IMG/VR virus record: IMGVR_UViG_3300009169_000027
Location: 1-54,297 of that record
Length of the DNA stretch: 54,297 nt
Direction: 5' to 3' (one strand)
Source: a virus
Lineage: Duplodnaviria; Caudoviricetes
Numbering within the stretch: position 1 is the first letter of the stretch; every line of letters begins with the position of its first letter. Positions 1-54,297 of the stretch are shown here, piece by piece. The notes below the pieces were generated by a model. The model worked only from the letters and a program-made list of their open reading frames with translations. It was not told where the DNA came from and did not search any database. A program made the translations under genes and the position numbers.

Positions 1-73
1 CGATGCGCTGGCCGCTGTGCAGACGGCAAGGATTGCGCGCCTCACGTCCGACATCGTGGCAATGCAGGCGGCC
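1..73. repeat. Terminal direct repeat, copy 1 (circular assembly overlap)
   Basis: Bases 1-73 are identical to 54225-54297, and the reading frame continues across the junction. Confidence 0.95.
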
Positions 74-2062
74 TACGATGCCGCGCTGGCTGTCGAGGCT
101 GCCCGTCGCGCAGATGTGAACGCGGCCATCGCGGCCTACGTCCTGGCGATGCAGACAAGCCAGAACTCGGATGACTGGGCCGACGAGTTGGAAGCATGGG
201 AGGCGGCGCAGAAAGCCTACCTGCAGGCGCAGTCGCAAAGCGCCCCGCTGCGCATCCAGCGCGATCTGCTGACCTCGCAGAAGACGCAGGCCGAGCGCGA
301 ACAGGCCAGACTGCAAAACCTGACGCTCACGGAGTCGCGCGATGCCTGGTGCGTGGACCTGACCGAGGACGGCACCGGTGAGGTTGCGACCGTGGAAATT
401 ATCGGCGAAACAGACAGAGTTTTGATTGCTGCTGGCTGCCGCCCACCGGTGTCGGCTGATGGTGTTTCGACCGATACGGCGGTCACTTCCCCAGAACAGG
501 CATATTGGAATTACGCTGCGTTGCCCGGCTGGCAACGCTGGCTGCCAACGTATCGAACCGGAATCATTAGCGACATCGACTACACAGAGCACACAGCGAC
601 TGTCACACTGGACGCCGCAACGTCGAGTGCGCAAGCGCTAAACGTGAACCCAGAAGACCCGGTGTTGCTGAACGTCCCGATCACGTACATGACGTGCGAC
701 AGCTACGCCTTCGAGGAAGACGATAACGTAGTCGTGATGTTTCCGACACGCGACTTCGCTGCGCCGACCGTCATCGGTTTCGCGGCGCGCCCGAAGTCGT
801 GCTACTGGGGTCAGGGCTGGTCTTTCGACTCCGGTAATTTTGTTCGGCGCACAGAGGGGTCGCCGTGGTTGTGGCGCCCAAACGTACAGGGCGGCGCGAA
901 CACCAGTTGGACAGGCACCGGGCGAGTCGGCTCTACTGTACGCACGGTGAGCTGGCACGGGCGCGTCGGTAAACACATTGGCAAGCTCCCGGTCCAAGAC
1001 TCTGTCAGTGTGTACTGGCTCGGCCGCACGTATTACTTTCCATACCCGGTCCACGGCGCATTTGCAGAAGAAGACGCCGACGGTGTCGTGTGGATTTACG
1101 CGCAGTGCCGCGATCACGTTACGACACCGGCGACCGGAGAAAAGCTGTACCGTATTCGCGAAGACCAAACGCTAACGTTCCCGAGCGTCGCCGAGCTCGT
1201 CTCATCGTGGTTGCCGCAAACGTGGAGGGCGAGCATCGGTCAGTTCACGAATGAGTCTCGAACCAATTACTGTTCGGTGTTCTGGAATAGTTCGGCCACC
1301 GCAGCTGTCGGCATGGTGTGGTCAAGTACGGTCTGGCCGTACAACCTCGTCCGCTACACGCGCGACGGCGATTGCACGCCGGAAATGACCTATAGCGACG
1401 CGATCACTGGCGGCAGCGACAACGAGAGTTACGTGCTCGGCGTTGAATACGACGGTGACACAGAAGTGCAGTGCGTTGTGCAGCGCAGCGGCAGCGGCGG
1501 GTACGTCGGCGAAGTCTGGTACGCGTCAGGCGAGGCGTCAGTAACCATTGGTGGCTCCACCGTTCTGCACACGTCGTATGACGTTAACTCGCACATTTCT
1601 GGCACCGTCCCGGTCTGGGGGCTAACCGGCGAAACGACCTCGGCATACGTGATCGCTGTTGACGTAGTAGCGCGTTCTATTTCGTACCTCATGATCGAGT
1701 CTTCAGCAGACGACGGGTGGACGTCCACTAGGGCTCACGCCGTCATGTGCGGCACGACCGTATCGACAGCAGGACCGACGACCCCGGCCTCAACCGGAGC
1801 GTATACCTCGGGCACGGCCATCGTGCCATACGGCAACCTCCTACCAAACGACAGCAATCCTGTCGGCACGTTCGCATTCGCTTACGGCCGCGGTCAATAC
1901 ATGGGGCAGTTCCGCGCCCCGACGATCACCATCGGCGCTCTAGCCATCACGATAAACTTCAATGGTGAGCTAAACTGGGCGACCGGGAGCGAGGTCAAAC
2001 AAGAATTGATTGTTGAGACCGGTGCTCCCGCCTATCCGTACAGCTACATCGGTGTGATCTGA
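2..2062 (+). CDS. Tail tip / minor tail protein (3' part; true start at 54148 across the junction)
   Basis: Frame is continuous with ATG 54148 (MGRGTISAGG...ERDALAAVQTARIARL). N-terminal coiled coil, then beta-rich Trp/Thr/Ser region. Last gene of the tail module. Confidence 0.65.
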   Translation, partial: DALAAVQTARIARLTSDIVAMQAAYDAALAVEAARRADVNAAIAAYVLAMQTSQNSDDWADELEAWEAAQKAYLQAQSQSAPLRIQRDLLTSQKTQAEREQARLQNLTLTESRDAWCVDLTEDGTGEVATVEIIGETDRVLIAAGCRPPVSADGVSTDTAVTSPEQAYWNYAALPGWQRWLPTYRTGIISDIDYTEHTATVTLDAATSSAQALNVNPEDPVLLNVPITYMTCDSYAFEEDDNVVVMFPTRDFAAPTVIGFAARPKSCYWGQGWSFDSGNFVRRTEGSPWLWRPNVQGGANTSWTGTGRVGSTVRTVSWHGRVGKHIGKLPVQDSVSVYWLGRTYYFPYPVHGAFAEEDADGVVWIYAQCRDHVTTPATGEKLYRIREDQTLTFPSVAELVSSWLPQTWRASIGQFTNESRTNYCSVFWNSSATAAVGMVWSSTVWPYNLVRYTRDGDCTPEMTYSDAITGGSDNESYVLGVEYDGDTEVQCVVQRSGSGGYVGEVWYASGEASVTIGGSTVLHTSYDVNSHISGTVPVWGLTGETTSAYVIAVDVVARSISYLMIESSADDGWTSTRAHAVMCGTTVSTAGPTTPASTGAYTSGTAIVPYGNLLPNDSNPVGTFAFAYGRGQYMGQFRAPTITIGALAITINFNGELNWATGSEVKQELIVETGAPAYPYSYIGVI

Positions 2063-2148
2063 GTCTGTATCCTCCTGAGCTTGAGGGCTTCTCGAGCATC
2101 GGACTCACGGACGCGGTACACTGTGTTCACCGCAGCAGGAGAACACAA

Positions 2149-2430
2149 GTGACAACACCGTTCAGCATCGCCGACGACCTCGAGTTCTACATGGGCGATC
2201 GCACCGACGAGCAGTTCTTTTCCGGCGGCCGGTTCAGCACGACCAAGGTGCTGCGGACCGTAGCTGCTGTCAACCCGGATGCAACGCGCGCCATGTTCCT
2301 GGCCGGTTGCGCCCTGGCCGGTGTCTGTGCTGCCACCGCCACCAAGCAGTTCGGCCTCTCCCGCAGGTTCTCGGTTGTCGAGTTCGGCGACTGCGCCGTC
2401 CTCCCCGACGGTCGGCTGGTTGACCTGTAA
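2149..2430 (+). CDS. Hypothetical early protein
   Basis: RBS AGGAG before GTG; stop abuts promoter cassette 1. Confidence 0.7.
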   Translation: MTTPFSIADDLEFYMGDRTDEQFFSGGRFSTTKVLRTVAAVNPDATRAMFLAGCALAGVCAATATKQFGLSRRFSVVEFGDCAVLPDGRLVDL

Positions 2431-2521
2431 ACCCTCAGAGGGTTTGGAACTCGTTGACATCATGAGCTCCTGCCCCTAGTATTCACTCACTCGCTACCGA
2501 TCCACCCCAGAAAGGTCCAAA
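2429..2521 (+). promoter_or_regulatory. Promoter cassette 1: palindrome AAACCCTCAGAGGGTTT, TTGACA-17-TAGTAT, leader CCACCCCAGAAAGG
   Basis: Palindrome 2429-2445, -35 at 2454-2459, -10 at 2477-2482, RBS motif 2502-2515, ATG 2522. Confidence 0.85.
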
Positions 2522-2758
2522 ATGAACGCCAAGCAAAACAACATCGCACGTGTCCTTACCGACCGGGTCTGCTACCTGTACAAGCACGACGGCAACTGGA
2601 CGTTCAAGACTGAGCAACTCGACTCCGGCGAGATCATGATCTCCGGTTCCAACAACAACGACCTGCGCTGGTTCGAAAAGTCGTACCTGCTGCTCGCCTT
2701 CATCGGCCCGCGCGGCGGGTTGAAGTTCTCCCCTGTCTCCGACATCAAGGCGCTCTGA
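2522..2758 (+). CDS. Hypothetical early protein
   Basis: First gene behind cassette 1; strong RBS. Confidence 0.8.
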   Translation: MNAKQNNIARVLTDRVCYLYKHDGNWTFKTEQLDSGEIMISGSNNNDLRWFEKSYLLLAFIGPRGGLKFSPVSDIKAL

Positions 2759-2760
2759 AC

Positions 2761-3117
2761 ATGTCCCGCAACAACACCGTCACGATGGGCATTCACATCG
2801 TTGCCCTGACGACCGAGATTTTCGAGGTCGCTCCGGCCGTCGGCCAGGCCCTCCGGTGGGAGCTGGACGGGGAGTTCACCGACGTTGAGGCGTACTTGAC
2901 GAGCATGCCCTGGAACGGCGGTAAGCTCGAGCTCCGGGTGATGTGCGCCACGCAGTACGACGACGCACCGATCGGAGCCGCCATGTGCGCGATCAACTGG
3001 GTGAACCACCACTCCGGCTCGTTCATGTGTAACGTCTACGTGCCCGGTGTCGCCGCGGCCATGTTCCAACTCGGGCAGACGCTCCAGTTTGCCTCCAGCG
3101 TCCAGTCGAAGGAGTAG
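2761..3117 (+). CDS. Hypothetical protein
   Basis: Tightly packed in the + strand operon. Confidence 0.7.
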   Translation: MSRNNTVTMGIHIVALTTEIFEVAPAVGQALRWELDGEFTDVEAYLTSMPWNGGKLELRVMCATQYDDAPIGAAMCAINWVNHHSGSFMCNVYVPGVAAAMFQLGQTLQFASSVQSKE

Positions 3118-3120
3118 ACT

Positions 3121-3384
3121 ATGGGTTACGCACTGTTGATCAAGACGGCCGACGGCCGGAAGTGGGTTGCCACTCGCGGGCGGCGACTCACCAACGATCC
3201 AGACCGGGCGATGTACTATCCCCACCCGTCGACGGTCTACCGGGCGATCGACGGGTTCGAACAGAAAACGCGCTACACCCTCGGGCCTTGTGAGTTCTAC
3301 TTGGTCAAGATCAAACACGTCCGCGACTATTGGTCCGGGGTGCACGCGTGGCCCAAACCCGTTCACATGGAGGTAAAGCAATGA
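3121..3384 (+). CDS. Hypothetical protein
   Basis: RBS AAGGAG; operon packing. Confidence 0.7.
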   Translation: MGYALLIKTADGRKWVATRGRRLTNDPDRAMYYPHPSTVYRAIDGFEQKTRYTLGPCEFYLVKIKHVRDYWSGVHAWPKPVHMEVKQ

Positions 3385-3581
3385 ACAACACAACCAGACG
3401 TCACCCCCGAACACTGGCCGAGGCTTTTCCGTGCGAGCGGTATGGCACCGTGTTCGGCCCGTACACCCGGACGCTGATCCGCTACCGATGGCGTGACCGC
3501 CTTTACTGGGCAGCCGCGATCGCCTGCCTGTCCGCCATCTTCGCCGCCCCCGCCATCGGCGCGTTTCTGGGCTTCTGGTGA
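3381..3581 (+). CDS. Small membrane protein
   Basis: GGAGG RBS, ATGA overlap, C-terminal hydrophobic helix (LYWAAAIACLSAIFAAPAIGAFLGFW). Confidence 0.7.
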   Translation: MNNTTRRHPRTLAEAFPCERYGTVFGPYTRTLIRYRWRDRLYWAAAIACLSAIFAAPAIGAFLGFW

Positions 3582-3663
3582 GCTTTGGATGGTCCCCCGG
3601 TAGGGTAGCACCTACCGGGCAGCGATCGGCGCCTGTAGCGCATCCTGGCGCGCCCTGGCACCC
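3575..3663 (+). repeat. Dispersed ~90-bp element, copy A
   Basis: Ungapped similarity to 11137-11225: CTGGTGnGCTT-N13-GGTAGGGTAG-N13-GCGATCGGCGC-N5-GCGCAnCCTGGCGnGCCC. Confidence 0.65.
3596..3619. terminator. Hairpin between convergent operons
   Basis: Perfect 9-bp inverted repeat CCCGGTAGG-gtagca-CCTACCGGG; no U-tract. Confidence 0.4.
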
Positions 3664-4130
3664 ACCCACGGCACGGCCGCTCTAGTTATGGCCTGGGGTA
3701 GGGTAGGGCCGATTAGCTGAAAGCTGTGCCAGGCGGCGGATTCCCCTAGCCGGCTGGCCGTCCATAGCTCGATCTCCGGCCACACCGGCAGCGGGTGGTG
3801 TGCCAGGTCGATCAGCCAGGTCCCTTCCGGGTCCCCGATCGCCACGAACACGCGCCCACCTGCCGACAGGCGACGCGCTGCCCAGATGATCTGCGATCGC
3901 CGCAGCCCGTTGCCGCGACCGAGCACCGGTGTTGACGAGCGAACCGGGTGGCGGGGAGCGTACTTCAACTCCATCTTGCCGTGAACACCGGCGACGCAAT
4001 AGTCGACGTCCGGGGTCCCCACCGCGACGGCGTTCTCCACCCGTTCGAAGTGGCAGCGCATCCCAGCCGCCCGGCACTCGTTGACCAACAGGGGTCGCAG
4101 GCGCGCCGTCCAGAAGCGCGCCTCGATCAC
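3612..4130 (-). CDS. PD-(D/E)xK nuclease, Holliday-junction resolvase / VRR-NUC-like
   Basis: FERVEN...GTPDVDY...MELK motif; directly downstream of the polymerase. Confidence 0.7.
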   Translation of the reverse strand: MIEARFWTARLRPLLVNECRAAGMRCHFERVENAVAVGTPDVDYCVAGVHGKMELKYAPRHPVRSSTPVLGRGNGLRRSQIIWAARRLSAGGRVFVAIGDPEGTWLIDLAHHPLPVWPEIELWTASRLGESAAWHSFQLIGPTLPQAITRAAVPWVGARARQDALQAPIAAR

Positions 4131-6121
4131 TTACATGCGCCCCAGTTCGGGCCGATGCTCTGATCAGCCATGATCGGGACCCGCAGTGTGAGGCAGCTCT
4201 CCATGATGTGCCTGACCTCGTTCAGCGCGTCCTGCCCCGCTTTCGTCGGTGGCACGCTGTGTCCTGTCTCGTCGTGACACGTCAGGAGCATCGGACCGAG
4301 TTGCCGTTCGATACCGGCGCGGTCTATCTCGCGCATGGCCACCTTCATTAGGTCGGCAGCCGATCCTTGGAGAAGCCTGTTCAACGCCTTGTGCGTAAAC
4401 GCACGGCGAATTCGTCCGTCGTATTTCAAGGTCGCTTCGTGTTCGGGTAAGGCGACGATGTTATCGCGGTCACCGTAGACTGGCTCGAACAACGGGAACC
4501 GAGCGCGCCTGTTAAGTATCGTCACGATGTACCCGCGCGAGGTCGCCGTTTGCTGCGCTGCGTCGTAAGTGGCTTTCACGAACGGGACGCCGGTGTGGTA
4601 CGCGTTGAACAGCTCGTCGCCGGCCTTCTCATCCAGCCCGAGGTCGCGCGTTAGCTTTGGCTTGCCCATGCCGTAGCACAAGCCGAAGTTAATGTTCTTG
4701 ACTGGCTTGCGATCCAGCGTCGTGCCTGTCACGTCCTTGATCAGCGCTTGCGTCATGTTGTGGAAGTCGGTCGTCGGGTCGTCCCTGTACCGCTGCCGCA
4801 CAACGTTACCGCTCCGGCCCCTGGCGTAATGCGCGAGGAACCGATACTCGATCTGGGACCAGTCGTGCCGACCCCATGCCTCACCATCCTCCGGGATAAA
4901 CAGGGCGCGGAGCTTGGGTCCCCACACCGGGTCCCGTGCAGGTATGTTCTGGAGGTTGGGCAGCGACGACGAGAAGCGGCCCGACACGGTTCCGTTCTCG
5001 TCTGTCTTCAACGGATGGAACAACGCGTGCAGGCGACCGTCGACGTGGAGGTCGAGGACGTAGCCCCGGACAAACGTGTTGCGGTACTTCTCGAGTTTGC
5101 GCCGTTCGACAATCAACACCGCAGCCGGGTGGTTGACGTGGTTCAGGTAGTCCTTGGCAAACGACGGCTTGTTCGTCTTGGCTGTGCGGGGGTAGGCGAT
5201 CCCTGCCGCGTCGAACAGGCGCTGGATGTCGGTCACGATGTTGACGTCGATCTTCCGCCCGGCGATGGCCTCGAGCCTGGCGTCGAGCTCAGCGATCGCC
5301 ACCGTTAGCTCGTCGTCCAAACGCTTGGCGTATTCAAGATCGATGCGCACGCCCCGGTGTCGCATCCGAACGAGTTGCGGCGTTAGGTCACACTCAAGCT
5401 CGAACAGGGCTGTCAGGCCCTGTGCCTCTAACTGCGGTCGCTGGTGCTCGTAGATGCGCAACGGCAGGTCCACGTCACCTTCCGCGTACGGGCCAACGAG
5501 GCACGGCGGGCAGCGCCAGATGTTTGCCCTGTAATTCTCGTCGTCGCCATAGGCCCGCAGTGCCCAGTCCTGCAGGTCGTCCTTGACTTTCGTTTCGCCG
5601 AGATAGGACAGGGCCAGCTTCTCGAGGGCGTACGTGCGCCGGTTCTCGTCCAGCAGCGCCTCGGCGTATTGGACATCGAGGAACGGGCCGGTTACCGGCA
5701 CACCCTCCGACCAAAGACAGTCGACGTCGTACCCGATGTTTGCCCCGATCTTCGTTTGGCCTTCCGAGCATAGGTTGTCACGCGCCCAACGCAACACCGC
5801 ACCCGGCTCCAGGTTCTGCTCGGGGGCGATCGTGTGGCGCATCGGGAAGTACCAGCGCCCCCCGTCCGGCGTGCCGACAGCCAGGCCGACCATGTGAGCA
5901 GCATCCTCGTCGCGTCGCCGGAATCCAGGGCCGCGGGTGGGTAGGGCTGGGTCCTTCGTTTCGCAGTCGATGGCAAGCAACCTGGCATCAGCCAGGCGAG
6001 GGAATTCTGTGGGGGCCGTCCACCCGGTATCGGGGATGGCCGGAGTCGGCCTGTCGTACGAGCCGCGCTTGACTTTAACTGGCAGGTCTTCCCAGAAGAA
6101 GCCGAGCGCGTCGTCTCTCAT
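4127..6121 (-). CDS. polA: Family A DNA polymerase with 3'-5' exonuclease
   Basis: Exo I AIDCETKD; SGRFSSSLPNLQNIP; motif A DWSQIEYR; motif B RKPVKNINFGLCYG; motif C CHDE. Confidence 0.95.
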   Translation of the reverse strand: MRDDALGFFWEDLPVKVKRGSYDRPTPAIPDTGWTAPTEFPRLADARLLAIDCETKDPALPTRGPGFRRRDEDAAHMVGLAVGTPDGGRWYFPMRHTIAPEQNLEPGAVLRWARDNLCSEGQTKIGANIGYDVDCLWSEGVPVTGPFLDVQYAEALLDENRRTYALEKLALSYLGETKVKDDLQDWALRAYGDDENYRANIWRCPPCLVGPYAEGDVDLPLRIYEHQRPQLEAQGLTALFELECDLTPQLVRMRHRGVRIDLEYAKRLDDELTVAIAELDARLEAIAGRKIDVNIVTDIQRLFDAAGIAYPRTAKTNKPSFAKDYLNHVNHPAAVLIVERRKLEKYRNTFVRGYVLDLHVDGRLHALFHPLKTDENGTVSGRFSSSLPNLQNIPARDPVWGPKLRALFIPEDGEAWGRHDWSQIEYRFLAHYARGRSGNVVRQRYRDDPTTDFHNMTQALIKDVTGTTLDRKPVKNINFGLCYGMGKPKLTRDLGLDEKAGDELFNAYHTGVPFVKATYDAAQQTATSRGYIVTILNRRARFPLFEPVYGDRDNIVALPEHEATLKYDGRIRRAFTHKALNRLLQGSAADLMKVAMREIDRAGIERQLGPMLLTCHDETGHSVPPTKAGQDALNEVRHIMESCLTLRVPIMADQSIGPNWGACK

Positions 6122-6516
6122 TTGTGCGGTGTTATCTGTTCGAGGACGGCGATCGCCTCATCGATTGTGGAGGTGAAGATATCTGTGTGCCGCACGAGCC
6201 ACGGCGACCGGTTGACGTGACTCACGTCGATCACGATGACAGGCATACGCAAGATGCGGTGTGCGTAGAATATCTCCATCGACGTGCCAACGGACGGGCC
6301 ATCGTAATAGACCAGCAGTGCGTCGCACCGCCGGATGTCGTTCAGGTCGTCCTCAACGAGTTGCCTGTAGTTCGTAAGCTCGCGGCCGCGGTAGTCCCGG
6401 CGCATCGGGTTCGAGCAGTGACCGCGATACTTCTTCTGGACAGTCTCGCGCCACGCAACGCACTGCTCGTCCGTTCGATTCTGGATAGCGCCGCAGAGAT
6501 AGATTGATGCGTACAT
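6118..6516 (-). CDS. Nucleoside 2-deoxyribosyltransferase / nucleotide N-hydrolase-like protein
   Basis: IYLCGAI...NPM...DIRRCDALL...SVGTSMEIFYA pattern with candidate catalytic Glu. Confidence 0.75.
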   Translation of the reverse strand: MYASIYLCGAIQNRTDEQCVAWRETVQKKYRGHCSNPMRRDYRGRELTNYRQLVEDDLNDIRRCDALLVYYDGPSVGTSMEIFYAHRILRMPVIVIDVSHVNRSPWLVRHTDIFTSTIDEAIAVLEQITPHK

Positions 6517-6527
6517 TACACCCTCGA

Positions 6528-7490
6528 TTATCGTACACCACCGAGAACCCCAACAAGCCGCTCAAACAGGAAAGCGTGAGCATCCGATCGGGGCCTGTGC
6601 CACTGGACGTGCGTCGCGGTACCGAAGACCATCGCGGCCATTCGAGCTGACACGCGGCCGTGATCCGGCAGCGGCTCCAGCCCCTCCGCCACGAACGATT
6701 CGTCCGTCAGCATTAGGCCCGCAGCGTTGAACTCGATCAGCGGATTACGTTCCGGAGATAGCCGTGTCGCTGCGGACAACATGTCCTCGAGGTCGTGGTG
6801 TATCGGCTCCCAATCGCTGTCGTCCAGGCCGTCCAAAAGACTGTCAACGGTTTTCGTTGGCCACTCCCCAGCCACGAGCAGGGTGCGCACCCACGAGCCG
6901 TCCCCGTAGTAGAACGTGACAGACCTGTCCGTGTGCCCGAACGACGTCGCATCTCCGCGCTCGATGATCGCCTGCAAGACGTTGATCGGGATATTCACCG
7001 GAGGCTCCACCGGATCGGGCAGCGGGTGCCTCGTGACGGTTGCGTTGTTCGTTGCGTACGCGAACGGTCCCGACAGGCAAACACTCGTAGCCCATGGACG
7101 CGAAGCGTCGGTGGCGACAAACGGCTCCAGCAGCTTGAGGACGTGGATCACACCGGTGAGGTCGATCGTGTCGGGTGGGTCCGGCTCCGTGAGTGGGTAG
7201 TCCGCTTCGCTGACCTGTAGCCGCGCCCGAGCGCGCCCCGAACTCACGGTAACGAACGAGCCGGTGACTGACACCTTGGGCGTCCCTTTACAGGCCAGCA
7301 GTGCGGCGGCCAAGCGCTCGGCGTTGACAACCATAGCGGGCAACTCCGTTGGGATGTCGACCCAGTAGCGGCCGTTACCGATCTGCGCCCTGTTGCCGCC
7401 CGGAGTTTCGTACACGCGCGCGTCCCCGAGCACGGGTTGATAACTGCCACCAGCGTGCGCTGCAAAGCGCTTGAATTGTTCGTAGTCCAT
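6528..7490 (-). CDS. DNA sliding-clamp (Pol III beta)-like protein
   Basis: 320 aa; FVATDASRPWATSVCL...YATNN and GEWP resemble beta-clamp motifs; next to the polymerase. Confidence 0.6.
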   Translation of the reverse strand: MDYEQFKRFAAHAGGSYQPVLGDARVYETPGGNRAQIGNGRYWVDIPTELPAMVVNAERLAAALLACKGTPKVSVTGSFVTVSSGRARARLQVSEADYPLTEPDPPDTIDLTGVIHVLKLLEPFVATDASRPWATSVCLSGPFAYATNNATVTRHPLPDPVEPPVNIPINVLQAIIERGDATSFGHTDRSVTFYYGDGSWVRTLLVAGEWPTKTVDSLLDGLDDSDWEPIHHDLEDMLSAATRLSPERNPLIEFNAAGLMLTDESFVAEGLEPLPDHGRVSARMAAMVFGTATHVQWHRPRSDAHAFLFERLVGVLGGVR

Positions 7491-8432
7491 TTAGATGAAC
7501 GTCACCTGCCTGCGAACGAAACGGGGGCGCAGCGTCTTCATGTAATTCCGGTAGAAGCGGATGTTCCACTTATCGCGCCAGCCGTAGCCGGCTCCCAGGT
7601 CATCCACGCTCAACCCCTCCGCCTCGATCTTCGATCGAATGTGCTCTTGCGACACCGCGTCCAGGGACCAGAAGCTCCTGCCCGCTTCTTTCGTTGCGGG
7701 GCTCTGCTTGGACATCGACAGGATGCGGGGGCGGCCGCTCGGTGTGGGCCAGAGGATGGACCCGAACATCCCGATTTGAACCCACGACGTCGAGTCGACA
7801 GAGAACCACGGGTAGCGCTCCATTAGCTCGAACGTGGTGAGACCAAAGCCGTGGACCTTGACTCGTGCGGTACCGTCCGGCAGCGCGAGGTAGCGGTCGA
7901 AGATATGGTCGAGCCAGTCGAGCAGGTACGGCGTGGACTCCGGGACCATCCCCCCGAGGAAAATGTAGTCGTAGCCCTCGTCCAGATACTTCACGAGCCA
8001 GCGATCGTCGTCCCGTGCGTGATGTACAGGACACACGCGCACGGGCAGCCGCATCGCCTCGAGCGCCTTCTGGTTGGCGTAACTGTCCGCCTCACGCCCT
8101 GCACCGATCGCATCAACGTTCGACGCGACTGTAATGTAGTCTTGGGCGCTGATCAGATAACTCGCGTACGCGTCGAGATCGACGTCGATGCCAAGCGTGA
8201 ACATGGAGAACGCTCCCGAGTCCATGAACAGCTTGTCGTTGTTGTAGCGGATGATCTCGTCATACTGATTGCGCCCGACGTAGTGATACGACTCGAGCAG
8301 ATACGGATAGCGCTCGGACGCCGCCGCGGCCTGCAACGGGTTGTGCGATCGCGGATCGGCGCGCGCACCGTTGTACCGTGCCGCAAGGTATATGTGGACG
8401 TGGTCGTCCTCAGTTGACTGTGGGGTTGTCAT
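7491..8432 (-). CDS. dpdA: DNA 7-deazaguanine transglycosylase (TGT-fold, DpdA-like)
   Basis: LFMDSGAFS, NVDAIG, PVHH, LGGMV, KVHGFG, FSVDSTSW motifs; clustered with preQ0 synthesis genes. Confidence 0.85.
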   Translation of the reverse strand: MTTPQSTEDDHVHIYLAARYNGARADPRSHNPLQAAAASERYPYLLESYHYVGRNQYDEIIRYNNDKLFMDSGAFSMFTLGIDVDLDAYASYLISAQDYITVASNVDAIGAGREADSYANQKALEAMRLPVRVCPVHHARDDDRWLVKYLDEGYDYIFLGGMVPESTPYLLDWLDHIFDRYLALPDGTARVKVHGFGLTTFELMERYPWFSVDSTSWVQIGMFGSILWPTPSGRPRILSMSKQSPATKEAGRSFWSLDAVSQEHIRSKIEAEGLSVDDLGAGYGWRDKWNIRFYRNYMKTLRPRFVRRQVTFI

Positions 8433-8733
8433 CGGCTAACTCGCATTTCAGTATGACGACAAGTCCCTTCGCCCAGTTCTCCGCCCGGTCTGGCCGGTTG
8501 TGGAGGATGGTCTGCGCAATGGCGATGTTCAAGGCGCGCGCTGTGTCCAGCTCCTCCAGAATCTCGACGCTGTGCGCAAGGAAGCCGGCGATCAGTTCGA
8601 TGTCTTCGACCTCCAAGATAGCCCGTTCCCCGTCTGCGTGGTGTTGGGTCAAGCGACCAAGCAGCGCGGCGAGGTCGTTAAAAAGAAACGTAGTCACTTT
8701 CTGCCCCTTATTGTTTGACCGCACTCCGGGCAC
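8410..8733 (-). CDS. Hypothetical protein
   Basis: Fills the operon between dpdA and folE; start uncertain. Confidence 0.5.
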   Translation of the reverse strand: MPGVRSNNKGQKVTTFLFNDLAALLGRLTQHHADGERAILEVEDIELIAGFLAHSVEILEELDTARALNIAIAQTILHNRPDRAENWAKGLVVILKCELADDNPTVN

Positions 8734-8915
8734 GTTGGCTCCGGTCGCACGATGTTTTGGAGATGGTTTAGTGTAGCCCGATTTCGGACCCGCCTGAGTG
8801 TCGGTCGCTTATCGTGGGCGCTAATGTGCTGATAGGCCTCGATGACGTTTAGGTGGCTATCGACGCTCACCGTGTATTGCACGCTGCCCCGGTGTAGCGT
8901 TAGGTGTCTTATCAT
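8694..8915 (-). CDS. Hypothetical protein with CPECG motif
   Basis: Operon packing; start uncertain. Confidence 0.4.
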   Translation of the reverse strand: MIRHLTLHRGSVQYTVSVDSHLNVIEAYQHISAHDKRPTLRRVRNRATLNHLQNIVRPEPTCPECGQTIRGRK

Positions 8916-9057
8916 CGCTGATCTTTTTTGCCGCCTCCTGCATTTGATACAGGCAGGCACGCAGGCAGTTGATCTCGGACTCCATCTCGGCAAACTCCTG
9001 CGACAGGCCGGCGCAGTCCGCGGCCTTGCGCAGTTCTTTCAGGTCGGTGTCGGTCAC
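8857..9057 (-). CDS. Hypothetical coiled-coil protein
   Basis: GTGA overlap with the upstream ORF. Confidence 0.45.
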   Translation of the reverse strand: MTDTDLKELRKAADCAGLSQEFAEMESEINCLRACLYQMQEAAKKISDDKTPNATPGQRAIHGERR

Positions 9058-9140
9058 GCCACCGCCGCGATCGTGTACAGGAGAAAGAGAGTCGCGGCGA
9101 TGACGACAAACGTCATCCAGTAAACGTCGCCGTTTTTCAT
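9054..9140 (-). CDS. 28-aa membrane peptide
   Basis: MKNGDVYWMTFVVIAATLFLLYTIAAVA; ATGA overlap with the folE stop. Confidence 0.5.
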   Translation of the reverse strand: MKNGDVYWMTFVVIAATLFLLYTIAAVA

Positions 9141-9850
9141 GCTACACCCACGAGGCTTAGGAACTCGGACCGGGCCGCTTGATTGCCGCGCATCGCCCCA
9201 CGCATCACCGACGTCGTCATCGTGGCGTCCAGGGCCTCCCGCACGCCGCGCCACGTCATGCACAGGTGCGAGGCCTTGACAACGATGGCCAGTCCTTTCG
9301 GCTTGCACTTCTCCTCGAGGATGTCGGCGAGTTGGATCGTCGCCTCCTCTTGGATTTGCGGACGGGCGAACACCCAGTCCACCAAGCGGTTGAACTTCGA
9401 CAGCCCGATAACAGAGTCCTCGCCAGGGATGACGCCAATCCAGGCACGGCCGATGATCGGCACCAGATGATGCGAACACATACTGCGCACCGTGATGGGT
9501 CCCGTGATGTAAAGCTCGTCCAGCTTGAGGTCGTTCGGGAACGCCGTGATGTCCGGCGGCGGCTCGAACCGGCCGCGCATCACCTCGCGAACGAACATTT
9601 TCGCCACGCGCTGTGCGGTGTTCTCGGTGTTGTGGTCCTCGTTGATATCGATGCACAGCGCCTTGAGGAGTGCAGCGACGGCCACACCGACGTCTGTCTC
9701 GAGTCGCTGCATCGACCACGGTTCGAGGAACTCGCTCGACAGGTTGTCGTTCGCCCGCATCCGAACGTTGGCCGCCTTGATACGATCGAAGTCGTAAGAG
9801 TACGCGGTGCGGAAAGCCTCGGCGTAGAGTTTAAGTTCGTCGTTTGTCAT
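9137..9850 (-). CDS. folE: GTP cyclohydrolase I
   Basis: TAQRVAKM, SMCSHHLVP, GLSKFNRLVD, RPQIQE, HLCMTWRGV. Confidence 0.95.
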   Translation of the reverse strand: MTNDELKLYAEAFRTAYSYDFDRIKAANVRMRANDNLSSEFLEPWSMQRLETDVGVAVAALLKALCIDINEDHNTENTAQRVAKMFVREVMRGRFEPPPDITAFPNDLKLDELYITGPITVRSMCSHHLVPIIGRAWIGVIPGEDSVIGLSKFNRLVDWVFARPQIQEEATIQLADILEEKCKPKGLAIVVKASHLCMTWRGVREALDATMTTSVMRGAMRGNQAARSEFLSLVGVA

Positions 9851-10653
9851 TCTTGTGCTCCGAATAGGTGGCTCTGATAGGACACGCGGAATCCCCACAA
9901 CAACGCAACCTCCGCTGCGTAGCGGTAATTGCGCGCCGTGGCCTCGCGGTCAATTAGTGTGTCGTCCCAGATGCTGGCGACCTCGCCCTCGCGTGGTTCG
10001 CGCTTGTAGACCGTCTGCCCGGACACGTACACCGGGATGCCGTGATGATCGAGGTCCTGCGCGTACGCTGGCAGCTGCCTGTACTTGCCCTCGAACGCCA
10101 GCACGACCTTGAAGCTGAGTTTGCCGTAAGGCACGCGGAACCAGTCGTCGTTCGGGTCGCTGTAGCGTTCTTTGTTGTGCGGTATCTTTGGGCTCACGAC
10201 GTAGTGGATACCGGTGCGCTCGCTTGCCTTGTCGCCTTTGAGCAGCAGCCCGTTCGTTTCGACCTGGCAAACGTGCGGCGGCGTCGTCACCTCGTTCATG
10301 CTCCTGGCCAGGGTTGCGATGGCGTCCCACTGCAGCAGCGGCTCACCCCCGGTGAACACGACAAGGTTGTTGCGGTTGTGGGGACTGCCGTATGACAGAC
10401 GATCGGCGAGCTCCCCAAACGTCCAGACCTTTCCCTCGTCCAAATTGAACCGGGTATCGCACCACGGGCAGTCTTGCTTGGCCCCGATGTTGCACCCAGC
10501 CAAGCGGACAAACGTGGCCGGCCATCCAGCGAACGGTCCCTCGCCTTGGAACGTGTCGAAGACGCGCGTTACGAGGAGCTCGTTTGTCTTCAGGTGTCTG
10601 TAGTCCCGCGAACTGGCGTTGCGGTCGACGTTGATCGGAATCACGGCAGCCAT
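9847..10653 (-). CDS. queE: 7-carboxy-7-deazaguanine synthase (radical SAM)
   Basis: FDTFQGEG, FVRLAGC, CNIGAKQDCPWCDT, VFTGGEPLLQ, VETNG, VSPK. Confidence 0.92.
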   Translation of the reverse strand: MAAVIPINVDRNASSRDYRHLKTNELLVTRVFDTFQGEGPFAGWPATFVRLAGCNIGAKQDCPWCDTRFNLDEGKVWTFGELADRLSYGSPHNRNNLVVFTGGEPLLQWDAIATLARSMNEVTTPPHVCQVETNGLLLKGDKASERTGIHYVVSPKIPHNKERYSDPNDDWFRVPYGKLSFKVVLAFEGKYRQLPAYAQDLDHHGIPVYVSGQTVYKREPREGEVASIWDDTLIDREATARNYRYAAEVALLWGFRVSYQSHLFGAQE

Positions 10654-11105
10654 CCCTTGAACCCGGCATCGGGGTTCCGATAGATCGCCGAGTTCTTGTC
10701 GTTCTCGATCGCCTCGACGCTGATCACCCAGCACCGGCCTTTCGTCTTCTCCCGCAGGTGCGCGTCTGTGAAACCGCACACCATCTCGGCAGAGCCTTCC
10801 ATCCCCACCCCGAACGGCATGAGACGGACGGTGGCGGCACCCGCTGCCTCGAGCTCCCGGAACTGGGGCAGCAGCGGATCGTCCGGCATCAGGAGCAGCG
10901 TGTGGTCGAACATGTAGTCCAGCCAATCGCGCAGCCAGTGGAGGTCCCCGAAGTCAACGGCGAACCCGCAGGCGTCCAGCGTCTGCGCCCCGAACTCGAA
11001 TCGGAAGCTGCGGCTGTAGCCGTGAACGAGCGCACAGTTGCCGTCGTGCCGGTGTTGTCGGTGGGCGCACGGTAGGTTGCGGTAGGTCTTTGTGCTGGTG
11101 TGCAT
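10641..11105 (-). CDS. queD: 6-carboxytetrahydropterin synthase
   Basis: CAHRQ...CALVHGY...VDFGDL...FDHTLL. Confidence 0.92.
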   Translation of the reverse strand: MHTSTKTYRNLPCAHRQHRHDGNCALVHGYSRSFRFEFGAQTLDACGFAVDFGDLHWLRDWLDYMFDHTLLLMPDDPLLPQFRELEAAGAATVRLMPFGVGMEGSAEMVCGFTDAHLREKTKGRCWVISVEAIENDKNSAIYRNPDAGFKGWLP

Positions 11106-11136
11106 GTATGAATCTCCAGTATCGGAAAATTTGGCC

Positions 11137-11225
11137 CTGGTGCGCTTCCGGGCCGGGGTGGGTAGGGTAGGGTGGACTAGGGTGCGATCGGCGCACCTTG
11201 CGCAGCCTGGCGTGCCCCAGCCCCC
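11137..11225 (+). repeat. Dispersed ~90-bp element, copy B
   Basis: Same motifs and spacing as 3575-3663. Confidence 0.65.
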
Positions 11226-11932
11226 CTAATGACTAGCGGATCATCCACACCGGCGCGGGCAAACCCCTCGGCCCGCAGAACGCAGGCATGGCACTCCCCG
11301 CAAGGCGGGAATTTCCCGGCGTAGCAGGTGTGGCTGACGGCCAGCGCCTCGCGCCCGAGGTCACCGTGGTTCATCGCGAGCCGCACGGTGTCGTCCTTGT
11401 TCAGGTACAGCAGCGGCGCGTGGATGCGGAACGCCCGTGCCGAACCGGGGCGAAACAACCCGAGCGCCTCGTTGATCATGTCCTCCGTCTTGTGAATGAA
11501 GATGGGGGTGCAGTCCGGATAGTTGGCGTTGTCGTTGGCGCACACGCCGGTCATCAGGTCGTAGCAATCCAACGCAAGGGCGTGGTTCGCTGCGACCAGC
11601 AAGAAGAATGGGTTGCGCAGCGGCACAAACGTTAGCTCAACGCGGTCACCGATCGTGGCCTCCATCGACGCGTGGTCCGTGTATGTCTCGAGCTTCTGTG
11701 TCATGTCCACGAGCGGGCTGCGCCCGAGCAACAGGCCGCGCACGTTCACGACCTTGTGGGAGTCCACCTGGCACAACTTGGCGACTTCTCGAGCGGCCTC
11801 GAGTTCGAGCTGGTGGCGCTGCCCGTAGTCGAACGTAATGGCGTGGACTCTCTTGTACGTCGAACGTGCCTCGAGCAGGCACGTTGTGGAATCCTGGCCG
11901 CCCGATAGGACGACCATGATCGATTCAAGCAT
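11177..11932 (-). CDS. queC: 7-cyano-7-deazaguanine synthase (stand-alone, no GAT domain)
   Basis: LSGGQDSTT, FDYGQRH, TFVPLRN, YPDC, HTCY...CGECHACVLR; RBS AGAAAGG. Confidence 0.95.
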   Translation of the reverse strand: MLESIMVVLSGGQDSTTCLLEARSTYKRVHAITFDYGQRHQLELEAAREVAKLCQVDSHKVVNVRGLLLGRSPLVDMTQKLETYTDHASMEATIGDRVELTFVPLRNPFFLLVAANHALALDCYDLMTGVCANDNANYPDCTPIFIHKTEDMINEALGLFRPGSARAFRIHAPLLYLNKDDTVRLAMNHGDLGREALAVSHTCYAGKFPPCGECHACVLRAEGFARAGVDDPLVIRGAGARQAAQGAPIAP

Positions 11933-12024
11933 GGTGGGGACCTTTCTTTGAAATACTGGGGATGGCTCGTCGGTGCCCTTGTGAGGCTTGCGGGTGCCGT
12001 TGCCCACCCGTCCTGCCGCGGACG

Positions 12025-12648
12025 TTAGGCCGTCGCGGTTTTCTTGGCAGCCTTCTTGGCAGCCTTCTTCTCTTCGGCCAGCGCGGCTTTGGTGGCCTCG
12101 GCCTGGCTCGGGCGCGGGAAGTTCACGCCGTTGTTGCGCGCCCAGACGCCGCACTGGGTGACGATGGTCGAATGGTTCAGCTCGCGGGCCTCGAGCTTCT
12201 CGATCAGTTCCTTGCGGCTGGTGGTGCCGGCCTTGATGCCTTCGATGTTCTTGTCGAGAAAGGCGTGAATCTGGGCGACAGACCCCTCGGGCTTACGGAA
12301 CGCGGTTTCGGTTGGCATTTCTTTCTCCATGTTGATTGATGGTGACGATTGTTCAGCCGTGTTGGGACTCGACTGCCCGTTCAGTATAGACCGAAGGACA
12401 CGAATCGCACTCCCTCCAAGTGGAATCATTTTCTTCGCAGCGTCGTCTTTCGTGTAGCGATGGGCGAACTGCATCGCGGTCATGGCGGGCCACGGCTCGA
12501 ACTCGCGTTCGAAGTCGCGCGTGTGCATTTGCATTGTGGTGAGTTGGCCTCCGTTCACTCCGAGGTAATGGGTGAGACTGTGCCCGATGCTGAACACGAG
12601 CACGATGTTGCGATTGCGATTGCGGGCGAGGTAGGCGTCCACGATCAC
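12025..12648 (-). CDS. Two-module protein; C-terminal HTH-like domain with Lys/Ala tail has its own in-frame start at 12318
   Basis: AAGGAGG before GTG 12648; GGAG before in-frame ATG 12318; tail KKAAKKAAKK. Confidence 0.6.
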   Translation of the reverse strand: MIVDAYLARNRNRNIVLVFSIGHSLTHYLGVNGGQLTTMQMHTRDFEREFEPWPAMTAMQFAHRYTKDDAAKKMIPLGGSAIRVLRSILNGQSSPNTAEQSSPSINMEKEMPTETAFRKPEGSVAQIHAFLDKNIEGIKAGTTSRKELIEKLEARELNHSTIVTQCGVWARNNGVNFPRPSQAEATKAALAEEKKAAKKAAKKTATA

Positions 12649-12905
12649 GCCTCCTTGAAGACTTTGTATTGCACACCGGACCCGTAGCGGACGCGCAGCC
12701 CCCCAGGTCCCGTGATGACGTGATACATGGCCGACCCGCTGTCGCGGTCGTAAATGATCGCCTTTGCGTACTGACCGACGAACACGCGGACAACAGTGGC
12801 GCGGATCGCTCCCTCCTCTGTTTTGGCCGCGCCCTGGCTTACGAGCTCCGGCCCGGTGTCGGTTGGAAAGCGATAGTAATGCGTCGCGAATGGTCGCTTG
12901 TACAC
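12645..12905 (-). CDS. Hypothetical protein
   Basis: RBS AGAAGGG; operon packing. Confidence 0.6.
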   Translation of the reverse strand: MYKRPFATHYYRFPTDTGPELVSQGAAKTEEGAIRATVVRVFVGQYAKAIIYDRDSGSAMYHVITGPGGLRVRYGSGVQYKVFKEA

Positions 12906-12907
12906 GG

Positions 12908-13207
12908 TCAGTTCCCTTCTGGATGGTCGGGCAGGCTCGCGAGCAGAATGCCGGTGTACATCTCAACCTCGGCCTGGCCGCGAGGCTTACCGTGCGCATC
13001 GTGGCTAACCACGACCCAGCCAAACGACGACCAGCGCCCGATGGTCGGCTGTACCCTGGACTCGAGGCGAACCGCACGCAGGCCCGTGGCCTCGATCGCC
13101 ACGGAGTCGGACTCCGTTGCCGGGCACGCGCCGTCGTACCGCAGCATGTCGGTCGGGAACCGGCCGCGCCCGATCACGACGACGTGTATTGGTTTCGGTC
13201 TGTTCAT
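12908..13207 (-). CDS. Hypothetical phage protein
   Basis: RBS AGGAG; FPTDMLRYD and RWSSFGW motifs. Confidence 0.7.
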   Translation of the reverse strand: MNRPKPIHVVVIGRGRFPTDMLRYDGACPATESDSVAIEATGLRAVRLESRVQPTIGRWSSFGWVVVSHDAHGKPRGQAEVEMYTGILLASLPDHPEGN

Positions 13208-13216
13208 GGTTGGCTC

Positions 13217-13585
13217 CTAGTCGTTGAGGATGGTGACAACGGTATCGGCGGCGGCCGGGACGCGACGGGCGGACGCCTGGGTGGGACGGAACAACCAGAG
13301 CAGGTCGCCGTCCTCGCTATGCTCTTCGCTGGCGAGGGCGTACACCACAACCTCGCCAGTGCGATCGGAGCGCATCACGAACCCGACGTCGGCTGCGTCA
13401 TCGTACAGCCGCCCGAACGGGTTGCGGCCGGCCGCCTTGAGGTCGGAGAGCTCGGTGAGGAACTCGACGCCGTCATCCGAACGGGTAACGGTGAACAGCT
13501 TGGAGGGGATGGTGTCCTGCGCTGCGCTGAGCCGGAAGCTGTGACCCTCGCGGAGGACGAGCGAGGGGTTGGTGTTGCTGAGCAT
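13217..13585 (-). CDS. Hypothetical protein
   Basis: Leader CCACCACAGAAAGG. Confidence 0.75.
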   Translation of the reverse strand: MLSNTNPSLVLREGHSFRLSAAQDTIPSKLFTVTRSDDGVEFLTELSDLKAAGRNPFGRLYDDAADVGFVMRSDRTGEVVVYALASEEHSEDGDLLWLFRPTQASARRVPAAADTVVTILND

Positions 13586-13612
13586 GGTGCGGTTCCTTTC
13601 TGTGGTGGGTGC

Positions 13613-13825
13613 TTAACGTGAGGCGGCCAGGGCGGCGAGCGTGGCGTTGATCATCTTGCGCTCGGCCCGGAGTGTGGCGCGGCCGACTTCCCCGCCGCCG
13701 CCGATACTTGCCAGGTGCGCCTGCTGCCTGTTGGCGGCGGCAACGTGGTCGGCAAGCCGCTCCTCGAGTTGGCGAACCGTGAAGAGCTTGCAGAGCTGGC
13801 TGGCAAGTTGCGCGGCGGTGGACAT
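13613..13825 (-). CDS. Hypothetical protein
   Basis: First gene behind cassette 2. Confidence 0.7.
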   Translation of the reverse strand: MSTAAQLASQLCKLFTVRQLEERLADHVAAANRQQAHLASIGGGGEVGRATLRAERKMINATLAALAASR

Positions 13826-13922
13826 GACGAACCTTTCTGGGGGTGGGTGGCGAGTGAGTACACTGTAGGGCCTGGGGCTCACGACGTCAACAACTTTCGT
13901 GAGCTCCAAACCCTCTGAGGGT
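13826..13922 (-). promoter_or_regulatory. Promoter cassette 2: palindrome-25bp-TTGACG-17-TACAGT-leader
   Basis: Palindrome centre 13916, -35 at 13885-13890, -10 at 13862-13867. Confidence 0.85.
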
Positions 13923-14479
13923 CACGCGAACTTGGTGGCGCACACCGGGCCGATGCCCGCCTCGATCGAGTCGGGGTCGGTCAGGTCGCGGCCGCAGCTG
14001 CAGCACCGGCCGGAGAGCTTGCCGTACTTCATCGCCGCCTGGAGCGGGGCACCTTCGAACTCCACGAGCAGGTCACGCACCTCGGCCATGTCGACACCGG
14101 GGCGGTTCCACAACGTGACAGCGCCGCCGTCGATCTTGCCGATAACCTTCTCGGCGGCAGCGTGCTTGATCCAGACGAGCTGGTCCTGATTCTTGCGGGA
14201 CAGCGTGACGTCGCCGGCGTAGAACCGGGCGTGGCGTTGCATGACCTCGTGCAGCCGCTCGGTGCGGAGCTGGCTGGGGGCCGGCGTCGCGGCGGCACGG
14301 GGTTGGGACCACTCGACCAACTTGGCGGCGAACTCGGCCTGGCGTTGGGACACGAACGACCCGTAGCGCTCGAGCTTGCTGGCGAGGTCGACGCAGAGCT
14401 CGTACTTGCCGGCGGCGAACTGGTCGTGACGGGCGTTGAAGCGTTGGGCGGCTTCGCGGAGGGTTTGGGCGGTGAGCAT
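13922..14479 (-). CDS. Zn-finger protein (DUF6011-like C-terminus)
   Basis: GRCCSCGRDLTDPDSIEAGIGPVCA. Confidence 0.7.
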   Translation of the reverse strand: MLTAQTLREAAQRFNARHDQFAAGKYELCVDLASKLERYGSFVSQRQAEFAAKLVEWSQPRAAATPAPSQLRTERLHEVMQRHARFYAGDVTLSRKNQDQLVWIKHAAAEKVIGKIDGGAVTLWNRPGVDMAEVRDLLVEFEGAPLQAAMKYGKLSGRCCSCGRDLTDPDSIEAGIGPVCATKFA

Positions 14480-14570
14480 GATCGGTTCCTTTCTGGGGGT
14501 GGTGGGCGAGTGAGTAGACTGTAGGGGCTGGAGTTCATCACGTCAAGAACTCCAAACCCTCTGAGGGTCT
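14480..14570 (-). promoter_or_regulatory. Promoter cassette 3: palindrome-15bp-TTGACG-17-TACAGT-leader
   Basis: Centre 14562, -35 at 14541-14546, -10 at 14518-14523. Confidence 0.85.
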
Positions 14571-14799
14571 ACTCATCCTGCGCCGCGATATCCAGCCTGA
14601 ACCGGTGGGTGGGGGACAGGTCCGATAGGCGCACCCAGCGCCCCGTGAGCGATCCATCCATCGGTGACCGGTACTCGTAAAGGGCGTCGACTGGTGCACC
14701 GGCAGCGGCCGCGTGCGCTTGGTGCTCGGCGATCGTGTCCCTCCCGACTCCCTGCGATCGGAGCCAGAGGGACATCAGCCGGTAGTCAACCGGCAACAC
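14569..14799 (-). CDS. Hypothetical protein
   Basis: Fills the gap between the DUF2786-like gene and cassette 3; start uncertain. Confidence 0.5.
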   Translation of the reverse strand: MLPVDYRLMSLWLRSQGVGRDTIAEHQAHAAAAGAPVDALYEYRSPMDGSLTGRWVRLSDLSPTHRFRLDIAAQDE

Positions 14800-14800
14800 G

Positions 14801-15556
14801 CTAGCCCCCGATCCGCACGGCGGCGCTGGCTGCGGTGTGGCCCACACCGCGACGGTTCACGTCGACCGCCTTACCGTCGGCGAAGCCTTGCGCATAGGCA
14901 GCACCGTTGCGCACCGTGCTGTTCGATTGCTTGGTGCGCTGCTGGCCGAAGCGCTCGGCCACGGCCGCGGCCTTGACGATCATGAGCTCGCGACCGGAGC
15001 TCTGTACCGGCTGCGCCTGCAGTGCGGCGAGCAGCATCTTCGTGATACCGGTTGCCAGGCCGGCGCGGTACGAGTTGGCGGCGGGTCGGCCACCGATCCG
15101 GTACGCATCGGTCTTGCGGAACTTTTCGCCAAGCCGGTTCACCGTGGCGACCAGATAGTCGAAGGTCCACGACGCCACCTGCACGTCGGACGAGAAGCCG
15201 GAGAAACGGATGCCAACGTCGCCCGAGGTGGTGGTGCGCATCGACACGTGAACCTCGTTGACCTTGCCTACCGACACGGCGATCCACTGCGCCCACGTCG
15301 GGACCCTGGCGACGCGCGTGCCGTTCGTCTTGGCGGTAGCCACCACGTCGGCCGAGGTCATGTCCTCGCCGCGCTTCAGGCCGGCCATGATCACGTCGGC
15401 GTGATCGAGTTGATACTTGCGCATGATGTTCGCGGCCATGCTGGCGGCGGCTGCGGCTTCTTCCGGGCTGCCCCGGCCGTCCTCAACGATGGCCAGCAGC
15501 TTCTGGACGCGGCGGAGAATGCCGTCCATGTTTTCGGGGGTGCGATCGTCGGTCAT
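14801..15556 (-). CDS. DUF2786-domain protein
   Basis: ILRRVQKLLA...SPEEAAAAASMAANIMRKYQL; C-terminal AYAQGFADG. Confidence 0.75.
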   Translation of the reverse strand: MTDDRTPENMDGILRRVQKLLAIVEDGRGSPEEAAAAASMAANIMRKYQLDHADVIMAGLKRGEDMTSADVVATAKTNGTRVARVPTWAQWIAVSVGKVNEVHVSMRTTTSGDVGIRFSGFSSDVQVASWTFDYLVATVNRLGEKFRKTDAYRIGGRPAANSYRAGLATGITKMLLAALQAQPVQSSGRELMIVKAAAVAERFGQQRTKQSNSTVRNGAAYAQGFADGKAVDVNRRGVGHTAASAAVRIGG

Positions 15557-15657
15557 GGTGTGGTTCCTTTCTGGGGGTGGTAGGTGAGTGAATGAATCTT
15601 AGGGGCTGAAGCTCACGAGGTCAACAACTTTCGTGAGCTCCAAACCCTCTGAGGGTT
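15557..15657 (-). promoter_or_regulatory. Promoter cassette 4: palindrome-25bp-TTGACC-17-TAAGAT-leader
   Basis: Centre 15650, -35 at 15619-15624, -10 at 15596-15601. Confidence 0.85.
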
Positions 15658-16478
15658 CAGGCCGCCACCGACTCCAGAACCTTGGCGCCGAAGTTCCACA
15701 GCCGCACGTTGAAGTCGAGGTCACGAGCAACCGAGGTGATGCCACGCGACACGATCGTGCGCCCGTCGGCCGTCTGGGTTTCGTAGCCGCCCTTGACCGC
15801 GTTCTCTTGGATGCGGTTCATGACCGCCCAGAGGTTGCGGGCAGCATCCTCGTCCCGGCGAACCTGCAGCAGCAGCTTGGCCTCGGCGGGCTTGACGTCG
15901 CCGTACTTCAACACCGTGGCACCGAGGGCGAACTGTTCCTCTTGCTCGGCAGAGAGCTCGAGCTGGGTCATGCGCTCGACCTGCGGCAGCACCGTGCTTT
16001 CGGTGAGCTCGCGGATCGTGTTCGTGCCCTCGATGATATGGTCGCGGATGTTCTTGTCGTTGTGCAGGACCCGGACCGACGCGAACCCGGCGGCCTCGAC
16101 CGCCATGCCGTTCGCGCACACCAGACGGAACAGACCGGCCGACAAGTGGAACGCGCTGGTGCGGTTGTGGCTGTTGGTCACGATCACCTGCGGCACGACG
16201 TCGCCGACCGCGCGCTGGCTCTTGGGCTTGGTGAGGTAGCGCTCGTGCATCATGCGCACGACATGCTTGACGTACATGCCGCCGTCGGCGCGGCGGGCCT
16301 TGGACTGCCCGGCGTTGACGGGGACGTAGCCGGCGTCGGCCATCATCTCGATGACGGCCCCGGTGTTGACGAACTGGTACCGATCGGACAGGCCGGGCTG
16401 CGGGTGATCGGCGAAGGCGGACGGGACGTAGCGGCGAAGGGCGGTGGCGTCGAGGTAGCCGGTGGGGACGAAGCTCAT
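15657..16478 (-). CDS. DUF932/DUF945-family protein
   Basis: PSAFA...SDRYQFVNT...KHVVRM...NSHNRTSAF...GLFRLVCANGM...LWAVMNRIQEN. Confidence 0.85.
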   Translation of the reverse strand: MSFVPTGYLDATALRRYVPSAFADHPQPGLSDRYQFVNTGAVIEMMADAGYVPVNAGQSKARRADGGMYVKHVVRMMHERYLTKPKSQRAVGDVVPQVIVTNSHNRTSAFHLSAGLFRLVCANGMAVEAAGFASVRVLHNDKNIRDHIIEGTNTIRELTESTVLPQVERMTQLELSAEQEEQFALGATVLKYGDVKPAEAKLLLQVRRDEDAARNLWAVMNRIQENAVKGGYETQTADGRTIVSRGITSVARDLDFNVRLWNFGAKVLESVAA

Positions 16479-16588
16479 GATGTACCTTTCTGGGGTGGTG
16501 GGTTGGTGTGCCGAACTGGCACGTTGATAATGTAATGCGTGAAGAGCTTGGGAGTCAACACCTCTTTTGAGTTTCAAACCCTCAGAGG
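16479..16588 (-). promoter_or_regulatory. Promoter cassette 5: palindrome-25bp-TTGACT-18-TACATT-leader
   Basis: Centre 16584, -35 at 16553-16558, -10 at 16529-16534; leader hairpin GTGCC/GGCAC at 16508-16522. Confidence 0.8.
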
Positions 16589-16601
16589 TGTTGCACTCAA
16601 C

Positions 16602-17177
16602 TTATTCCGCCGCTGCCTGCTTCTCGGCCAGCTTGCCGGAGCGCACGAGCTGGAACTGGGTGCTGATCGTGGCGTCAGCCAGATCATCGAGCGAGGAGAA
16701 CTTGCGGATCACGGCGAACACGTCCCGGCGCTGGAGCCGGGTACCATCGGCCGCCGCCCACGCGGTCAGCAGGCGAACGACGTTGACCTTACTCGCGCCG
16801 ATCACGGAGTCGGTCGCGAACCGGGTGGCGGCCTCGATCACCTCGGGGGAGGTGATGACGCGCTTGAGGAACTTTTCCTTCTTGCCGATCGTGCTCGAGG
16901 TCTTGGCGGTCTTGTGCACGGCCTGGGCGATGTCGATGAACGAGGGCTTGGCCGGCGCGACCACGATCGGCTCGGGGGCGACGTAGCCCGGCATCGTGGT
17001 CATGTCCACGCGGCCGGCCTGGATGAGCTTGTCGAGCTCGGCTTGGTTGCGCACCGTACCGTCGAGGCGATCGGGGGAGGCTTGGCGACGCGCGACGTCG
17101 CGCTTCTCGGTGACGGCCAAGACTTGGAACTTGGAGCCGTCGGTGTGCTGGCTGGTGCGGGTGGTGACGAAGTACAT
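16602..17177 (-). CDS. Hypothetical protein with C-terminal HTH-like domain (paralog of 17898-18134)
   Basis: SKVNVVRLLTAW...LQRRDVF...DATISTQFQLVRSGKL. Confidence 0.7.
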   Translation of the reverse strand: MYFVTTRTSQHTDGSKFQVLAVTEKRDVARRQASPDRLDGTVRNQAELDKLIQAGRVDMTTMPGYVAPEPIVVAPAKPSFIDIAQAVHKTAKTSSTIGKKEKFLKRVITSPEVIEAATRFATDSVIGASKVNVVRLLTAWAAADGTRLQRRDVFAVIRKFSSLDDLADATISTQFQLVRSGKLAEKQAAAE

Positions 17178-17292
17178 AGTGGACCTTTCTGGGGGTTGAT
17201 CGGGTGGGACATCCATCCGATGAAGTGAACTGTAGTGCCTGTTGCGCCTGGGAGTCAACTCATTTCTTGGACTTCAAACCCTCTGAGGGTCT
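17178..17292 (-). promoter_or_regulatory. Promoter cassette 6: palindrome-25bp-TTGACT-18-TACAGT-leader
   Basis: Centre 17284, -35 at 17253-17258, -10 at 17229-17234. Confidence 0.85.
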
Positions 17293-17571
17293 GTGGCCGC
17301 GCGTCATCTCGCCGGGCTGGCTCACGAACCGCTGCAGGCGATCGTCGACGTTCTCGCCGCGGATCGCCCGAGCGAGCGCGATCGCTTGCGGATCGGACGT
17401 GAACTCGTCCGGGAAGTCGAGGGAGCTGGAGCAGAACGCGGGCAGCTTGACGCGGCGCACGAGCTCGTTCAGCTGTTCGACACTGGTGAGCCGATCGGTC
17501 ACGTCGCGGTGTTCGATCGGGCAGCGGTACTCGGCAACCACGTTGCCGTCGCGAATGTTGATGTAGATCAT
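17260..17571 (-). CDS. Hypothetical protein
   Basis: RBS AGGAG; 3' end reads through the cassette 6 palindrome. Confidence 0.65.
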   Translation of the reverse strand: MIYINIRDGNVVAEYRCPIEHRDVTDRLTSVEQLNELVRRVKLPAFCSSSLDFPDEFTSDPQAIALARAIRGENVDDRLQRFVSQPGEMTRGHRPSEGLKSKK

Positions 17572-17579
17572 GGAGGCTC

Positions 17580-17804
17580 CTAGTAGACGGGGACGACGGG
17601 GACGGCGGCGCGAGCGTACGGGTAGCCACACCGGCGCAGGGTCGTCCGGACGGCGCCTTCGCTGTCGCGCTCGATCGTGTACTCGATCTGCTGCACGACC
17701 GTGCCGTCGACCATCTTGTCGCGCCACACGTGCGCTTGGAAGCGGCCGTTCTTGCGGTACATCTTGACGTACGCGGTACCGAAGGGGAGGTGAACTTGCG
17801 ACAT
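17580..17804 (-). CDS. Hypothetical protein
   Basis: First gene behind cassette 7. Confidence 0.7.
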   Translation of the reverse strand: MSQVHLPFGTAYVKMYRKNGRFQAHVWRDKMVDGTVVQQIEYTIERDSEGAVRTTLRRCGYPYARAAVPVVPVY

Positions 17805-17897
17805 GGTCGGGACCTTTCTGGGGTGGGGTAGCGAATGAGTTATCCTAGTCGCTGGAGCTCAAGAAGTCAACGACTTTCTTGAGCCCCAGACCCTCGC
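17805..17897 (-). promoter_or_regulatory. Promoter cassette 7: half palindrome-25bp-TTGACT-17-TAGGAT-leader
   Basis: Half-site at 17888-17895, -35 at 17865-17870, -10 at 17842-17847. Confidence 0.8.
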
Positions 17898-18419
17898 TCA
17901 GTGGTTGTACACGACCTCGAGTTCGCCGCGGCGGACGAGGTGGAACTGGCGGCTGATGGTGTGGTCCGACACCGGGAAGTGTGCGGCGTGCAGCAGCTCG
18001 AACACCTCGCGGCGGGTGAGCGTGTTGCCGGCGGCGTCGTGCCAGGCAGCCAGGGCGCGAACGGCGGAAACCTTGTTCGAACCGGCCTTGATACCGTGGG
18101 CGAGATACTTTGCGGCAGCTTGAGTCTTGGACATGGTGGGCTCCTTCGTGAGCGTGGTGGGGGGAGTAAGCAGGGACGGGAACGCATCGCGGCCGCCGCG
18201 GCTGGCGACGTAAGCCTTGAGCTCGGTAACGTGTTCGGTTTCCGAGGCGGTGAGTTCGCCGTTGTCTGACTGCCGGTTCTCGTAGCCAGCCAGTTCGAAG
18301 CAAGCGGTGCACAGGTGGCACTGGACGGAATCGCCGTTGCCGTCGTCGCGGGTCTTGACGCCGCAAGCCTTGCAGGTGTAGCAGCCGGAGCCGCGGGTGA
18401 AGGTGGTGGTGCGTGCCAT
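17898..18419 (-). CDS. Zn-finger plus HTH-like protein; internal in-frame start at 18134
   Basis: CYTCKAC...CHLCTAC N-terminus; AAGGAG before in-frame ATG 18134. Confidence 0.7.
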   Translation of the reverse strand: MARTTTFTRGSGCYTCKACGVKTRDDGNGDSVQCHLCTACFELAGYENRQSDNGELTASETEHVTELKAYVASRGGRDAFPSLLTPPTTLTKEPTMSKTQAAAKYLAHGIKAGSNKVSAVRALAAWHDAAGNTLTRREVFELLHAAHFPVSDHTISRQFHLVRRGELEVVYNH

Positions 18420-18521
18420 GATGAGGTCCTTTCTGGGGGTGGTGAACGAATGAGTAGACTGTAGTGGGCAGGAGCTCATGGTGTCAACAACTATTTTGAG
18501 CTCCAAACCCTCAGAGGGTCT
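18420..18521 (-). promoter_or_regulatory. Promoter cassette 8: palindrome-25bp-TTGACA-18-TACAGT-leader
   Basis: Centre 18513, -35 at 18482-18487, -10 at 18458-18463. Confidence 0.85.
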
Positions 18522-18714
18522 GGGTGCGGTAACCCAGTTCCTCCGGCGTCGGTTGCCGCTGCCTGGGAGCGACCGCTGTCCACGAGCCGTTGACGTAGCG
18601 GCCCGAGTAACCCCGGACCGAGAAGCTGAACGTGTCGGGCGGTATGAGTAGCCCCGCATAGGGGCCACCACGAGCCGGAACGCGCTTGGCGTTGGGTGTG
18701 GTGGTGAACCCCAT
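18511..18714 (-). CDS. Hypothetical protein
   Basis: Follows the SSB-like gene; stop TGA lies inside the cassette 8 palindrome. Confidence 0.55.
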   Translation of the reverse strand: MGFTTTPNAKRVPARGGPYAGLLIPPDTFSFSVRGYSGRYVNGSWTAVAPRQRQPTPEELGYRTQTL

Positions 18715-18715
18715 A

Positions 18716-19573
18716 TCAGAAGTGTCCGTCCGCACCGACACCGGGGCCGACCTCACCGGTCTCCGGGTCCACCCGTTCGGCCTGCCGCATGTCGGCCTTG
18801 ACCTCGCCCTGATGGATCGACTTCGCAAACGCGAGCGCGGCCTGGAATGCCGGGTCCTCGCGGTCCTCGAAATAGCCGACGTGTTCGAACTTCCAGCCGT
18901 ACCACGATCCCTTCTCATTGGATTCCGGGACCGTCGATACGCGCCACATTGATGCGAACAGCGGCGGCGTGTATTGGACGCCGTAACTGTTGCGCAGCTT
19001 CAGCAGGTTCATCTGCATGTACCACTGCCGAGCCTTCTTGATCTGGGTCGACGTCATGGCGATGACAGCCGGCGTGACGGTCATGCTGTCCATGTCGTAC
19101 ACGAGCACGTAGAAGGTCCGCGTGTCGTTGAGCTGGTTGCCGTTCGGCATGATCTCGCGATTCTTGTCGTCGCGCTCGGTCTGGATGCTCGGGTTCTCGC
19201 GGTACTCGCGAACGAACCCGCCGCCCTTCTCGCGCACGCGCCACTCGACCCACGAATACTGGTACGCGCACGGGACAACGATCAGTTCCTTCTTTTCCGT
19301 GTCGATCAACTCGCGCGTGACGGTGTTGATGATCATGCCCTCTTGCGCGCCTTCGATGTACGCGCCGTCGCTGCGCTTCACCTCCGGGCTCAGGCCCTGC
19401 AGGATGGCCAGGAACGGGATGGCGTAGTCTTCTTTACGCGCACCTTCGAACCCAGCCCCCGCGAACTCGGCGAAGTCTCCCGCTGATGTCGGGACGACAG
19501 CGGTCTTGGGTGGCACCGCCACTTCCGTCGTCTTCTTGGCCGCTGGGGCCTCGGCCTGCTTTTGCTTGCTCAT
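18716..19573 (-). CDS. ssDNA-binding/annealing-like protein
   Basis: AGAGFEG...IPFLAILQGLSPEV...NEKGSWYGW; acidic tail with DPETGEV, ending in F. Confidence 0.6.
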   Translation of the reverse strand: MSKQKQAEAPAAKKTTEVAVPPKTAVVPTSAGDFAEFAGAGFEGARKEDYAIPFLAILQGLSPEVKRSDGAYIEGAQEGMIINTVTRELIDTEKKELIVVPCAYQYSWVEWRVREKGGGFVREYRENPSIQTERDDKNREIMPNGNQLNDTRTFYVLVYDMDSMTVTPAVIAMTSTQIKKARQWYMQMNLLKLRNSYGVQYTPPLFASMWRVSTVPESNEKGSWYGWKFEHVGYFEDREDPAFQAALAFAKSIHQGEVKADMRQAERVDPETGEVGPGVGADGHF

Positions 19574-20112
19574 TTCTTTGGTTCCTTTACTTCCGCCTTT
19601 TTGAACTGGTAAATGCTGATGGCGGTCGGCGGCGTAACACCCTCCTCCAGCATCCCTCGGACCAGCGACTTCAGGGTCGCCGCGTGAACCGATTCCTTTA
19701 CACCGAACTCGATGTCCCACTTCTGCAGCGACGCGATCAGACGGCGCTGGTGCGCCTCGTCCACCGCCCGCAGGTCTACCATGAGGTCGCTCTTGATAAC
19801 CTCACCGTGGCCGTTGTCGCGCAGCCAGGCGTACGCCTCCGCCGCGTTCGCTTGGTTGACCGTCACCTTGAGGTCATCCTTGACCTTGAGGAGTGATCCG
19901 TCGGTCAACCGCATCTCGGTCAACCCAGCAGCGGCCATCGCATCGGGGACGTCGAACATCGTGAGCTTGTTGAGGTCCGTCGTGCACTGGTCCACGAGCG
20001 ATTGATACTCGGCCTGGAGCCGCGTAAGTTCGCGTATCCGCGCCACCAGCGCTGCGACGTTGTCCAGCAGGTGAGGGGCCGGGGCCACGTTGATATCGCT
20101 GAAGTCAGCCAT
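19570..20112 (-). CDS. Conserved phage replication-region protein
   Basis: VPDAMAAAGL...AYAWLRDNGHGEVIK...VHAATLKS; overlaps the SSB-like gene. Confidence 0.65.
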   Translation of the reverse strand: MADFSDINVAPAPHLLDNVAALVARIRELTRLQAEYQSLVDQCTTDLNKLTMFDVPDAMAAAGLTEMRLTDGSLLKVKDDLKVTVNQANAAEAYAWLRDNGHGEVIKSDLMVDLRAVDEAHQRRLIASLQKWDIEFGVKESVHAATLKSLVRGMLEEGVTPPTAISIYQFKKAEVKEPKK

Positions 20113-20479
20113 GCTCGAGCTCCTCCGCAACGCGGTGTCCGTGGATATCCATCGGCACCACAACGTAACTCCGGGTCGGCTTGTCCCAGACCAGCATGTT
20201 GACGCGCCCGCCGTTCTTGGCAGCGGCGATCGCCACGGCCGCACCGATCTCCGCCGGACCCCCAATGGCGAGGATGTAATCGCGGTCTGAATAGTTGCGC
20301 AGCTTGTAACGCAGTGTCGTGATCATCGGTGCGGTTGAGGTGATCACCGGGCCGCCTGGCAGCAGTTCGATGATCTGACCGTAACGCAGCGCCGGTTCGA
20401 TGTTGAACCGATCAACGAGCTCCCCCGTTTCGTTATGGCGGCGTTTCGTACTCTGTACGAGATAGACTTTGTTCATCAC
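20105..20479 (-). CDS. Hypothetical protein
   Basis: Leader ACCCAAGAAAGG. Confidence 0.7.
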   Translation of the reverse strand: MMNKVYLVQSTKRRHNETGELVDRFNIEPALRYGQIIELLPGGPVITSTAPMITTLRYKLRNYSDRDYILAIGGPAEIGAAVAIAAAKNGGRVNMLVWDKPTRSYVVVPMDIHGHRVAEELEHG

Positions 20480-20511
20480 GTTTCCTTTCTTGGGTCAGGG
20501 GTCGGTCCCCA

Positions 20512-22053
20512 CTATACCGCCACCGCGGCCCCAGCGATCCGTCGGAGTAGAACCTTTTCGTGTACGTCCTGCGCCGTCTGCATACAGCGCACAACGTCCT
20601 CGTCTACGCTGTTCTCAGCCATGATGTCCACCACGTTCACCGTGAGCGCTCCTGCAGTGCGCGCGAGGCGGGCGATCGCTTGCTCCCGGTCGGTGTAACT
20701 ATAGTCGTTGGAGTAGAAGATCATGTAAGAGGACACGCGTTGCAATCCATCGAGCCCGGTGCCGCCCGCCTTGATCTGGCCGACAAAGAAACGACAGTCC
20801 GGATCGTTGATGAACCGCGCTTTGTTTTCCGTCCGATCGCGGCCGCTCACGGAGCCATGATAGGGCACCAAGCTGTTCAGCCCGTAACGCTCCGCTAGAG
20901 CAGACGTTACGGCCAGAATCTCTGCCGTGAACTTGCACCAGATCACAACCTTCTCGAGGGGGCCGAGCTCCTCGAGGATATCCATGAGCTCGTTGAGCTT
21001 TGGATTGATGTCGCAGACCGGGGTGGCGTTAGGGTCGTCGTCGTTCGGCGCGAACCCTCCGACAACCTGGCACAACCGTGTAGCCAGCGCCAGCCCGCTA
21101 TCGGCCGTGAGCAAGCCGTCGTTGTGCTCGACCACGCCGAGGCTCGTCAACTGGTCGTAGAACGTACGCTGCTCGAGCGTGAGTTGCACGTAACGGGTGG
21201 ACAGCAGAACCTCCGGCTCCTTACCATCGAGGTCGGCGAGCGAGAGGAACGAGGACCACTCCATCACGCGCCGCCGCAGGTGCTCGAGGTTGCGATAGAT
21301 CGGGCGATCCTCGGTGTCCTTGGCGATGATCTGGGGCACGATCGTCTTGCCCGTCTTTTTCTTGAAGTCGTCGGCGATCTTTTTGACGAGGCCGTTATCG
21401 GGCGGCAGCATCTCCGCGTACATACTTTTGAACGAGGACAGCGACTGGTAGCCGAGCAGTCCGTGCTGCAGCAACTCGAACTGCCCAAACGCAGTGAACG
21501 GATTCTGGCGCAGCAGTGTGCCCGTGGAGATGCGTCGATACTTGGCGAGCGCGGCCAGCTTCAACACCGCACGCCATCCGGCGCTCTTGGTGTTGGAGAC
21601 CCAGTGCGACTCATCGATGATCAGCAGCGTGCGGTAAGCGTTCATTAGAGCGTGCGCGAGCTCCCCGCCCTTTTTCGTTTGCACGCCCTCGAAGGATAGC
21701 GTCAGCACGCGCAGGGCCATGTCCCGCGTGGCCAGCGCCCGCGTTAGCTTGTCCATCGCACGGATACCGATGCCTGACGAGTACGCTCCGCCCTTCCACG
21801 GTATCGACTCGGGGAGGTGGACAGGGATGCCCTCGTCCACCCACTGCCGGTGAACGCCGTTCGGCGCGATCACGACGAGCGCGTCGATCTCACCGGCCGC
21901 GTAGAGCAGTCCCGCCGTGTCGAGCCCGATCTTGGTTTTGCCAGTGCCAGGGCGGCACAGGAACGCCCACTTGCGTTCGCGCCACGACGCCTCAATGACG
22001 TCGCGTTGCTTACCTTTCGGCTCCGTCTTGTAGCTATAGGCCGGACGATCCAT
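20512..22053 (-). CDS. SNF2-like SF2 helicase
   Basis: PGTGKT, IIDESH, STGT, KVVIWCKF, GGTGLDGLQ, QAIARLAR. Confidence 0.88.
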   Translation of the reverse strand: MDRPAYSYKTEPKGKQRDVIEASWRERKWAFLCRPGTGKTKIGLDTAGLLYAAGEIDALVVIAPNGVHRQWVDEGIPVHLPESIPWKGGAYSSGIGIRAMDKLTRALATRDMALRVLTLSFEGVQTKKGGELAHALMNAYRTLLIIDESHWVSNTKSAGWRAVLKLAALAKYRRISTGTLLRQNPFTAFGQFELLQHGLLGYQSLSSFKSMYAEMLPPDNGLVKKIADDFKKKTGKTIVPQIIAKDTEDRPIYRNLEHLRRRVMEWSSFLSLADLDGKEPEVLLSTRYVQLTLEQRTFYDQLTSLGVVEHNDGLLTADSGLALATRLCQVVGGFAPNDDDPNATPVCDINPKLNELMDILEELGPLEKVVIWCKFTAEILAVTSALAERYGLNSLVPYHGSVSGRDRTENKARFINDPDCRFFVGQIKAGGTGLDGLQRVSSYMIFYSNDYSYTDREQAIARLARTAGALTVNVVDIMAENSVDEDVVRCMQTAQDVHEKVLLRRIAGAAVAV

Positions 22054-22226
22054 CACTCCTCCAGTTCGTGCATTAGGGCAGCGTACGCCGTTGCATACAG
22101 TGCTGCCACCGTACACCAGAACAAGGTCAGGAACGGTATCTTGTCGACGTAATAAGCGGCGACGCTAAGGAGCACCGAGACCCACTGGCAGGTAGCCGCC
22201 GCAGTGTACAGGTGATAACGTTTCAT
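22053..22226 (-). CDS. 57-aa two-TM membrane protein (not in ORF track)
   Basis: MKRYHLYTAAATCQWVSVLLSVAAYYVDKIPFLTLFWCTVAALYATAYAALMHELEE; TGATG overlap with the helicase start. Confidence 0.55.
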   Translation of the reverse strand: MKRYHLYTAAATCQWVSVLLSVAAYYVDKIPFLTLFWCTVAALYATAYAALMHELEE

Positions 22227-22230
22227 CGCG

Positions 22231-22653
22231 TCAACTGATCGCGAGCAACTCGCTCTCCAGCAGTTCGCGGAGCTCGGCGATCAGGACGTCATTTGAATGT
22301 ATCGGCCGCGTCTGCTCTCGGTGGTACACGAGTCCGGTTAAGGCTCGGCGCAACAGCTTCCTTTCTTTCTCAACCAGTTTCATGGCGTCGCTGGATACAG
22401 CCGGGTCGAGTGCGATCACGCAGTGCCAATGAATTAACCGATTGAGCGACTCGCGCGGGGAGTCGCTCGCGGTCATGTGGCAGACGACAAGCATGTCGTC
22501 TACGGCTCGGCGCCAGTCGCAGCGCCCCTCGTGCGGCCCGTCAACCATCGGTAACGCCTCCATTTCCGCGATCGCTTTTGACATTTGCCGGATCAACTGA
22601 AACAGCCTCGTGTTGGTGTCGTTCATACACTCTCCGTAATTGGTTTTCATCAC
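22231..22653 (-). CDS. Hypothetical protein
   Basis: Operon packing. Confidence 0.55.
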   Translation of the reverse strand: MMKTNYGECMNDTNTRLFQLIRQMSKAIAEMEALPMVDGPHEGRCDWRRAVDDMLVVCHMTASDSPRESLNRLIHWHCVIALDPAVSSDAMKLVEKERKLLRRALTGLVYHREQTRPIHSNDVLIAELRELLESELLAIS

Positions 22654-23066
22654 GTCACCCGATCGCGTAGTTCATCGATCGCTGCCGCGGTCTGCTCCGT
22701 TATCGCTGCTACCTTCAAGAAGCACAATGTCGCGTGCTGCTCGGCTTTCGCTCGGCGCTCGCGATACCGCGCCTGCCGTTGTGCCTGCGTCATCTTGGGC
22801 ACGCGGTAGTCCTTGGTATCTGGCCGCCACTGGTAGACGTGGATACACCGGTTCCCGTTCCCCGACATCAGCAGGTCCACGATCGCCACGAGCTTCTGCT
22901 TGCGCATGGCCTTGATGTAGCCCCGGATCGTGCTCTGAGAGAGCCCCGTTTCCTCTACGAGCTCCGCCATCGTGTGCGGCCCGTCCCAGAGCGTGCGCAT
23001 CAGCACGGCATTGGTGTTCCAGCTAATGCGCGGGCGCGGGCCGTATCGATCGTGAGGCTGAATCAT
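22650..23066 (-). CDS. Winged-HTH DNA-binding protein
   Basis: GPHTMAELVEETGLSQSTIRGYIKAMRKQKLV. Confidence 0.75.
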   Translation of the reverse strand: MIQPHDRYGPRPRISWNTNAVLMRTLWDGPHTMAELVEETGLSQSTIRGYIKAMRKQKLVAIVDLLMSGNGNRCIHVYQWRPDTKDYRVPKMTQAQRQARYRERRAKAEQHATLCFLKVAAITEQTAAAIDELRDRVT

Positions 23067-23416
23067 TTCGGCCCCACCATGTAGGTCGGCGGTGTCGGCA
23101 GCCAAGCGTTTGTTGGCCGCCATAGGTGCAGGCAAGTGGCGTGGCAGTTCACGTAATCCTCCGCTGCCGGGTGATACTGGACAACGCAATCGCTCGCGTC
23201 CCAGAACAACGCTTTAATGTGGCACATTTCGTCCCACGTCGGGCACCGGTCCTGCAAGCTCACGCTCACGTGGTCCCAGCCCTCCTGGTCGCTGGCGATC
23301 ACGTTGAAGACCTGGGTGCCGTCCGGGATACGGAAAGCACCGTTGTTGCCGTATCGCTTGTCACTGGCATAGGGGCCAGTCGTAACGCGGAAGCGCTCGG
23401 GTACTTTGAAACTCAT
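23063..23416 (-). CDS. Conserved phage protein (DUF7694-like)
   Basis: GWDHVSVS...RCPTWDEMC...QYHP...YVNCH..CLHLW. Confidence 0.7.
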   Translation of the reverse strand: MSFKVPERFRVTTGPYASDKRYGNNGAFRIPDGTQVFNVIASDQEGWDHVSVSLQDRCPTWDEMCHIKALFWDASDCVVQYHPAAEDYVNCHATCLHLWRPTNAWLPTPPTYMVGPK

Positions 23417-23572
23417 TTAATTCCTCCGACCTTTCTGGGATTTGACGGCGCCCACTTTACAGCGCCGGCCGATGGATCGCTAGCCCAATTTGGACTCTCT
23501 AGGGTAACGGCGCCTGGGACCGGGGGTGGTTTACGGTTAACCTATCGACCCACCCAAGAAAGGACCGAATGA

Positions 23573-24505
23573 ATGAACTCCGAGATACTGGCAACCCTGT
23601 TCAGCAACATGGACGAAGGAGAGCGTGCTGTGTTGTGTAGCGTAGAAGGTGACCCAAGCCTGACAACACGATGGCCGGGCATCGCGTGGCGTAAAGGCAG
23701 CAAGTGCCACCTGCGACCGGACTGCAACAACTACGCTGCGGTCAGCAGCTTCCGGCCAAACGAACGCGGGGAATGGCGGCGAAAGAAAGACCAGTTCGGG
23801 GCCATGCATCTTGTGATGGTCGATGATATCGGAACCAAGATCGACACCGCGGTTATGGCCCGGACGCGGTTGATACCGACGCTTTTGGTGGAGACCAGCC
23901 CCGGTAACTTCCAGGCCGTTTTTAAGCTCACGGAACCGCAGCGCGACATCGCCGAGGCTACCGCCTTGATCGATGCGATGATCGTCAAGCTAACGGGTGG
24001 GGGCCTCGACCCCGGTATGTCCGGCGTTACCCGTGTCTTCCGCCTCCCCGTCGGCGTGAACGGCAAACCCAAGCATAATGGCTGGCAGTGCCGCTCAGCA
24101 CTTTGGTTCCCCAACCAGACCACGTCGTTTGAACACCTCCGCGCGGTGTTCGCTCCGTCGGTGCAGCACACAACGTACGTTGAACCGAATGATGCCGTAA
24201 CGGTAGAACGCAAACGCGGCTTCAACATCATCCTCCAAGCGGCCCGCGAGCTCCGGATCGTCAAACAGTCGCACCGGGCTTGGGTGGATATCCGGTGCCC
24301 CTGGATTGCTGAGCACAGCGACCGATCGGATACAGGCACAGCGATCGCCCTCCCCGCCAGGGCCAATGGGTATATGGGCGGATTTCGCTGCCACCACGGA
24401 CATTGCCAGGGCCGGGGGCTGGCTGAGTTCGAGGGCTGGCTACACGACTCACTCGCAGCCCGTGCTCGCGCCACACGCGGGACGTTTACAGGAAAACCAA
24501 AATGA
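23573..24505 (+). CDS. RepB-like (AEP superfamily) primase with C-terminal Zn-binding motif
   Basis: VMVDDIG, VETSPGNFQ, TRVFRLP; CPW..EH...CHHGHC. Confidence 0.8.
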   Translation: MNSEILATLFSNMDEGERAVLCSVEGDPSLTTRWPGIAWRKGSKCHLRPDCNNYAAVSSFRPNERGEWRRKKDQFGAMHLVMVDDIGTKIDTAVMARTRLIPTLLVETSPGNFQAVFKLTEPQRDIAEATALIDAMIVKLTGGGLDPGMSGVTRVFRLPVGVNGKPKHNGWQCRSALWFPNQTTSFEHLRAVFAPSVQHTTYVEPNDAVTVERKRGFNIILQAARELRIVKQSHRAWVDIRCPWIAEHSDRSDTGTAIALPARANGYMGGFRCHHGHCQGRGLAEFEGWLHDSLAARARATRGTFTGKPK

Positions 24506-26295
24506 CCGACGTCACGCGCATGTTTCAACAGATGGCCGACGAGCTTGATCGTCAACGATCGTTGGAACCAGAAGGCAAACCGGAGGAGGTAGACGCCCCG
24601 AACCTTCTGCGATACGAGTCGCTGCGTGGTGCAGGTGGGACAACAGACAAGGCGCTAGCGGACATGTTTCTGCGTCGCTATCAGCACCTGTTCTGTAATG
24701 GCGACGGGCAAATATACATGTTCGTCCAAACGTCGAGGCGATGGGTGCGCGAGGAGTTGGACACCCACATATACAGCCACGTCATTCACATGTCCGGCAT
24801 CTTCTACACCGAGCTTGCGGTCATCGAGGACCAGATACGGGTAGCCGAGGCGGCCGGTAACGAGGAGGAGTTGGGACGGCTGCGCGAGCGCCGCGCCAGC
24901 ATTCACAAGGTCATCATTCACTGCGAAAAGGGACGCACGATCGGCACCATAACCAAAATGGTCAGCTCCAAGCTAAAGACGCTGCTGGACGGCCAACGTG
25001 CGAAGATGAACCCAGACCCCGAATTGCTGGCGTGTACGAACGGGGTCGTCAACCTGCGCACAGGGGAGCTCCGGTGGCCGAAACTGGAGGACCGGATCAC
25101 CCGCACAGCCGGGGCTCCTTATGTGCCAGCGATCGACATGACATGGTGGCGGCAGGTCATCATCGACATTTGCGGCGGTGACGAGGACCTGGCGTCCTTT
25201 CTGCAGGTCTGGTTCGGATACTGCGTCACAGGGTACACGCGCGAGCACTGCATGGCGGTGATGTTCGGTAGCGGTCGCAACGGCAAGAATATGATCATGG
25301 ACGCCGTGGCCGCGGCGCTCGGTCAGTACAGCATCTCCATCGCAGCATCGTTTCTCGAGGCACAAGGTGGGACGAACAGCGGGAACGACAACAATCAACT
25401 CTATATGATGGCGCAGCTCGATGGCATTCGCATGGCGTACGTTAGCGAGACTGGCGAAAAAGGGAAGCTCAAAGAATCCGTCGTTAAGAGCCTCACAGGC
25501 GACAAGAGCGTTCGGGCGCGACTGGCTTACGAGAACTTCTACGAGTTCGAGATTACGCACAAGTTCACCATTGGGACGAACAACAAGCCCGAAATCAGCG
25601 GGACCGACGACGGTGTGTGGGAGCGCATCAGGTTGATCCCGATGCGTGTGAAGTTCGGGACCGAGGAGGAACTGGCCGGCGGTGTGGCCCAGCAGCTAAA
25701 GAACCCGGAGTTCGTTGACGCAGCCAGGTCCCCCCGTGTACGCGAGCAGGTGCTGGCGTGGCTGGTGGAGGGGGCGCGTACGTACCTCGAGAAGGGCCTG
25801 TCGATATACACCCCGAAGTCGGTCGCCACCGAGACCACCCTCTACAGGCGCGAACAGGACACGCTAGGGCAGTTTCTGCAGATGGTCAGTGTGTGGGTAT
25901 CGTTCGAGGAGTGCCAGCGCGTTCAAGAGCGTTCTGATGCGATCCTGCGCGGCCCCGATCGTAACTCCCACGCCAAGCTCACTGACGATCAGTTGCTGCT
26001 GGTGGACAAGATGGACCTCTGGCGCACGTATACGGTATGGGCGGAAGATAACGGGCACCATGCGATGTCATCGACCATGTTCGCCAGACGAATTACCAGC
26101 GCGCAGCGATTCTGGATTCAGGACGATGGGACCGAGAAAGTGATGAAGCGGCTGGAAGCGATGCGCATGGCGCGTGGGTATCGCTACAGGTATTTCCGCT
26201 GGAGCGAGGCCGGCCTGCGCTACCGGGACCACGCCCGGCGCACGAACAAGATGCGATTCGAGGGGGCACACGATGAGGCACAGGGCGCTTTTTAG
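24502..26295 (+). CDS. P4/D5-family SF3 helicase
   Basis: NGVVNLRTG; Walker A GSGRNGKN; KSLTGD..RAR; TNNKP...DDGVWERI. Confidence 0.9.
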   Translation: MTDVTRMFQQMADELDRQRSLEPEGKPEEVDAPNLLRYESLRGAGGTTDKALADMFLRRYQHLFCNGDGQIYMFVQTSRRWVREELDTHIYSHVIHMSGIFYTELAVIEDQIRVAEAAGNEEELGRLRERRASIHKVIIHCEKGRTIGTITKMVSSKLKTLLDGQRAKMNPDPELLACTNGVVNLRTGELRWPKLEDRITRTAGAPYVPAIDMTWWRQVIIDICGGDEDLASFLQVWFGYCVTGYTREHCMAVMFGSGRNGKNMIMDAVAAALGQYSISIAASFLEAQGGTNSGNDNNQLYMMAQLDGIRMAYVSETGEKGKLKESVVKSLTGDKSVRARLAYENFYEFEITHKFTIGTNNKPEISGTDDGVWERIRLIPMRVKFGTEEELAGGVAQQLKNPEFVDAARSPRVREQVLAWLVEGARTYLEKGLSIYTPKSVATETTLYRREQDTLGQFLQMVSVWVSFEECQRVQERSDAILRGPDRNSHAKLTDDQLLLVDKMDLWRTYTVWAEDNGHHAMSSTMFARRITSAQRFWIQDDGTEKVMKRLEAMRMARGYRYRYFRWSEAGLRYRDHARRTNKMRFEGAHDEAQGAF

Positions 26296-26690
26296 CCGGT
26301 GGGGTAGGGGAGTGCCGGGTGGCCCCGAAAAAGCTCAGGATCGGCCCAAAACCGGGCTTGCTGGGGGTTCTAGACCAGCCCCCCTCCCTGAGGCCTGGGG
26401 TGGGCCGAAAACCTGCCGGGGTGGGGGTGGGGCAGATCGGGTGGAAGCGGGTACGAACGGCGGGTCGTTGTGCGTGGGCCACACCGGTAGGTGGGAACCC
26501 TCGGCGGTCATGTGGGTTATGGGGGGGTCCAACTTGGTATGACCCCCCACTTCCCAAACCTTTACAACTACGACCCCCCTATATGGGACTTTCCCAAAAC
26601 CCCAAAAAACATGGTATGACCCAACACAACCCAACATGACCGGGTTATCCCTCGGTTTGAAACTGGCCCGGTGTGGCTTGACGGAGGTAG
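26296..26690. other. Largest non-coding region; candidate origin or packaging site
   Basis: G-runs then C/A-runs; repeated GGTATGACCC and TTCCCAAA; lies between helicase and terS. Confidence 0.4.
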
Positions 26691-26692
26691 GT

Positions 26693-26893
26693 ATGGGACG
26701 ACTGGATTCACTGAACAAAAGGCGCTTCGACAGCGCGCAATCTGCGTGGGAGAACCTCGCACCGGATGACGATGAATGGCCCTGCGGTGTTGACGGGGAG
26801 CCGTTGACGCCTGAACAAGTGGAGGAGCTGAACAAGCGGGATTATGAGGACATACTGGCCGACCAATTCGAGCACACGCGGAAATACTGGTGA
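26693..26893 (+). CDS. Small acidic hypothetical protein
   Basis: GGAGG RBS. Confidence 0.6.
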   Translation: MGRLDSLNKRRFDSAQSAWENLAPDDDEWPCGVDGEPLTPEQVEELNKRDYEDILADQFEHTRKYW

Positions 26894-26976
26894 CTTACGG
26901 TATGTCGGGACATAATGGCGCGAACGGGCGCGCGCCCCTTCACCGAGAGCGGACAGCTTAAAAGGCTCGGAGCACG

Positions 26977-27522
26977 ATGGCCACCACGACCCCAAGGAAG
27001 AAGACCCAGCCCCGGCTCGCCGACCAAACGCCGAGGCCGATACCCCCGTCTGCGGGACAGACCTCGGTGTTGCGCGCGGTGGACATGCCCCTGCACCAAG
27101 TGCAGGAACTGGCGTCACTGGGGTTGACAACGGAACAGATTGGGTACTTCTACGGGCTCCACCCGTGGTCCGTGGAACTGTACCGGCGCCAACGCCCGGA
27201 GTTCAACGAGGCGCTGGAGCGCGGCCGATCGGTGGGCATCCAGCACGCTGCCGCCGCCCTGCGAGGCCAGATTAACTCAGGCAACATCGCAGCGATCATC
27301 TTCTACCTCAAGTCGCGCGGTAAGTGGCGCGAGGTCAATTCCATGGAAGTCACCGGCAAGGATGGTCAGCCGCTGGCGTTCGAATCCAAGACCGACAAGC
27401 TCGACCTGTCGGTCCTGGCCGAAGCGGAATTGATGGCGATCCTGGGGATACTCAACAAGGCGGTGTCGCCTGTTGAAACGGCCCCCGCAACTGGTGACAC
27501 GGACAACGAAAGCGCGTCGTGA
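26977..27522 (+). CDS. terS: Terminase small subunit
   Basis: HTH-like N-terminus; PEFNEAL...AIIFYLKSR..W...EVTGKDG; overlaps terL. Confidence 0.8.
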   Translation: MATTTPRKKTQPRLADQTPRPIPPSAGQTSVLRAVDMPLHQVQELASLGLTTEQIGYFYGLHPWSVELYRRQRPEFNEALERGRSVGIQHAAAALRGQINSGNIAAIIFYLKSRGKWREVNSMEVTGKDGQPLAFESKTDKLDLSVLAEAELMAILGILNKAVSPVETAPATGDTDNESAS

Positions 27523-29003
27523 GCGTAGCGGCCGAATACGTTCGCCCGGAGTTGTTCGCAGCGCTGGGGGACCCGTTAACGCTCCGCCGCAAGATCAACA
27601 TCGAACTCGAGCGCCGATCGCTGCAGGGTAGCCTGCACGCGTACACGCGCGCGGCGTGGGCCTGGATTGAGCCTGGCACGCCGTTCATTGACGGCTGGCA
27701 CCTGGGAGCGATCAGCGAGCACCTGCAGGCGGCCCACGATCGGCAGATACGGAATCTCGTCATCAACATGCCGCCGCGGCACATGAAGTCGATCTCGGTG
27801 AGCGTGGCGTGGCCGACGTGGTCCTGGACCCGGAACCCGCGAACGAAGTGGGTGTTCTCCAGCTACAGCGCCTCCCTGTCGATTCGCGATTCTGTCAAGT
27901 CGCGTCGCCTGCTCAGCAGCGCGTGGTACCAGCAGTTCTGGGGCAACCGGTTCACGATGTCCACGGACCAGAACCAGAAGAGCCGCTACGAGAACGACCA
28001 AACCGGCTACAGGATCGCGACCTCTGTCACCGGCATGATGACCGGTGAGGGCGGCGACTTCATCGTGGTGGACGATCCGCACAACGTGGTCGCGGCGGAA
28101 TCGGCCCTGCAGCGGATGGAGGTTCTGGACTGGTGGGACCAAGCGATGTCCACCCGTTTCAACGACCCGAAGACGGGCGTGCGCGTGCTGGTGATGCAGC
28201 GCCTGCACCAGAAGGACTTGACCGGTCACGTGCTGCAAGAGCAGGGGTGGGACCACTTGATCCTCCCGGCCGAGTACGAGAAGACGAACCGCGTTACGAG
28301 CCTCGGATGGCGCGACCCGCGGAAGGAGGACGGCGAGCTGTTGTGGCCCGAACGGTACGGCCCGAAGGAGCTCGGGGACCTCAAGTCGCGGCTCGGCAGT
28401 TACGGCGCAGCAGCGCAGCTACAGCAACGCCCAGCGCCGCGGGAAGGCGGCATCGTCAAGGTGCAGTGGCTGGGTAGCCGCTACCGCATCCTGCCGCTGC
28501 GCGAGGGACCGAAGATCGAGGTGCGCCGTGTCGTGCAGTCCTGGGACACGGCGAAGAAGGCGGACGAGCGGAACGATTACTCGGTCTGCACTACGTGGTT
28601 CGAGACCGATACGCACCACTACCTCGTTGACGTGTACCGCAAGAAGCTCGAGTTCCCCGAGCTCAAACGCGCCGTGACCGATCAAGCGGCCAAGTGGAAT
28701 CCGCAGGCGGTGTTGATCGAGGACGCCGCTTCAGGGACAAGCCTCATCCAGCAGCTGCGGTCGGACACGCTGCTTCCGGTCATCGCCATCGGAACGGGCG
28801 GCCTGTCCAAGGAGGTTCGTCTCGAGGCCGTAACACCGACGATCGAGGCGGGACGTGTCCTGCTCCCCGAGGAGGCACCGTGGGTGGCCGACTACGTTGG
28901 GGAGCTCACCATGTTCCCGATGGTTGAAAACGATGACCAGACGGATAGCACCTCTCAATATCTCAATTGGGCGGCTAAGCCGGCTGAGGTTTTTATTGGG
29001 TGA
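27519..29003 (+). CDS. terL: Terminase large subunit
   Basis: INMPPRHMKS, IVVDDPH, MQRLH, SWDTA, IEDAASG, NDDQTDS. Confidence 0.95.
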   Translation: MSVAAEYVRPELFAALGDPLTLRRKINIELERRSLQGSLHAYTRAAWAWIEPGTPFIDGWHLGAISEHLQAAHDRQIRNLVINMPPRHMKSISVSVAWPTWSWTRNPRTKWVFSSYSASLSIRDSVKSRRLLSSAWYQQFWGNRFTMSTDQNQKSRYENDQTGYRIATSVTGMMTGEGGDFIVVDDPHNVVAAESALQRMEVLDWWDQAMSTRFNDPKTGVRVLVMQRLHQKDLTGHVLQEQGWDHLILPAEYEKTNRVTSLGWRDPRKEDGELLWPERYGPKELGDLKSRLGSYGAAAQLQQRPAPREGGIVKVQWLGSRYRILPLREGPKIEVRRVVQSWDTAKKADERNDYSVCTTWFETDTHHYLVDVYRKKLEFPELKRAVTDQAAKWNPQAVLIEDAASGTSLIQQLRSDTLLPVIAIGTGGLSKEVRLEAVTPTIEAGRVLLPEEAPWVADYVGELTMFPMVENDDQTDSTSQYLNWAAKPAEVFIG

Positions 29004-29010
29004 CAGAAAC

Positions 29011-29373
29011 ATGGCCGAAGTCAAAGTTGTCGATCTCGTGGTTCCGCAAGGATCAACGTTCCCGTTCACCGTAAGCTGGGTCGATCCCGATTTCGACGAT
29101 GCCCCGATCGACCTGACCGACTACATCGCGCGGCTGCACGTACGCGCAAAGGTCGGCGACCCCGTCCCGATCTACCAGACGGACAACGACGTCGGCGGGC
29201 ATATCACGATCACCCCAGCGCAAGGCAAGGTGAGGCTTGAGGTCCCAGCGAGCGTGACAGCGCTGTGGACGTTTAAGAAAGCCGTGTACGACCTCGAGGT
29301 TGAGGACAACGCCGGCTTCGTCACAAGGTTGGTCAAGGGCACGATGTACCTTGACCTCGAAGTAACTCGCTAA
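29011..29373 (+). CDS. Virion adaptor/collar-like protein (BppU/LtfC-like beta sandwich)
   Basis: QGSTF...PIDLTDY.A...AVYDLEV...TRLVKG. Confidence 0.55.
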   Translation: MAEVKVVDLVVPQGSTFPFTVSWVDPDFDDAPIDLTDYIARLHVRAKVGDPVPIYQTDNDVGGHITITPAQGKVRLEVPASVTALWTFKKAVYDLEVEDNAGFVTRLVKGTMYLDLEVTR

Positions 29374-29386
29374 TCGGAGAATTCAA

Positions 29387-29878
29387 ATGCCAGCAACAGT
29401 TCAGATTGTGGAGAAAACCGGGGCCGGCGGTACGCCCACCGACAAGACCTCCGGCGTGATCCGTTTCAAGAACGCCGACAACGCCACCGTCGACACCGCG
29501 AACCCGATGGTGAAGCCGGTGTCGGGCACCGACTTCTCGTTCGAGAAGTGGATTCGCCTGAGCGTGAGCGGCGGCACCTACACCGAAATCACGAACATCA
29601 AGGCGTACGCGGACGGCTCGAACGGCCTGGGCACCGGTGTCACCGTTCACGCCAAGGCCGTGGCCAGTTTCGCGACGCCGGCCGAGGCCACGTCAACGGC
29701 CGGCTACACGGACCTCTTCACCTACACCAGCGGCTCGCCGTTGACGCTGGGTGCAGGTCCGTTCACGTCAACCGGCGAAAAGGGCGATCACCTCGTCATG
29801 ATGATGGCCGTCGCCGACACCGCCTCCGGTGGGATGACCCCGACGGAAACGCTGACGATTGCGTGGGACGAAATCTAA
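29387..29878 (+). CDS. Virion structural protein
   Basis: Thr/Gly-rich beta protein; RBS GGAG. Confidence 0.55.
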   Translation: MPATVQIVEKTGAGGTPTDKTSGVIRFKNADNATVDTANPMVKPVSGTDFSFEKWIRLSVSGGTYTEITNIKAYADGSNGLGTGVTVHAKAVASFATPAEATSTAGYTDLFTYTSGSPLTLGAGPFTSTGEKGDHLVMMMAVADTASGGMTPTETLTIAWDEI

Positions 29879-30121
29879 ATGACACAGCGCGACCCTGTTC
29901 ACGAGATAGCCGTGCTAGCGCCGGACCATCGTGTCGGCACCGACGGCACGGTCACGGTTTCCCTGTTCGGACAGGGTCGCATGTTCAAACGCCGCGCCAT
30001 CAAGCGGGCCGGGACACCGGAATCCTCCGAAGAATGTTGGCTCGTGGCGGAGCTTGGCGACGTGCGCGTGTATCAGCGCGACATGCAGATCATCGTCACG
30101 CGCCAGGACATGAACCCGTAG
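29879..30121 (+). CDS. Hypothetical protein
   Basis: Operon packing. Confidence 0.55.
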   Translation: MTQRDPVHEIAVLAPDHRVGTDGTVTVSLFGQGRMFKRRAIKRAGTPESSEECWLVAELGDVRVYQRDMQIIVTRQDMNP

Positions 30122-30135
30122 TGTCCCGAACGGCC

Positions 30136-30384
30136 ATGACCCGACAACAGGACGACGCCGAAATGGTTGAGCTAATCAGCAAGGCCGTCGAGCAGGGTAT
30201 GCGCCGCGCGTTGTCGGACCCCGAATTGCGGTCATCGTTTTGGCGGGCAGGCTACGACCAACTCTCGAGCCACGCCACCAACGGCATTAGCCAGTGGATC
30301 GGGAAGCGGGTGCTGATGATCTTGATTGCAGCGGCGCTTTCGGCGTCGATCGGTTGGGCCGTTGTTTCTGGGAGGCTCAAATAA
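30136..30384 (+). CDS. Membrane protein (holin/antiholin candidate)
   Basis: C-terminal TM helix VLMILIAAALSASIGWAVV. Confidence 0.55.
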   Translation: MTRQQDDAEMVELISKAVEQGMRRALSDPELRSSFWRAGYDQLSSHATNGISQWIGKRVLMILIAAALSASIGWAVVSGRLK

Positions 30385-30842
30385 TGGTGACCTTGTCGCG
30401 TTCTGAAATACGGCATATGTGGCCGTCGATGATCGTCGGCGCGCTACTCGGCCTGTTGTTTGTGCCGCTCGCGGACTGGCTGTCTCACATCGCACGCAAC
30501 TCGTACGACACCGGGCACCCCGTCGTTGTGGGGCGCGCGGACATCCTGAAGCGCGGCATCGCTACCGACGACGTTCAGGTGCTGCTCTCCGGGGAGAAGC
30601 TGCGCGACTGCGATTACATCGGCATCTCGGCGTATTCTGTTTCGCCGGATGACGAGCTGCACAGCGTCTACATGCTTCGCGCTGATCAACCGTCTACCGG
30701 TGCCACGCGTCCAGTCGGTCGGCACTCGTTCGGTGTGTGGCGTCTGTGGCCGATCATCGGCACGGATCGCATCGTTATCTGGGCAACGCACACCTGTTCC
30801 GGGCGCATCGTCCGTAGCAAGTTTGCGGAGGTCAAGCTGTGA
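30384..30842 (+). CDS. N-terminally anchored membrane protein
   Basis: TM SMIVGALLGLLFVPL; two Cys; TAATG overlap. Confidence 0.55.
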   Translation: MVTLSRSEIRHMWPSMIVGALLGLLFVPLADWLSHIARNSYDTGHPVVVGRADILKRGIATDDVQVLLSGEKLRDCDYIGISAYSVSPDDELHSVYMLRADQPSTGATRPVGRHSFGVWRLWPIIGTDRIVIWATHTCSGRIVRSKFAEVKL

Positions 30843-31111
30843 GCGACAACCTGTACCCGAAAATGCTGCGCTGGGACGGGTACCACGGCTCGGCGAAAAA
30901 GGGCGGCGTGTCCATCGCCCTGCACCGCCCACCATCGTTGGCGCGAATCGGCCCGGTGTGGGCGATCGACTACCGCCCCGGCATCCACGTCTATCGAATT
31001 CAGGTCACGCCGCGCGAGGCGGAACGCGACATGTACCCAGACGAAATGACCGCTGCCGAAGCGTTCATTACCTCAGCAACGCAGGAGGCCGACAATGCAT
31101 ATTCCTCTTGA
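30839..31111 (+). CDS. Hypothetical protein
   Basis: GGAGG RBS; GTGA overlap. Confidence 0.55.
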   Translation: MSDNLYPKMLRWDGYHGSAKKGGVSIALHRPPSLARIGPVWAIDYRPGIHVYRIQVTPREAERDMYPDEMTAAEAFITSATQEADNAYSS

Positions 31112-31331
31112 CCCAGCGCTTCCACCAGAAACCAAGTTGCGGTTGCTGGCGAAAGGATCGCGCGGCTACAACATCGTGCTGAACACAACCGCGCGCGACC
31201 AGCAGTGCGTTGCCGACTGGGCAATCCAGGCGCAGCAGTTCGACCCCAACGTCGTGTTCAAATTCGAGCAGACGACAGGGCGTCTTGTGCGCGACCGGCT
31301 TTACGCTTGGTTCATGGGGTGGCTGAAATGA
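31095..31331 (+). CDS. Hypothetical protein
   Basis: AGGAGG RBS. Confidence 0.55.
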   Translation: MHIPLDPALPPETKLRLLAKGSRGYNIVLNTTARDQQCVADWAIQAQQFDPNVVFKFEQTTGRLVRDRLYAWFMGWLK

Positions 31332-32260
31332 GGTGGCGTTTCCGTCACGTGTTCTTGGTCGGCGGTTCTGCCGCCGTTATCGGGGCGCTGCTCTACACCG
31401 ATCCGGACAATGGCATCAGCACGGGCATGCTTATGCTCGGGTTGGTGACGCCACTCATTGCCGTCCTGTTCGCCCACCTGGCACGGAAGGCGCTGCACGA
31501 CTATCCGGAGGCGGACGCTAGCGCCCTGTTCCGTAAGGCCAAGGAGTCCCCGATCGGCGCAGGATTGGCCCTTGTGGCGCTGGCGATCGTGCTGTCCGCG
31601 CTGCTGGGCCTGTTCGGGCGAAGCGCGAACGCACAACCGCACCCGCGCGCTGTGGCCCTGGCCCCTCTGGTAAACGCGGAGATCGGTGCCAACTGGCCCG
31701 AGCTCGAGCCGCGCGCGTACGTCTTTGCGCTGATATCGCACGAAAGCTGCGTGACCTATAGGCACTCGCGATGCTGGTCGCCGACGTCCCGGCTGCGAAC
31801 AGCACGGGAGGAGGGCGCTGGGCTGGGGCAGCTGACGCGCGCGTGGGCACCGGACGGGTCACTACGTTTCGATTCCCTCGCCGATCTCAAGGACCGCCAC
31901 CCAGCGCTCCGCGGCCTGGACTGGCGGAACATTTACGATCGGCCGGAGCTACAGGTTCGCGCCCTTGTCTTGATGAGCCGCGGCAACTGGTTGGCGCTGA
32001 ATGTGGTCCGCGACGGGTGGGAGCGCCTTGCGATGGTCGACGCCGCGTACAACGGCGGGCTCGGTGGCGTCCAAAGGGAGCGACGGGCGTGCCAGGTTGC
32101 GCCTGGCTGCGATCCGCAACGCTGGTGGGACCACGTAGAGGGCCGGTGCCTGAAATCGCAGCAACCGCTGTACGCCGGCCGCAGCCCCTGTGAGATCAAC
32201 CGGCACCACGTCCGCGACGTCCTTCTGGTCCGTATCCCGCGCTACGAGGGGCTCACGTGA
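31328..32260 (+). CDS. Endolysin: lytic transglycosylase (SLT-like) with three N-terminal TM segments
   Basis: HES catalytic Glu, GLGQL, AAYNGG motifs; hydrophobic N-terminal ~100 aa. Confidence 0.8.
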   Translation: MRWRFRHVFLVGGSAAVIGALLYTDPDNGISTGMLMLGLVTPLIAVLFAHLARKALHDYPEADASALFRKAKESPIGAGLALVALAIVLSALLGLFGRSANAQPHPRAVALAPLVNAEIGANWPELEPRAYVFALISHESCVTYRHSRCWSPTSRLRTAREEGAGLGQLTRAWAPDGSLRFDSLADLKDRHPALRGLDWRNIYDRPELQVRALVLMSRGNWLALNVVRDGWERLAMVDAAYNGGLGGVQRERRACQVAPGCDPQRWWDHVEGRCLKSQQPLYAGRSPCEINRHHVRDVLLVRIPRYEGLT

Positions 32261-32448
32261 GCTTTGCGCGCTACGCTTCCCGCAAGTTCATCGTCGCGGT
32301 GTTGGCGTTGCTGCTGGTGACGTGGATGCGGCTGCGCGGCGTGCTGGCTGATGAAAGCACCGCGACGGTCATGGTGGCAGCACTCGTTGGCTACACCGGC
32401 GGGAACGTTGCCCAGAAGTGGACACGGCGGACAACAGAGGAGGCGTGA
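32257..32448 (+). CDS. Holin-like protein
   Basis: SRKFIVAV...YTGGNV; two TMs; follows the endolysin. Confidence 0.6.
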   Translation: MSFARYASRKFIVAVLALLLVTWMRLRGVLADESTATVMVAALVGYTGGNVAQKWTRRTTEEA

Positions 32449-32570
32449 TGGACGACAAACAGAAACTCGTTGGCTTACTCGGTGCCGGGGTGGCGGTTCT
32501 GGTCATCGTTTTTGTCAGCATCTTTGTTGCTGGCGTGTGGACGATCTGGCAATGGTTGGCCTTCAACTGA
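32448..32570 (+). CDS. 40-aa single-TM peptide (not in ORF track)
   Basis: MDDKQKLVGLLGAGVAVLVIVFVSIFVAGVWTIWQWLAFN; AGGAGG RBS. Confidence 0.55.
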   Translation: MDDKQKLVGLLGAGVAVLVIVFVSIFVAGVWTIWQWLAFN

Positions 32571-33070
32571 TCGCCGTCGCCTCGATCGCTGCCGCCGCCG
32601 CAGGGTTCGCTGGCGGCTACGCGCTGCGCGACCTCTCCGCCGATCGGGAGCTTGCGGTGCAGGCGACAGCGCACCAACTTCAGGTCGTTGCCTGGGAACG
32701 TGCGTCACGAGAGAGTTCCGAGAAACAACGGCGCATAGAGAACGAACGACGTGAAGCACTCGCCAAGGAGGTTGAAGATGCCCGCACCGATGCCGCGAAA
32801 GACGCAAGGCGCGCTGTTGATCTCGGCGGCGCTAATCAGCGCCTGCTCGACCACGTCGCCCGTCTTGCCGCCGTTGCCGATCGCCGCAGCAGCGATCCCG
32901 CCCCTGCCGCCGGAAGCGCGTCAGCCGCCGGCCCCGGCATGGTGCTCGCCGAACTGTACCGAGGCGCTAACGCAGAGGCTCAAGAACTCGCTACGGCGTT
33001 TGACGCCAGCCGCCGCGCCGGACTAACGTGCGAGCGTGTCTACGACTCCCTATCGGAGGTTCAGAAATGA
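32552..33070 (+). CDS. i-spanin (Rz-like, DUF2514-like)
   Basis: N-terminal TM, coiled coil, AGLTCERVYDSL end. Confidence 0.8.
   Translation: MVGLQLIAVASIAAAAAGFAGGYALRDLSADRELAVQATAHQLQVVAWERASRESSEKQRRIENERREALAKEVEDARTDAAKDARRAVDLGGANQRLLDHVARLAAVADRRSSDPAPAAGSASAAGPGMVLAELYRGANAEAQELATAFDASRRAGLTCERVYDSLSEVQK
32778..33026 (+). CDS. o-spanin lipoprotein (Rz1-like), nested in Rz in another frame
   Basis: AAGGAGG RBS, lipobox LISA-C, Pro-rich mature part. Confidence 0.75.
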   Translation: MPAPMPRKTQGALLISAALISACSTTSPVLPPLPIAAAAIPPLPPEARQPPAPAWCSPNCTEALTQRLKNSLRRLTPAAAPD

Positions 33071-33294
33071 CAGTCAAACAGGACATCGAAGCAACACTGC
33101 ATCTCGCTGATCTGCTGGATTCGAACGCAAAGTCATTACGCGCGACAGTCGCCTCGTTGCAAGAGTCGGAGGACTGGCGCGTTAAGGCTGTCGCGTGGTT
33201 GAAATCCAGAACCACGGAAAGGCCGTACCCCTCGTTCGTACTGCGCACGGAAGCCGCGCGGAGGCTCGCCGAGGAGCTGGAAAAGGAAATGTGA
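33067..33294 (+). CDS. Hypothetical protein
   Basis: GGAGG RBS; ATGA overlap. Confidence 0.6.
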   Translation: MTVKQDIEATLHLADLLDSNAKSLRATVASLQESEDWRVKAVAWLKSRTTERPYPSFVLRTEAARRLAEELEKEM

Positions 33295-33356
33295 ATCCCA
33301 AGCGACAGGGTTTGTCGCCGCTACCACCACCCACCAACTGAAAGGACTTAGCAATC

Positions 33357-33884
33357 ATGGTCACCAACACGAACCTCCCGCAAACCGGGATCGCCCAGAA
33401 CAGCACCCGCAACATCGACGCGCTCGGCATCGTCCTGCGCATGGACAAGATCGTCCGCGAGATCATCGGCAGCCAGTCGCATGGCGTGTCCGTTGTCCGT
33501 GAGGCGGACTTCGTGCGCGCCAATTCCTACCTCGATGAACTCGAGTCGTTCGTTGCGCACTGCTCGCGTCGGCCGCAGCAGGACTACGTCAAGACTTACG
33601 ACATGGAGATCGCGCTGCCCGCCGCAACCGTCATCCCGATGATGGACAACCTCGCCATCCTGCACTTGGCGCAGATGGTCGATACGTGGCGCTTCGAGAT
33701 CGCCAACAGCGAAACGAGCCGCTGGTCCTCTGGCATTCACGGTCCCGACGGCGTCCGCATGGCGGTCTGGTTTGCGGACTACCGCGCGTTCTTCACCGAC
33801 CACATTGCCACGCAGCTGCCGCAGGACTACCCGGAAACCGTTCCGAGCTACCCGCTGACCGGCCGCGGCGCGCTGGGCGTCTGA
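33357..33884 (+). CDS. Hypothetical protein with two-fold internal repeat
   Basis: GAAAGGA RBS; halves share EI..S...D.VR...F..H...QDY..T. Confidence 0.7.
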   Translation: MVTNTNLPQTGIAQNSTRNIDALGIVLRMDKIVREIIGSQSHGVSVVREADFVRANSYLDELESFVAHCSRRPQQDYVKTYDMEIALPAATVIPMMDNLAILHLAQMVDTWRFEIANSETSRWSSGIHGPDGVRMAVWFADYRAFFTDHIATQLPQDYPETVPSYPLTGRGALGV

Positions 33885-33918
33885 TCGTTTTCTCGACCAC
33901 CACTTTGGAGAAGCAAGT

Positions 33919-34308
33919 ATGTTCGACGTAACACTGTCGATCGGGCTCGGCCCGGTCAAAGACCCGGTCATCTACGAATGGGCCGACGTTTCCAAGCTGC
34001 AGATCGTCACCGAGATCGAGCGTCGCTTGCTCGAGGGGCTGTTGAAGCTGGGCGCGCTCAGCACGGCCATCCTCGACGGCTCCATGCCGACGGCGACCAC
34101 GACGAACCCGATCGAAATGGTCATCGAGTTTCTGGTGATGGAGGACGGCGAGAAGTGGCACCGCACCGTGCTCGAATATCCGAAGATGGGTGAAGAGCAG
34201 CAGGTGATGTTCCTCGGCATGTTGGCCGGTGAAATGTCCAGCATGTCGCGCGAAGTTCGCGGCAAGGCGAAGGCCAAGAAGGGCAAGGCGGTCGGTAAGG
34301 GCAGGTGA
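33919..34308 (+). CDS. Hypothetical protein
   Basis: GGAG RBS; basic tail. Confidence 0.65.
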   Translation: MFDVTLSIGLGPVKDPVIYEWADVSKLQIVTEIERRLLEGLLKLGALSTAILDGSMPTATTTNPIEMVIEFLVMEDGEKWHRTVLEYPKMGEEQQVMFLGMLAGEMSSMSREVRGKAKAKKGKAVGKGR

Positions 34309-34424
34309 TGGCGCGCGGGTTGGGGCTGCGCGTCTTGTACTGGGTCGGCTACCTTGAAGGGCGCTTCGGCGCTGTCGGGTGGCTGACCCGGTTTTTTGCC
34401 CGGCGGCGCCGATGATCGACGTGC

Positions 34425-34628
34425 ATGAAATGCCTCTACGATCACGACGCCATCCAGCGCGAAACGGTCACACGTCTTCGACAATGGTTTGCTGGCGAAG
34501 CAGCCATTGTCGAAGCTGAAGTGAGGCAACGGTTACGGGAACTGGACGCGCGGCTAATTCGCGACGAAGTTCAAAAGATGGCGTTCACAAAAGGAGCACG
34601 ACATGTCCGCAATGACGAACTGGCTTGA
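34425..34628 (+). CDS. Hypothetical protein
   Basis: Operon packing. Confidence 0.4.
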   Translation: MKCLYDHDAIQRETVTRLRQWFAGEAAIVEAEVRQRLRELDARLIRDEVQKMAFTKGARHVRNDELA

Positions 34629-35076
34629 AAATAAACTGGTTGACTGGTTTTTCCGGGGGCAAGCACTCGGGGTTACGGGGGCCTCCGCGGGAGCGGGCTC
34701 CGGCCCAACGAACCTCTACTTCGCACTGTTCACGGCAGCGCCCTCCGATACCGGCGGCGGAACCGAGGTGAGTGGCGGCGCGTACCAGCGCGTGAACGTC
34801 GCTGCGTCAACTACGAACTTCGACAACACGCAGCAGGCCAACACAACGGCCGTGTCGTCGGGCACGACAGGCACGACGCGCAATAATATCGGCATAACGT
34901 TCCCAGCGCCGTCGGGGGCTAACTGGGGCACGATCACGCACTTCGCAATCTTCGATGCTTCGACCACTGGCAATATGCTGTTCTGGGGTGCGCTGACGGC
35001 GAGCAAGGTTGTCAACGACGGCGACGCCGCCCCAACGTTCGCACTGAACGCGTTCTCGCTCCAGCTCGACAACTAA
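34603..35076 (+). CDS. Fibre-associated virion protein
   Basis: LYFALFTAAP.D.GGGTEVSGGAYQR...ITFP...WGTITHFAIFDA..GNML; precedes the giant fibre gene. Confidence 0.65.
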   Translation: MSAMTNWLENKLVDWFFRGQALGVTGASAGAGSGPTNLYFALFTAAPSDTGGGTEVSGGAYQRVNVAASTTNFDNTQQANTTAVSSGTTGTTRNNIGITFPAPSGANWGTITHFAIFDASTTGNMLFWGALTASKVVNDGDAAPTFALNAFSLQLDN

Positions 35077-35103
35077 GCTCCGCTTCACACCGGGGCCGCC
35101 AGC

Positions 35104-38100
35104 ATGGCAATCTCCTACGTCGGCAAAGGCACGTTCGCTGGTAACGCGGGCGCGTTGACGCTGACGATGCCGACGCACGTCGAAGACGACCTGCTACTCG
35201 CGTTCATCCACACGGCGAATCAGGCTATCGCGATTTCGCCGGTAGACGGCTGGAAAGAGGCGCCGAGTAGTCCACAAAGCACCGGCACCGCCGCCGCGGC
35301 CGGCGGTGTTCGGTTAACGGTCTTCTACAAGTTTGCCAACACCAGTGTCGAAAGCAGCCTAGTCACTACCGATAGCGGCAGCGTCCAGTCGGGCATCGTC
35401 GTCGCGTATCGCGGCGTCGACATGGAGAACCCGTTTGACGTTACGGCGGGCAGCACGCAAGCTGCGACGACTTCGATGGTGTGGCCGGGCGTCACAACGA
35501 CGAAGGGCAACTGCTGGATCGTTCACGGTTGCGCGCAGGATACTGATGCAGGCTCCACCGCCACGTCGGGTACGCCGACGAATGGCAACCTCAGCTCGCT
35601 GACGGAGCGCCACGATCAGACAGTAAACACCGGGGCCGGCGGCGGTGTTGTAATCCTTGACGGTCTCAAGGCGGCAGCGGGCGCCACTGGCAACACGACC
35701 TCCACCGGAAGCACCTCGGTCACGCACGCTTATGTGACGCTAGCCATTGCACCGAAGCCGATTCGGTTGCGCACGCCGGTCCACTCGCTATCGCTCGTCA
35801 CGACGGTCGACACGCCTCTCGCGAGCATCGATGTTAAGCTGATGTCCAGCGGCTCGCGTGCGGTTATGACGCGGTATAATTCTGCGACACCAGCGGTCTA
35901 CTACTCGGACGATGGTGAAACGTGGACCTCGGCGACAGGACCGGGCCAGCAAATTGAAGCAATAGGATACGCGGCCGGGCGTTTCCACTTGTTCGACGTC
36001 AACGGCGATGTTTACAGCAGCGCCAATGGTGCGACAGGTTGGGAGTGGAACACTGCCTTTACAGCAGCCGGCACGAACTTTGGCGGCATCAGCAACGACA
36101 AACACCCGTCGCGTGCAACGGCTACGTGGGGCTCGTATTACGCAGTCACAACAAACGGCACAACGTGGACTGAGTATTCAGGGAGCGGCGGGCCAGGCGT
36201 TAGTGATGGCGACCTGACGTATCACGCGCCGGTATCGAACTATTGTCGCTATTCCACAGACGGTGGCGTGAGCTGGACGCAGGGCGATTACGCGCCCGCG
36301 TTCAACACCGTCATGGACTTGGTCTATGGGAATGGGCGTTGGGTCGGCTTCACCAATGCTGGCGGCGATTATCGCGCGTATAGCACCACTGTCGCGGGGC
36401 GCTGGGGCGAGTACGCCACCATCGCCGGCACCGACTATTACACGCACTCCGCATACGTCAACGGTTGTTTCGTTGCGGTTGAGCGATTGGACTCCGCAAG
36501 CAAGGCTATCCTTTCGCCGAACGGCTTGGATTGGGACACCGTAACGTTGCCGGTCACGGCGGGCTACTGGCGCGACGCTACAGACCTCGGCAATCGATAT
36601 ATCCTCGCGTCTGACACAAAGGTCCACACACTCGAGGTCGTAACGACCTCACCGGGGTGCGTTTGCACGATGACCGGGACGTTGACGAGCGTCCCGATTG
36701 AGGGGCTGGTTGGGCGTTTGGAGTGCTCGGTAACGGCCACCGCCACACTCGTCAACATCAACCCGATCGAGGTTGCACGCGGCGGCGCGAACGTCGCAAT
36801 AGTCACGCGCCCATCGAACGAACAGGCCGGCGTAATCGTGGGGCGGCAGGACATCCTGCTCCACGCTTATGACTCAAGCCAGACGGCGTATGTATCTTCA
36901 AACGACAACGGCGAAACATGGACGCATCGAACTGGTCCCGGTGTTGCGTTTGCGAATGATTCCGTTGGCTATTTGCCGCTGGTCGGGAAGTTCTACATTC
37001 GATCGTCGTCGTCATTCCTGTCATCGAACGGCATCGACTGGACCGACATCGGGAGCACACCGACAGGCATCTATTCGCTTGGCACGACCTCGGACGGGAA
37101 GCTGTTCTACACGTCCAACACGTTCCCGCGGATCGTGTACTCAACGAACGGCTTGGACTGGATCGATGCTGGTGACATCTCCAATCAGATATTGGCTGGC
37201 GAGAACAGCATCGCATTTGACGGAGTTAGCCGCTACGTCATCATCGGCTGGAACGACTTCTGCTTGTGGACTGATGATCTCAGCGCGGGCTGGACCTCGG
37301 CCGATATGCTGTACACGACAGTGCAGCAGTTTGCATTTGGACAGGGCCGATTCATTGCAGGTTGTGACTCGCAAGCTGACAAGCTCCAGTGGAGTGTGGA
37401 TGGCGAATCGTGGACGGCGATCGACATGCCGTCTACCGGTCGCGTCTGGCGCTCGGTTGCGTATGACCCGATCGGCGAAGCGTTCATTGCAGCCGGCGGA
37501 AACGACGCTGGCTGGGCAATCTCGCTGGACGGTGGCGTTACGTGGACGGTTCAAGAAGACACCGTTACGCACCTCATCAACCCGTCCGCCGTTGACGGCA
37601 CAGTGTTCATTGTCCGCGGCAACGGCAACACCGATCTACGAAAGCTGAAGCCTCGCCGCGGCGAGTGCATTAGCACGATGAAGGGAACGCTGACCGATTC
37701 CAGCGGCGAAATCTATGGCGCGCTCTACAGTCGCACGGAAGTAACAGCAGCCCTCACGACGCAGATTCTGCTCAACGCCAGCGCAGCATCCGTTGTCACG
37801 GCGACCGCTTCGTTATCGACCGGGCTCCGCACCAGTCTCTCCGCAGCGATCGCCGTCGCGCGTACCGCCGCACCATCGCTGTCCGCCGCGATTCTGCAGG
37901 CGCGCACAGCGACGGCCAGCATCACTGCTGCGATCCGAGCAGCGCAGACACGTACCACGTCGATCGATTCCGCTGTCCGTTTGGCGCGCACGAGTACGAC
38001 AAACATCGGCGCCGCACTCCTCCAGGCACGCTCCGCTACCGCCGCGCTGGGTGCCGCGATCCGCGCCGCACGGAACGCTTCGGTGGCACTCGGCGCTGTC

Positions 38101-40131
38101 GTCGTTACATCGCGATCAGCGACAGCTGACATCAACGCCGCGGTACGTGCGGCGCGCACCAGCACAGCAAACGTCAGCGCCGCGATTCGTGCTGCACGTA
38201 CCGCTGTCGCGACGCTTGACGCTGCGGTACGCGCCGCACGTACTTCGTCGGCCTCGCTCGACGCCGCGATCGACGCACCGAAGACGTTGAGCGCCGCTGT
38301 CGGTGCTGCTGTCCGTGTCGCGCGATCGGCAACTAGCACTATAGACGGAGCACTACAGCTCGCGCGTTCCGCTTCCGCGAGCCTCGATGCCTCAATCAAT
38401 GCCGCCACGCAGCAGACCGCGACGGTATCGATTGGCGCAGCGATCCGCCTGGCGCGCTCCGCCACCGCCTCAGTCGACGCGGCTGTCCGTGCGGCGCGCT
38501 CAGCCACCACTTCGATTGACAGTGCAGTCCGAGCCGCGCGCTCCGCCACCACTTCGATTGGCGCGGCGGTTCGCTTCGCCCGCAGTTCCGCGTCGTCTGT
38601 TAACGCTGCCGTTCGAGTCGCGCGCTCTGCCGCGTCGACCATCGACGCAGCGATCCGGGCACCGGCCACAGCCGCGGCAAACTTGGGCGCTGCTGTACGT
38701 TCGGGGGCGCAAGCTACCTCCACCATTGGGGCGGCGATCCGGGCGCAGGATTCGGCCACGGCATCGCTGGAGGGGGCGGTCCGGTACACTGCGACGATCA
38801 CCGCCGACCTGGGCGCCGCGGTCGTCCTTCGTCGCGCCGCCGTCGGCGAGCTAACGGCAGCGATCGTTGCCCCGCTTTCGGCACAAACCTCGATCGGCGC
38901 GTCCGTCCTTCAGGCGCACACCGCGAGTGCATCGCTCGGCGCGTTGGTGTTGGGTGGCTTCACAGCTTACGCAACACTCGACGCCGCCGTCCGCCACGCT
39001 CGCCCAGCCACGGTTTCGCTGAGTGCGGCAATCATCCACTACGGATCGACGCTGGCTACGGCATCGGTCGACGCTGCGATCGTGTTGGCGCGCAGCAGGA
39101 CAGCATCGCTCGGCGCCGCGATCCGCGCCGCGCAGTCTCTGTCCGGCGAAATCGACGCCGCGATCAGCCTCGCGCGATCAGCCGCGTCGAGTGTGGGTGC
39201 TGCGATTCAGCAGGCGCGATCGAATACTGCGTCTATCGACGCCGTCGTCCGTCGCACCGCCTCCGCGTCCGTAGACCTCTCCTCCGCGATCGCCGCTGCA
39301 CGTACCGTTACCGCGGCAATCGATTCGGCAATACGTGCGCCGCACACGGATGCACTATCGCTGAACGCCGTTATCAGCGGCGGCACAGCCGTCAACGCGA
39401 CACTAGACGCGGCGATCCTAGCCGCACGTTCGGCGACCGCCGCGCTGGGTGCGGCGGTCGCCGTTGTCCGTTCAAGCACCGCTAACCTGGGGGCCGCGGT
39501 CGCCGTTGCGCGTACCGCAAGCTCTACCTTACAGGCGGCGGTGCAGCTTCGGCGCACTGTGATCGCAGACTTCTCCGGCGCGATCCTGCAAGCCCGATCG
39601 TCGTCGGTTGCACTGTCGTCCGCGATCCTGCAACGGCAGCAGGTTGTCGCGACGTTGGGTGCATCCATCGCCGCAGGCTACACCGCCTCTGTTTCGATCG
39701 ACGCGGTAGTGCTTGGCGGAACGTTGGCGCAGGTATCGCTCACCGCTGCGGTACAGGAGGCGCGGTTCGCTTCCGTATCGCTGGGCGCCGTTATCTCGTC
39801 TTCGTTGACGACGTTAGTGACCGCCGATATCGACGCAATGATTTACGTGGCAGGTGCTGCGACAGCGTTGATGAGCGCTGCGGTCTTGCACCGGCCATCC
39901 AATGCTGCAAGCCTTAACGCTTACGTCCTTCCGGAAGGTTCTCTACATCGCACGGTCTCTGCTTCGTTCGATGCGGCGATCGATACCGAGTGCCACACGA
40001 AGGTTCATCGTGTCCTCGACGCCGTAACTGTTCCGCGCACCGACGACACGGCGCTGGTTCAACGGTCACTGGACGGTATCATCGTGCGCAGAGTAAGCGA
40101 CGCCGCGCAGATCAAAGACTCGTGCCAATAA
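35104..40131 (+). CDS. Giant fibre/adhesin: BNR(Asp-box)-like propeller regions plus 14-aa repeat shaft
   Basis: Repeated S.DG.TW boxes (YSDDGETW, YSTDGGVSW, SLDGGVTW); ~50 tandem ART.TAS[IL].AA[IV].. units. Confidence 0.7.
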   Translation: MAISYVGKGTFAGNAGALTLTMPTHVEDDLLLAFIHTANQAIAISPVDGWKEAPSSPQSTGTAAAAGGVRLTVFYKFANTSVESSLVTTDSGSVQSGIVVAYRGVDMENPFDVTAGSTQAATTSMVWPGVTTTKGNCWIVHGCAQDTDAGSTATSGTPTNGNLSSLTERHDQTVNTGAGGGVVILDGLKAAAGATGNTTSTGSTSVTHAYVTLAIAPKPIRLRTPVHSLSLVTTVDTPLASIDVKLMSSGSRAVMTRYNSATPAVYYSDDGETWTSATGPGQQIEAIGYAAGRFHLFDVNGDVYSSANGATGWEWNTAFTAAGTNFGGISNDKHPSRATATWGSYYAVTTNGTTWTEYSGSGGPGVSDGDLTYHAPVSNYCRYSTDGGVSWTQGDYAPAFNTVMDLVYGNGRWVGFTNAGGDYRAYSTTVAGRWGEYATIAGTDYYTHSAYVNGCFVAVERLDSASKAILSPNGLDWDTVTLPVTAGYWRDATDLGNRYILASDTKVHTLEVVTTSPGCVCTMTGTLTSVPIEGLVGRLECSVTATATLVNINPIEVARGGANVAIVTRPSNEQAGVIVGRQDILLHAYDSSQTAYVSSNDNGETWTHRTGPGVAFANDSVGYLPLVGKFYIRSSSSFLSSNGIDWTDIGSTPTGIYSLGTTSDGKLFYTSNTFPRIVYSTNGLDWIDAGDISNQILAGENSIAFDGVSRYVIIGWNDFCLWTDDLSAGWTSADMLYTTVQQFAFGQGRFIAGCDSQADKLQWSVDGESWTAIDMPSTGRVWRSVAYDPIGEAFIAAGGNDAGWAISLDGGVTWTVQEDTVTHLINPSAVDGTVFIVRGNGNTDLRKLKPRRGECISTMKGTLTDSSGEIYGALYSRTEVTAALTTQILLNASAASVVTATASLSTGLRTSLSAAIAVARTAAPSLSAAILQARTATASITAAIRAAQTRTTSIDSAVRLARTSTTNIGAALLQARSATAALGAAIRAARNASVALGAVVVTSRSATADINAAVRAARTSTANVSAAIRAARTAVATLDAAVRAARTSSASLDAAIDAPKTLSAAVGAAVRVARSATSTIDGALQLARSASASLDASINAATQQTATVSIGAAIRLARSATASVDAAVRAARSATTSIDSAVRAARSATTSIGAAVRFARSSASSVNAAVRVARSAASTIDAAIRAPATAAANLGAAVRSGAQATSTIGAAIRAQDSATASLEGAVRYTATITADLGAAVVLRRAAVGELTAAIVAPLSAQTSIGASVLQAHTASASLGALVLGGFTAYATLDAAVRHARPATVSLSAAIIHYGSTLATASVDAAIVLARSRTASLGAAIRAAQSLSGEIDAAISLARSAASSVGAAIQQARSNTASIDAVVRRTASASVDLSSAIAAARTVTAAIDSAIRAPHTDALSLNAVISGGTAVNATLDAAILAARSATAALGAAVAVVRSSTANLGAAVAVARTASSTLQAAVQLRRTVIADFSGAILQARSSSVALSSAILQRQQVVATLGASIAAGYTASVSIDAVVLGGTLAQVSLTAAVQEARFASVSLGAVISSSLTTLVTADIDAMIYVAGAATALMSAAVLHRPSNAASLNAYVLPEGSLHRTVSASFDAAIDTECHTKVHRVLDAVTVPRTDDTALVQRSLDGIIVRRVSDAAQIKDSCQ
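37730..39990 (+). repeat. Coding tandem repeat, 14 aa (42 bp) period
   Basis: ARTATASITAAIRA / AQTRTTSIDSAVRL / ARTSTTNIGAALLQ / ARSATAALGAAIRA ... Confidence 0.85.
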
Positions 40132-40147
40132 ACTCAGGAAGAAACAA

Positions 40148-43006
40148 ATGAAGATCGACAAGCGGAACATGGCGACTAGCGACGCTTACTTCGTCACGAA
40201 CAACAGCGCCGCGTGGACAGATTGGAAGATCACGGACGCAGTCGCTGACGGGTACAAGTCGAACCCGTGGGTCTACCGCGCCATTCGTTTGATCACCCAA
40301 AGCGCCTCAACTGTTCCTTGGGTCGTGTTCGACAAGGAGATGAGTCCGCTGTGGGACCACCCACTGTCGCTTCTCTTTGCGAAACCGAACCCGCACCTGA
40401 CACGACAGCAGGTGTTCGAGATGGTTGTGTCGTGGCTCGAGCTCGCCGGTAACGGGTACTTCAAGAAAGTGATCCTCCGCGGCAGGACCGTGGAGTTGTG
40501 GCCGATCAGCCCCGACCGACTCGCACCCATCCCAAGCAAGGACCCGACGCTATTCATCGACGGCTATATCAGGAAAGCCGACGGCGGCGGCGACATCCGG
40601 GACCCGGAGTACAACGCGCAGACGGTAATCCACATTCGATTCATCGACCCCGCGAACCCGTATCTCGGCATTGCTCCGCTGTCCGCCGCCGCGCGCACTG
40701 TGGACCTCGACAATTCACAGCTCGACTGGAACACGTCGACAATGCAGAACCGCGGTGTTGTCGACGGTGTCTTTACGTTCAAGCGACCGCTGGATGCGCC
40801 GCAATCCAAGAACATCATGGAACGTATCATGGAGAAGTTCAGCGGCAAAAAGAACGCACGCAAACCGCTCGTGATCGGCGAGGACGCGATGTACACGCGG
40901 CTGTCCCTTAGCCCGACAGAACTCGACTTCTTGGAATCGAGGAAGGACAACCGTTTGGAGATACTGAGTGTCTACGGGGTCCCTCCACAACTGGCCGGCG
41001 TACAAGAGTCCAGCACGTTCAACAACTTCACAGTGAGCCGCCGTGTCTTCTGGGAGACCACGATACTGCCCCTGCTGGATACGATGAAGGATGCGTTCAA
41101 TCACTCGTTCTCCGATGAGCTCGCGCCGGGCCTCACACTCGGCTACGACACAAGCGACGTGGCGGCGTTGAAGGACAACGAGATCGAGAAGGCCAAAGTC
41201 GGCAAGGTCTATCACAGCATGGGGGTGCCGGTGAGTGTCCTTAACGACAAGCTGAGTCTAGGCCTGGACGAGTACGACGGCTGGGACGAGTCCGGTAGCG
41301 AGGCTCCACCGCCGGGGGCTCCACCCGATCCACCAGACGACGACACGGAGGGCGCCCGGTCTTTTGAATTGGTCCCACTCGAGCAGCGGAGTGTGGACAG
41401 CGAAATCAAGCTGCGTGACCGTTTGGTTGAGAAGTTCGCGGCATCACTGTACGCTCAGTTTCTGGCGGAGCAGGGTACCGCTGTCTTTAATGCGATCGAA
41501 GCAGGTCGGGACCCGGTTGTTACGGCAGCCTCTTACGACAGTGAACTGACCGACGTTATCGAGGAGGTCTACATAACTGTTGCCCTCGAGATGGCGAAGA
41601 CCGTGGCGCGCCCGAGGAGGTCGAACTGGTTCCTGATCGAGCTACGTGAGAACACACCGTACGAGGAGGAACTGCTAGCAACGATCAAGGCTTCGCTACA
41701 GGATGAGCTAATTATCCTGAAAGAAAAGTCCTTCATTCAGGAAGCCACCGCACAGTTCATTATCGACCAGACAGCGTATGGAGTTGCGAACGGCTGGCCA
41801 CCGAGCAAGATTCAACAAGCGATCGTGGACACTGGCGCGTTCTCTCCCGAACGCGCGTTGCGTATTGCACGCACAACGGCCGGTGCCGCAACCGGCGTGG
41901 GCCAACTGGCTGCGGGGTCGACGTCTGGTGCCACTCACAAGAAATGGTTGACCAGCGTTGCCAACGTACGGGACGCGCACGTCGCCCGCGACGGCGAAGT
42001 TGTGCCGATCGACAATCGTTTCAGCTCGCAGGTGGGGGGTCAGGGTCCGCGTTATCCGTGCGACCCCAGTGTCGCGGCCGCCGACCGTATCAACTGCCGT
42101 TGTTTCATGTCGTTTGAATTCCGGGTAGCAGCGACGACTCCGGCCACAACCCCCGCCCCGGTCAACACCTCTGAGGCAGCACTGCTCGCAGCGAAGAAAG
42201 CTAAGAAGAAAGCGGCTAACTCCGCCGCCTGGGCAAAGAAGAAAGCAGCCAACGCCGCAGCGAAGGCGGCGCAGAAAGCCGCGCTGGCCGAGGCCGCTGC
42301 AAAGAAAGCAGCCGCGGACGCCGCAGCGAAGGCGGCACAACTCGCCGCAGCGAAGGCGAATGTCCCGGCGCAACTAACGCCGCGGCAAGCAGCCACCCTC
42401 AAGGTGCGCCCGCGTTCATTCGACAGGGTTAAGCAGGTGGTGCCGCATTCGCAGATCGCCGACGAGGTAATCAAGACATCATCGGACAAACAGCTAAAGG
42501 CTCTTGAGTCGTACAAGGGCGGCGGCTACAGTCAGATCAATAAGTACCTGAGAAAGAATACGGCCGTTCAGTCCAGCAGCATTGACGAAGCCGAAACCCT
42601 AAAGGAACTGTTCAAGACAAACAAGTTCACGACGTTGCAATCGGACGCCGTTCTCTATCGCGGGGTCAACAAGCAAGCGCTGGACGCGATGGGTATCGAC
42701 CCGAACGACTTTGACGACTTGATCGGCGCGGAGCTTACCGATCGCGGGATAATCTCCTCATCGTTTGACAAACAAGTCGCTGCCAACTTTGGCAGTCAGG
42801 ATGGGGCACTGTTCATCATTGAAGGAAAGGCTGGCGATCCGGGGCTCTTTATCGATAAGATGGGGCTAGGGAATCACTCGGGTGAAGCTGAGTTGATCTT
42901 CCCTCCGGGATCGTTCGTGATCAAAAGCGCAAGCATGGAGGCCTATGACACGTACGGCTACTCGAAAGTTCTAACGATCCGCATCGGCGCATTCAGACCA
43001 CTTTAG
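40148..43006 (+). CDS. Portal - MuF (head morphogenesis) - ADP-ribosyltransferase fusion
   Basis: HK97-type portal (NPWVYRAI, LELAGNGY, YLGIAPL, YGVPPQL); Pro/Asp linker; MuF (KKWLT..VRDAH...INCRC); Ala/Lys linker; VIP2-like ART (YSQINKYLR, LYRG, ISSS, EAE). Confidence 0.85.
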   Translation: MKIDKRNMATSDAYFVTNNSAAWTDWKITDAVADGYKSNPWVYRAIRLITQSASTVPWVVFDKEMSPLWDHPLSLLFAKPNPHLTRQQVFEMVVSWLELAGNGYFKKVILRGRTVELWPISPDRLAPIPSKDPTLFIDGYIRKADGGGDIRDPEYNAQTVIHIRFIDPANPYLGIAPLSAAARTVDLDNSQLDWNTSTMQNRGVVDGVFTFKRPLDAPQSKNIMERIMEKFSGKKNARKPLVIGEDAMYTRLSLSPTELDFLESRKDNRLEILSVYGVPPQLAGVQESSTFNNFTVSRRVFWETTILPLLDTMKDAFNHSFSDELAPGLTLGYDTSDVAALKDNEIEKAKVGKVYHSMGVPVSVLNDKLSLGLDEYDGWDESGSEAPPPGAPPDPPDDDTEGARSFELVPLEQRSVDSEIKLRDRLVEKFAASLYAQFLAEQGTAVFNAIEAGRDPVVTAASYDSELTDVIEEVYITVALEMAKTVARPRRSNWFLIELRENTPYEEELLATIKASLQDELIILKEKSFIQEATAQFIIDQTAYGVANGWPPSKIQQAIVDTGAFSPERALRIARTTAGAATGVGQLAAGSTSGATHKKWLTSVANVRDAHVARDGEVVPIDNRFSSQVGGQGPRYPCDPSVAAADRINCRCFMSFEFRVAATTPATTPAPVNTSEAALLAAKKAKKKAANSAAWAKKKAANAAAKAAQKAALAEAAAKKAAADAAAKAAQLAAAKANVPAQLTPRQAATLKVRPRSFDRVKQVVPHSQIADEVIKTSSDKQLKALESYKGGGYSQINKYLRKNTAVQSSSIDEAETLKELFKTNKFTTLQSDAVLYRGVNKQALDAMGIDPNDFDDLIGAELTDRGIISSSFDKQVAANFGSQDGALFIIEGKAGDPGLFIDKMGLGNHSGEAELIFPPGSFVIKSASMEAYDTYGYSKVLTIRIGAFRPL

Positions 43007-43016
43007 GAAGACAAAC

Positions 43017-43196
43017 ATGCCAACGACAACCAAGAAGAAACGTCTCCAGCGTTTCGTTAGTAAGCCTGGGGAAATGACGCTTAAACGTTTGACACCAGAA
43101 GAACTCGCGGCCAGAGCCAACGAGGCCGAAGAAACGCGACTGTCCCGACTGAACGATCTACAGGGACTCGCACTGAAGAAAGCCAGTGGTTCCTGA
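43017..43196 (+). CDS. 59-aa protein after the ART domain; candidate immunity/inhibitor (not in ORF track)
   Basis: AGGAAG RBS; MPTTTKKKRLQRFVSKPGEMTLKRLTPEELAARANEAEETRLSRLNDLQGLALKKASGS. Confidence 0.6.
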   Translation: MPTTTKKKRLQRFVSKPGEMTLKRLTPEELAARANEAEETRLSRLNDLQGLALKKASGS

Positions 43197-43266
43197 TTTG
43201 GACAGTCCCGCGCTAACTCAAAGAAAGTTTGTTCCTCATTTCGTTCGTTAATGTAGAATCACCGGA

Positions 43267-44304
43267 GTGAGCACCATGAAAATCGAACATCGCAGCACGA
43301 GCGGGGAAATCAGGGCCACCACCGATGAGGGAATCATCGAGGGTTACATCGCCGTTTGGGACACTGTCGATTCCTACGGCTCGATGTTTCAGCGCGGCGC
43401 GTTCACCAAGACACTGCGCGAACGCGGTAGCCGAATCAAGGTTCTGTGGAACCACCAGCAGGAAGTCATCGGAACGCCGATCGAATTGCGCGAAGATGAC
43501 CGCGGTGTTTTCTTCCGTGGGCAGCTTGTCCTCAGTGTCCCGAAGGCACGAGAGACGTTTGAGTTGATCAAAGCCGCGGCAATCGATACGTTCAGTTTCG
43601 GCTTCCGGGCGGTCAAAGACAAGTGGGTCAACAACCTCCGCGTGATCACCGAAGTCATGCTGATGGAAGTGTCCCCAGTTATCTTCGAAGCGAACAGCGA
43701 GGCTGTCATTACAGGAGTTCGGGCTATGCCAGCAGAACAACGCGCTCAGCAATACCAGGAAACGTACTCCGCTTATGAGTTGGGCCGCCGCGGCGACCTG
43801 ATTCTCTCGGCGTTGTTTCGAACCCTCGATGACATTTGGTACGGCGGGTCCGCCGGCGATCAAGTCAGGGAACTCGTGGCGTCGGCCATCACAGAATTCT
43901 CCAGCATGTATTCGGCCTATACGGACGAACTCGTTACGCTGAGTCAGCGCGACCTGCGCGGGTCACCCGTTCAGATCGCGACGCGCAAGTACCTCGCCGA
44001 GAAGAACATGACGCCGGAAGCGCTCGCCGCCAACACGTCGTTGACTCTCAGCGAGGTCACGTCACTGCTCGTGGGGACACCGGCAGTCGACATGAGGAAA
44101 CTGGGTGAACTCCCAGACACAGTGCGCGAGGCGATCAACGTCGCGCGCGCCGCCAAGGTCGAGGCCTTGTGCGATGAATTGCGTTCTGGTTTGGAGCCAG
44201 CGGAAGTCGCCCGCATTCGCGGCCTTTTGCCCTCCGAGGAACCCGACGTCTCCACCGAAATTCTGAGTCGGCTGATGGCGTTTCGCGCCAGCCTGACTTC
44301 CTGA
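43267..44304 (+). CDS. HK97-type prohead protease with long C-terminal extension
   Basis: IEGYIAVWD, GAF, LWNH, FSFGF, EVSPV..AN. Confidence 0.9.
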   Translation: MSTMKIEHRSTSGEIRATTDEGIIEGYIAVWDTVDSYGSMFQRGAFTKTLRERGSRIKVLWNHQQEVIGTPIELREDDRGVFFRGQLVLSVPKARETFELIKAAAIDTFSFGFRAVKDKWVNNLRVITEVMLMEVSPVIFEANSEAVITGVRAMPAEQRAQQYQETYSAYELGRRGDLILSALFRTLDDIWYGGSAGDQVRELVASAITEFSSMYSAYTDELVTLSQRDLRGSPVQIATRKYLAEKNMTPEALAANTSLTLSEVTSLLVGTPAVDMRKLGELPDTVREAINVARAAKVEALCDELRSGLEPAEVARIRGLLPSEEPDVSTEILSRLMAFRASLTS

Positions 44305-44331
44305 AAACCACTACCTGAAGGAAACAAGATC

Positions 44332-45531
44332 ATGGACATGAACAAGCTCATCGAGGAAATCAACCGCGCAACGACCGAGCTGCGGTCGTACGTCGATCGC
44401 AAGATCGAGGAGACGTCGAAAACCGGCGCTCCCGATCCGACGACTGTCGCCGCGATCGAGAAGGCGAACGCCGACATCACCGAGCTGCGCAAGCAGTTGG
44501 ATGACGCCGCGAAGGCGGCCCAGCGCCCGGCCAACAACGCCGGTGCCCCGATCGACAAGGAGACCGAAGTTCGCCAAGCCGCGTTCGTCAAGTTTCTGCG
44601 TTATGGTGTTGGAGAGAACGGGCGCTCGCTGATGACCCCGGAGGAGCAGCGTGCGCTGTCCAGCATCGCCGACGCCGATGGTGGTTTCCTCGTCCCGGTG
44701 GCCTGGGAGAACACTGTCCTCATGGCAGCGTACAACGACGCCGAGGTGCGGCCCGTTTGCCAGGTCGGGACGACCGGACGTGACCGCGTCTACATGCCGT
44801 CGCTGAAGAAGCCAGCCGTGGCGTGGGGCGTGGCAACGCTGGCGGTGTCGCCGCAGGACCTGACCGCTGGCGGCGAAACGCTGACGATCTTCGACCTGAA
44901 GGCCCTCACGCTGATCCACAACAACACGCTGGACGATGCCGAAGCCGATATCTGGGGCGAACTCAACGGGGCCTTCTCGCGCGCCGTGGCGGAAGCCGAG
45001 GACTCGGCGTTCGTCACTGGTGACGGTGCAACCTCCCCGCAGGGTCTCATGTCGTCCGCTGGCGTGCTGGCGAACTTCACAATTTCCGGCGTGGCCGCGG
45101 CGCTCAGCGATACGACCCACAACGGCGTCGACGCGCTGATCACGATGCTGCAGGCGCTGAAGAAGACCTATCGCCGCAACGCGACCTGGGCCATGAACAG
45201 CACGACCGAAGGTATCGTGCGCCAGCTGAAAGACGACAATGGCGTCTATCTGTGGCAGCCCCCGGTGCAGGCAGGCTCCCCGGCTCTCCTGCTGGGCCGT
45301 CCGCTGATCAACCCCGAAGGCATGGCCGACATCGGCGCTGGTGCGTTCCCGATCGCACTCGGCGACTTCCGGAGCGGGTACAAGATTCGCGACCGCGCCG
45401 GCATCACGGTCCAGCGCCTGATCGAACGTTACGCCGAATACGACCAGACCGGTTTCATCGTGAAGCGTCGCACCGGCGGCAAGGTCGTGATGCCCGAGGC
45501 GTTCCGCGTCCTGAAGATCGCGGCCTCCTAA
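44332..45531 (+). CDS. Major capsid protein (HK97 fold, N-terminal delta domain)
   Basis: Coiled-coil N-terminus; DGGFLVP; GDG...PQGL; LKDDNGVYLW; LLGRP; GDF. Confidence 0.95.
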   Translation: MDMNKLIEEINRATTELRSYVDRKIEETSKTGAPDPTTVAAIEKANADITELRKQLDDAAKAAQRPANNAGAPIDKETEVRQAAFVKFLRYGVGENGRSLMTPEEQRALSSIADADGGFLVPVAWENTVLMAAYNDAEVRPVCQVGTTGRDRVYMPSLKKPAVAWGVATLAVSPQDLTAGGETLTIFDLKALTLIHNNTLDDAEADIWGELNGAFSRAVAEAEDSAFVTGDGATSPQGLMSSAGVLANFTISGVAAALSDTTHNGVDALITMLQALKKTYRRNATWAMNSTTEGIVRQLKDDNGVYLWQPPVQAGSPALLLGRPLINPEGMADIGAGAFPIALGDFRSGYKIRDRAGITVQRLIERYAEYDQTGFIVKRRTGGKVVMPEAFRVLKIAAS

Positions 45532-45568
45532 TCGTCGCGAACACTGAAACCAATTTCGGAGAACACAC

Positions 45569-45961
45569 ATGAAGCATGATCTGAAAAGCAACTTCGCCAT
45601 CACCGAGAACTTCGCGGCGGGCCTGTTCGCCAGCGGGGCCAACAGCGGCGCGGCGATCGACATGAGCCTGTACCTGAGCGCGGCTTTCGCCCTGGCGATG
45701 ACGCTGGACGGTACGAGCGGCAACGTGGTCTGCAAGCTGCAACACAGCGCAGACGGCAGCACCGACTGGACCGACGAGGTGGCCGGCGCTGGCAACACCA
45801 GCGACGCGTTGACGCTTACCAATGACGGCGACTTCGGAGTTCTGCACGTGATCAATCCGCGCCGCCGTTATTACAAGGTGCTGATGACCTCCGACGTCGC
45901 CGATGCTGCCGGTGTCTGCGTCGCGATCGCTGGTCCCAAGACGAGCGTCACCCCGACGTAA
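45569..45961 (+). CDS. Capsid decoration protein (putative)
   Basis: Directly after MCP; KLQHS.DG..W...RYYKV beta sandwich. Confidence 0.55.
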   Translation: MKHDLKSNFAITENFAAGLFASGANSGAAIDMSLYLSAAFALAMTLDGTSGNVVCKLQHSADGSTDWTDEVAGAGNTSDALTLTNDGDFGVLHVINPRRRYYKVLMTSDVADAAGVCVAIAGPKTSVTPT

Positions 45962-45979
45962 TCAAGAGCCTCGTTAGCC

Positions 45980-46513
45980 GTGCTGACACTCGTAACCTTC
46001 AGCGAACTCCAATCTATGCTCGGCCTCGAGAAGGCCAGCATAGACGAGTACCCATCGCTGAAGGTTCTTGTGACGTCGGTCTACGAGGCTTTTGAGAGCT
46101 ACACGGGGCGCGCGTTCGAGCTCGATACCTACACCGAAACAGTCGAGGTCGACGGGTTTCACGTACCCCTCAAGGCCTTGCCGGTCTCGGCCGTGGCTGC
46201 GATAACTCCGACGGATGGTGGTGCTACCCCACCGACCCTGGAAGCGGCGCAAATTCGGGCCTTTGGCTTGATCCTGGCAGCATCGTTTGACGGACCCCTG
46301 GCCGTAACCTACACCGGGGGCTATGAGGACCGGCCCGATCCGCTGCACCGTGCGGCGCTGCTGCAGGTCCTTCACGAGTGGCAGCGGCGGGATACGATCG
46401 GCGCAACCTCGGTGTCGACCGATGGTGGTTCTACAAGCTGGCCGGAACTCGGGCTGCTGAAAGAAGTCAAACGATTGTTGGACCCGTTCGTCCATACGGC
46501 GAAGGTGTGGTGA
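45980..46513 (+). CDS. Head-tail connector (gp6-like)
   Basis: LVTFSEL...ESYTGRAF...VTYTGGY...P..L..A.L...VKRLLDPF. Confidence 0.8.
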   Translation: MLTLVTFSELQSMLGLEKASIDEYPSLKVLVTSVYEAFESYTGRAFELDTYTETVEVDGFHVPLKALPVSAVAAITPTDGGATPPTLEAAQIRAFGLILAASFDGPLAVTYTGGYEDRPDPLHRAALLQVLHEWQRRDTIGATSVSTDGGSTSWPELGLLKEVKRLLDPFVHTAKVW

Positions 46514-46514
46514 C

Positions 46515-47093
46515 GTGGCATCCGTTGAAGTCATCGGCGCTACCGAGGTTGGCAGATTCCTGGCGATCCTCCCGGCCCACTTGTTTGAAGCAGCGAAGGC
46601 GGCGATCGCAACCGCTACGTTTGCAACACACGAGCGGGTGCTGCGGAACCTCCGTGGGACGCCGATGCAATCGCGCACGGGCAACCTGGCACGATCGATC
46701 ATCCCCAAAGTCGAGGGCACCGACTTCACGGACCTCCGCGGGCGCGTCTACAGCACGGCACTCTACGCACGTATCCACGAGCTCGGGGGTACGGTCAAGG
46801 CGCGCGACAAGTATCGCTGGCTCCCTGGCGGTCCGTACCTGAACATTCCAACGGACGACAACAAGACAGCAGCCGGCGTTATGCGTATGACGTCAACGAT
46901 GGTCTTCGCTGCCGGTGGGCGTGTGATGGTTGGTCCCGAAGGCTTCGGTCTTTACCTCCAAGGGAAGCAGAAGTTTCGTTTCGCGAAGGAGGTCTCAATC
47001 AAGCCTCAACTCGGAATGCGGGACGCGGCAGAAGCGGAGATTCCGCCGCTGCTCGGGTCTCTTAACAAGATGCTGCTGGAGGGACTCCAGTGA
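46515..47093 (+). CDS. Neck / tail-completion protein (HK97 gp10-like)
   Basis: RTGNLARSI...YARIHELGG. Confidence 0.7.
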   Translation: MASVEVIGATEVGRFLAILPAHLFEAAKAAIATATFATHERVLRNLRGTPMQSRTGNLARSIIPKVEGTDFTDLRGRVYSTALYARIHELGGTVKARDKYRWLPGGPYLNIPTDDNKTAAGVMRMTSTMVFAAGGRVMVGPEGFGLYLQGKQKFRFAKEVSIKPQLGMRDAAEAEIPPLLGSLNKMLLEGLQ

Positions 47094-47578
47094 CGCCGCA
47101 ACAACAGATCCTCGACGCCGTGGAGGCGCGCCTTGGCTTGATCACAGCAGCGCACGGGTACCACACCACGATGGGCCGGATACGTCGGTCCACGCTGAAA
47201 CCGTTCATCGAGGAAGACCTGCCAGCAGTGAACTATTGGCCCGGCGTTGATGCGCAGGTCCTGAAGGGCGCCGGGTGGGTTGATCGCGAACTCAACGTTG
47301 TCCTTGAGTATTACGACAAAACGCGCGACCGGCCGTTTGCCGACGTGGCGCTGGAGCTCGCCGGCGACATCGCTGTTGCGATGGTTCGATCGCCTTTGAA
47401 TCCAAACGTTTCCGACGACCCCGATCTAACGCTCGGCGGCCTCGTTCGGAGTTCTCAACTGCTGACAATAACGCCGCAGGTGGGCGACGGTCAGAGTCCT
47501 TGGTGCGGTGCCCTTGTCACGTACACGTTTGTCTACCGAACGACGGCGAGCAACCCTCTCACGCTTATCAACCAATGA
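47090..47578 (+). CDS. Tail terminator protein
   Basis: Position; ILDAVEARL..I...GY...DLPAV...DLTLGGL. Confidence 0.65.
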   Translation: MTPQQQILDAVEARLGLITAAHGYHTTMGRIRRSTLKPFIEEDLPAVNYWPGVDAQVLKGAGWVDRELNVVLEYYDKTRDRPFADVALELAGDIAVAMVRSPLNPNVSDDPDLTLGGLVRSSQLLTITPQVGDGQSPWCGALVTYTFVYRTTASNPLTLINQ

Positions 47579-47590
47579 AGGAGCATAGTC

Positions 47591-48574
47591 ATGTCGACTG
47601 CTGAAAATGCAAAACTGCAATACGAAGCCGGACAGAACGCTGTCGCAATGGCCGCGCTCACCGACTCAGGCGATCACAAAATCTTCGAGAGTGCGGCTAC
47701 GCTGTGGTCCGGAAAGGCTGGCTACGCGCCGATCGTTCGTCCCAACGGACTGCTGACTGGCGGCGCCGTTGTCCCCGCCGCAGCGGCTGGTACCGATGAC
47801 GTCGACGTGTCAGCGCTGACGTGCAATCTGGCCGGTGTTGTCACCGCCGTCGGCGCGGCGGCGGACGTTGCCATCACCCGCCCCGCCACTGCCGTCGCAA
47901 AGATCAACTCGATCACCGTGAACTCAAGCGGCGCCATCGTCGTCGTCGCTGGCACGGACAGCGCCACGTCGGCGTTCTCTGAGACGCGCAACGCGGCTGG
48001 TGGCCCTCCGTTTATCCCTGTCGGCTCGATCGAGGTGGCGCAGGTGCGCGTGACCTCGAACACCGCAGCCATCATTACCGCGGAGCAGATTTTCCAAGTC
48101 GTCGGCCTGCATCGTGAACGCGCCGACTTCCCGCTGTACGACATCAACTACGACGGCGGAACTGTCACGTTCTTGGATGCGCTGCCGCTGATCCACACCG
48201 CCTCGGTGCCGAAAGCCGTATATGCGCAGTACGCGTCTCCGATCTTTGGCGACGTTTCGCTGGCCTCCGATTTCGTGCCGCCGGAAACGACGCACAGCGT
48301 GACGTCGACGCAAATCTACGGCGGCACGATCGGCAGCACCTCCAGCACCTTGGGACAAGGTTCGTTCACCGCGTTCCTCAACGACGGCGTCGGCGATTCG
48401 CTCGTGACACTGAAGAACGAGACGCTGTGGTTCAAGTTCTACCCCGATCGCTACAAGACCCCGTATCTGCTGGCGCAGGGCAAGCTCGGCATCGCGCGCA
48501 CGTTCCCGGCAGCCGATCAAATTCAAGCAGCCTGCACGATCAGTGCGCAAACGACGGCGCGTGAAGTTTCGTGA
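47591..48574 (+). CDS. Major tail (tube) protein
   Basis: Position before the chaperone and tape measure; strong RBS; beta-rich. Confidence 0.65.
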   Translation: MSTAENAKLQYEAGQNAVAMAALTDSGDHKIFESAATLWSGKAGYAPIVRPNGLLTGGAVVPAAAAGTDDVDVSALTCNLAGVVTAVGAAADVAITRPATAVAKINSITVNSSGAIVVVAGTDSATSAFSETRNAAGGPPFIPVGSIEVAQVRVTSNTAAIITAEQIFQVVGLHRERADFPLYDINYDGGTVTFLDALPLIHTASVPKAVYAQYASPIFGDVSLASDFVPPETTHSVTSTQIYGGTIGSTSSTLGQGSFTAFLNDGVGDSLVTLKNETLWFKFYPDRYKTPYLLAQGKLGIARTFPAADQIQAACTISAQTTAREVS

Positions 48575-49035
48575 GCGCCTTCCTGTCCGACAAGTTCGCG
48601 GCTGCCAAGTTCGAGCCGCGAACTGAACGTTACCCGGTCCCGCCGTTGGCAGACTTCTTTGCCGACGGCGCGGAGCCGGTGTTGGTCATCCGCGGTCTTA
48701 CTGCGAATGAGTTGCACAAAGCCAATGAGGCCGGGACACGACAGAACGCCGTCGAGGCTGTGGTCAAGGCGATCACAACGCAGAAAGACCAGATCGACAC
48801 CATACGCAAGGCGCTCGGCCTCACGTCCGATACGCCAGGCGAAATTGCAAAGCGCATGGAGATGCTGTTGCACGGGTGCGTCGAACCTGTACTGACGCAC
48901 GCCGACGTTGCCAAGATCGCGGAGGTTTGTCCGATTGAATTCTACGAGGTCACGAACAAGATTGGTCTGCTCACGGGCCAGGGGTCCAGCCGGGTAAAAT
49001 CGCAACCCTCCTCGCAAACGATCGCTCCACAATAG
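48571..49035 (+). CDS. Tail assembly chaperone (G-like)
   Basis: Between tail tube and tape measure; IRGLTANE. Confidence 0.7.
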   Translation: MSAFLSDKFAAAKFEPRTERYPVPPLADFFADGAEPVLVIRGLTANELHKANEAGTRQNAVEAVVKAITTQKDQIDTIRKALGLTSDTPGEIAKRMEMLLHGCVEPVLTHADVAKIAEVCPIEFYEVTNKIGLLTGQGSSRVKSQPSSQTIAPQ

Positions 49036-49175
49036 CGAGTCTTCAGCTATGTGAGTTGCGGGGAGGGTTTCTCTACCAGCATCGCCCCGACATGTTCCCG
49101 CAGGGCTATCTAACGCAAGACGAAATTAGCCTCTGGGCGTGGTACTACGAGAACAAGGGGCAGATAAGTGGCTGA
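48993..49175 (+). CDS. -1 frame extension of the chaperone (GT-like)
   Basis: Open -1 frame from GGGTAAAA at 48992-48999: KIATLLAND...LTQDEISLWAWYYENKGQISG*, ending at the tape-measure start. Confidence 0.65.
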   Translation, partial: GKIATLLANDRSTIASLQLCELRGGFLYQHRPDMFPQGYLTQDEISLWAWYYENKGQISG

Positions 49176-51936
49176 TGTCCAGAAGACGATTGAGATCATA
49201 TTCGGGGCGATTGACAACACCTCGGGTGTGCTCCAATCGGTCGGCGCTGGCATCAAGAGCTTCGCCGACGGCGCTAAGGACGCCATCGCTCCGCTTAATG
49301 CGGCGGCGGATACGATCAAGAAAGTCGACACCGCGGTTGTCGCCCTCGGCCTCGCGTTCGGTGGCGCAGCACTTCTCGAGGCCGGCAAGTTTGGTGGGGC
49401 AGTAGCCGAGATCGGCACACTGTTCGGCGGCACGGACTCCCAGGTTGCGCAGCTCGAGACGAGCATTAAGAACTACGCAACCACCTCCACAAAATCGATT
49501 GAAGACATTAACGGGGCGATCTACACCGCAGTCTCCGCCGGTGTTGCGTGGGAGAAGTCGATCGAGTTCGTTACCGCGGCGGAGAAATTATCCGTCGCCG
49601 GCAAGGCCGACCTACAGGCCACGACGCTCGCGCTGACCGGAACGATGAACGCGTACGGTGCCAAGACCGACGAGGCGGGCAAGTACAGCGATTTGATGTT
49701 CAAGACCATCCAGCTCGGGCAAACGACGTTACCTGAGTTAGCGACGTCGTTGTCCATGGTCACGGCAACCGCTGCAGCAGGTAAGTTACCTTTCGAGCAA
49801 GTCGCCGCGGCTGTCGCTGGACTGACCGCTGCTGGTGTCCCAACATCGCAAGCGATGACTGGCATTAACGCGGCGCTCGTCGGCATCATCAGCCCGACGA
49901 AAGAGGCCGCGGAAAAAGCAGCGGAACTCGGCATCCAGTTCAACGCGCAAGCCCTGGAGTCAAAAGGTCTGAGCGGCGTTCTCGCCGACGTTCAAAAGGC
50001 GACCGGCGGCAACGTGACAGAAATGGCCACGCTGTTCACGAGCATCGAGGCGTTGAAGGCCGCCACCGCACTCGGCGCGGATAAGTCCGGTGTTTACGCT
50101 AAAGCTCTTACCGACATGAGTACGGCCGCTGGCGTCACCGACGGCGCGTACAAGGCTCTGTCGCAGACGCTAGAGAACACAACGCAGACGCTAAAGAACA
50201 ACGCCAACGTTCTGCTCATCGAGGTTGGCCAGCGTTTGGAAGGCGGATTCGCTGGCATTATTTCGAGCATCACTGACGTCTTCAAGTCGCTCACCGTCAG
50301 TGTTAACGCGGGCGCGTTCGATGAGGTCTTTGCAGCGGTCAACGGCGTAACCGGGCGCATCAGCGAATTCTTGAAAGGCGTTGCGGCCGCCCTTCCGGAA
50401 GCGCTAGAGGGTGTCGACTTCGGCAAGTTCGCCGGCGCGATCGAAACACTCGCGGACTCACTCGGCGGCATCTTTGGTGACCTCGATCTAACGTCTGTTG
50501 AAGGTTTGCGCGCGGCCATTCAGACCGCGGTTGATGTAATTGGCAATCTGATCACGGCCGGCGCTGGCATAGTCGATGCGTGGGGCGATGCTGTGCAAGC
50601 GGCGATGCCACTCATCCAGGCTTTCGGCAACCTGAATTCTGAGACAGTGAAATCGGGCGGCTACATCCTCGGCCTGGCCGACGTGATGACGGCGCTACTC
50701 CCGGCCATCGGTTCCGTCGGCGGCGCTATCGAAGCGTTGGGCACCGGCCTGTCGTTGCTCGGCACGGCGAAGCTCGGCGCGCTCGCGGTCAACATCGCAA
50801 GCAGCGCTACAGCGATGGGTGTTCTGACCACTGCAGCGGGAACGCTGGGCAGCGCGATCGGTATCGCGGGCGCGGCGGGCGCGGCGGGCGCGGCGGGCTA
50901 CGCTGTCGGGACGGTCCTGGCCGACGGTATCGATTACGTTGTCGACAAGATGACCGGCAGCGGATCGCTGGGCGGACTGATCTACGACCTGACACACAAC
51001 ACGGACGAGCTCGCCGCGTCGGCACCCAAAGCGGCAGAGGCACTGACCGGTGTTGGTGAGTCGGCAGCCTCAACAGCAACCAGCCTCGACACAGCCACCG
51101 AGGCTTCGGGCGATTCGATCCGCGTCGCCAACGCGATGGTGGACCCGTTCGGCGCTGCAAATAAGGCGATGCTCGATCAAGCCGCCGCGGCGGAAAAGAC
51201 AGCCTCGGAGTCGAACAAGCTCACAACGGCAAACGAGAACGTAAAGACAGGCATCAAGGGCGTTGAGACTGTTGTCGACGCGGCGACGGGGAAGGTGATC
51301 GGCTACAAAGACGCGGTCGGTGGCGTAGCGACGTCAACTAAAGACGCTGGCGAAGCGTCTAAAAGTGCGTCGGTGGACTTGTCGTCAACGTCCGCCATCA
51401 TGACTCAACTTGGCTCCGGCGTTAAGTTGACAAGCGATCAACTCATAACGTTAGCCAAGAACACGAAAGATGCCGAAATCAAGCTGGAGGAAATCGCCAG
51501 CAACGAACGCATCAAGCTCATCGAAGCCGTCGTCACTCTCAATGTCGCGCAGATTGAGGCTCAGGCCAAACAGGTTGTCGCCGCATTCGATTCGATCAAC
51601 GTCGGCATTGAGTCGACCGGCGACCTGCTCGGCGAGTTGTTCGGCCTGTTCAAGGACGAAAACAATCTGAGCTGGAGCGCGATGTCGGACATTCGCGATC
51701 AGATCGAGTTGGAGAATCAATGGCGCGCGCAAGAGTTTGAATTGCAAAAGCAAATTGCGGAGGCGACCATCGCCAACATGCGTGCGCAGACCGATGCGAT
51801 GCTCCGAGGTGATGGCATGATCAAGATCGACGGCAGTGGGTTGGCGCCGCACCTTGAAGCGTTCATGTGGGAAGTGCTGAAGGCCGTGCAGATTCGTGTC
51901 AATCAACAAGGCCTGAAACTGCTTCTGGGGATTTGA
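49168..51936 (+). CDS. Tape measure protein
   Basis: 922 aa, Ala/Gly-rich helical; TP901-like core (GQTTLPELATSL, AAELGI). Confidence 0.92.
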   Translation: MADVQKTIEIIFGAIDNTSGVLQSVGAGIKSFADGAKDAIAPLNAAADTIKKVDTAVVALGLAFGGAALLEAGKFGGAVAEIGTLFGGTDSQVAQLETSIKNYATTSTKSIEDINGAIYTAVSAGVAWEKSIEFVTAAEKLSVAGKADLQATTLALTGTMNAYGAKTDEAGKYSDLMFKTIQLGQTTLPELATSLSMVTATAAAGKLPFEQVAAAVAGLTAAGVPTSQAMTGINAALVGIISPTKEAAEKAAELGIQFNAQALESKGLSGVLADVQKATGGNVTEMATLFTSIEALKAATALGADKSGVYAKALTDMSTAAGVTDGAYKALSQTLENTTQTLKNNANVLLIEVGQRLEGGFAGIISSITDVFKSLTVSVNAGAFDEVFAAVNGVTGRISEFLKGVAAALPEALEGVDFGKFAGAIETLADSLGGIFGDLDLTSVEGLRAAIQTAVDVIGNLITAGAGIVDAWGDAVQAAMPLIQAFGNLNSETVKSGGYILGLADVMTALLPAIGSVGGAIEALGTGLSLLGTAKLGALAVNIASSATAMGVLTTAAGTLGSAIGIAGAAGAAGAAGYAVGTVLADGIDYVVDKMTGSGSLGGLIYDLTHNTDELAASAPKAAEALTGVGESAASTATSLDTATEASGDSIRVANAMVDPFGAANKAMLDQAAAAEKTASESNKLTTANENVKTGIKGVETVVDAATGKVIGYKDAVGGVATSTKDAGEASKSASVDLSSTSAIMTQLGSGVKLTSDQLITLAKNTKDAEIKLEEIASNERIKLIEAVVTLNVAQIEAQAKQVVAAFDSINVGIESTGDLLGELFGLFKDENNLSWSAMSDIRDQIELENQWRAQEFELQKQIAEATIANMRAQTDAMLRGDGMIKIDGSGLAPHLEAFMWEVLKAVQIRVNQQGLKLLLGI

Positions 51937-51937
51937 A

Positions 51938-52291
51938 ATGCACGCGTATCTTTCAGCACCAACTTTTGATCCTCTCGGTTTCATCCAGATCGAGTTGCTG
52001 CCCGATACCGTCTCGCCGGAAAAGAGGCGCCGCACAAATCGCATCCCGACACTGGACGGTGGAGCTGCGTTTAATGACTTTGGTTACGCAGACGCTGACC
52101 TGCAAATTGATCTGCTATGGCGCCCGAACGCCACCGCTGACGCAGCAGTCGATCGTCTCATTCAGCTGTACGGCGTCGTCACCGTTTCCACACGCGACGG
52201 CGTCTTCAGTGCGATACCCGATCTCTACGTTCCAGGCGCGGATCGATCGTCGTTGCGATTGCTAGTGCTTGAACGACTTTCAACCGTCTAA
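51938..52291 (+). CDS. Distal tail (Dit-like) protein
   Basis: Directly after TMP; RR..R..TLDGG. Confidence 0.55.
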   Translation: MHAYLSAPTFDPLGFIQIELLPDTVSPEKRRRTNRIPTLDGGAAFNDFGYADADLQIDLLWRPNATADAAVDRLIQLYGVVTVSTRDGVFSAIPDLYVPGADRSSLRLLVLERLSTV

Positions 52292-52303
52292 GGGAGCCCG
52301 ACC

Positions 52304-52696
52304 ATGCCAGTGCCGTCAATACCAACGTATTCCCCCGCCGCGAAGATAGCAGCGCACACCTCTTTTCGTGATCTCATTGACAGCGGCGCCGGTGCCGGAT
52401 TCATCCGGCTGCGCTCAAGCGCTGACGTTCTTTTGGGTCAGGTACCGCTGTCCGATCCTTGCGGGACGGTACACGGAACGACCGGGCAACTCACGCTTTC
52501 CATCGCTGGGCCAGACACCGCGGCGGACGCCAGCGGCACCATCGCTTACGGCGAAATCTGCGACTCGGACGGCGATGTTCATTTGGCAATCCCCGCGCAG
52601 GCCGGGAGCGCCCCGGTGTCAGGGAAGATCGTGATGAACACGCTCACCGTTCTTGCTGGTGGGCCAATCGACGTCATCTCGGCAACGATCGGTTAA
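52304..52696 (+). CDS. Minor tail protein
   Basis: Tail module; ADASGT.AY..I.DSDG. Confidence 0.6.
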   Translation: MPVPSIPTYSPAAKIAAHTSFRDLIDSGAGAGFIRLRSSADVLLGQVPLSDPCGTVHGTTGQLTLSIAGPDTAADASGTIAYGEICDSDGDVHLAIPAQAGSAPVSGKIVMNTLTVLAGGPIDVISATIG

Positions 52697-52711
52697 GCGC
52701 GAGTTTCGGGT

Positions 52712-54145
52712 ATGCCGTCTGTCGTCTTTGGTGGCAACCAGCAACTGACCTACACGGTCGGCACGGGCGCTACATCGCCCGTGGATACGTATGCCGCATG
52801 GGCGGCAGACCTCGGTGTTTCCGGTGTCACGACGCTACAGGCGCTGGACTCAGACGACACGGGCTTTAGCGCATTGCTAGCGAACACCTTCTTCGAGGGT
52901 GGATCGACCGGGCTGATGTTTTCGTCCGAGGCAGCACTCGGCTTCTACCGAACAGCGCCGGCTAACACGACCAGCACGAGCTATACGGTCTCCAACATTT
53001 CTCGAATGTACGGCCTGACCTCGAGGCCGACACTTCTGCTGAGTTACCACCCCGCGAATGACCTGAAGTCGTTAGGCTGCAAGATACAGCGCAGCGGCAC
53101 GACCACGATCATTTACGCATACCACGAGCGGTACAACTCCGCGACTTCGCGTTACCACGCGGCGATACGCATAACGCCGCAAAGCATTGAGTTCGTCGGG
53201 CTGGCGGTCGATAGTTCGACGCCGATTTACATGACGGAGATGGTCGAGACGACATCGACAACCGTTGTGCAGCAGGTGCTCGTCGCGCAGCACTCGGCCG
53301 GTGTTAACACGACACTGAGCATCACGGTTGCGACGATTACCCCCGAAGGCATGCTGTCGGATGATAGTGGCCCCCTCGGCGCCCCGTCGGTGTTGGCGCG
53401 GGCACCAGTCTACGGCTGGGTCGAGGTGGACGGTCCACTCGGGGCGCCCGCGCTATTCGGCCAGATTACGATCCTCGGCTGGATCGAAGTCAGCAGCCCG
53501 TTGAATGAGACTGTGGCGGTGTTAGGGGACGTACACCGCGCTGCTGTCATTGTAGTAGACAGCCCGCTTACGGAGAACGTCGGGGTCCTCGGCTTCCATG
53601 ACTTTACAGGCCAAGTCGGCACGTCCCCGACTCGCTACGTCATGGACCTCGTAACACCGTCCGGTGTCGTTCGCGTTCCGATTTCATCGTGGCAGTCCAC
53701 GCAGCAAGTCGATCAGTCGTGCTACGCGCAGTGTGTCGTTCCAGCCTGCTTTAGGTGGACAGAGTACATCGACGCCGCAACAGAGTTCGTTGTATATCGT
53801 GCAGCAAAGAACACCGCGGGCGAAACGTTTGAGCATGAAATGGTTCGATCACCAATCGAGCAGATTGCGTACGATCGCGGAGCACGAAATTACACGGCAA
53901 CAATCAGCGGCTATGGCGCTGCCCTCGTGGTTGATGAAGAACCTCCGGCCATTTACGATCGCACCTTGACCGGGGTGCGTTCGGTGAGCGTTTATAACGG
54001 GCAGATGCGGATACGCTGTGTGATCGACTGGCTCCTTAGGCCGGGTCACCGAGCGTACGTTGATGAAACGACGTCGTTCATCGTTGATTACATCAATTAC
54101 TATTCAAACGATTACGACAGTTACATGGACGTCGGCGAGCGGTAG
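52712..54145 (+). CDS. Minor tail protein
   Basis: Tail module; short GPLGAP repeats; C-terminal DWLLRPG. Confidence 0.6.
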   Translation: MPSVVFGGNQQLTYTVGTGATSPVDTYAAWAADLGVSGVTTLQALDSDDTGFSALLANTFFEGGSTGLMFSSEAALGFYRTAPANTTSTSYTVSNISRMYGLTSRPTLLLSYHPANDLKSLGCKIQRSGTTTIIYAYHERYNSATSRYHAAIRITPQSIEFVGLAVDSSTPIYMTEMVETTSTTVVQQVLVAQHSAGVNTTLSITVATITPEGMLSDDSGPLGAPSVLARAPVYGWVEVDGPLGAPALFGQITILGWIEVSSPLNETVAVLGDVHRAAVIVVDSPLTENVGVLGFHDFTGQVGTSPTRYVMDLVTPSGVVRVPISSWQSTQQVDQSCYAQCVVPACFRWTEYIDAATEFVVYRAAKNTAGETFEHEMVRSPIEQIAYDRGARNYTATISGYGAALVVDEEPPAIYDRTLTGVRSVSVYNGQMRIRCVIDWLLRPGHRAYVDETTSFIVDYINYYSNDYDSYMDVGER

Positions 54146-54147
54146 CG

Positions 54148-54297
54148 ATGGGCAGGGGCACGATCTCGGCAGGTGGCACGGAAGGTCGCTACACGGTAGA
54201 CCTCGACTTTGGTGATGCTGAGCGCGATGCGCTGGCCGCTGTGCAGACGGCAAGGATTGCGCGCCTCACGTCCGACATCGTGGCAATGCAGGCGGCC
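54148..54297 (+). CDS. 5' part of the tail tip protein (continues at 2-2062)
   Basis: ATG 54148, open in frame through the terminal overlap. Confidence 0.75.
   Translation, partial: MGRGTISAGGTEGRYTVDLDFGDAERDALAAVQTARIARLTSDIVAMQAA
54225..54297. repeat. Terminal direct repeat, copy 2
   Basis: Identical to 1-73. Confidence 0.95.

Follow-up and report, generated by a model that had tools for sequence, protein, structure and literature searches.

A portal–MuF–ADP-ribosyltransferase fusion as the single portal gene in the complete genome of an apparently lytic phage, followed by a candidate inhibitor gene

We describe a single open reading frame of an uncultured phage that joins an HK97-type portal, a MuF head-morphogenesis module and a VIP2/C3-type ADP-ribosyltransferase (ART) in one protein chain. 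The stretch of DNA analysed here (54,297 nucleotides, hereafter the window) is the complete 54.3-kb genome of this phage with direct terminal repeats. In profile searches of this complete genome, we obtained one match each to PF04860, MuF and ART, and all three fall within the fusion ORF. Based on this architecture and on a small gene directly downstream, we consider it reasonably likely that the sole portal is synthesized in a single chain with a MuF anchor and an arginine-type (R-S-ExE) mono-ART, which would be silenced by an inhibitor, freed in the prohead, ejected together with the DNA and active on the host at the start of infection.

Results

Domain organization of the fusion protein

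The ORF starts with ATG, encodes 952 amino acids plus a stop codon and exceeds the Pfam cut-offs of all three families. Its segments and the neighboring genes discussed below are as follows:

40148..43006, + strand: whole fusion ORF, the genome's only portal, MuF and ART gene
40148..41302, + strand: HK97-family portal domain, aa 1-385 (Pfam PF04860, PDB phmmer)
41303..41347, + strand: linker 1, Pro/Asp-rich, aa 386-400, holding PPPGAPPDPPDDD at aa 386-398 (read from the translation)
41348..42127, + strand: MuF (SPP1 gp7-like) head-morphogenesis module, aa about 401-660 (Pfam PF04233, phrog_2468)
42128..42457, + strand: linker 2, aa 661-770, a Pro/Thr/Ala stretch followed by an Ala/Lys-rich stretch (about aa 676-738)
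42458..43003, + strand: ART domain of the VIP2/C2/C3 type, aa 771-952 (Pfam PF03496, PDB phmmer, Foldseek)
43017..43196, + strand: 59-aa ORF, candidate ART inhibitor (immunity protein), starting 11 nt after the ART stop codon, with an AGGAAG-like ribosome-binding site
43267..44304, + strand: prohead serine protease (S78; Pfam PF04586, E 2.3e-30; phrog_80, E 1e-47)
44332..45531, + strand: HK97-type major capsid protein (Pfam PF05065, E 1.5e-59)
26977-29003: TerS and TerL

A preliminary description of the window had read the protein as portal, MuF and ART, and Pfam, PDB phmmer and Foldseek bear this reading out in all its parts. PF04860 (Phage_portal) matches aa 41-350 (E 1.6e-59; 202.1 bits against a cut-off of 39.1), and the portal of RcGTA (6te8/6tba) is found by phmmer against the PDB over aa 27-342 (E 2.2e-33). 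From this family membership, we expect the protein to form a dodecameric ring at one capsid vertex. PF04233 (Phage_Mu_F) matches the MuF core at aa 539-653 with E 1.3e-8 and 36.0 bits against 29.6 in hmmscan, and with 41.9 bits in the genome-wide profile search, while phrog_2468 covers aa 530-658 (E 1.7e-27). The PHROG family phrog_2662 (“portal protein”) spans aa 12-659 in one match (E 3e-88) and therefore the portal and MuF part is itself a catalogued family. Judged by these scores, the domain matches are far above chance.

The INCRC motif of the MuF module occupies aa 648-652 (nt 42089-42103), and I648, C650, R651 and C652 are invariant in our alignment (A1). Linker 1 is weakly conserved among relatives, and linker 2 contains no tandem DNA repeat. 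The landmarks of the preliminary description (the linker, INCRC, an Ala/Lys helical linker, LYRG, ISSS and EAE) were all recovered in the translation where they had been placed.

Integrity of the reading frame

In sequencing run X1, which may be the source of the window, a single contig extends across the whole window with two substitutions, both at third codon positions and read as synonymous. Runs X2, X3 and X4 are from samples other than that of X1. Their contigs show at least 99% identity to the window in nearly all pieces and cover the ORF piecewise, with some bins uncovered. One X2 contig (40000-41481) bridges the portal-MuF junction, and pieces from X2 and X3 bridge 41930-42354 and 42349-42582. 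No inserted or deleted letters are listed for the contigs of the four runs. Because the contigs of the three other samples lack indels and three independent proteins share the architecture, the fusion is not the product of a lost stop codon, an explanation for which the preliminary description had proposed read mapping, and the portal-MuF-ART ORF is confirmed as real. One could still suspect a chimeric join of a portal-MuF gene and an ART gene, or a sequencing error at a stop, in a metagenome assembly that X2-X4 cover in short pieces, but the bridged junctions, the indel-free contigs, the same domain order in three other proteins and the single portal-MuF frame of most related loci (see below) reduce the probability of such an artefact to almost nothing.

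The C-terminal domain is a predicted ADP-ribosyltransferase

PF03496 (ADPrib_exo_Tox) matches aa 773-922 with E 3.9e-15 and 56.1 bits against a cut-off of 23.4 (59.9 bits in the genome-wide search). The catalytic triad pattern is present: the aromatic-Arg pair Y837-R838 in LYRG (R838 codon at 42659-42661), S868-S870 in ISSS (42749-42757) and E913-A-E915 in EAE (42884-42892). Since R838, S870, E913 and E915 as well as Y837 and G839 are invariant across four portal-MuF-ART fusions, the R-S-E signature claimed in the preliminary description is real and conserved.

In a phmmer search of the PDB, the ART part matched Lmo0066 of Listeria monocytogenes (8za7_B, E 3.2e-5) and also BECa, SpvB and VIP2. 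A single-sequence structure model of the domain failed (pLDDT 37.3). An AF2 model built from a four-row alignment reached a pLDDT of 63.6 and a pTM of 0.59, i.e. moderate confidence, and with this limitation the domain matches an ART fold: Foldseek returned 116 PDB matches at E ≤ 0.001, and the rows shown are all ARTs (8za7_B, C2-I, VIP2, Ia, C3, ExoS, CDTa). Lmo0066 is the best of them (E 1.6e-10, TM 0.61), followed by C2-I, VIP2, Ia and C3, and the LYRG, STT/SSS and EAE motifs align between Lmo0066 and the domain described here. Lmo0066, C2-I, VIP2, Ia and C3 are only 14-20% identical to it, however, and are secreted toxins with delivery parts of their own. The model also matches the T4-like Alt of Aeromonas phage phiAS5 (E 5e-7), and the Alt-like family phrog_802 matches weakly (E 3.5e-5 over aa 683-841).

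With its counterparts in the other triple fusions, the domain shares 21-24% identity; close relatives of the domain were not detectable, nor was sequence similarity to it in the collection of cultured phages. The ExE motif marks arginine as the acceptor residue. Going by its sequence, the domain looks catalytically intact and would modify arginines, presumably of host proteins.

A small downstream gene encodes a candidate inhibitor

The 59-aa ORF belongs to no Pfam or PHROG family, and tblastn gave no hit to it in 80 related loci that lack the ART. We predicted the structure of a complex between its product and the ART, which scored 0.81 versus 0.00 for the best control, with at least 93% contact agreement between runs and a partner pLDDT of at least 77. 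In the calibration of this test, 51 of 78 solved complexes attained the mark for the complex score, compared with 2 of 108 mismatched pairs, and 7 of 44 blind neighboring gene pairs passed as well. The predicted interface includes Y837, R838, G839, S870, E913 and E915. The 59-aa protein is thus a candidate immunity protein that may cover the catalytic residues of the ART.

The MuF module is followed by a cargo slot

Most of the 119 other homologues listed are ~640-700 aa long, and most portal-MuF relatives stop a few residues after INCRC. Among 80 related IMG/VR loci, about 60 encode portal and MuF in one frame, and the fused frames mostly stop no more than a few residues from where this MuF module ends. 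A few relatives carry swapped cargo instead. An ART follows in three independent proteins with the same three-domain order on other contigs (P0002, P0030 and P0200), topoisomerase IB in three loci (L071, L074 and L078), and HExxH-containing tails in five proteins (P0006, P0007, P0010, P0187 and P0202; motif read by eye, no Pfam match). Compared with P0002, the portal is 66% and the MuF core 69% identical, whereas linker 2 and the ART reach 24% and 23%. By this comparison, the stretch after INCRC is an exchangeable cargo slot of the portal-MuF family, as anticipated in the preliminary description, which had proposed a survey for swapped C-termini: close relatives end after INCRC or bear other cargo. 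Its statement that the three-way fusion is unusual needs qualification. The fusion is indeed rare (2 of the 119 other homologues listed, none of the 80 IMG/VR loci), but it recurs independently and belongs to a class of effectors already in print.

The distance to the protease gene differs with the cargo. It measures 386-1543 nt in four relatives with at least 184 aa of cargo, where a small ORF comes first, 56 nt without an ORF in L057, which has a 55-aa tail, and a median of 44 nt in 56 cargo-less or intein-only loci, nine of which have at least 250 nt. Behind one homologous MuF, we also noticed a weak GNAT hit.

Genomic context and lifestyle

The fusion gene lies directly upstream of the S78 protease and HK97-type capsid protein genes. 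TerL is located ~11 kb upstream of it, whereas in relatives it is adjacent to the portal gene. The complete genome contains no SPP1-type portal and no match to the tyrosine (PF00589) or serine (PF00239) recombinase families, and it encodes its own DNA polymerase, primase and helicase. The phage looks lytic, a reading based on the two absent recombinase families and on the lack of hits among the subset of ORFs scanned. An Rz-like spanin suggests a Gram-negative host. Neither an ADP-ribosyl hydrolase (ARH) nor a macro domain is encoded in the genome. Among bacterial genomes (one for each of 185,579 species), we found 16 related loci, mostly on phage-sized MAG contigs, and none of these 16 has an ART match or represents a prophage copy.

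Discussion

Phage T4 carries an R-S-ExE ART, Alt, inside its head. Alt is injected along with the DNA and, as infection begins, acts on host RNA polymerase and further proteins. It is a free internal protein, which an N-terminal capsid-targeting sequence directs into the head and the prohead protease trims. Alt is not part of the portal chain, whereas the ART described here is. Summaries of Alt are found in PMC5512222 and PMC9206674.

Fusions of effectors, including ARTs, to MuF and/or portal domains have been published (PMC5512222, PMC9503650, PMC7302621, PMC9206674), and packaging into the head followed by injection has been proposed for them (PMC5512222, PMC9503650, PMC5576092). Our fusion is no new category, the effector-fusion class having been described since 2012-2017; it is a rare way of loading an enzyme into a phage head. 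The “polyvalent” proteins of Iyer, Burroughs, Anand, de Souza and Aravind (2017; PMC5512222) include fusions of PBECR and 2H domains with MuF and portal domains. As in this and the 2022 study of Iyer, Burroughs, Aravind et al. (PMC9503650), we find an enzymatic effector on MuF/portal within the head-gene cluster. Unlike the cases in the parts of these two papers that deal with such fusions, ours forms the one portal of a complete genome that looks lytic, with a candidate inhibitor gene behind it.

A second group of related proteins comprises the MuF toxins, of which Jamet et al. (2017; PMC5576092) classified 14% of 191 as putative ARTs. One MuF-ART, Bxa of the Bacteroides prophage PhiBxa, ADP-ribosylates arginines and is neutralized by adjacent immunity proteins, including the small non-enzymatic binder Bsi (PMC11699363). 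The variable C-terminus after MuF, the swap pattern and the small downstream ORF are shared with our locus (PMC5576092, PMC11699363). In the accounts given there, however, muf stands as a gene of its own behind that of the portal, and the toxins belong to temperate phages, mostly of Firmicutes or Bacteroidales, whereas here MuF is fused to the portal and no integrase was found. Bxa is also accompanied by an ADP-ribosyl hydrolase immunity gene (PMC11699363), and Lmo0066 in 8za7 comes with an immunity enzyme of the ARH type; our genome has no ARH, nor the macro domain that we also searched for.

A third group is formed by cultured lytic siphophages in which MuF is joined to a VIP2-type ART. The MuF-VIP2 protein gp16 of Stenotrophomonas phage AXL1 was detected by mass spectrometry in CsCl-purified virions with 48 peptides and 48% coverage (PMC9206674). 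MuF-VIP2 minor head proteins also occur in Microbacterium phages belonging to clusters EH and EJ (PMC7302621). Portal-MuF fusions are reported for the Microbacterium clusters EA3, EA5, EA8 and EB (PMC7302621). The two kinds of fusion thus occur in different phages, and the relevant parts of these papers describe none as triple, while here all three domains are joined (PMC9206674, PMC7302621).

Our favored mechanism would proceed as follows. Late in infection, the fusion and the 59-aa protein would be made together, and the small protein would plug the NAD/catalytic cleft and silence the enzyme in the producing cell. The portal would then be built of twelve fused subunits, with MuF, the Ala/Lys linker and the ART facing the capsid interior, since the C-terminus lies in the crown of HK97-type portals. 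Because the fusion is the only portal gene of a complete genome, every subunit should be made with cargo, and the preliminary estimate of about 12 ART copies at the portal vertex is a fair inference for the time of synthesis. Delivery, which was part of the same proposal, demands a release step that had not been considered, since the portal does not leave the capsid and neither can cargo covalently tied to it. Most simply, the adjacent S78 protease would cut one of the two low-complexity linkers inside the prohead; we searched for a protease site and recognized none. The freed cargo would exit with the DNA through portal and tail, for which it must unfold and would lose the bound inhibitor, and would ADP-ribosylate host proteins as soon as infection starts, whether for takeover or for counter-defense, as does T4 Alt. 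Since the phage looks lytic, the enzyme would serve infection rather than competition among lysogens.

Alternatively, the enzyme might stay tethered to the portal and never be delivered. It would act either in the producing cell, ahead of assembly, or within the head, and might modify phage or host proteins during morphogenesis or be chiefly a structural plug. The failure to find a cleavage site or release mechanism and the presence of cargo on all portal subunits would fit such a role, and the Lys/Ala-rich linker could simply bind packaged DNA, as SPP1 gp7 is reported to do. A capsid interior has no NAD supply, however, and the catalytic signature does not vary across four divergent fusions, which speaks for an active enzyme; the predicted active-site inhibitor in turn suggests that the producing cell is to be spared this activity. 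Other enzymes of the slot, topoisomerase IB for one, would be of use in a cell that has just been infected. Permanent tethering therefore seems improbable to us. Far less credible still is a decayed or non-catalytic ART kept as a spacer or assembly domain: the 21-24% identity to the other triple-fusion ARTs and the lack of close relatives would be expected of a remnant, but all six signature residues are kept, the Pfam score is well over the cut-off and the top of the fold search consists of ARTs only.

Between these two in probability, and rather less likely than tethering, is that the protein belongs with Bxa among the MuF polymorphic toxins as understood by Jamet et al. (2017). It would be a weapon that phage particles release or deliver, in competition among bacteria or against eukaryotic cells, with the small ORF as classic immunity for the carrier population. 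The architecture of MuF, variable C-terminal toxin and small downstream ORF is the same, cargo is swapped, and the fold is nearest to actin- and Rho-targeting toxins and a Listeria ART toxin. PMC5576092, though, links MuF toxins to temperate phages and prophages, while our genome lacks both integrase families and has a full replication set. For a lytic phage, there would be no lysogens in need of protection, and the few related loci in bacterial genomes, mostly phage-sized MAG contigs, are without an ART match. We therefore retain delivery at infection as the preferred reading.

The locus is a clean example, from a complete genome, of cargo on the portal chain itself. This arrangement sets how many copies are synthesized (twelve) and where (at the DNA exit), and it raises the question of release. 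It also indicates that temperate phages are not alone in having MuF-type cargo with a partner gene. Together, aa 741-952 and the 59-aa protein constitute a small testable pair for how packaged enzymes stay harmless until delivery.

More tentatively, the 59-aa protein could be a dedicated plug of the ART active site that reflects a general rule, which we regard as possible but rather doubtful: every enzyme in the MuF slot, those of lytic phages included, would have its own tiny inhibitor gene directly downstream, and the plug would be stripped and the enzyme armed only by unfolding and threading out of the capsid. If true, forced unfolding at ejection would be the activation switch for phage-delivered enzymes. 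As examples of such partners of slot enzymes, we propose the 59-aa ORF for the ART, acidic peptides of 44-52 aa for MuF-topoisomerase IB and a 108-aa ORF for an HExxH tail.

Domain organization of the fusion protein

The fusion ORF is a single ATG-started reading frame on the plus strand (40148-43006) encoding 952 amino acids. Three Pfam families match the protein, each above its curated cut-off:
aa 41-350: Phage_portal, E 1.6e-59
aa 539-653: Phage_Mu_F, E 1.3e-8
aa 773-922: ADPrib_exo_Tox, E 3.9e-15

Among the PHROGs, phrog_2662 ("portal protein") spans aa 12-659 in one match (E 3e-88), and the portal-MuF part therefore represents an established fused family. Compared with solved structures, the N-terminal part resembles an HK97-family portal, that of the Rhodobacter gene transfer agent (6te8/6tba, E 2.2e-33). 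The last 212 residues resemble the Listeria ADP-ribosyltransferase (ART) toxin Lmo0066 (8za7_B, E 3.2e-5) and also BECa of C. perfringens, SpvB and VIP2; in these matches the LYRG, Ser-rich and EAE motifs are aligned. All sequence landmarks named in the preliminary description were recovered from the translated ORF at their positions, and its observation of a portal-MuF-ART protein is confirmed by the ORF, the Pfam matches and the relatives described below; its interpretation of the fusion is partly supported.

According to Pfam, the same three-domain order is found in four proteins: that of the window and the homologues P0002, P0030 and P0200. In an alignment of these four, Y837, R838, G839, S870, E913 and E915 are invariant, with the ART parts being merely 21-25% identical. 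In ARTs, an ExE motif marks arginine as the acceptor, which would be expected here as well. An AlphaFold model of the ART domain from the single sequence was unusable (pLDDT 37.3); the four-row alignment gave a model with a pLDDT of 63.6 and a pTM of 0.59. In a Foldseek search of the PDB with the latter, 116 matches reached E ≤ 0.001; every match listed is an ART, headed by 8za7_B (E 1.6e-10, TM 0.61) and followed by C2-I, VIP2, iota Ia, C3larvin, ExoS, CDTa and C3. Thus, the C-terminal domain does model as an ART fold, on which the preliminary description had staked its reading. Structural matches in BFVD include uncultured-phage proteins annotated as a 1201-aa "Phage portal protein, HK97" and a 739-aa "Portal". 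For the ART domain by itself, no relative was found among proteins of 523-1666 aa, among those of 116-371 aa (even at E ≤ 10) or in 50,697 cultured-phage records.

Continuity of the reading frame

The stretch is present in sequencing runs from several samples. One contig of run X1, the possible source, covers 40000-43400; it differs at two third codon positions, and both substitutions are synonymous as read from the sequence. For the pieces from three other samples (X2, X3 and X4), zero inserted or deleted letters are listed; one X2 contig runs across the portal-MuF junction, and X2 and X3 pieces together span most of the region from MuF through the linker into the ART. Cover by X2-X4 is patchy, and uncovered bins were given no weight. 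A lost stop codon as the origin of the fusion is very unlikely, because the triple fusion occurs independently and about 60 of 80 IMG/VR relatives carry portal and MuF in one frame. We regard an artefact of any kind as scarcely credible.

Runs X2 and X3 have identical loose ends, where a foreign contig matches just 35 nt coding for part of the Ala/Lys linker (42299-42333) and diverges on both sides; this is probably an unrelated low-complexity match. The linker contains no tandem repeats.

Cargo domains behind the portal-MuF module

A word-indexed search returned 140 homologues, of which 120 were listed. Most of these are 640-700 aa long and consist of portal and MuF only; an ART family was found in two of the 119 other than the window protein, P0002 (881 aa) and P0030 (912 aa). 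Three more end in tails of about 270-290 aa (P0006, P0007 and P0010), in which an HExxH motif is seen by eye and Pfam found no match. In an exhaustive search, 26,714 proteins passed E ≤ 0.001, of which 1,729 also passed E ≤ 1e-30. We scanned four long proteins from the word-indexed list and six long ones from the best 150 of the exhaustive search with Pfam. Besides the window protein, P0200 emerged as a third independent portal-MuF-ART protein; P0187 and P0202 carry HExxH tails (again by eye), P0177 has a weak GNAT match under the cut-off and P0214 has no cargo.

In IMG/VR, 129 relatives were confirmed with an alignment query, of which 80 loci were kept; a single-protein query confirmed none. 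Portal and MuF share one frame in 60 of these loci and lie in two frames or are interrupted in 13, and of the remaining 7 only the portal part is present or the contig breaks off. The majority of fused loci end a few residues from the point where the MuF module of the window ends, and no ART was found among the 80. One locus (L001) has an HExxH tail, and in three (L071, L074 and L078) a separate MuF gene is fused to topoisomerase IB. The latter fusions lie at L071:3686-5413, L074:7215-8534 and L078:5437-7161; their portal parts are 44-46% identical to that of the window, and the portal and MuF frames overlap. A split MuF relative (L072:2481-3038) has a cargo tail of about 184-186 aa with a sub-threshold match to the PARP catalytic domain (E 0.0099, 15.8 vs a cut-off of 26.7 bits), which may represent a second kind of ART cargo.

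The window protein shares 66% identity with P0002 across the portal and 69% across the MuF core, dropping to 24% across the linker and 23% across the ART; the break falls exactly at the native MuF C-terminus. In all cargo-bearing forms, a Pro/Thr/Ala/Lys-rich linker follows this C-terminus. With ART domains, HExxH tails and topoisomerase IB behind homologous MuF modules, the survey for swapped C-termini proposed earlier thus uncovered the pattern of polymorphic cargo. Among cultured phages, 1378 records match the fusion ORF, 0 of them at ≥80% query cover; the ART is too divergent for tblastn, so this count is compatible with portal-MuF-ART proteins in cultured phages. Bacterial genomes yielded 16 related loci, 0 of them reaching into the ART.

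Some relatives carry inteins within the INC|RC motif of MuF, both among the homologous proteins (P0062, P0067 and P0258) and in five IMG/VR loci (L028:3225-6218, L031:3569-6127, L035:5938-8943, L040:32-3073 and L011:1957-4776). This insertion site is the most conserved MuF motif. P0258 has a further Hint/LAGLIDADG insert in its portal part. The IMG/VR relatives closest in portal (61%), protease (64%) and capsid protein (69%) encode a 497-aa portal ORF (L015:316-1806 and L061:5977-7467) with no MuF match in the locus; the MuF fusion was therefore gained or lost among close relatives.

Genome context and lifestyle

The window corresponds to an entire IMG/VR record, which carries direct terminal repeats and has a completeness rating of 100%. 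Its main genes are arranged as follows:
downstream of the fusion ORF: S78 prohead protease, HK97-fold capsid protein, adaptor, neck and tail-terminator genes
26977-29003: TerS and TerL
beyond TerS and TerL: endolysin and Rz-like spanin
minus strand: family-A DNA polymerase, processivity factor, helicase and a 7-deazaguanine cluster

In this genome, each of the portal, MuF and ART models finds one match and the SPP1-type portal model none; therefore, every portal subunit is made with the cargo attached. Neither a tyrosine or serine recombinase nor an ADP-ribosyl hydrolase or macro domain was found in the genome. From the missing recombinase and the gene content, judged on part of its ORFs, the phage looks lytic.

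A candidate inhibitor encoded behind the cargo

A small ORF directly follows the fusion gene:
43017-43196, plus strand: 59-aa ORF, starting 11 nt past the fusion stop behind an AGGAAG-like site

This site resembles the one before the portal ORF. The 59-aa protein matches no Pfam or PHROG family and, by tblastn, nothing in the 80 ART-less relatives. A complex prediction with aa 741-952 of the fusion protein scored 0.81 (best control 0.00). Solved complexes attain this mark in 51 of 78 cases and mismatched pairs in 2 of 108. The score expresses how confident the model is rather than binding, and blind neighbour pairs likewise passed in 7 of 44 cases. Contact agreement between runs was at least 93% and the partner pLDDT at least 77. 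The predicted interface includes Y837, R838, G839, S870, E913 and E915; partner residue 13 (Phe, by count) contacts R838 and S870, and residues 19-25 pair with ART residues 860-865. The model thus puts the 59-aa protein over the catalytic cleft, which it is predicted to cover.

In the four relatives with a cargo of ≥184 aa, 386-1543 nt separate the cargo gene from the protease gene, and a small ORF comes first in this gap:
L001: 108 aa
L071: 52 aa, acidic
L078: 44 aa, acidic
L072: 61 aa

At L057, which has a 55-aa tail, the gap measures 56 nt and holds no small ORF. The median gap of the 56 cargo-less or intein-only loci is 44 nt (37 below 100 nt, 9 of ≥250 nt). This pattern mildly supports reading the 59-aa ORF as an inhibitor gene. 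A similar arrangement is known from Bxa, a MuF-ART that is neutralized by an ARH enzyme and by the small binder Bsi, and whose authors observe that every MuF toxin they identified is followed by a small ORF (PMC11699363). Of the new leads, we consider the most useful to be this pair of an ART and its predicted inhibitor, encoded by a phage that appears lytic.

Proposed mechanism and alternatives

The sole portal gene of this phage encodes a portal, MuF and a signature-intact ART, the cargo slot is swappable, and a partner is predicted over the active site. HK97-type portals have their C-terminus in the crown and comprise twelve subunits per particle, so that MuF, linker and ART would face the capsid interior in twelve copies at assembly. 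We propose that the cargo would be cut free inside the prohead, most obviously by the neighbouring S78 protease and at the two low-complexity linkers. The freed cargo would exit with the DNA and modify host proteins as infection begins. Alt of T4 modifies host proteins at this stage. If the 59-aa protein inhibits the ART, unfolding for tail passage would, hypothetically, strip the inhibitor and arm the enzyme.

A chain forming part of the portal cannot be delivered, and a release step is therefore needed. The preliminary description, in proposing delivery at infection, skipped this step; its reading of the domains holds, and the cargo-slot pattern that it proposed to look for is seen. No cleavage motif was found in the fusion. 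An "RSF[ED]" string before MuF (~aa 405) and before the ART (~aa 756) was considered as a common cleavage tag and rejected, as no such string precedes the ARTs of P0002, P0030 and P0200. That the enzyme stays tethered and is never delivered appears unlikely to us. We give still less weight to a competition toxin like the MuF toxins of temperate phages, against which the lack of an integrase and of prophage copies among the 16 bacterial loci argues, and a dead ART domain is highly improbable in view of the invariant signature. Release of the cargo and its delivery with the DNA is the reading we prefer.

Relation to described MuF effectors

The MuF phage-head route has been listed for the delivery of polymorphic toxins (Zhang et al. 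2012). Jamet et al. (2017; PMC5576092) defined MuF toxins, 14% of 191 being ARTs, tied them to temperate phages and proposed delivery with the DNA. Iyer et al. (2017; PMC5512222) described fusions of effector domains with MuF and portal domains, and a 2022 NAD-ADPr survey describes many Alt/VIP2 ARTs fused to MuF and states that ARTs may be joined to head or portal proteins (PMC9503650). Portal-MuF fusions, and MuF-VIP2 fusions in other (lytic) clusters, were reported by Jacobs-Sera et al. (2020; PMC7302621), and the MuF-VIP2 protein gp16 of AXL1 was detected in purified virions (PMC9206674). The window gene is therefore a further example of a described class and its novelty is modest; the exact portal-MuF-ART order may itself be in print in three of these sources (PMC5576092, PMC5512222, PMC9503650).

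Other features of the genome

In the relatives, TerL directly precedes the portal gene; in the window, about 11 kb separate the two. This interval holds the lysis genes and
34603-35076: Gp80-like fibre or head protein
35104-40131, plus strand: 1675-aa ORF, directly upstream of the portal gene

The 1675-aa ORF matches no Pfam, PHROG or PDB family and, by tblastn, nothing in the 80 related loci; its best atlas score (0.76) is a lead only. The 7-deazaguanine-type cluster (7491-12154, minus strand) comprises
7491-8432, minus strand: queuine tRNA-ribosyltransferase (DpdA/TGT-like)
9847-10926, minus strand: QueE-like gene
11177-12154, minus strand: QueC-like gene
and suggests modified phage DNA.
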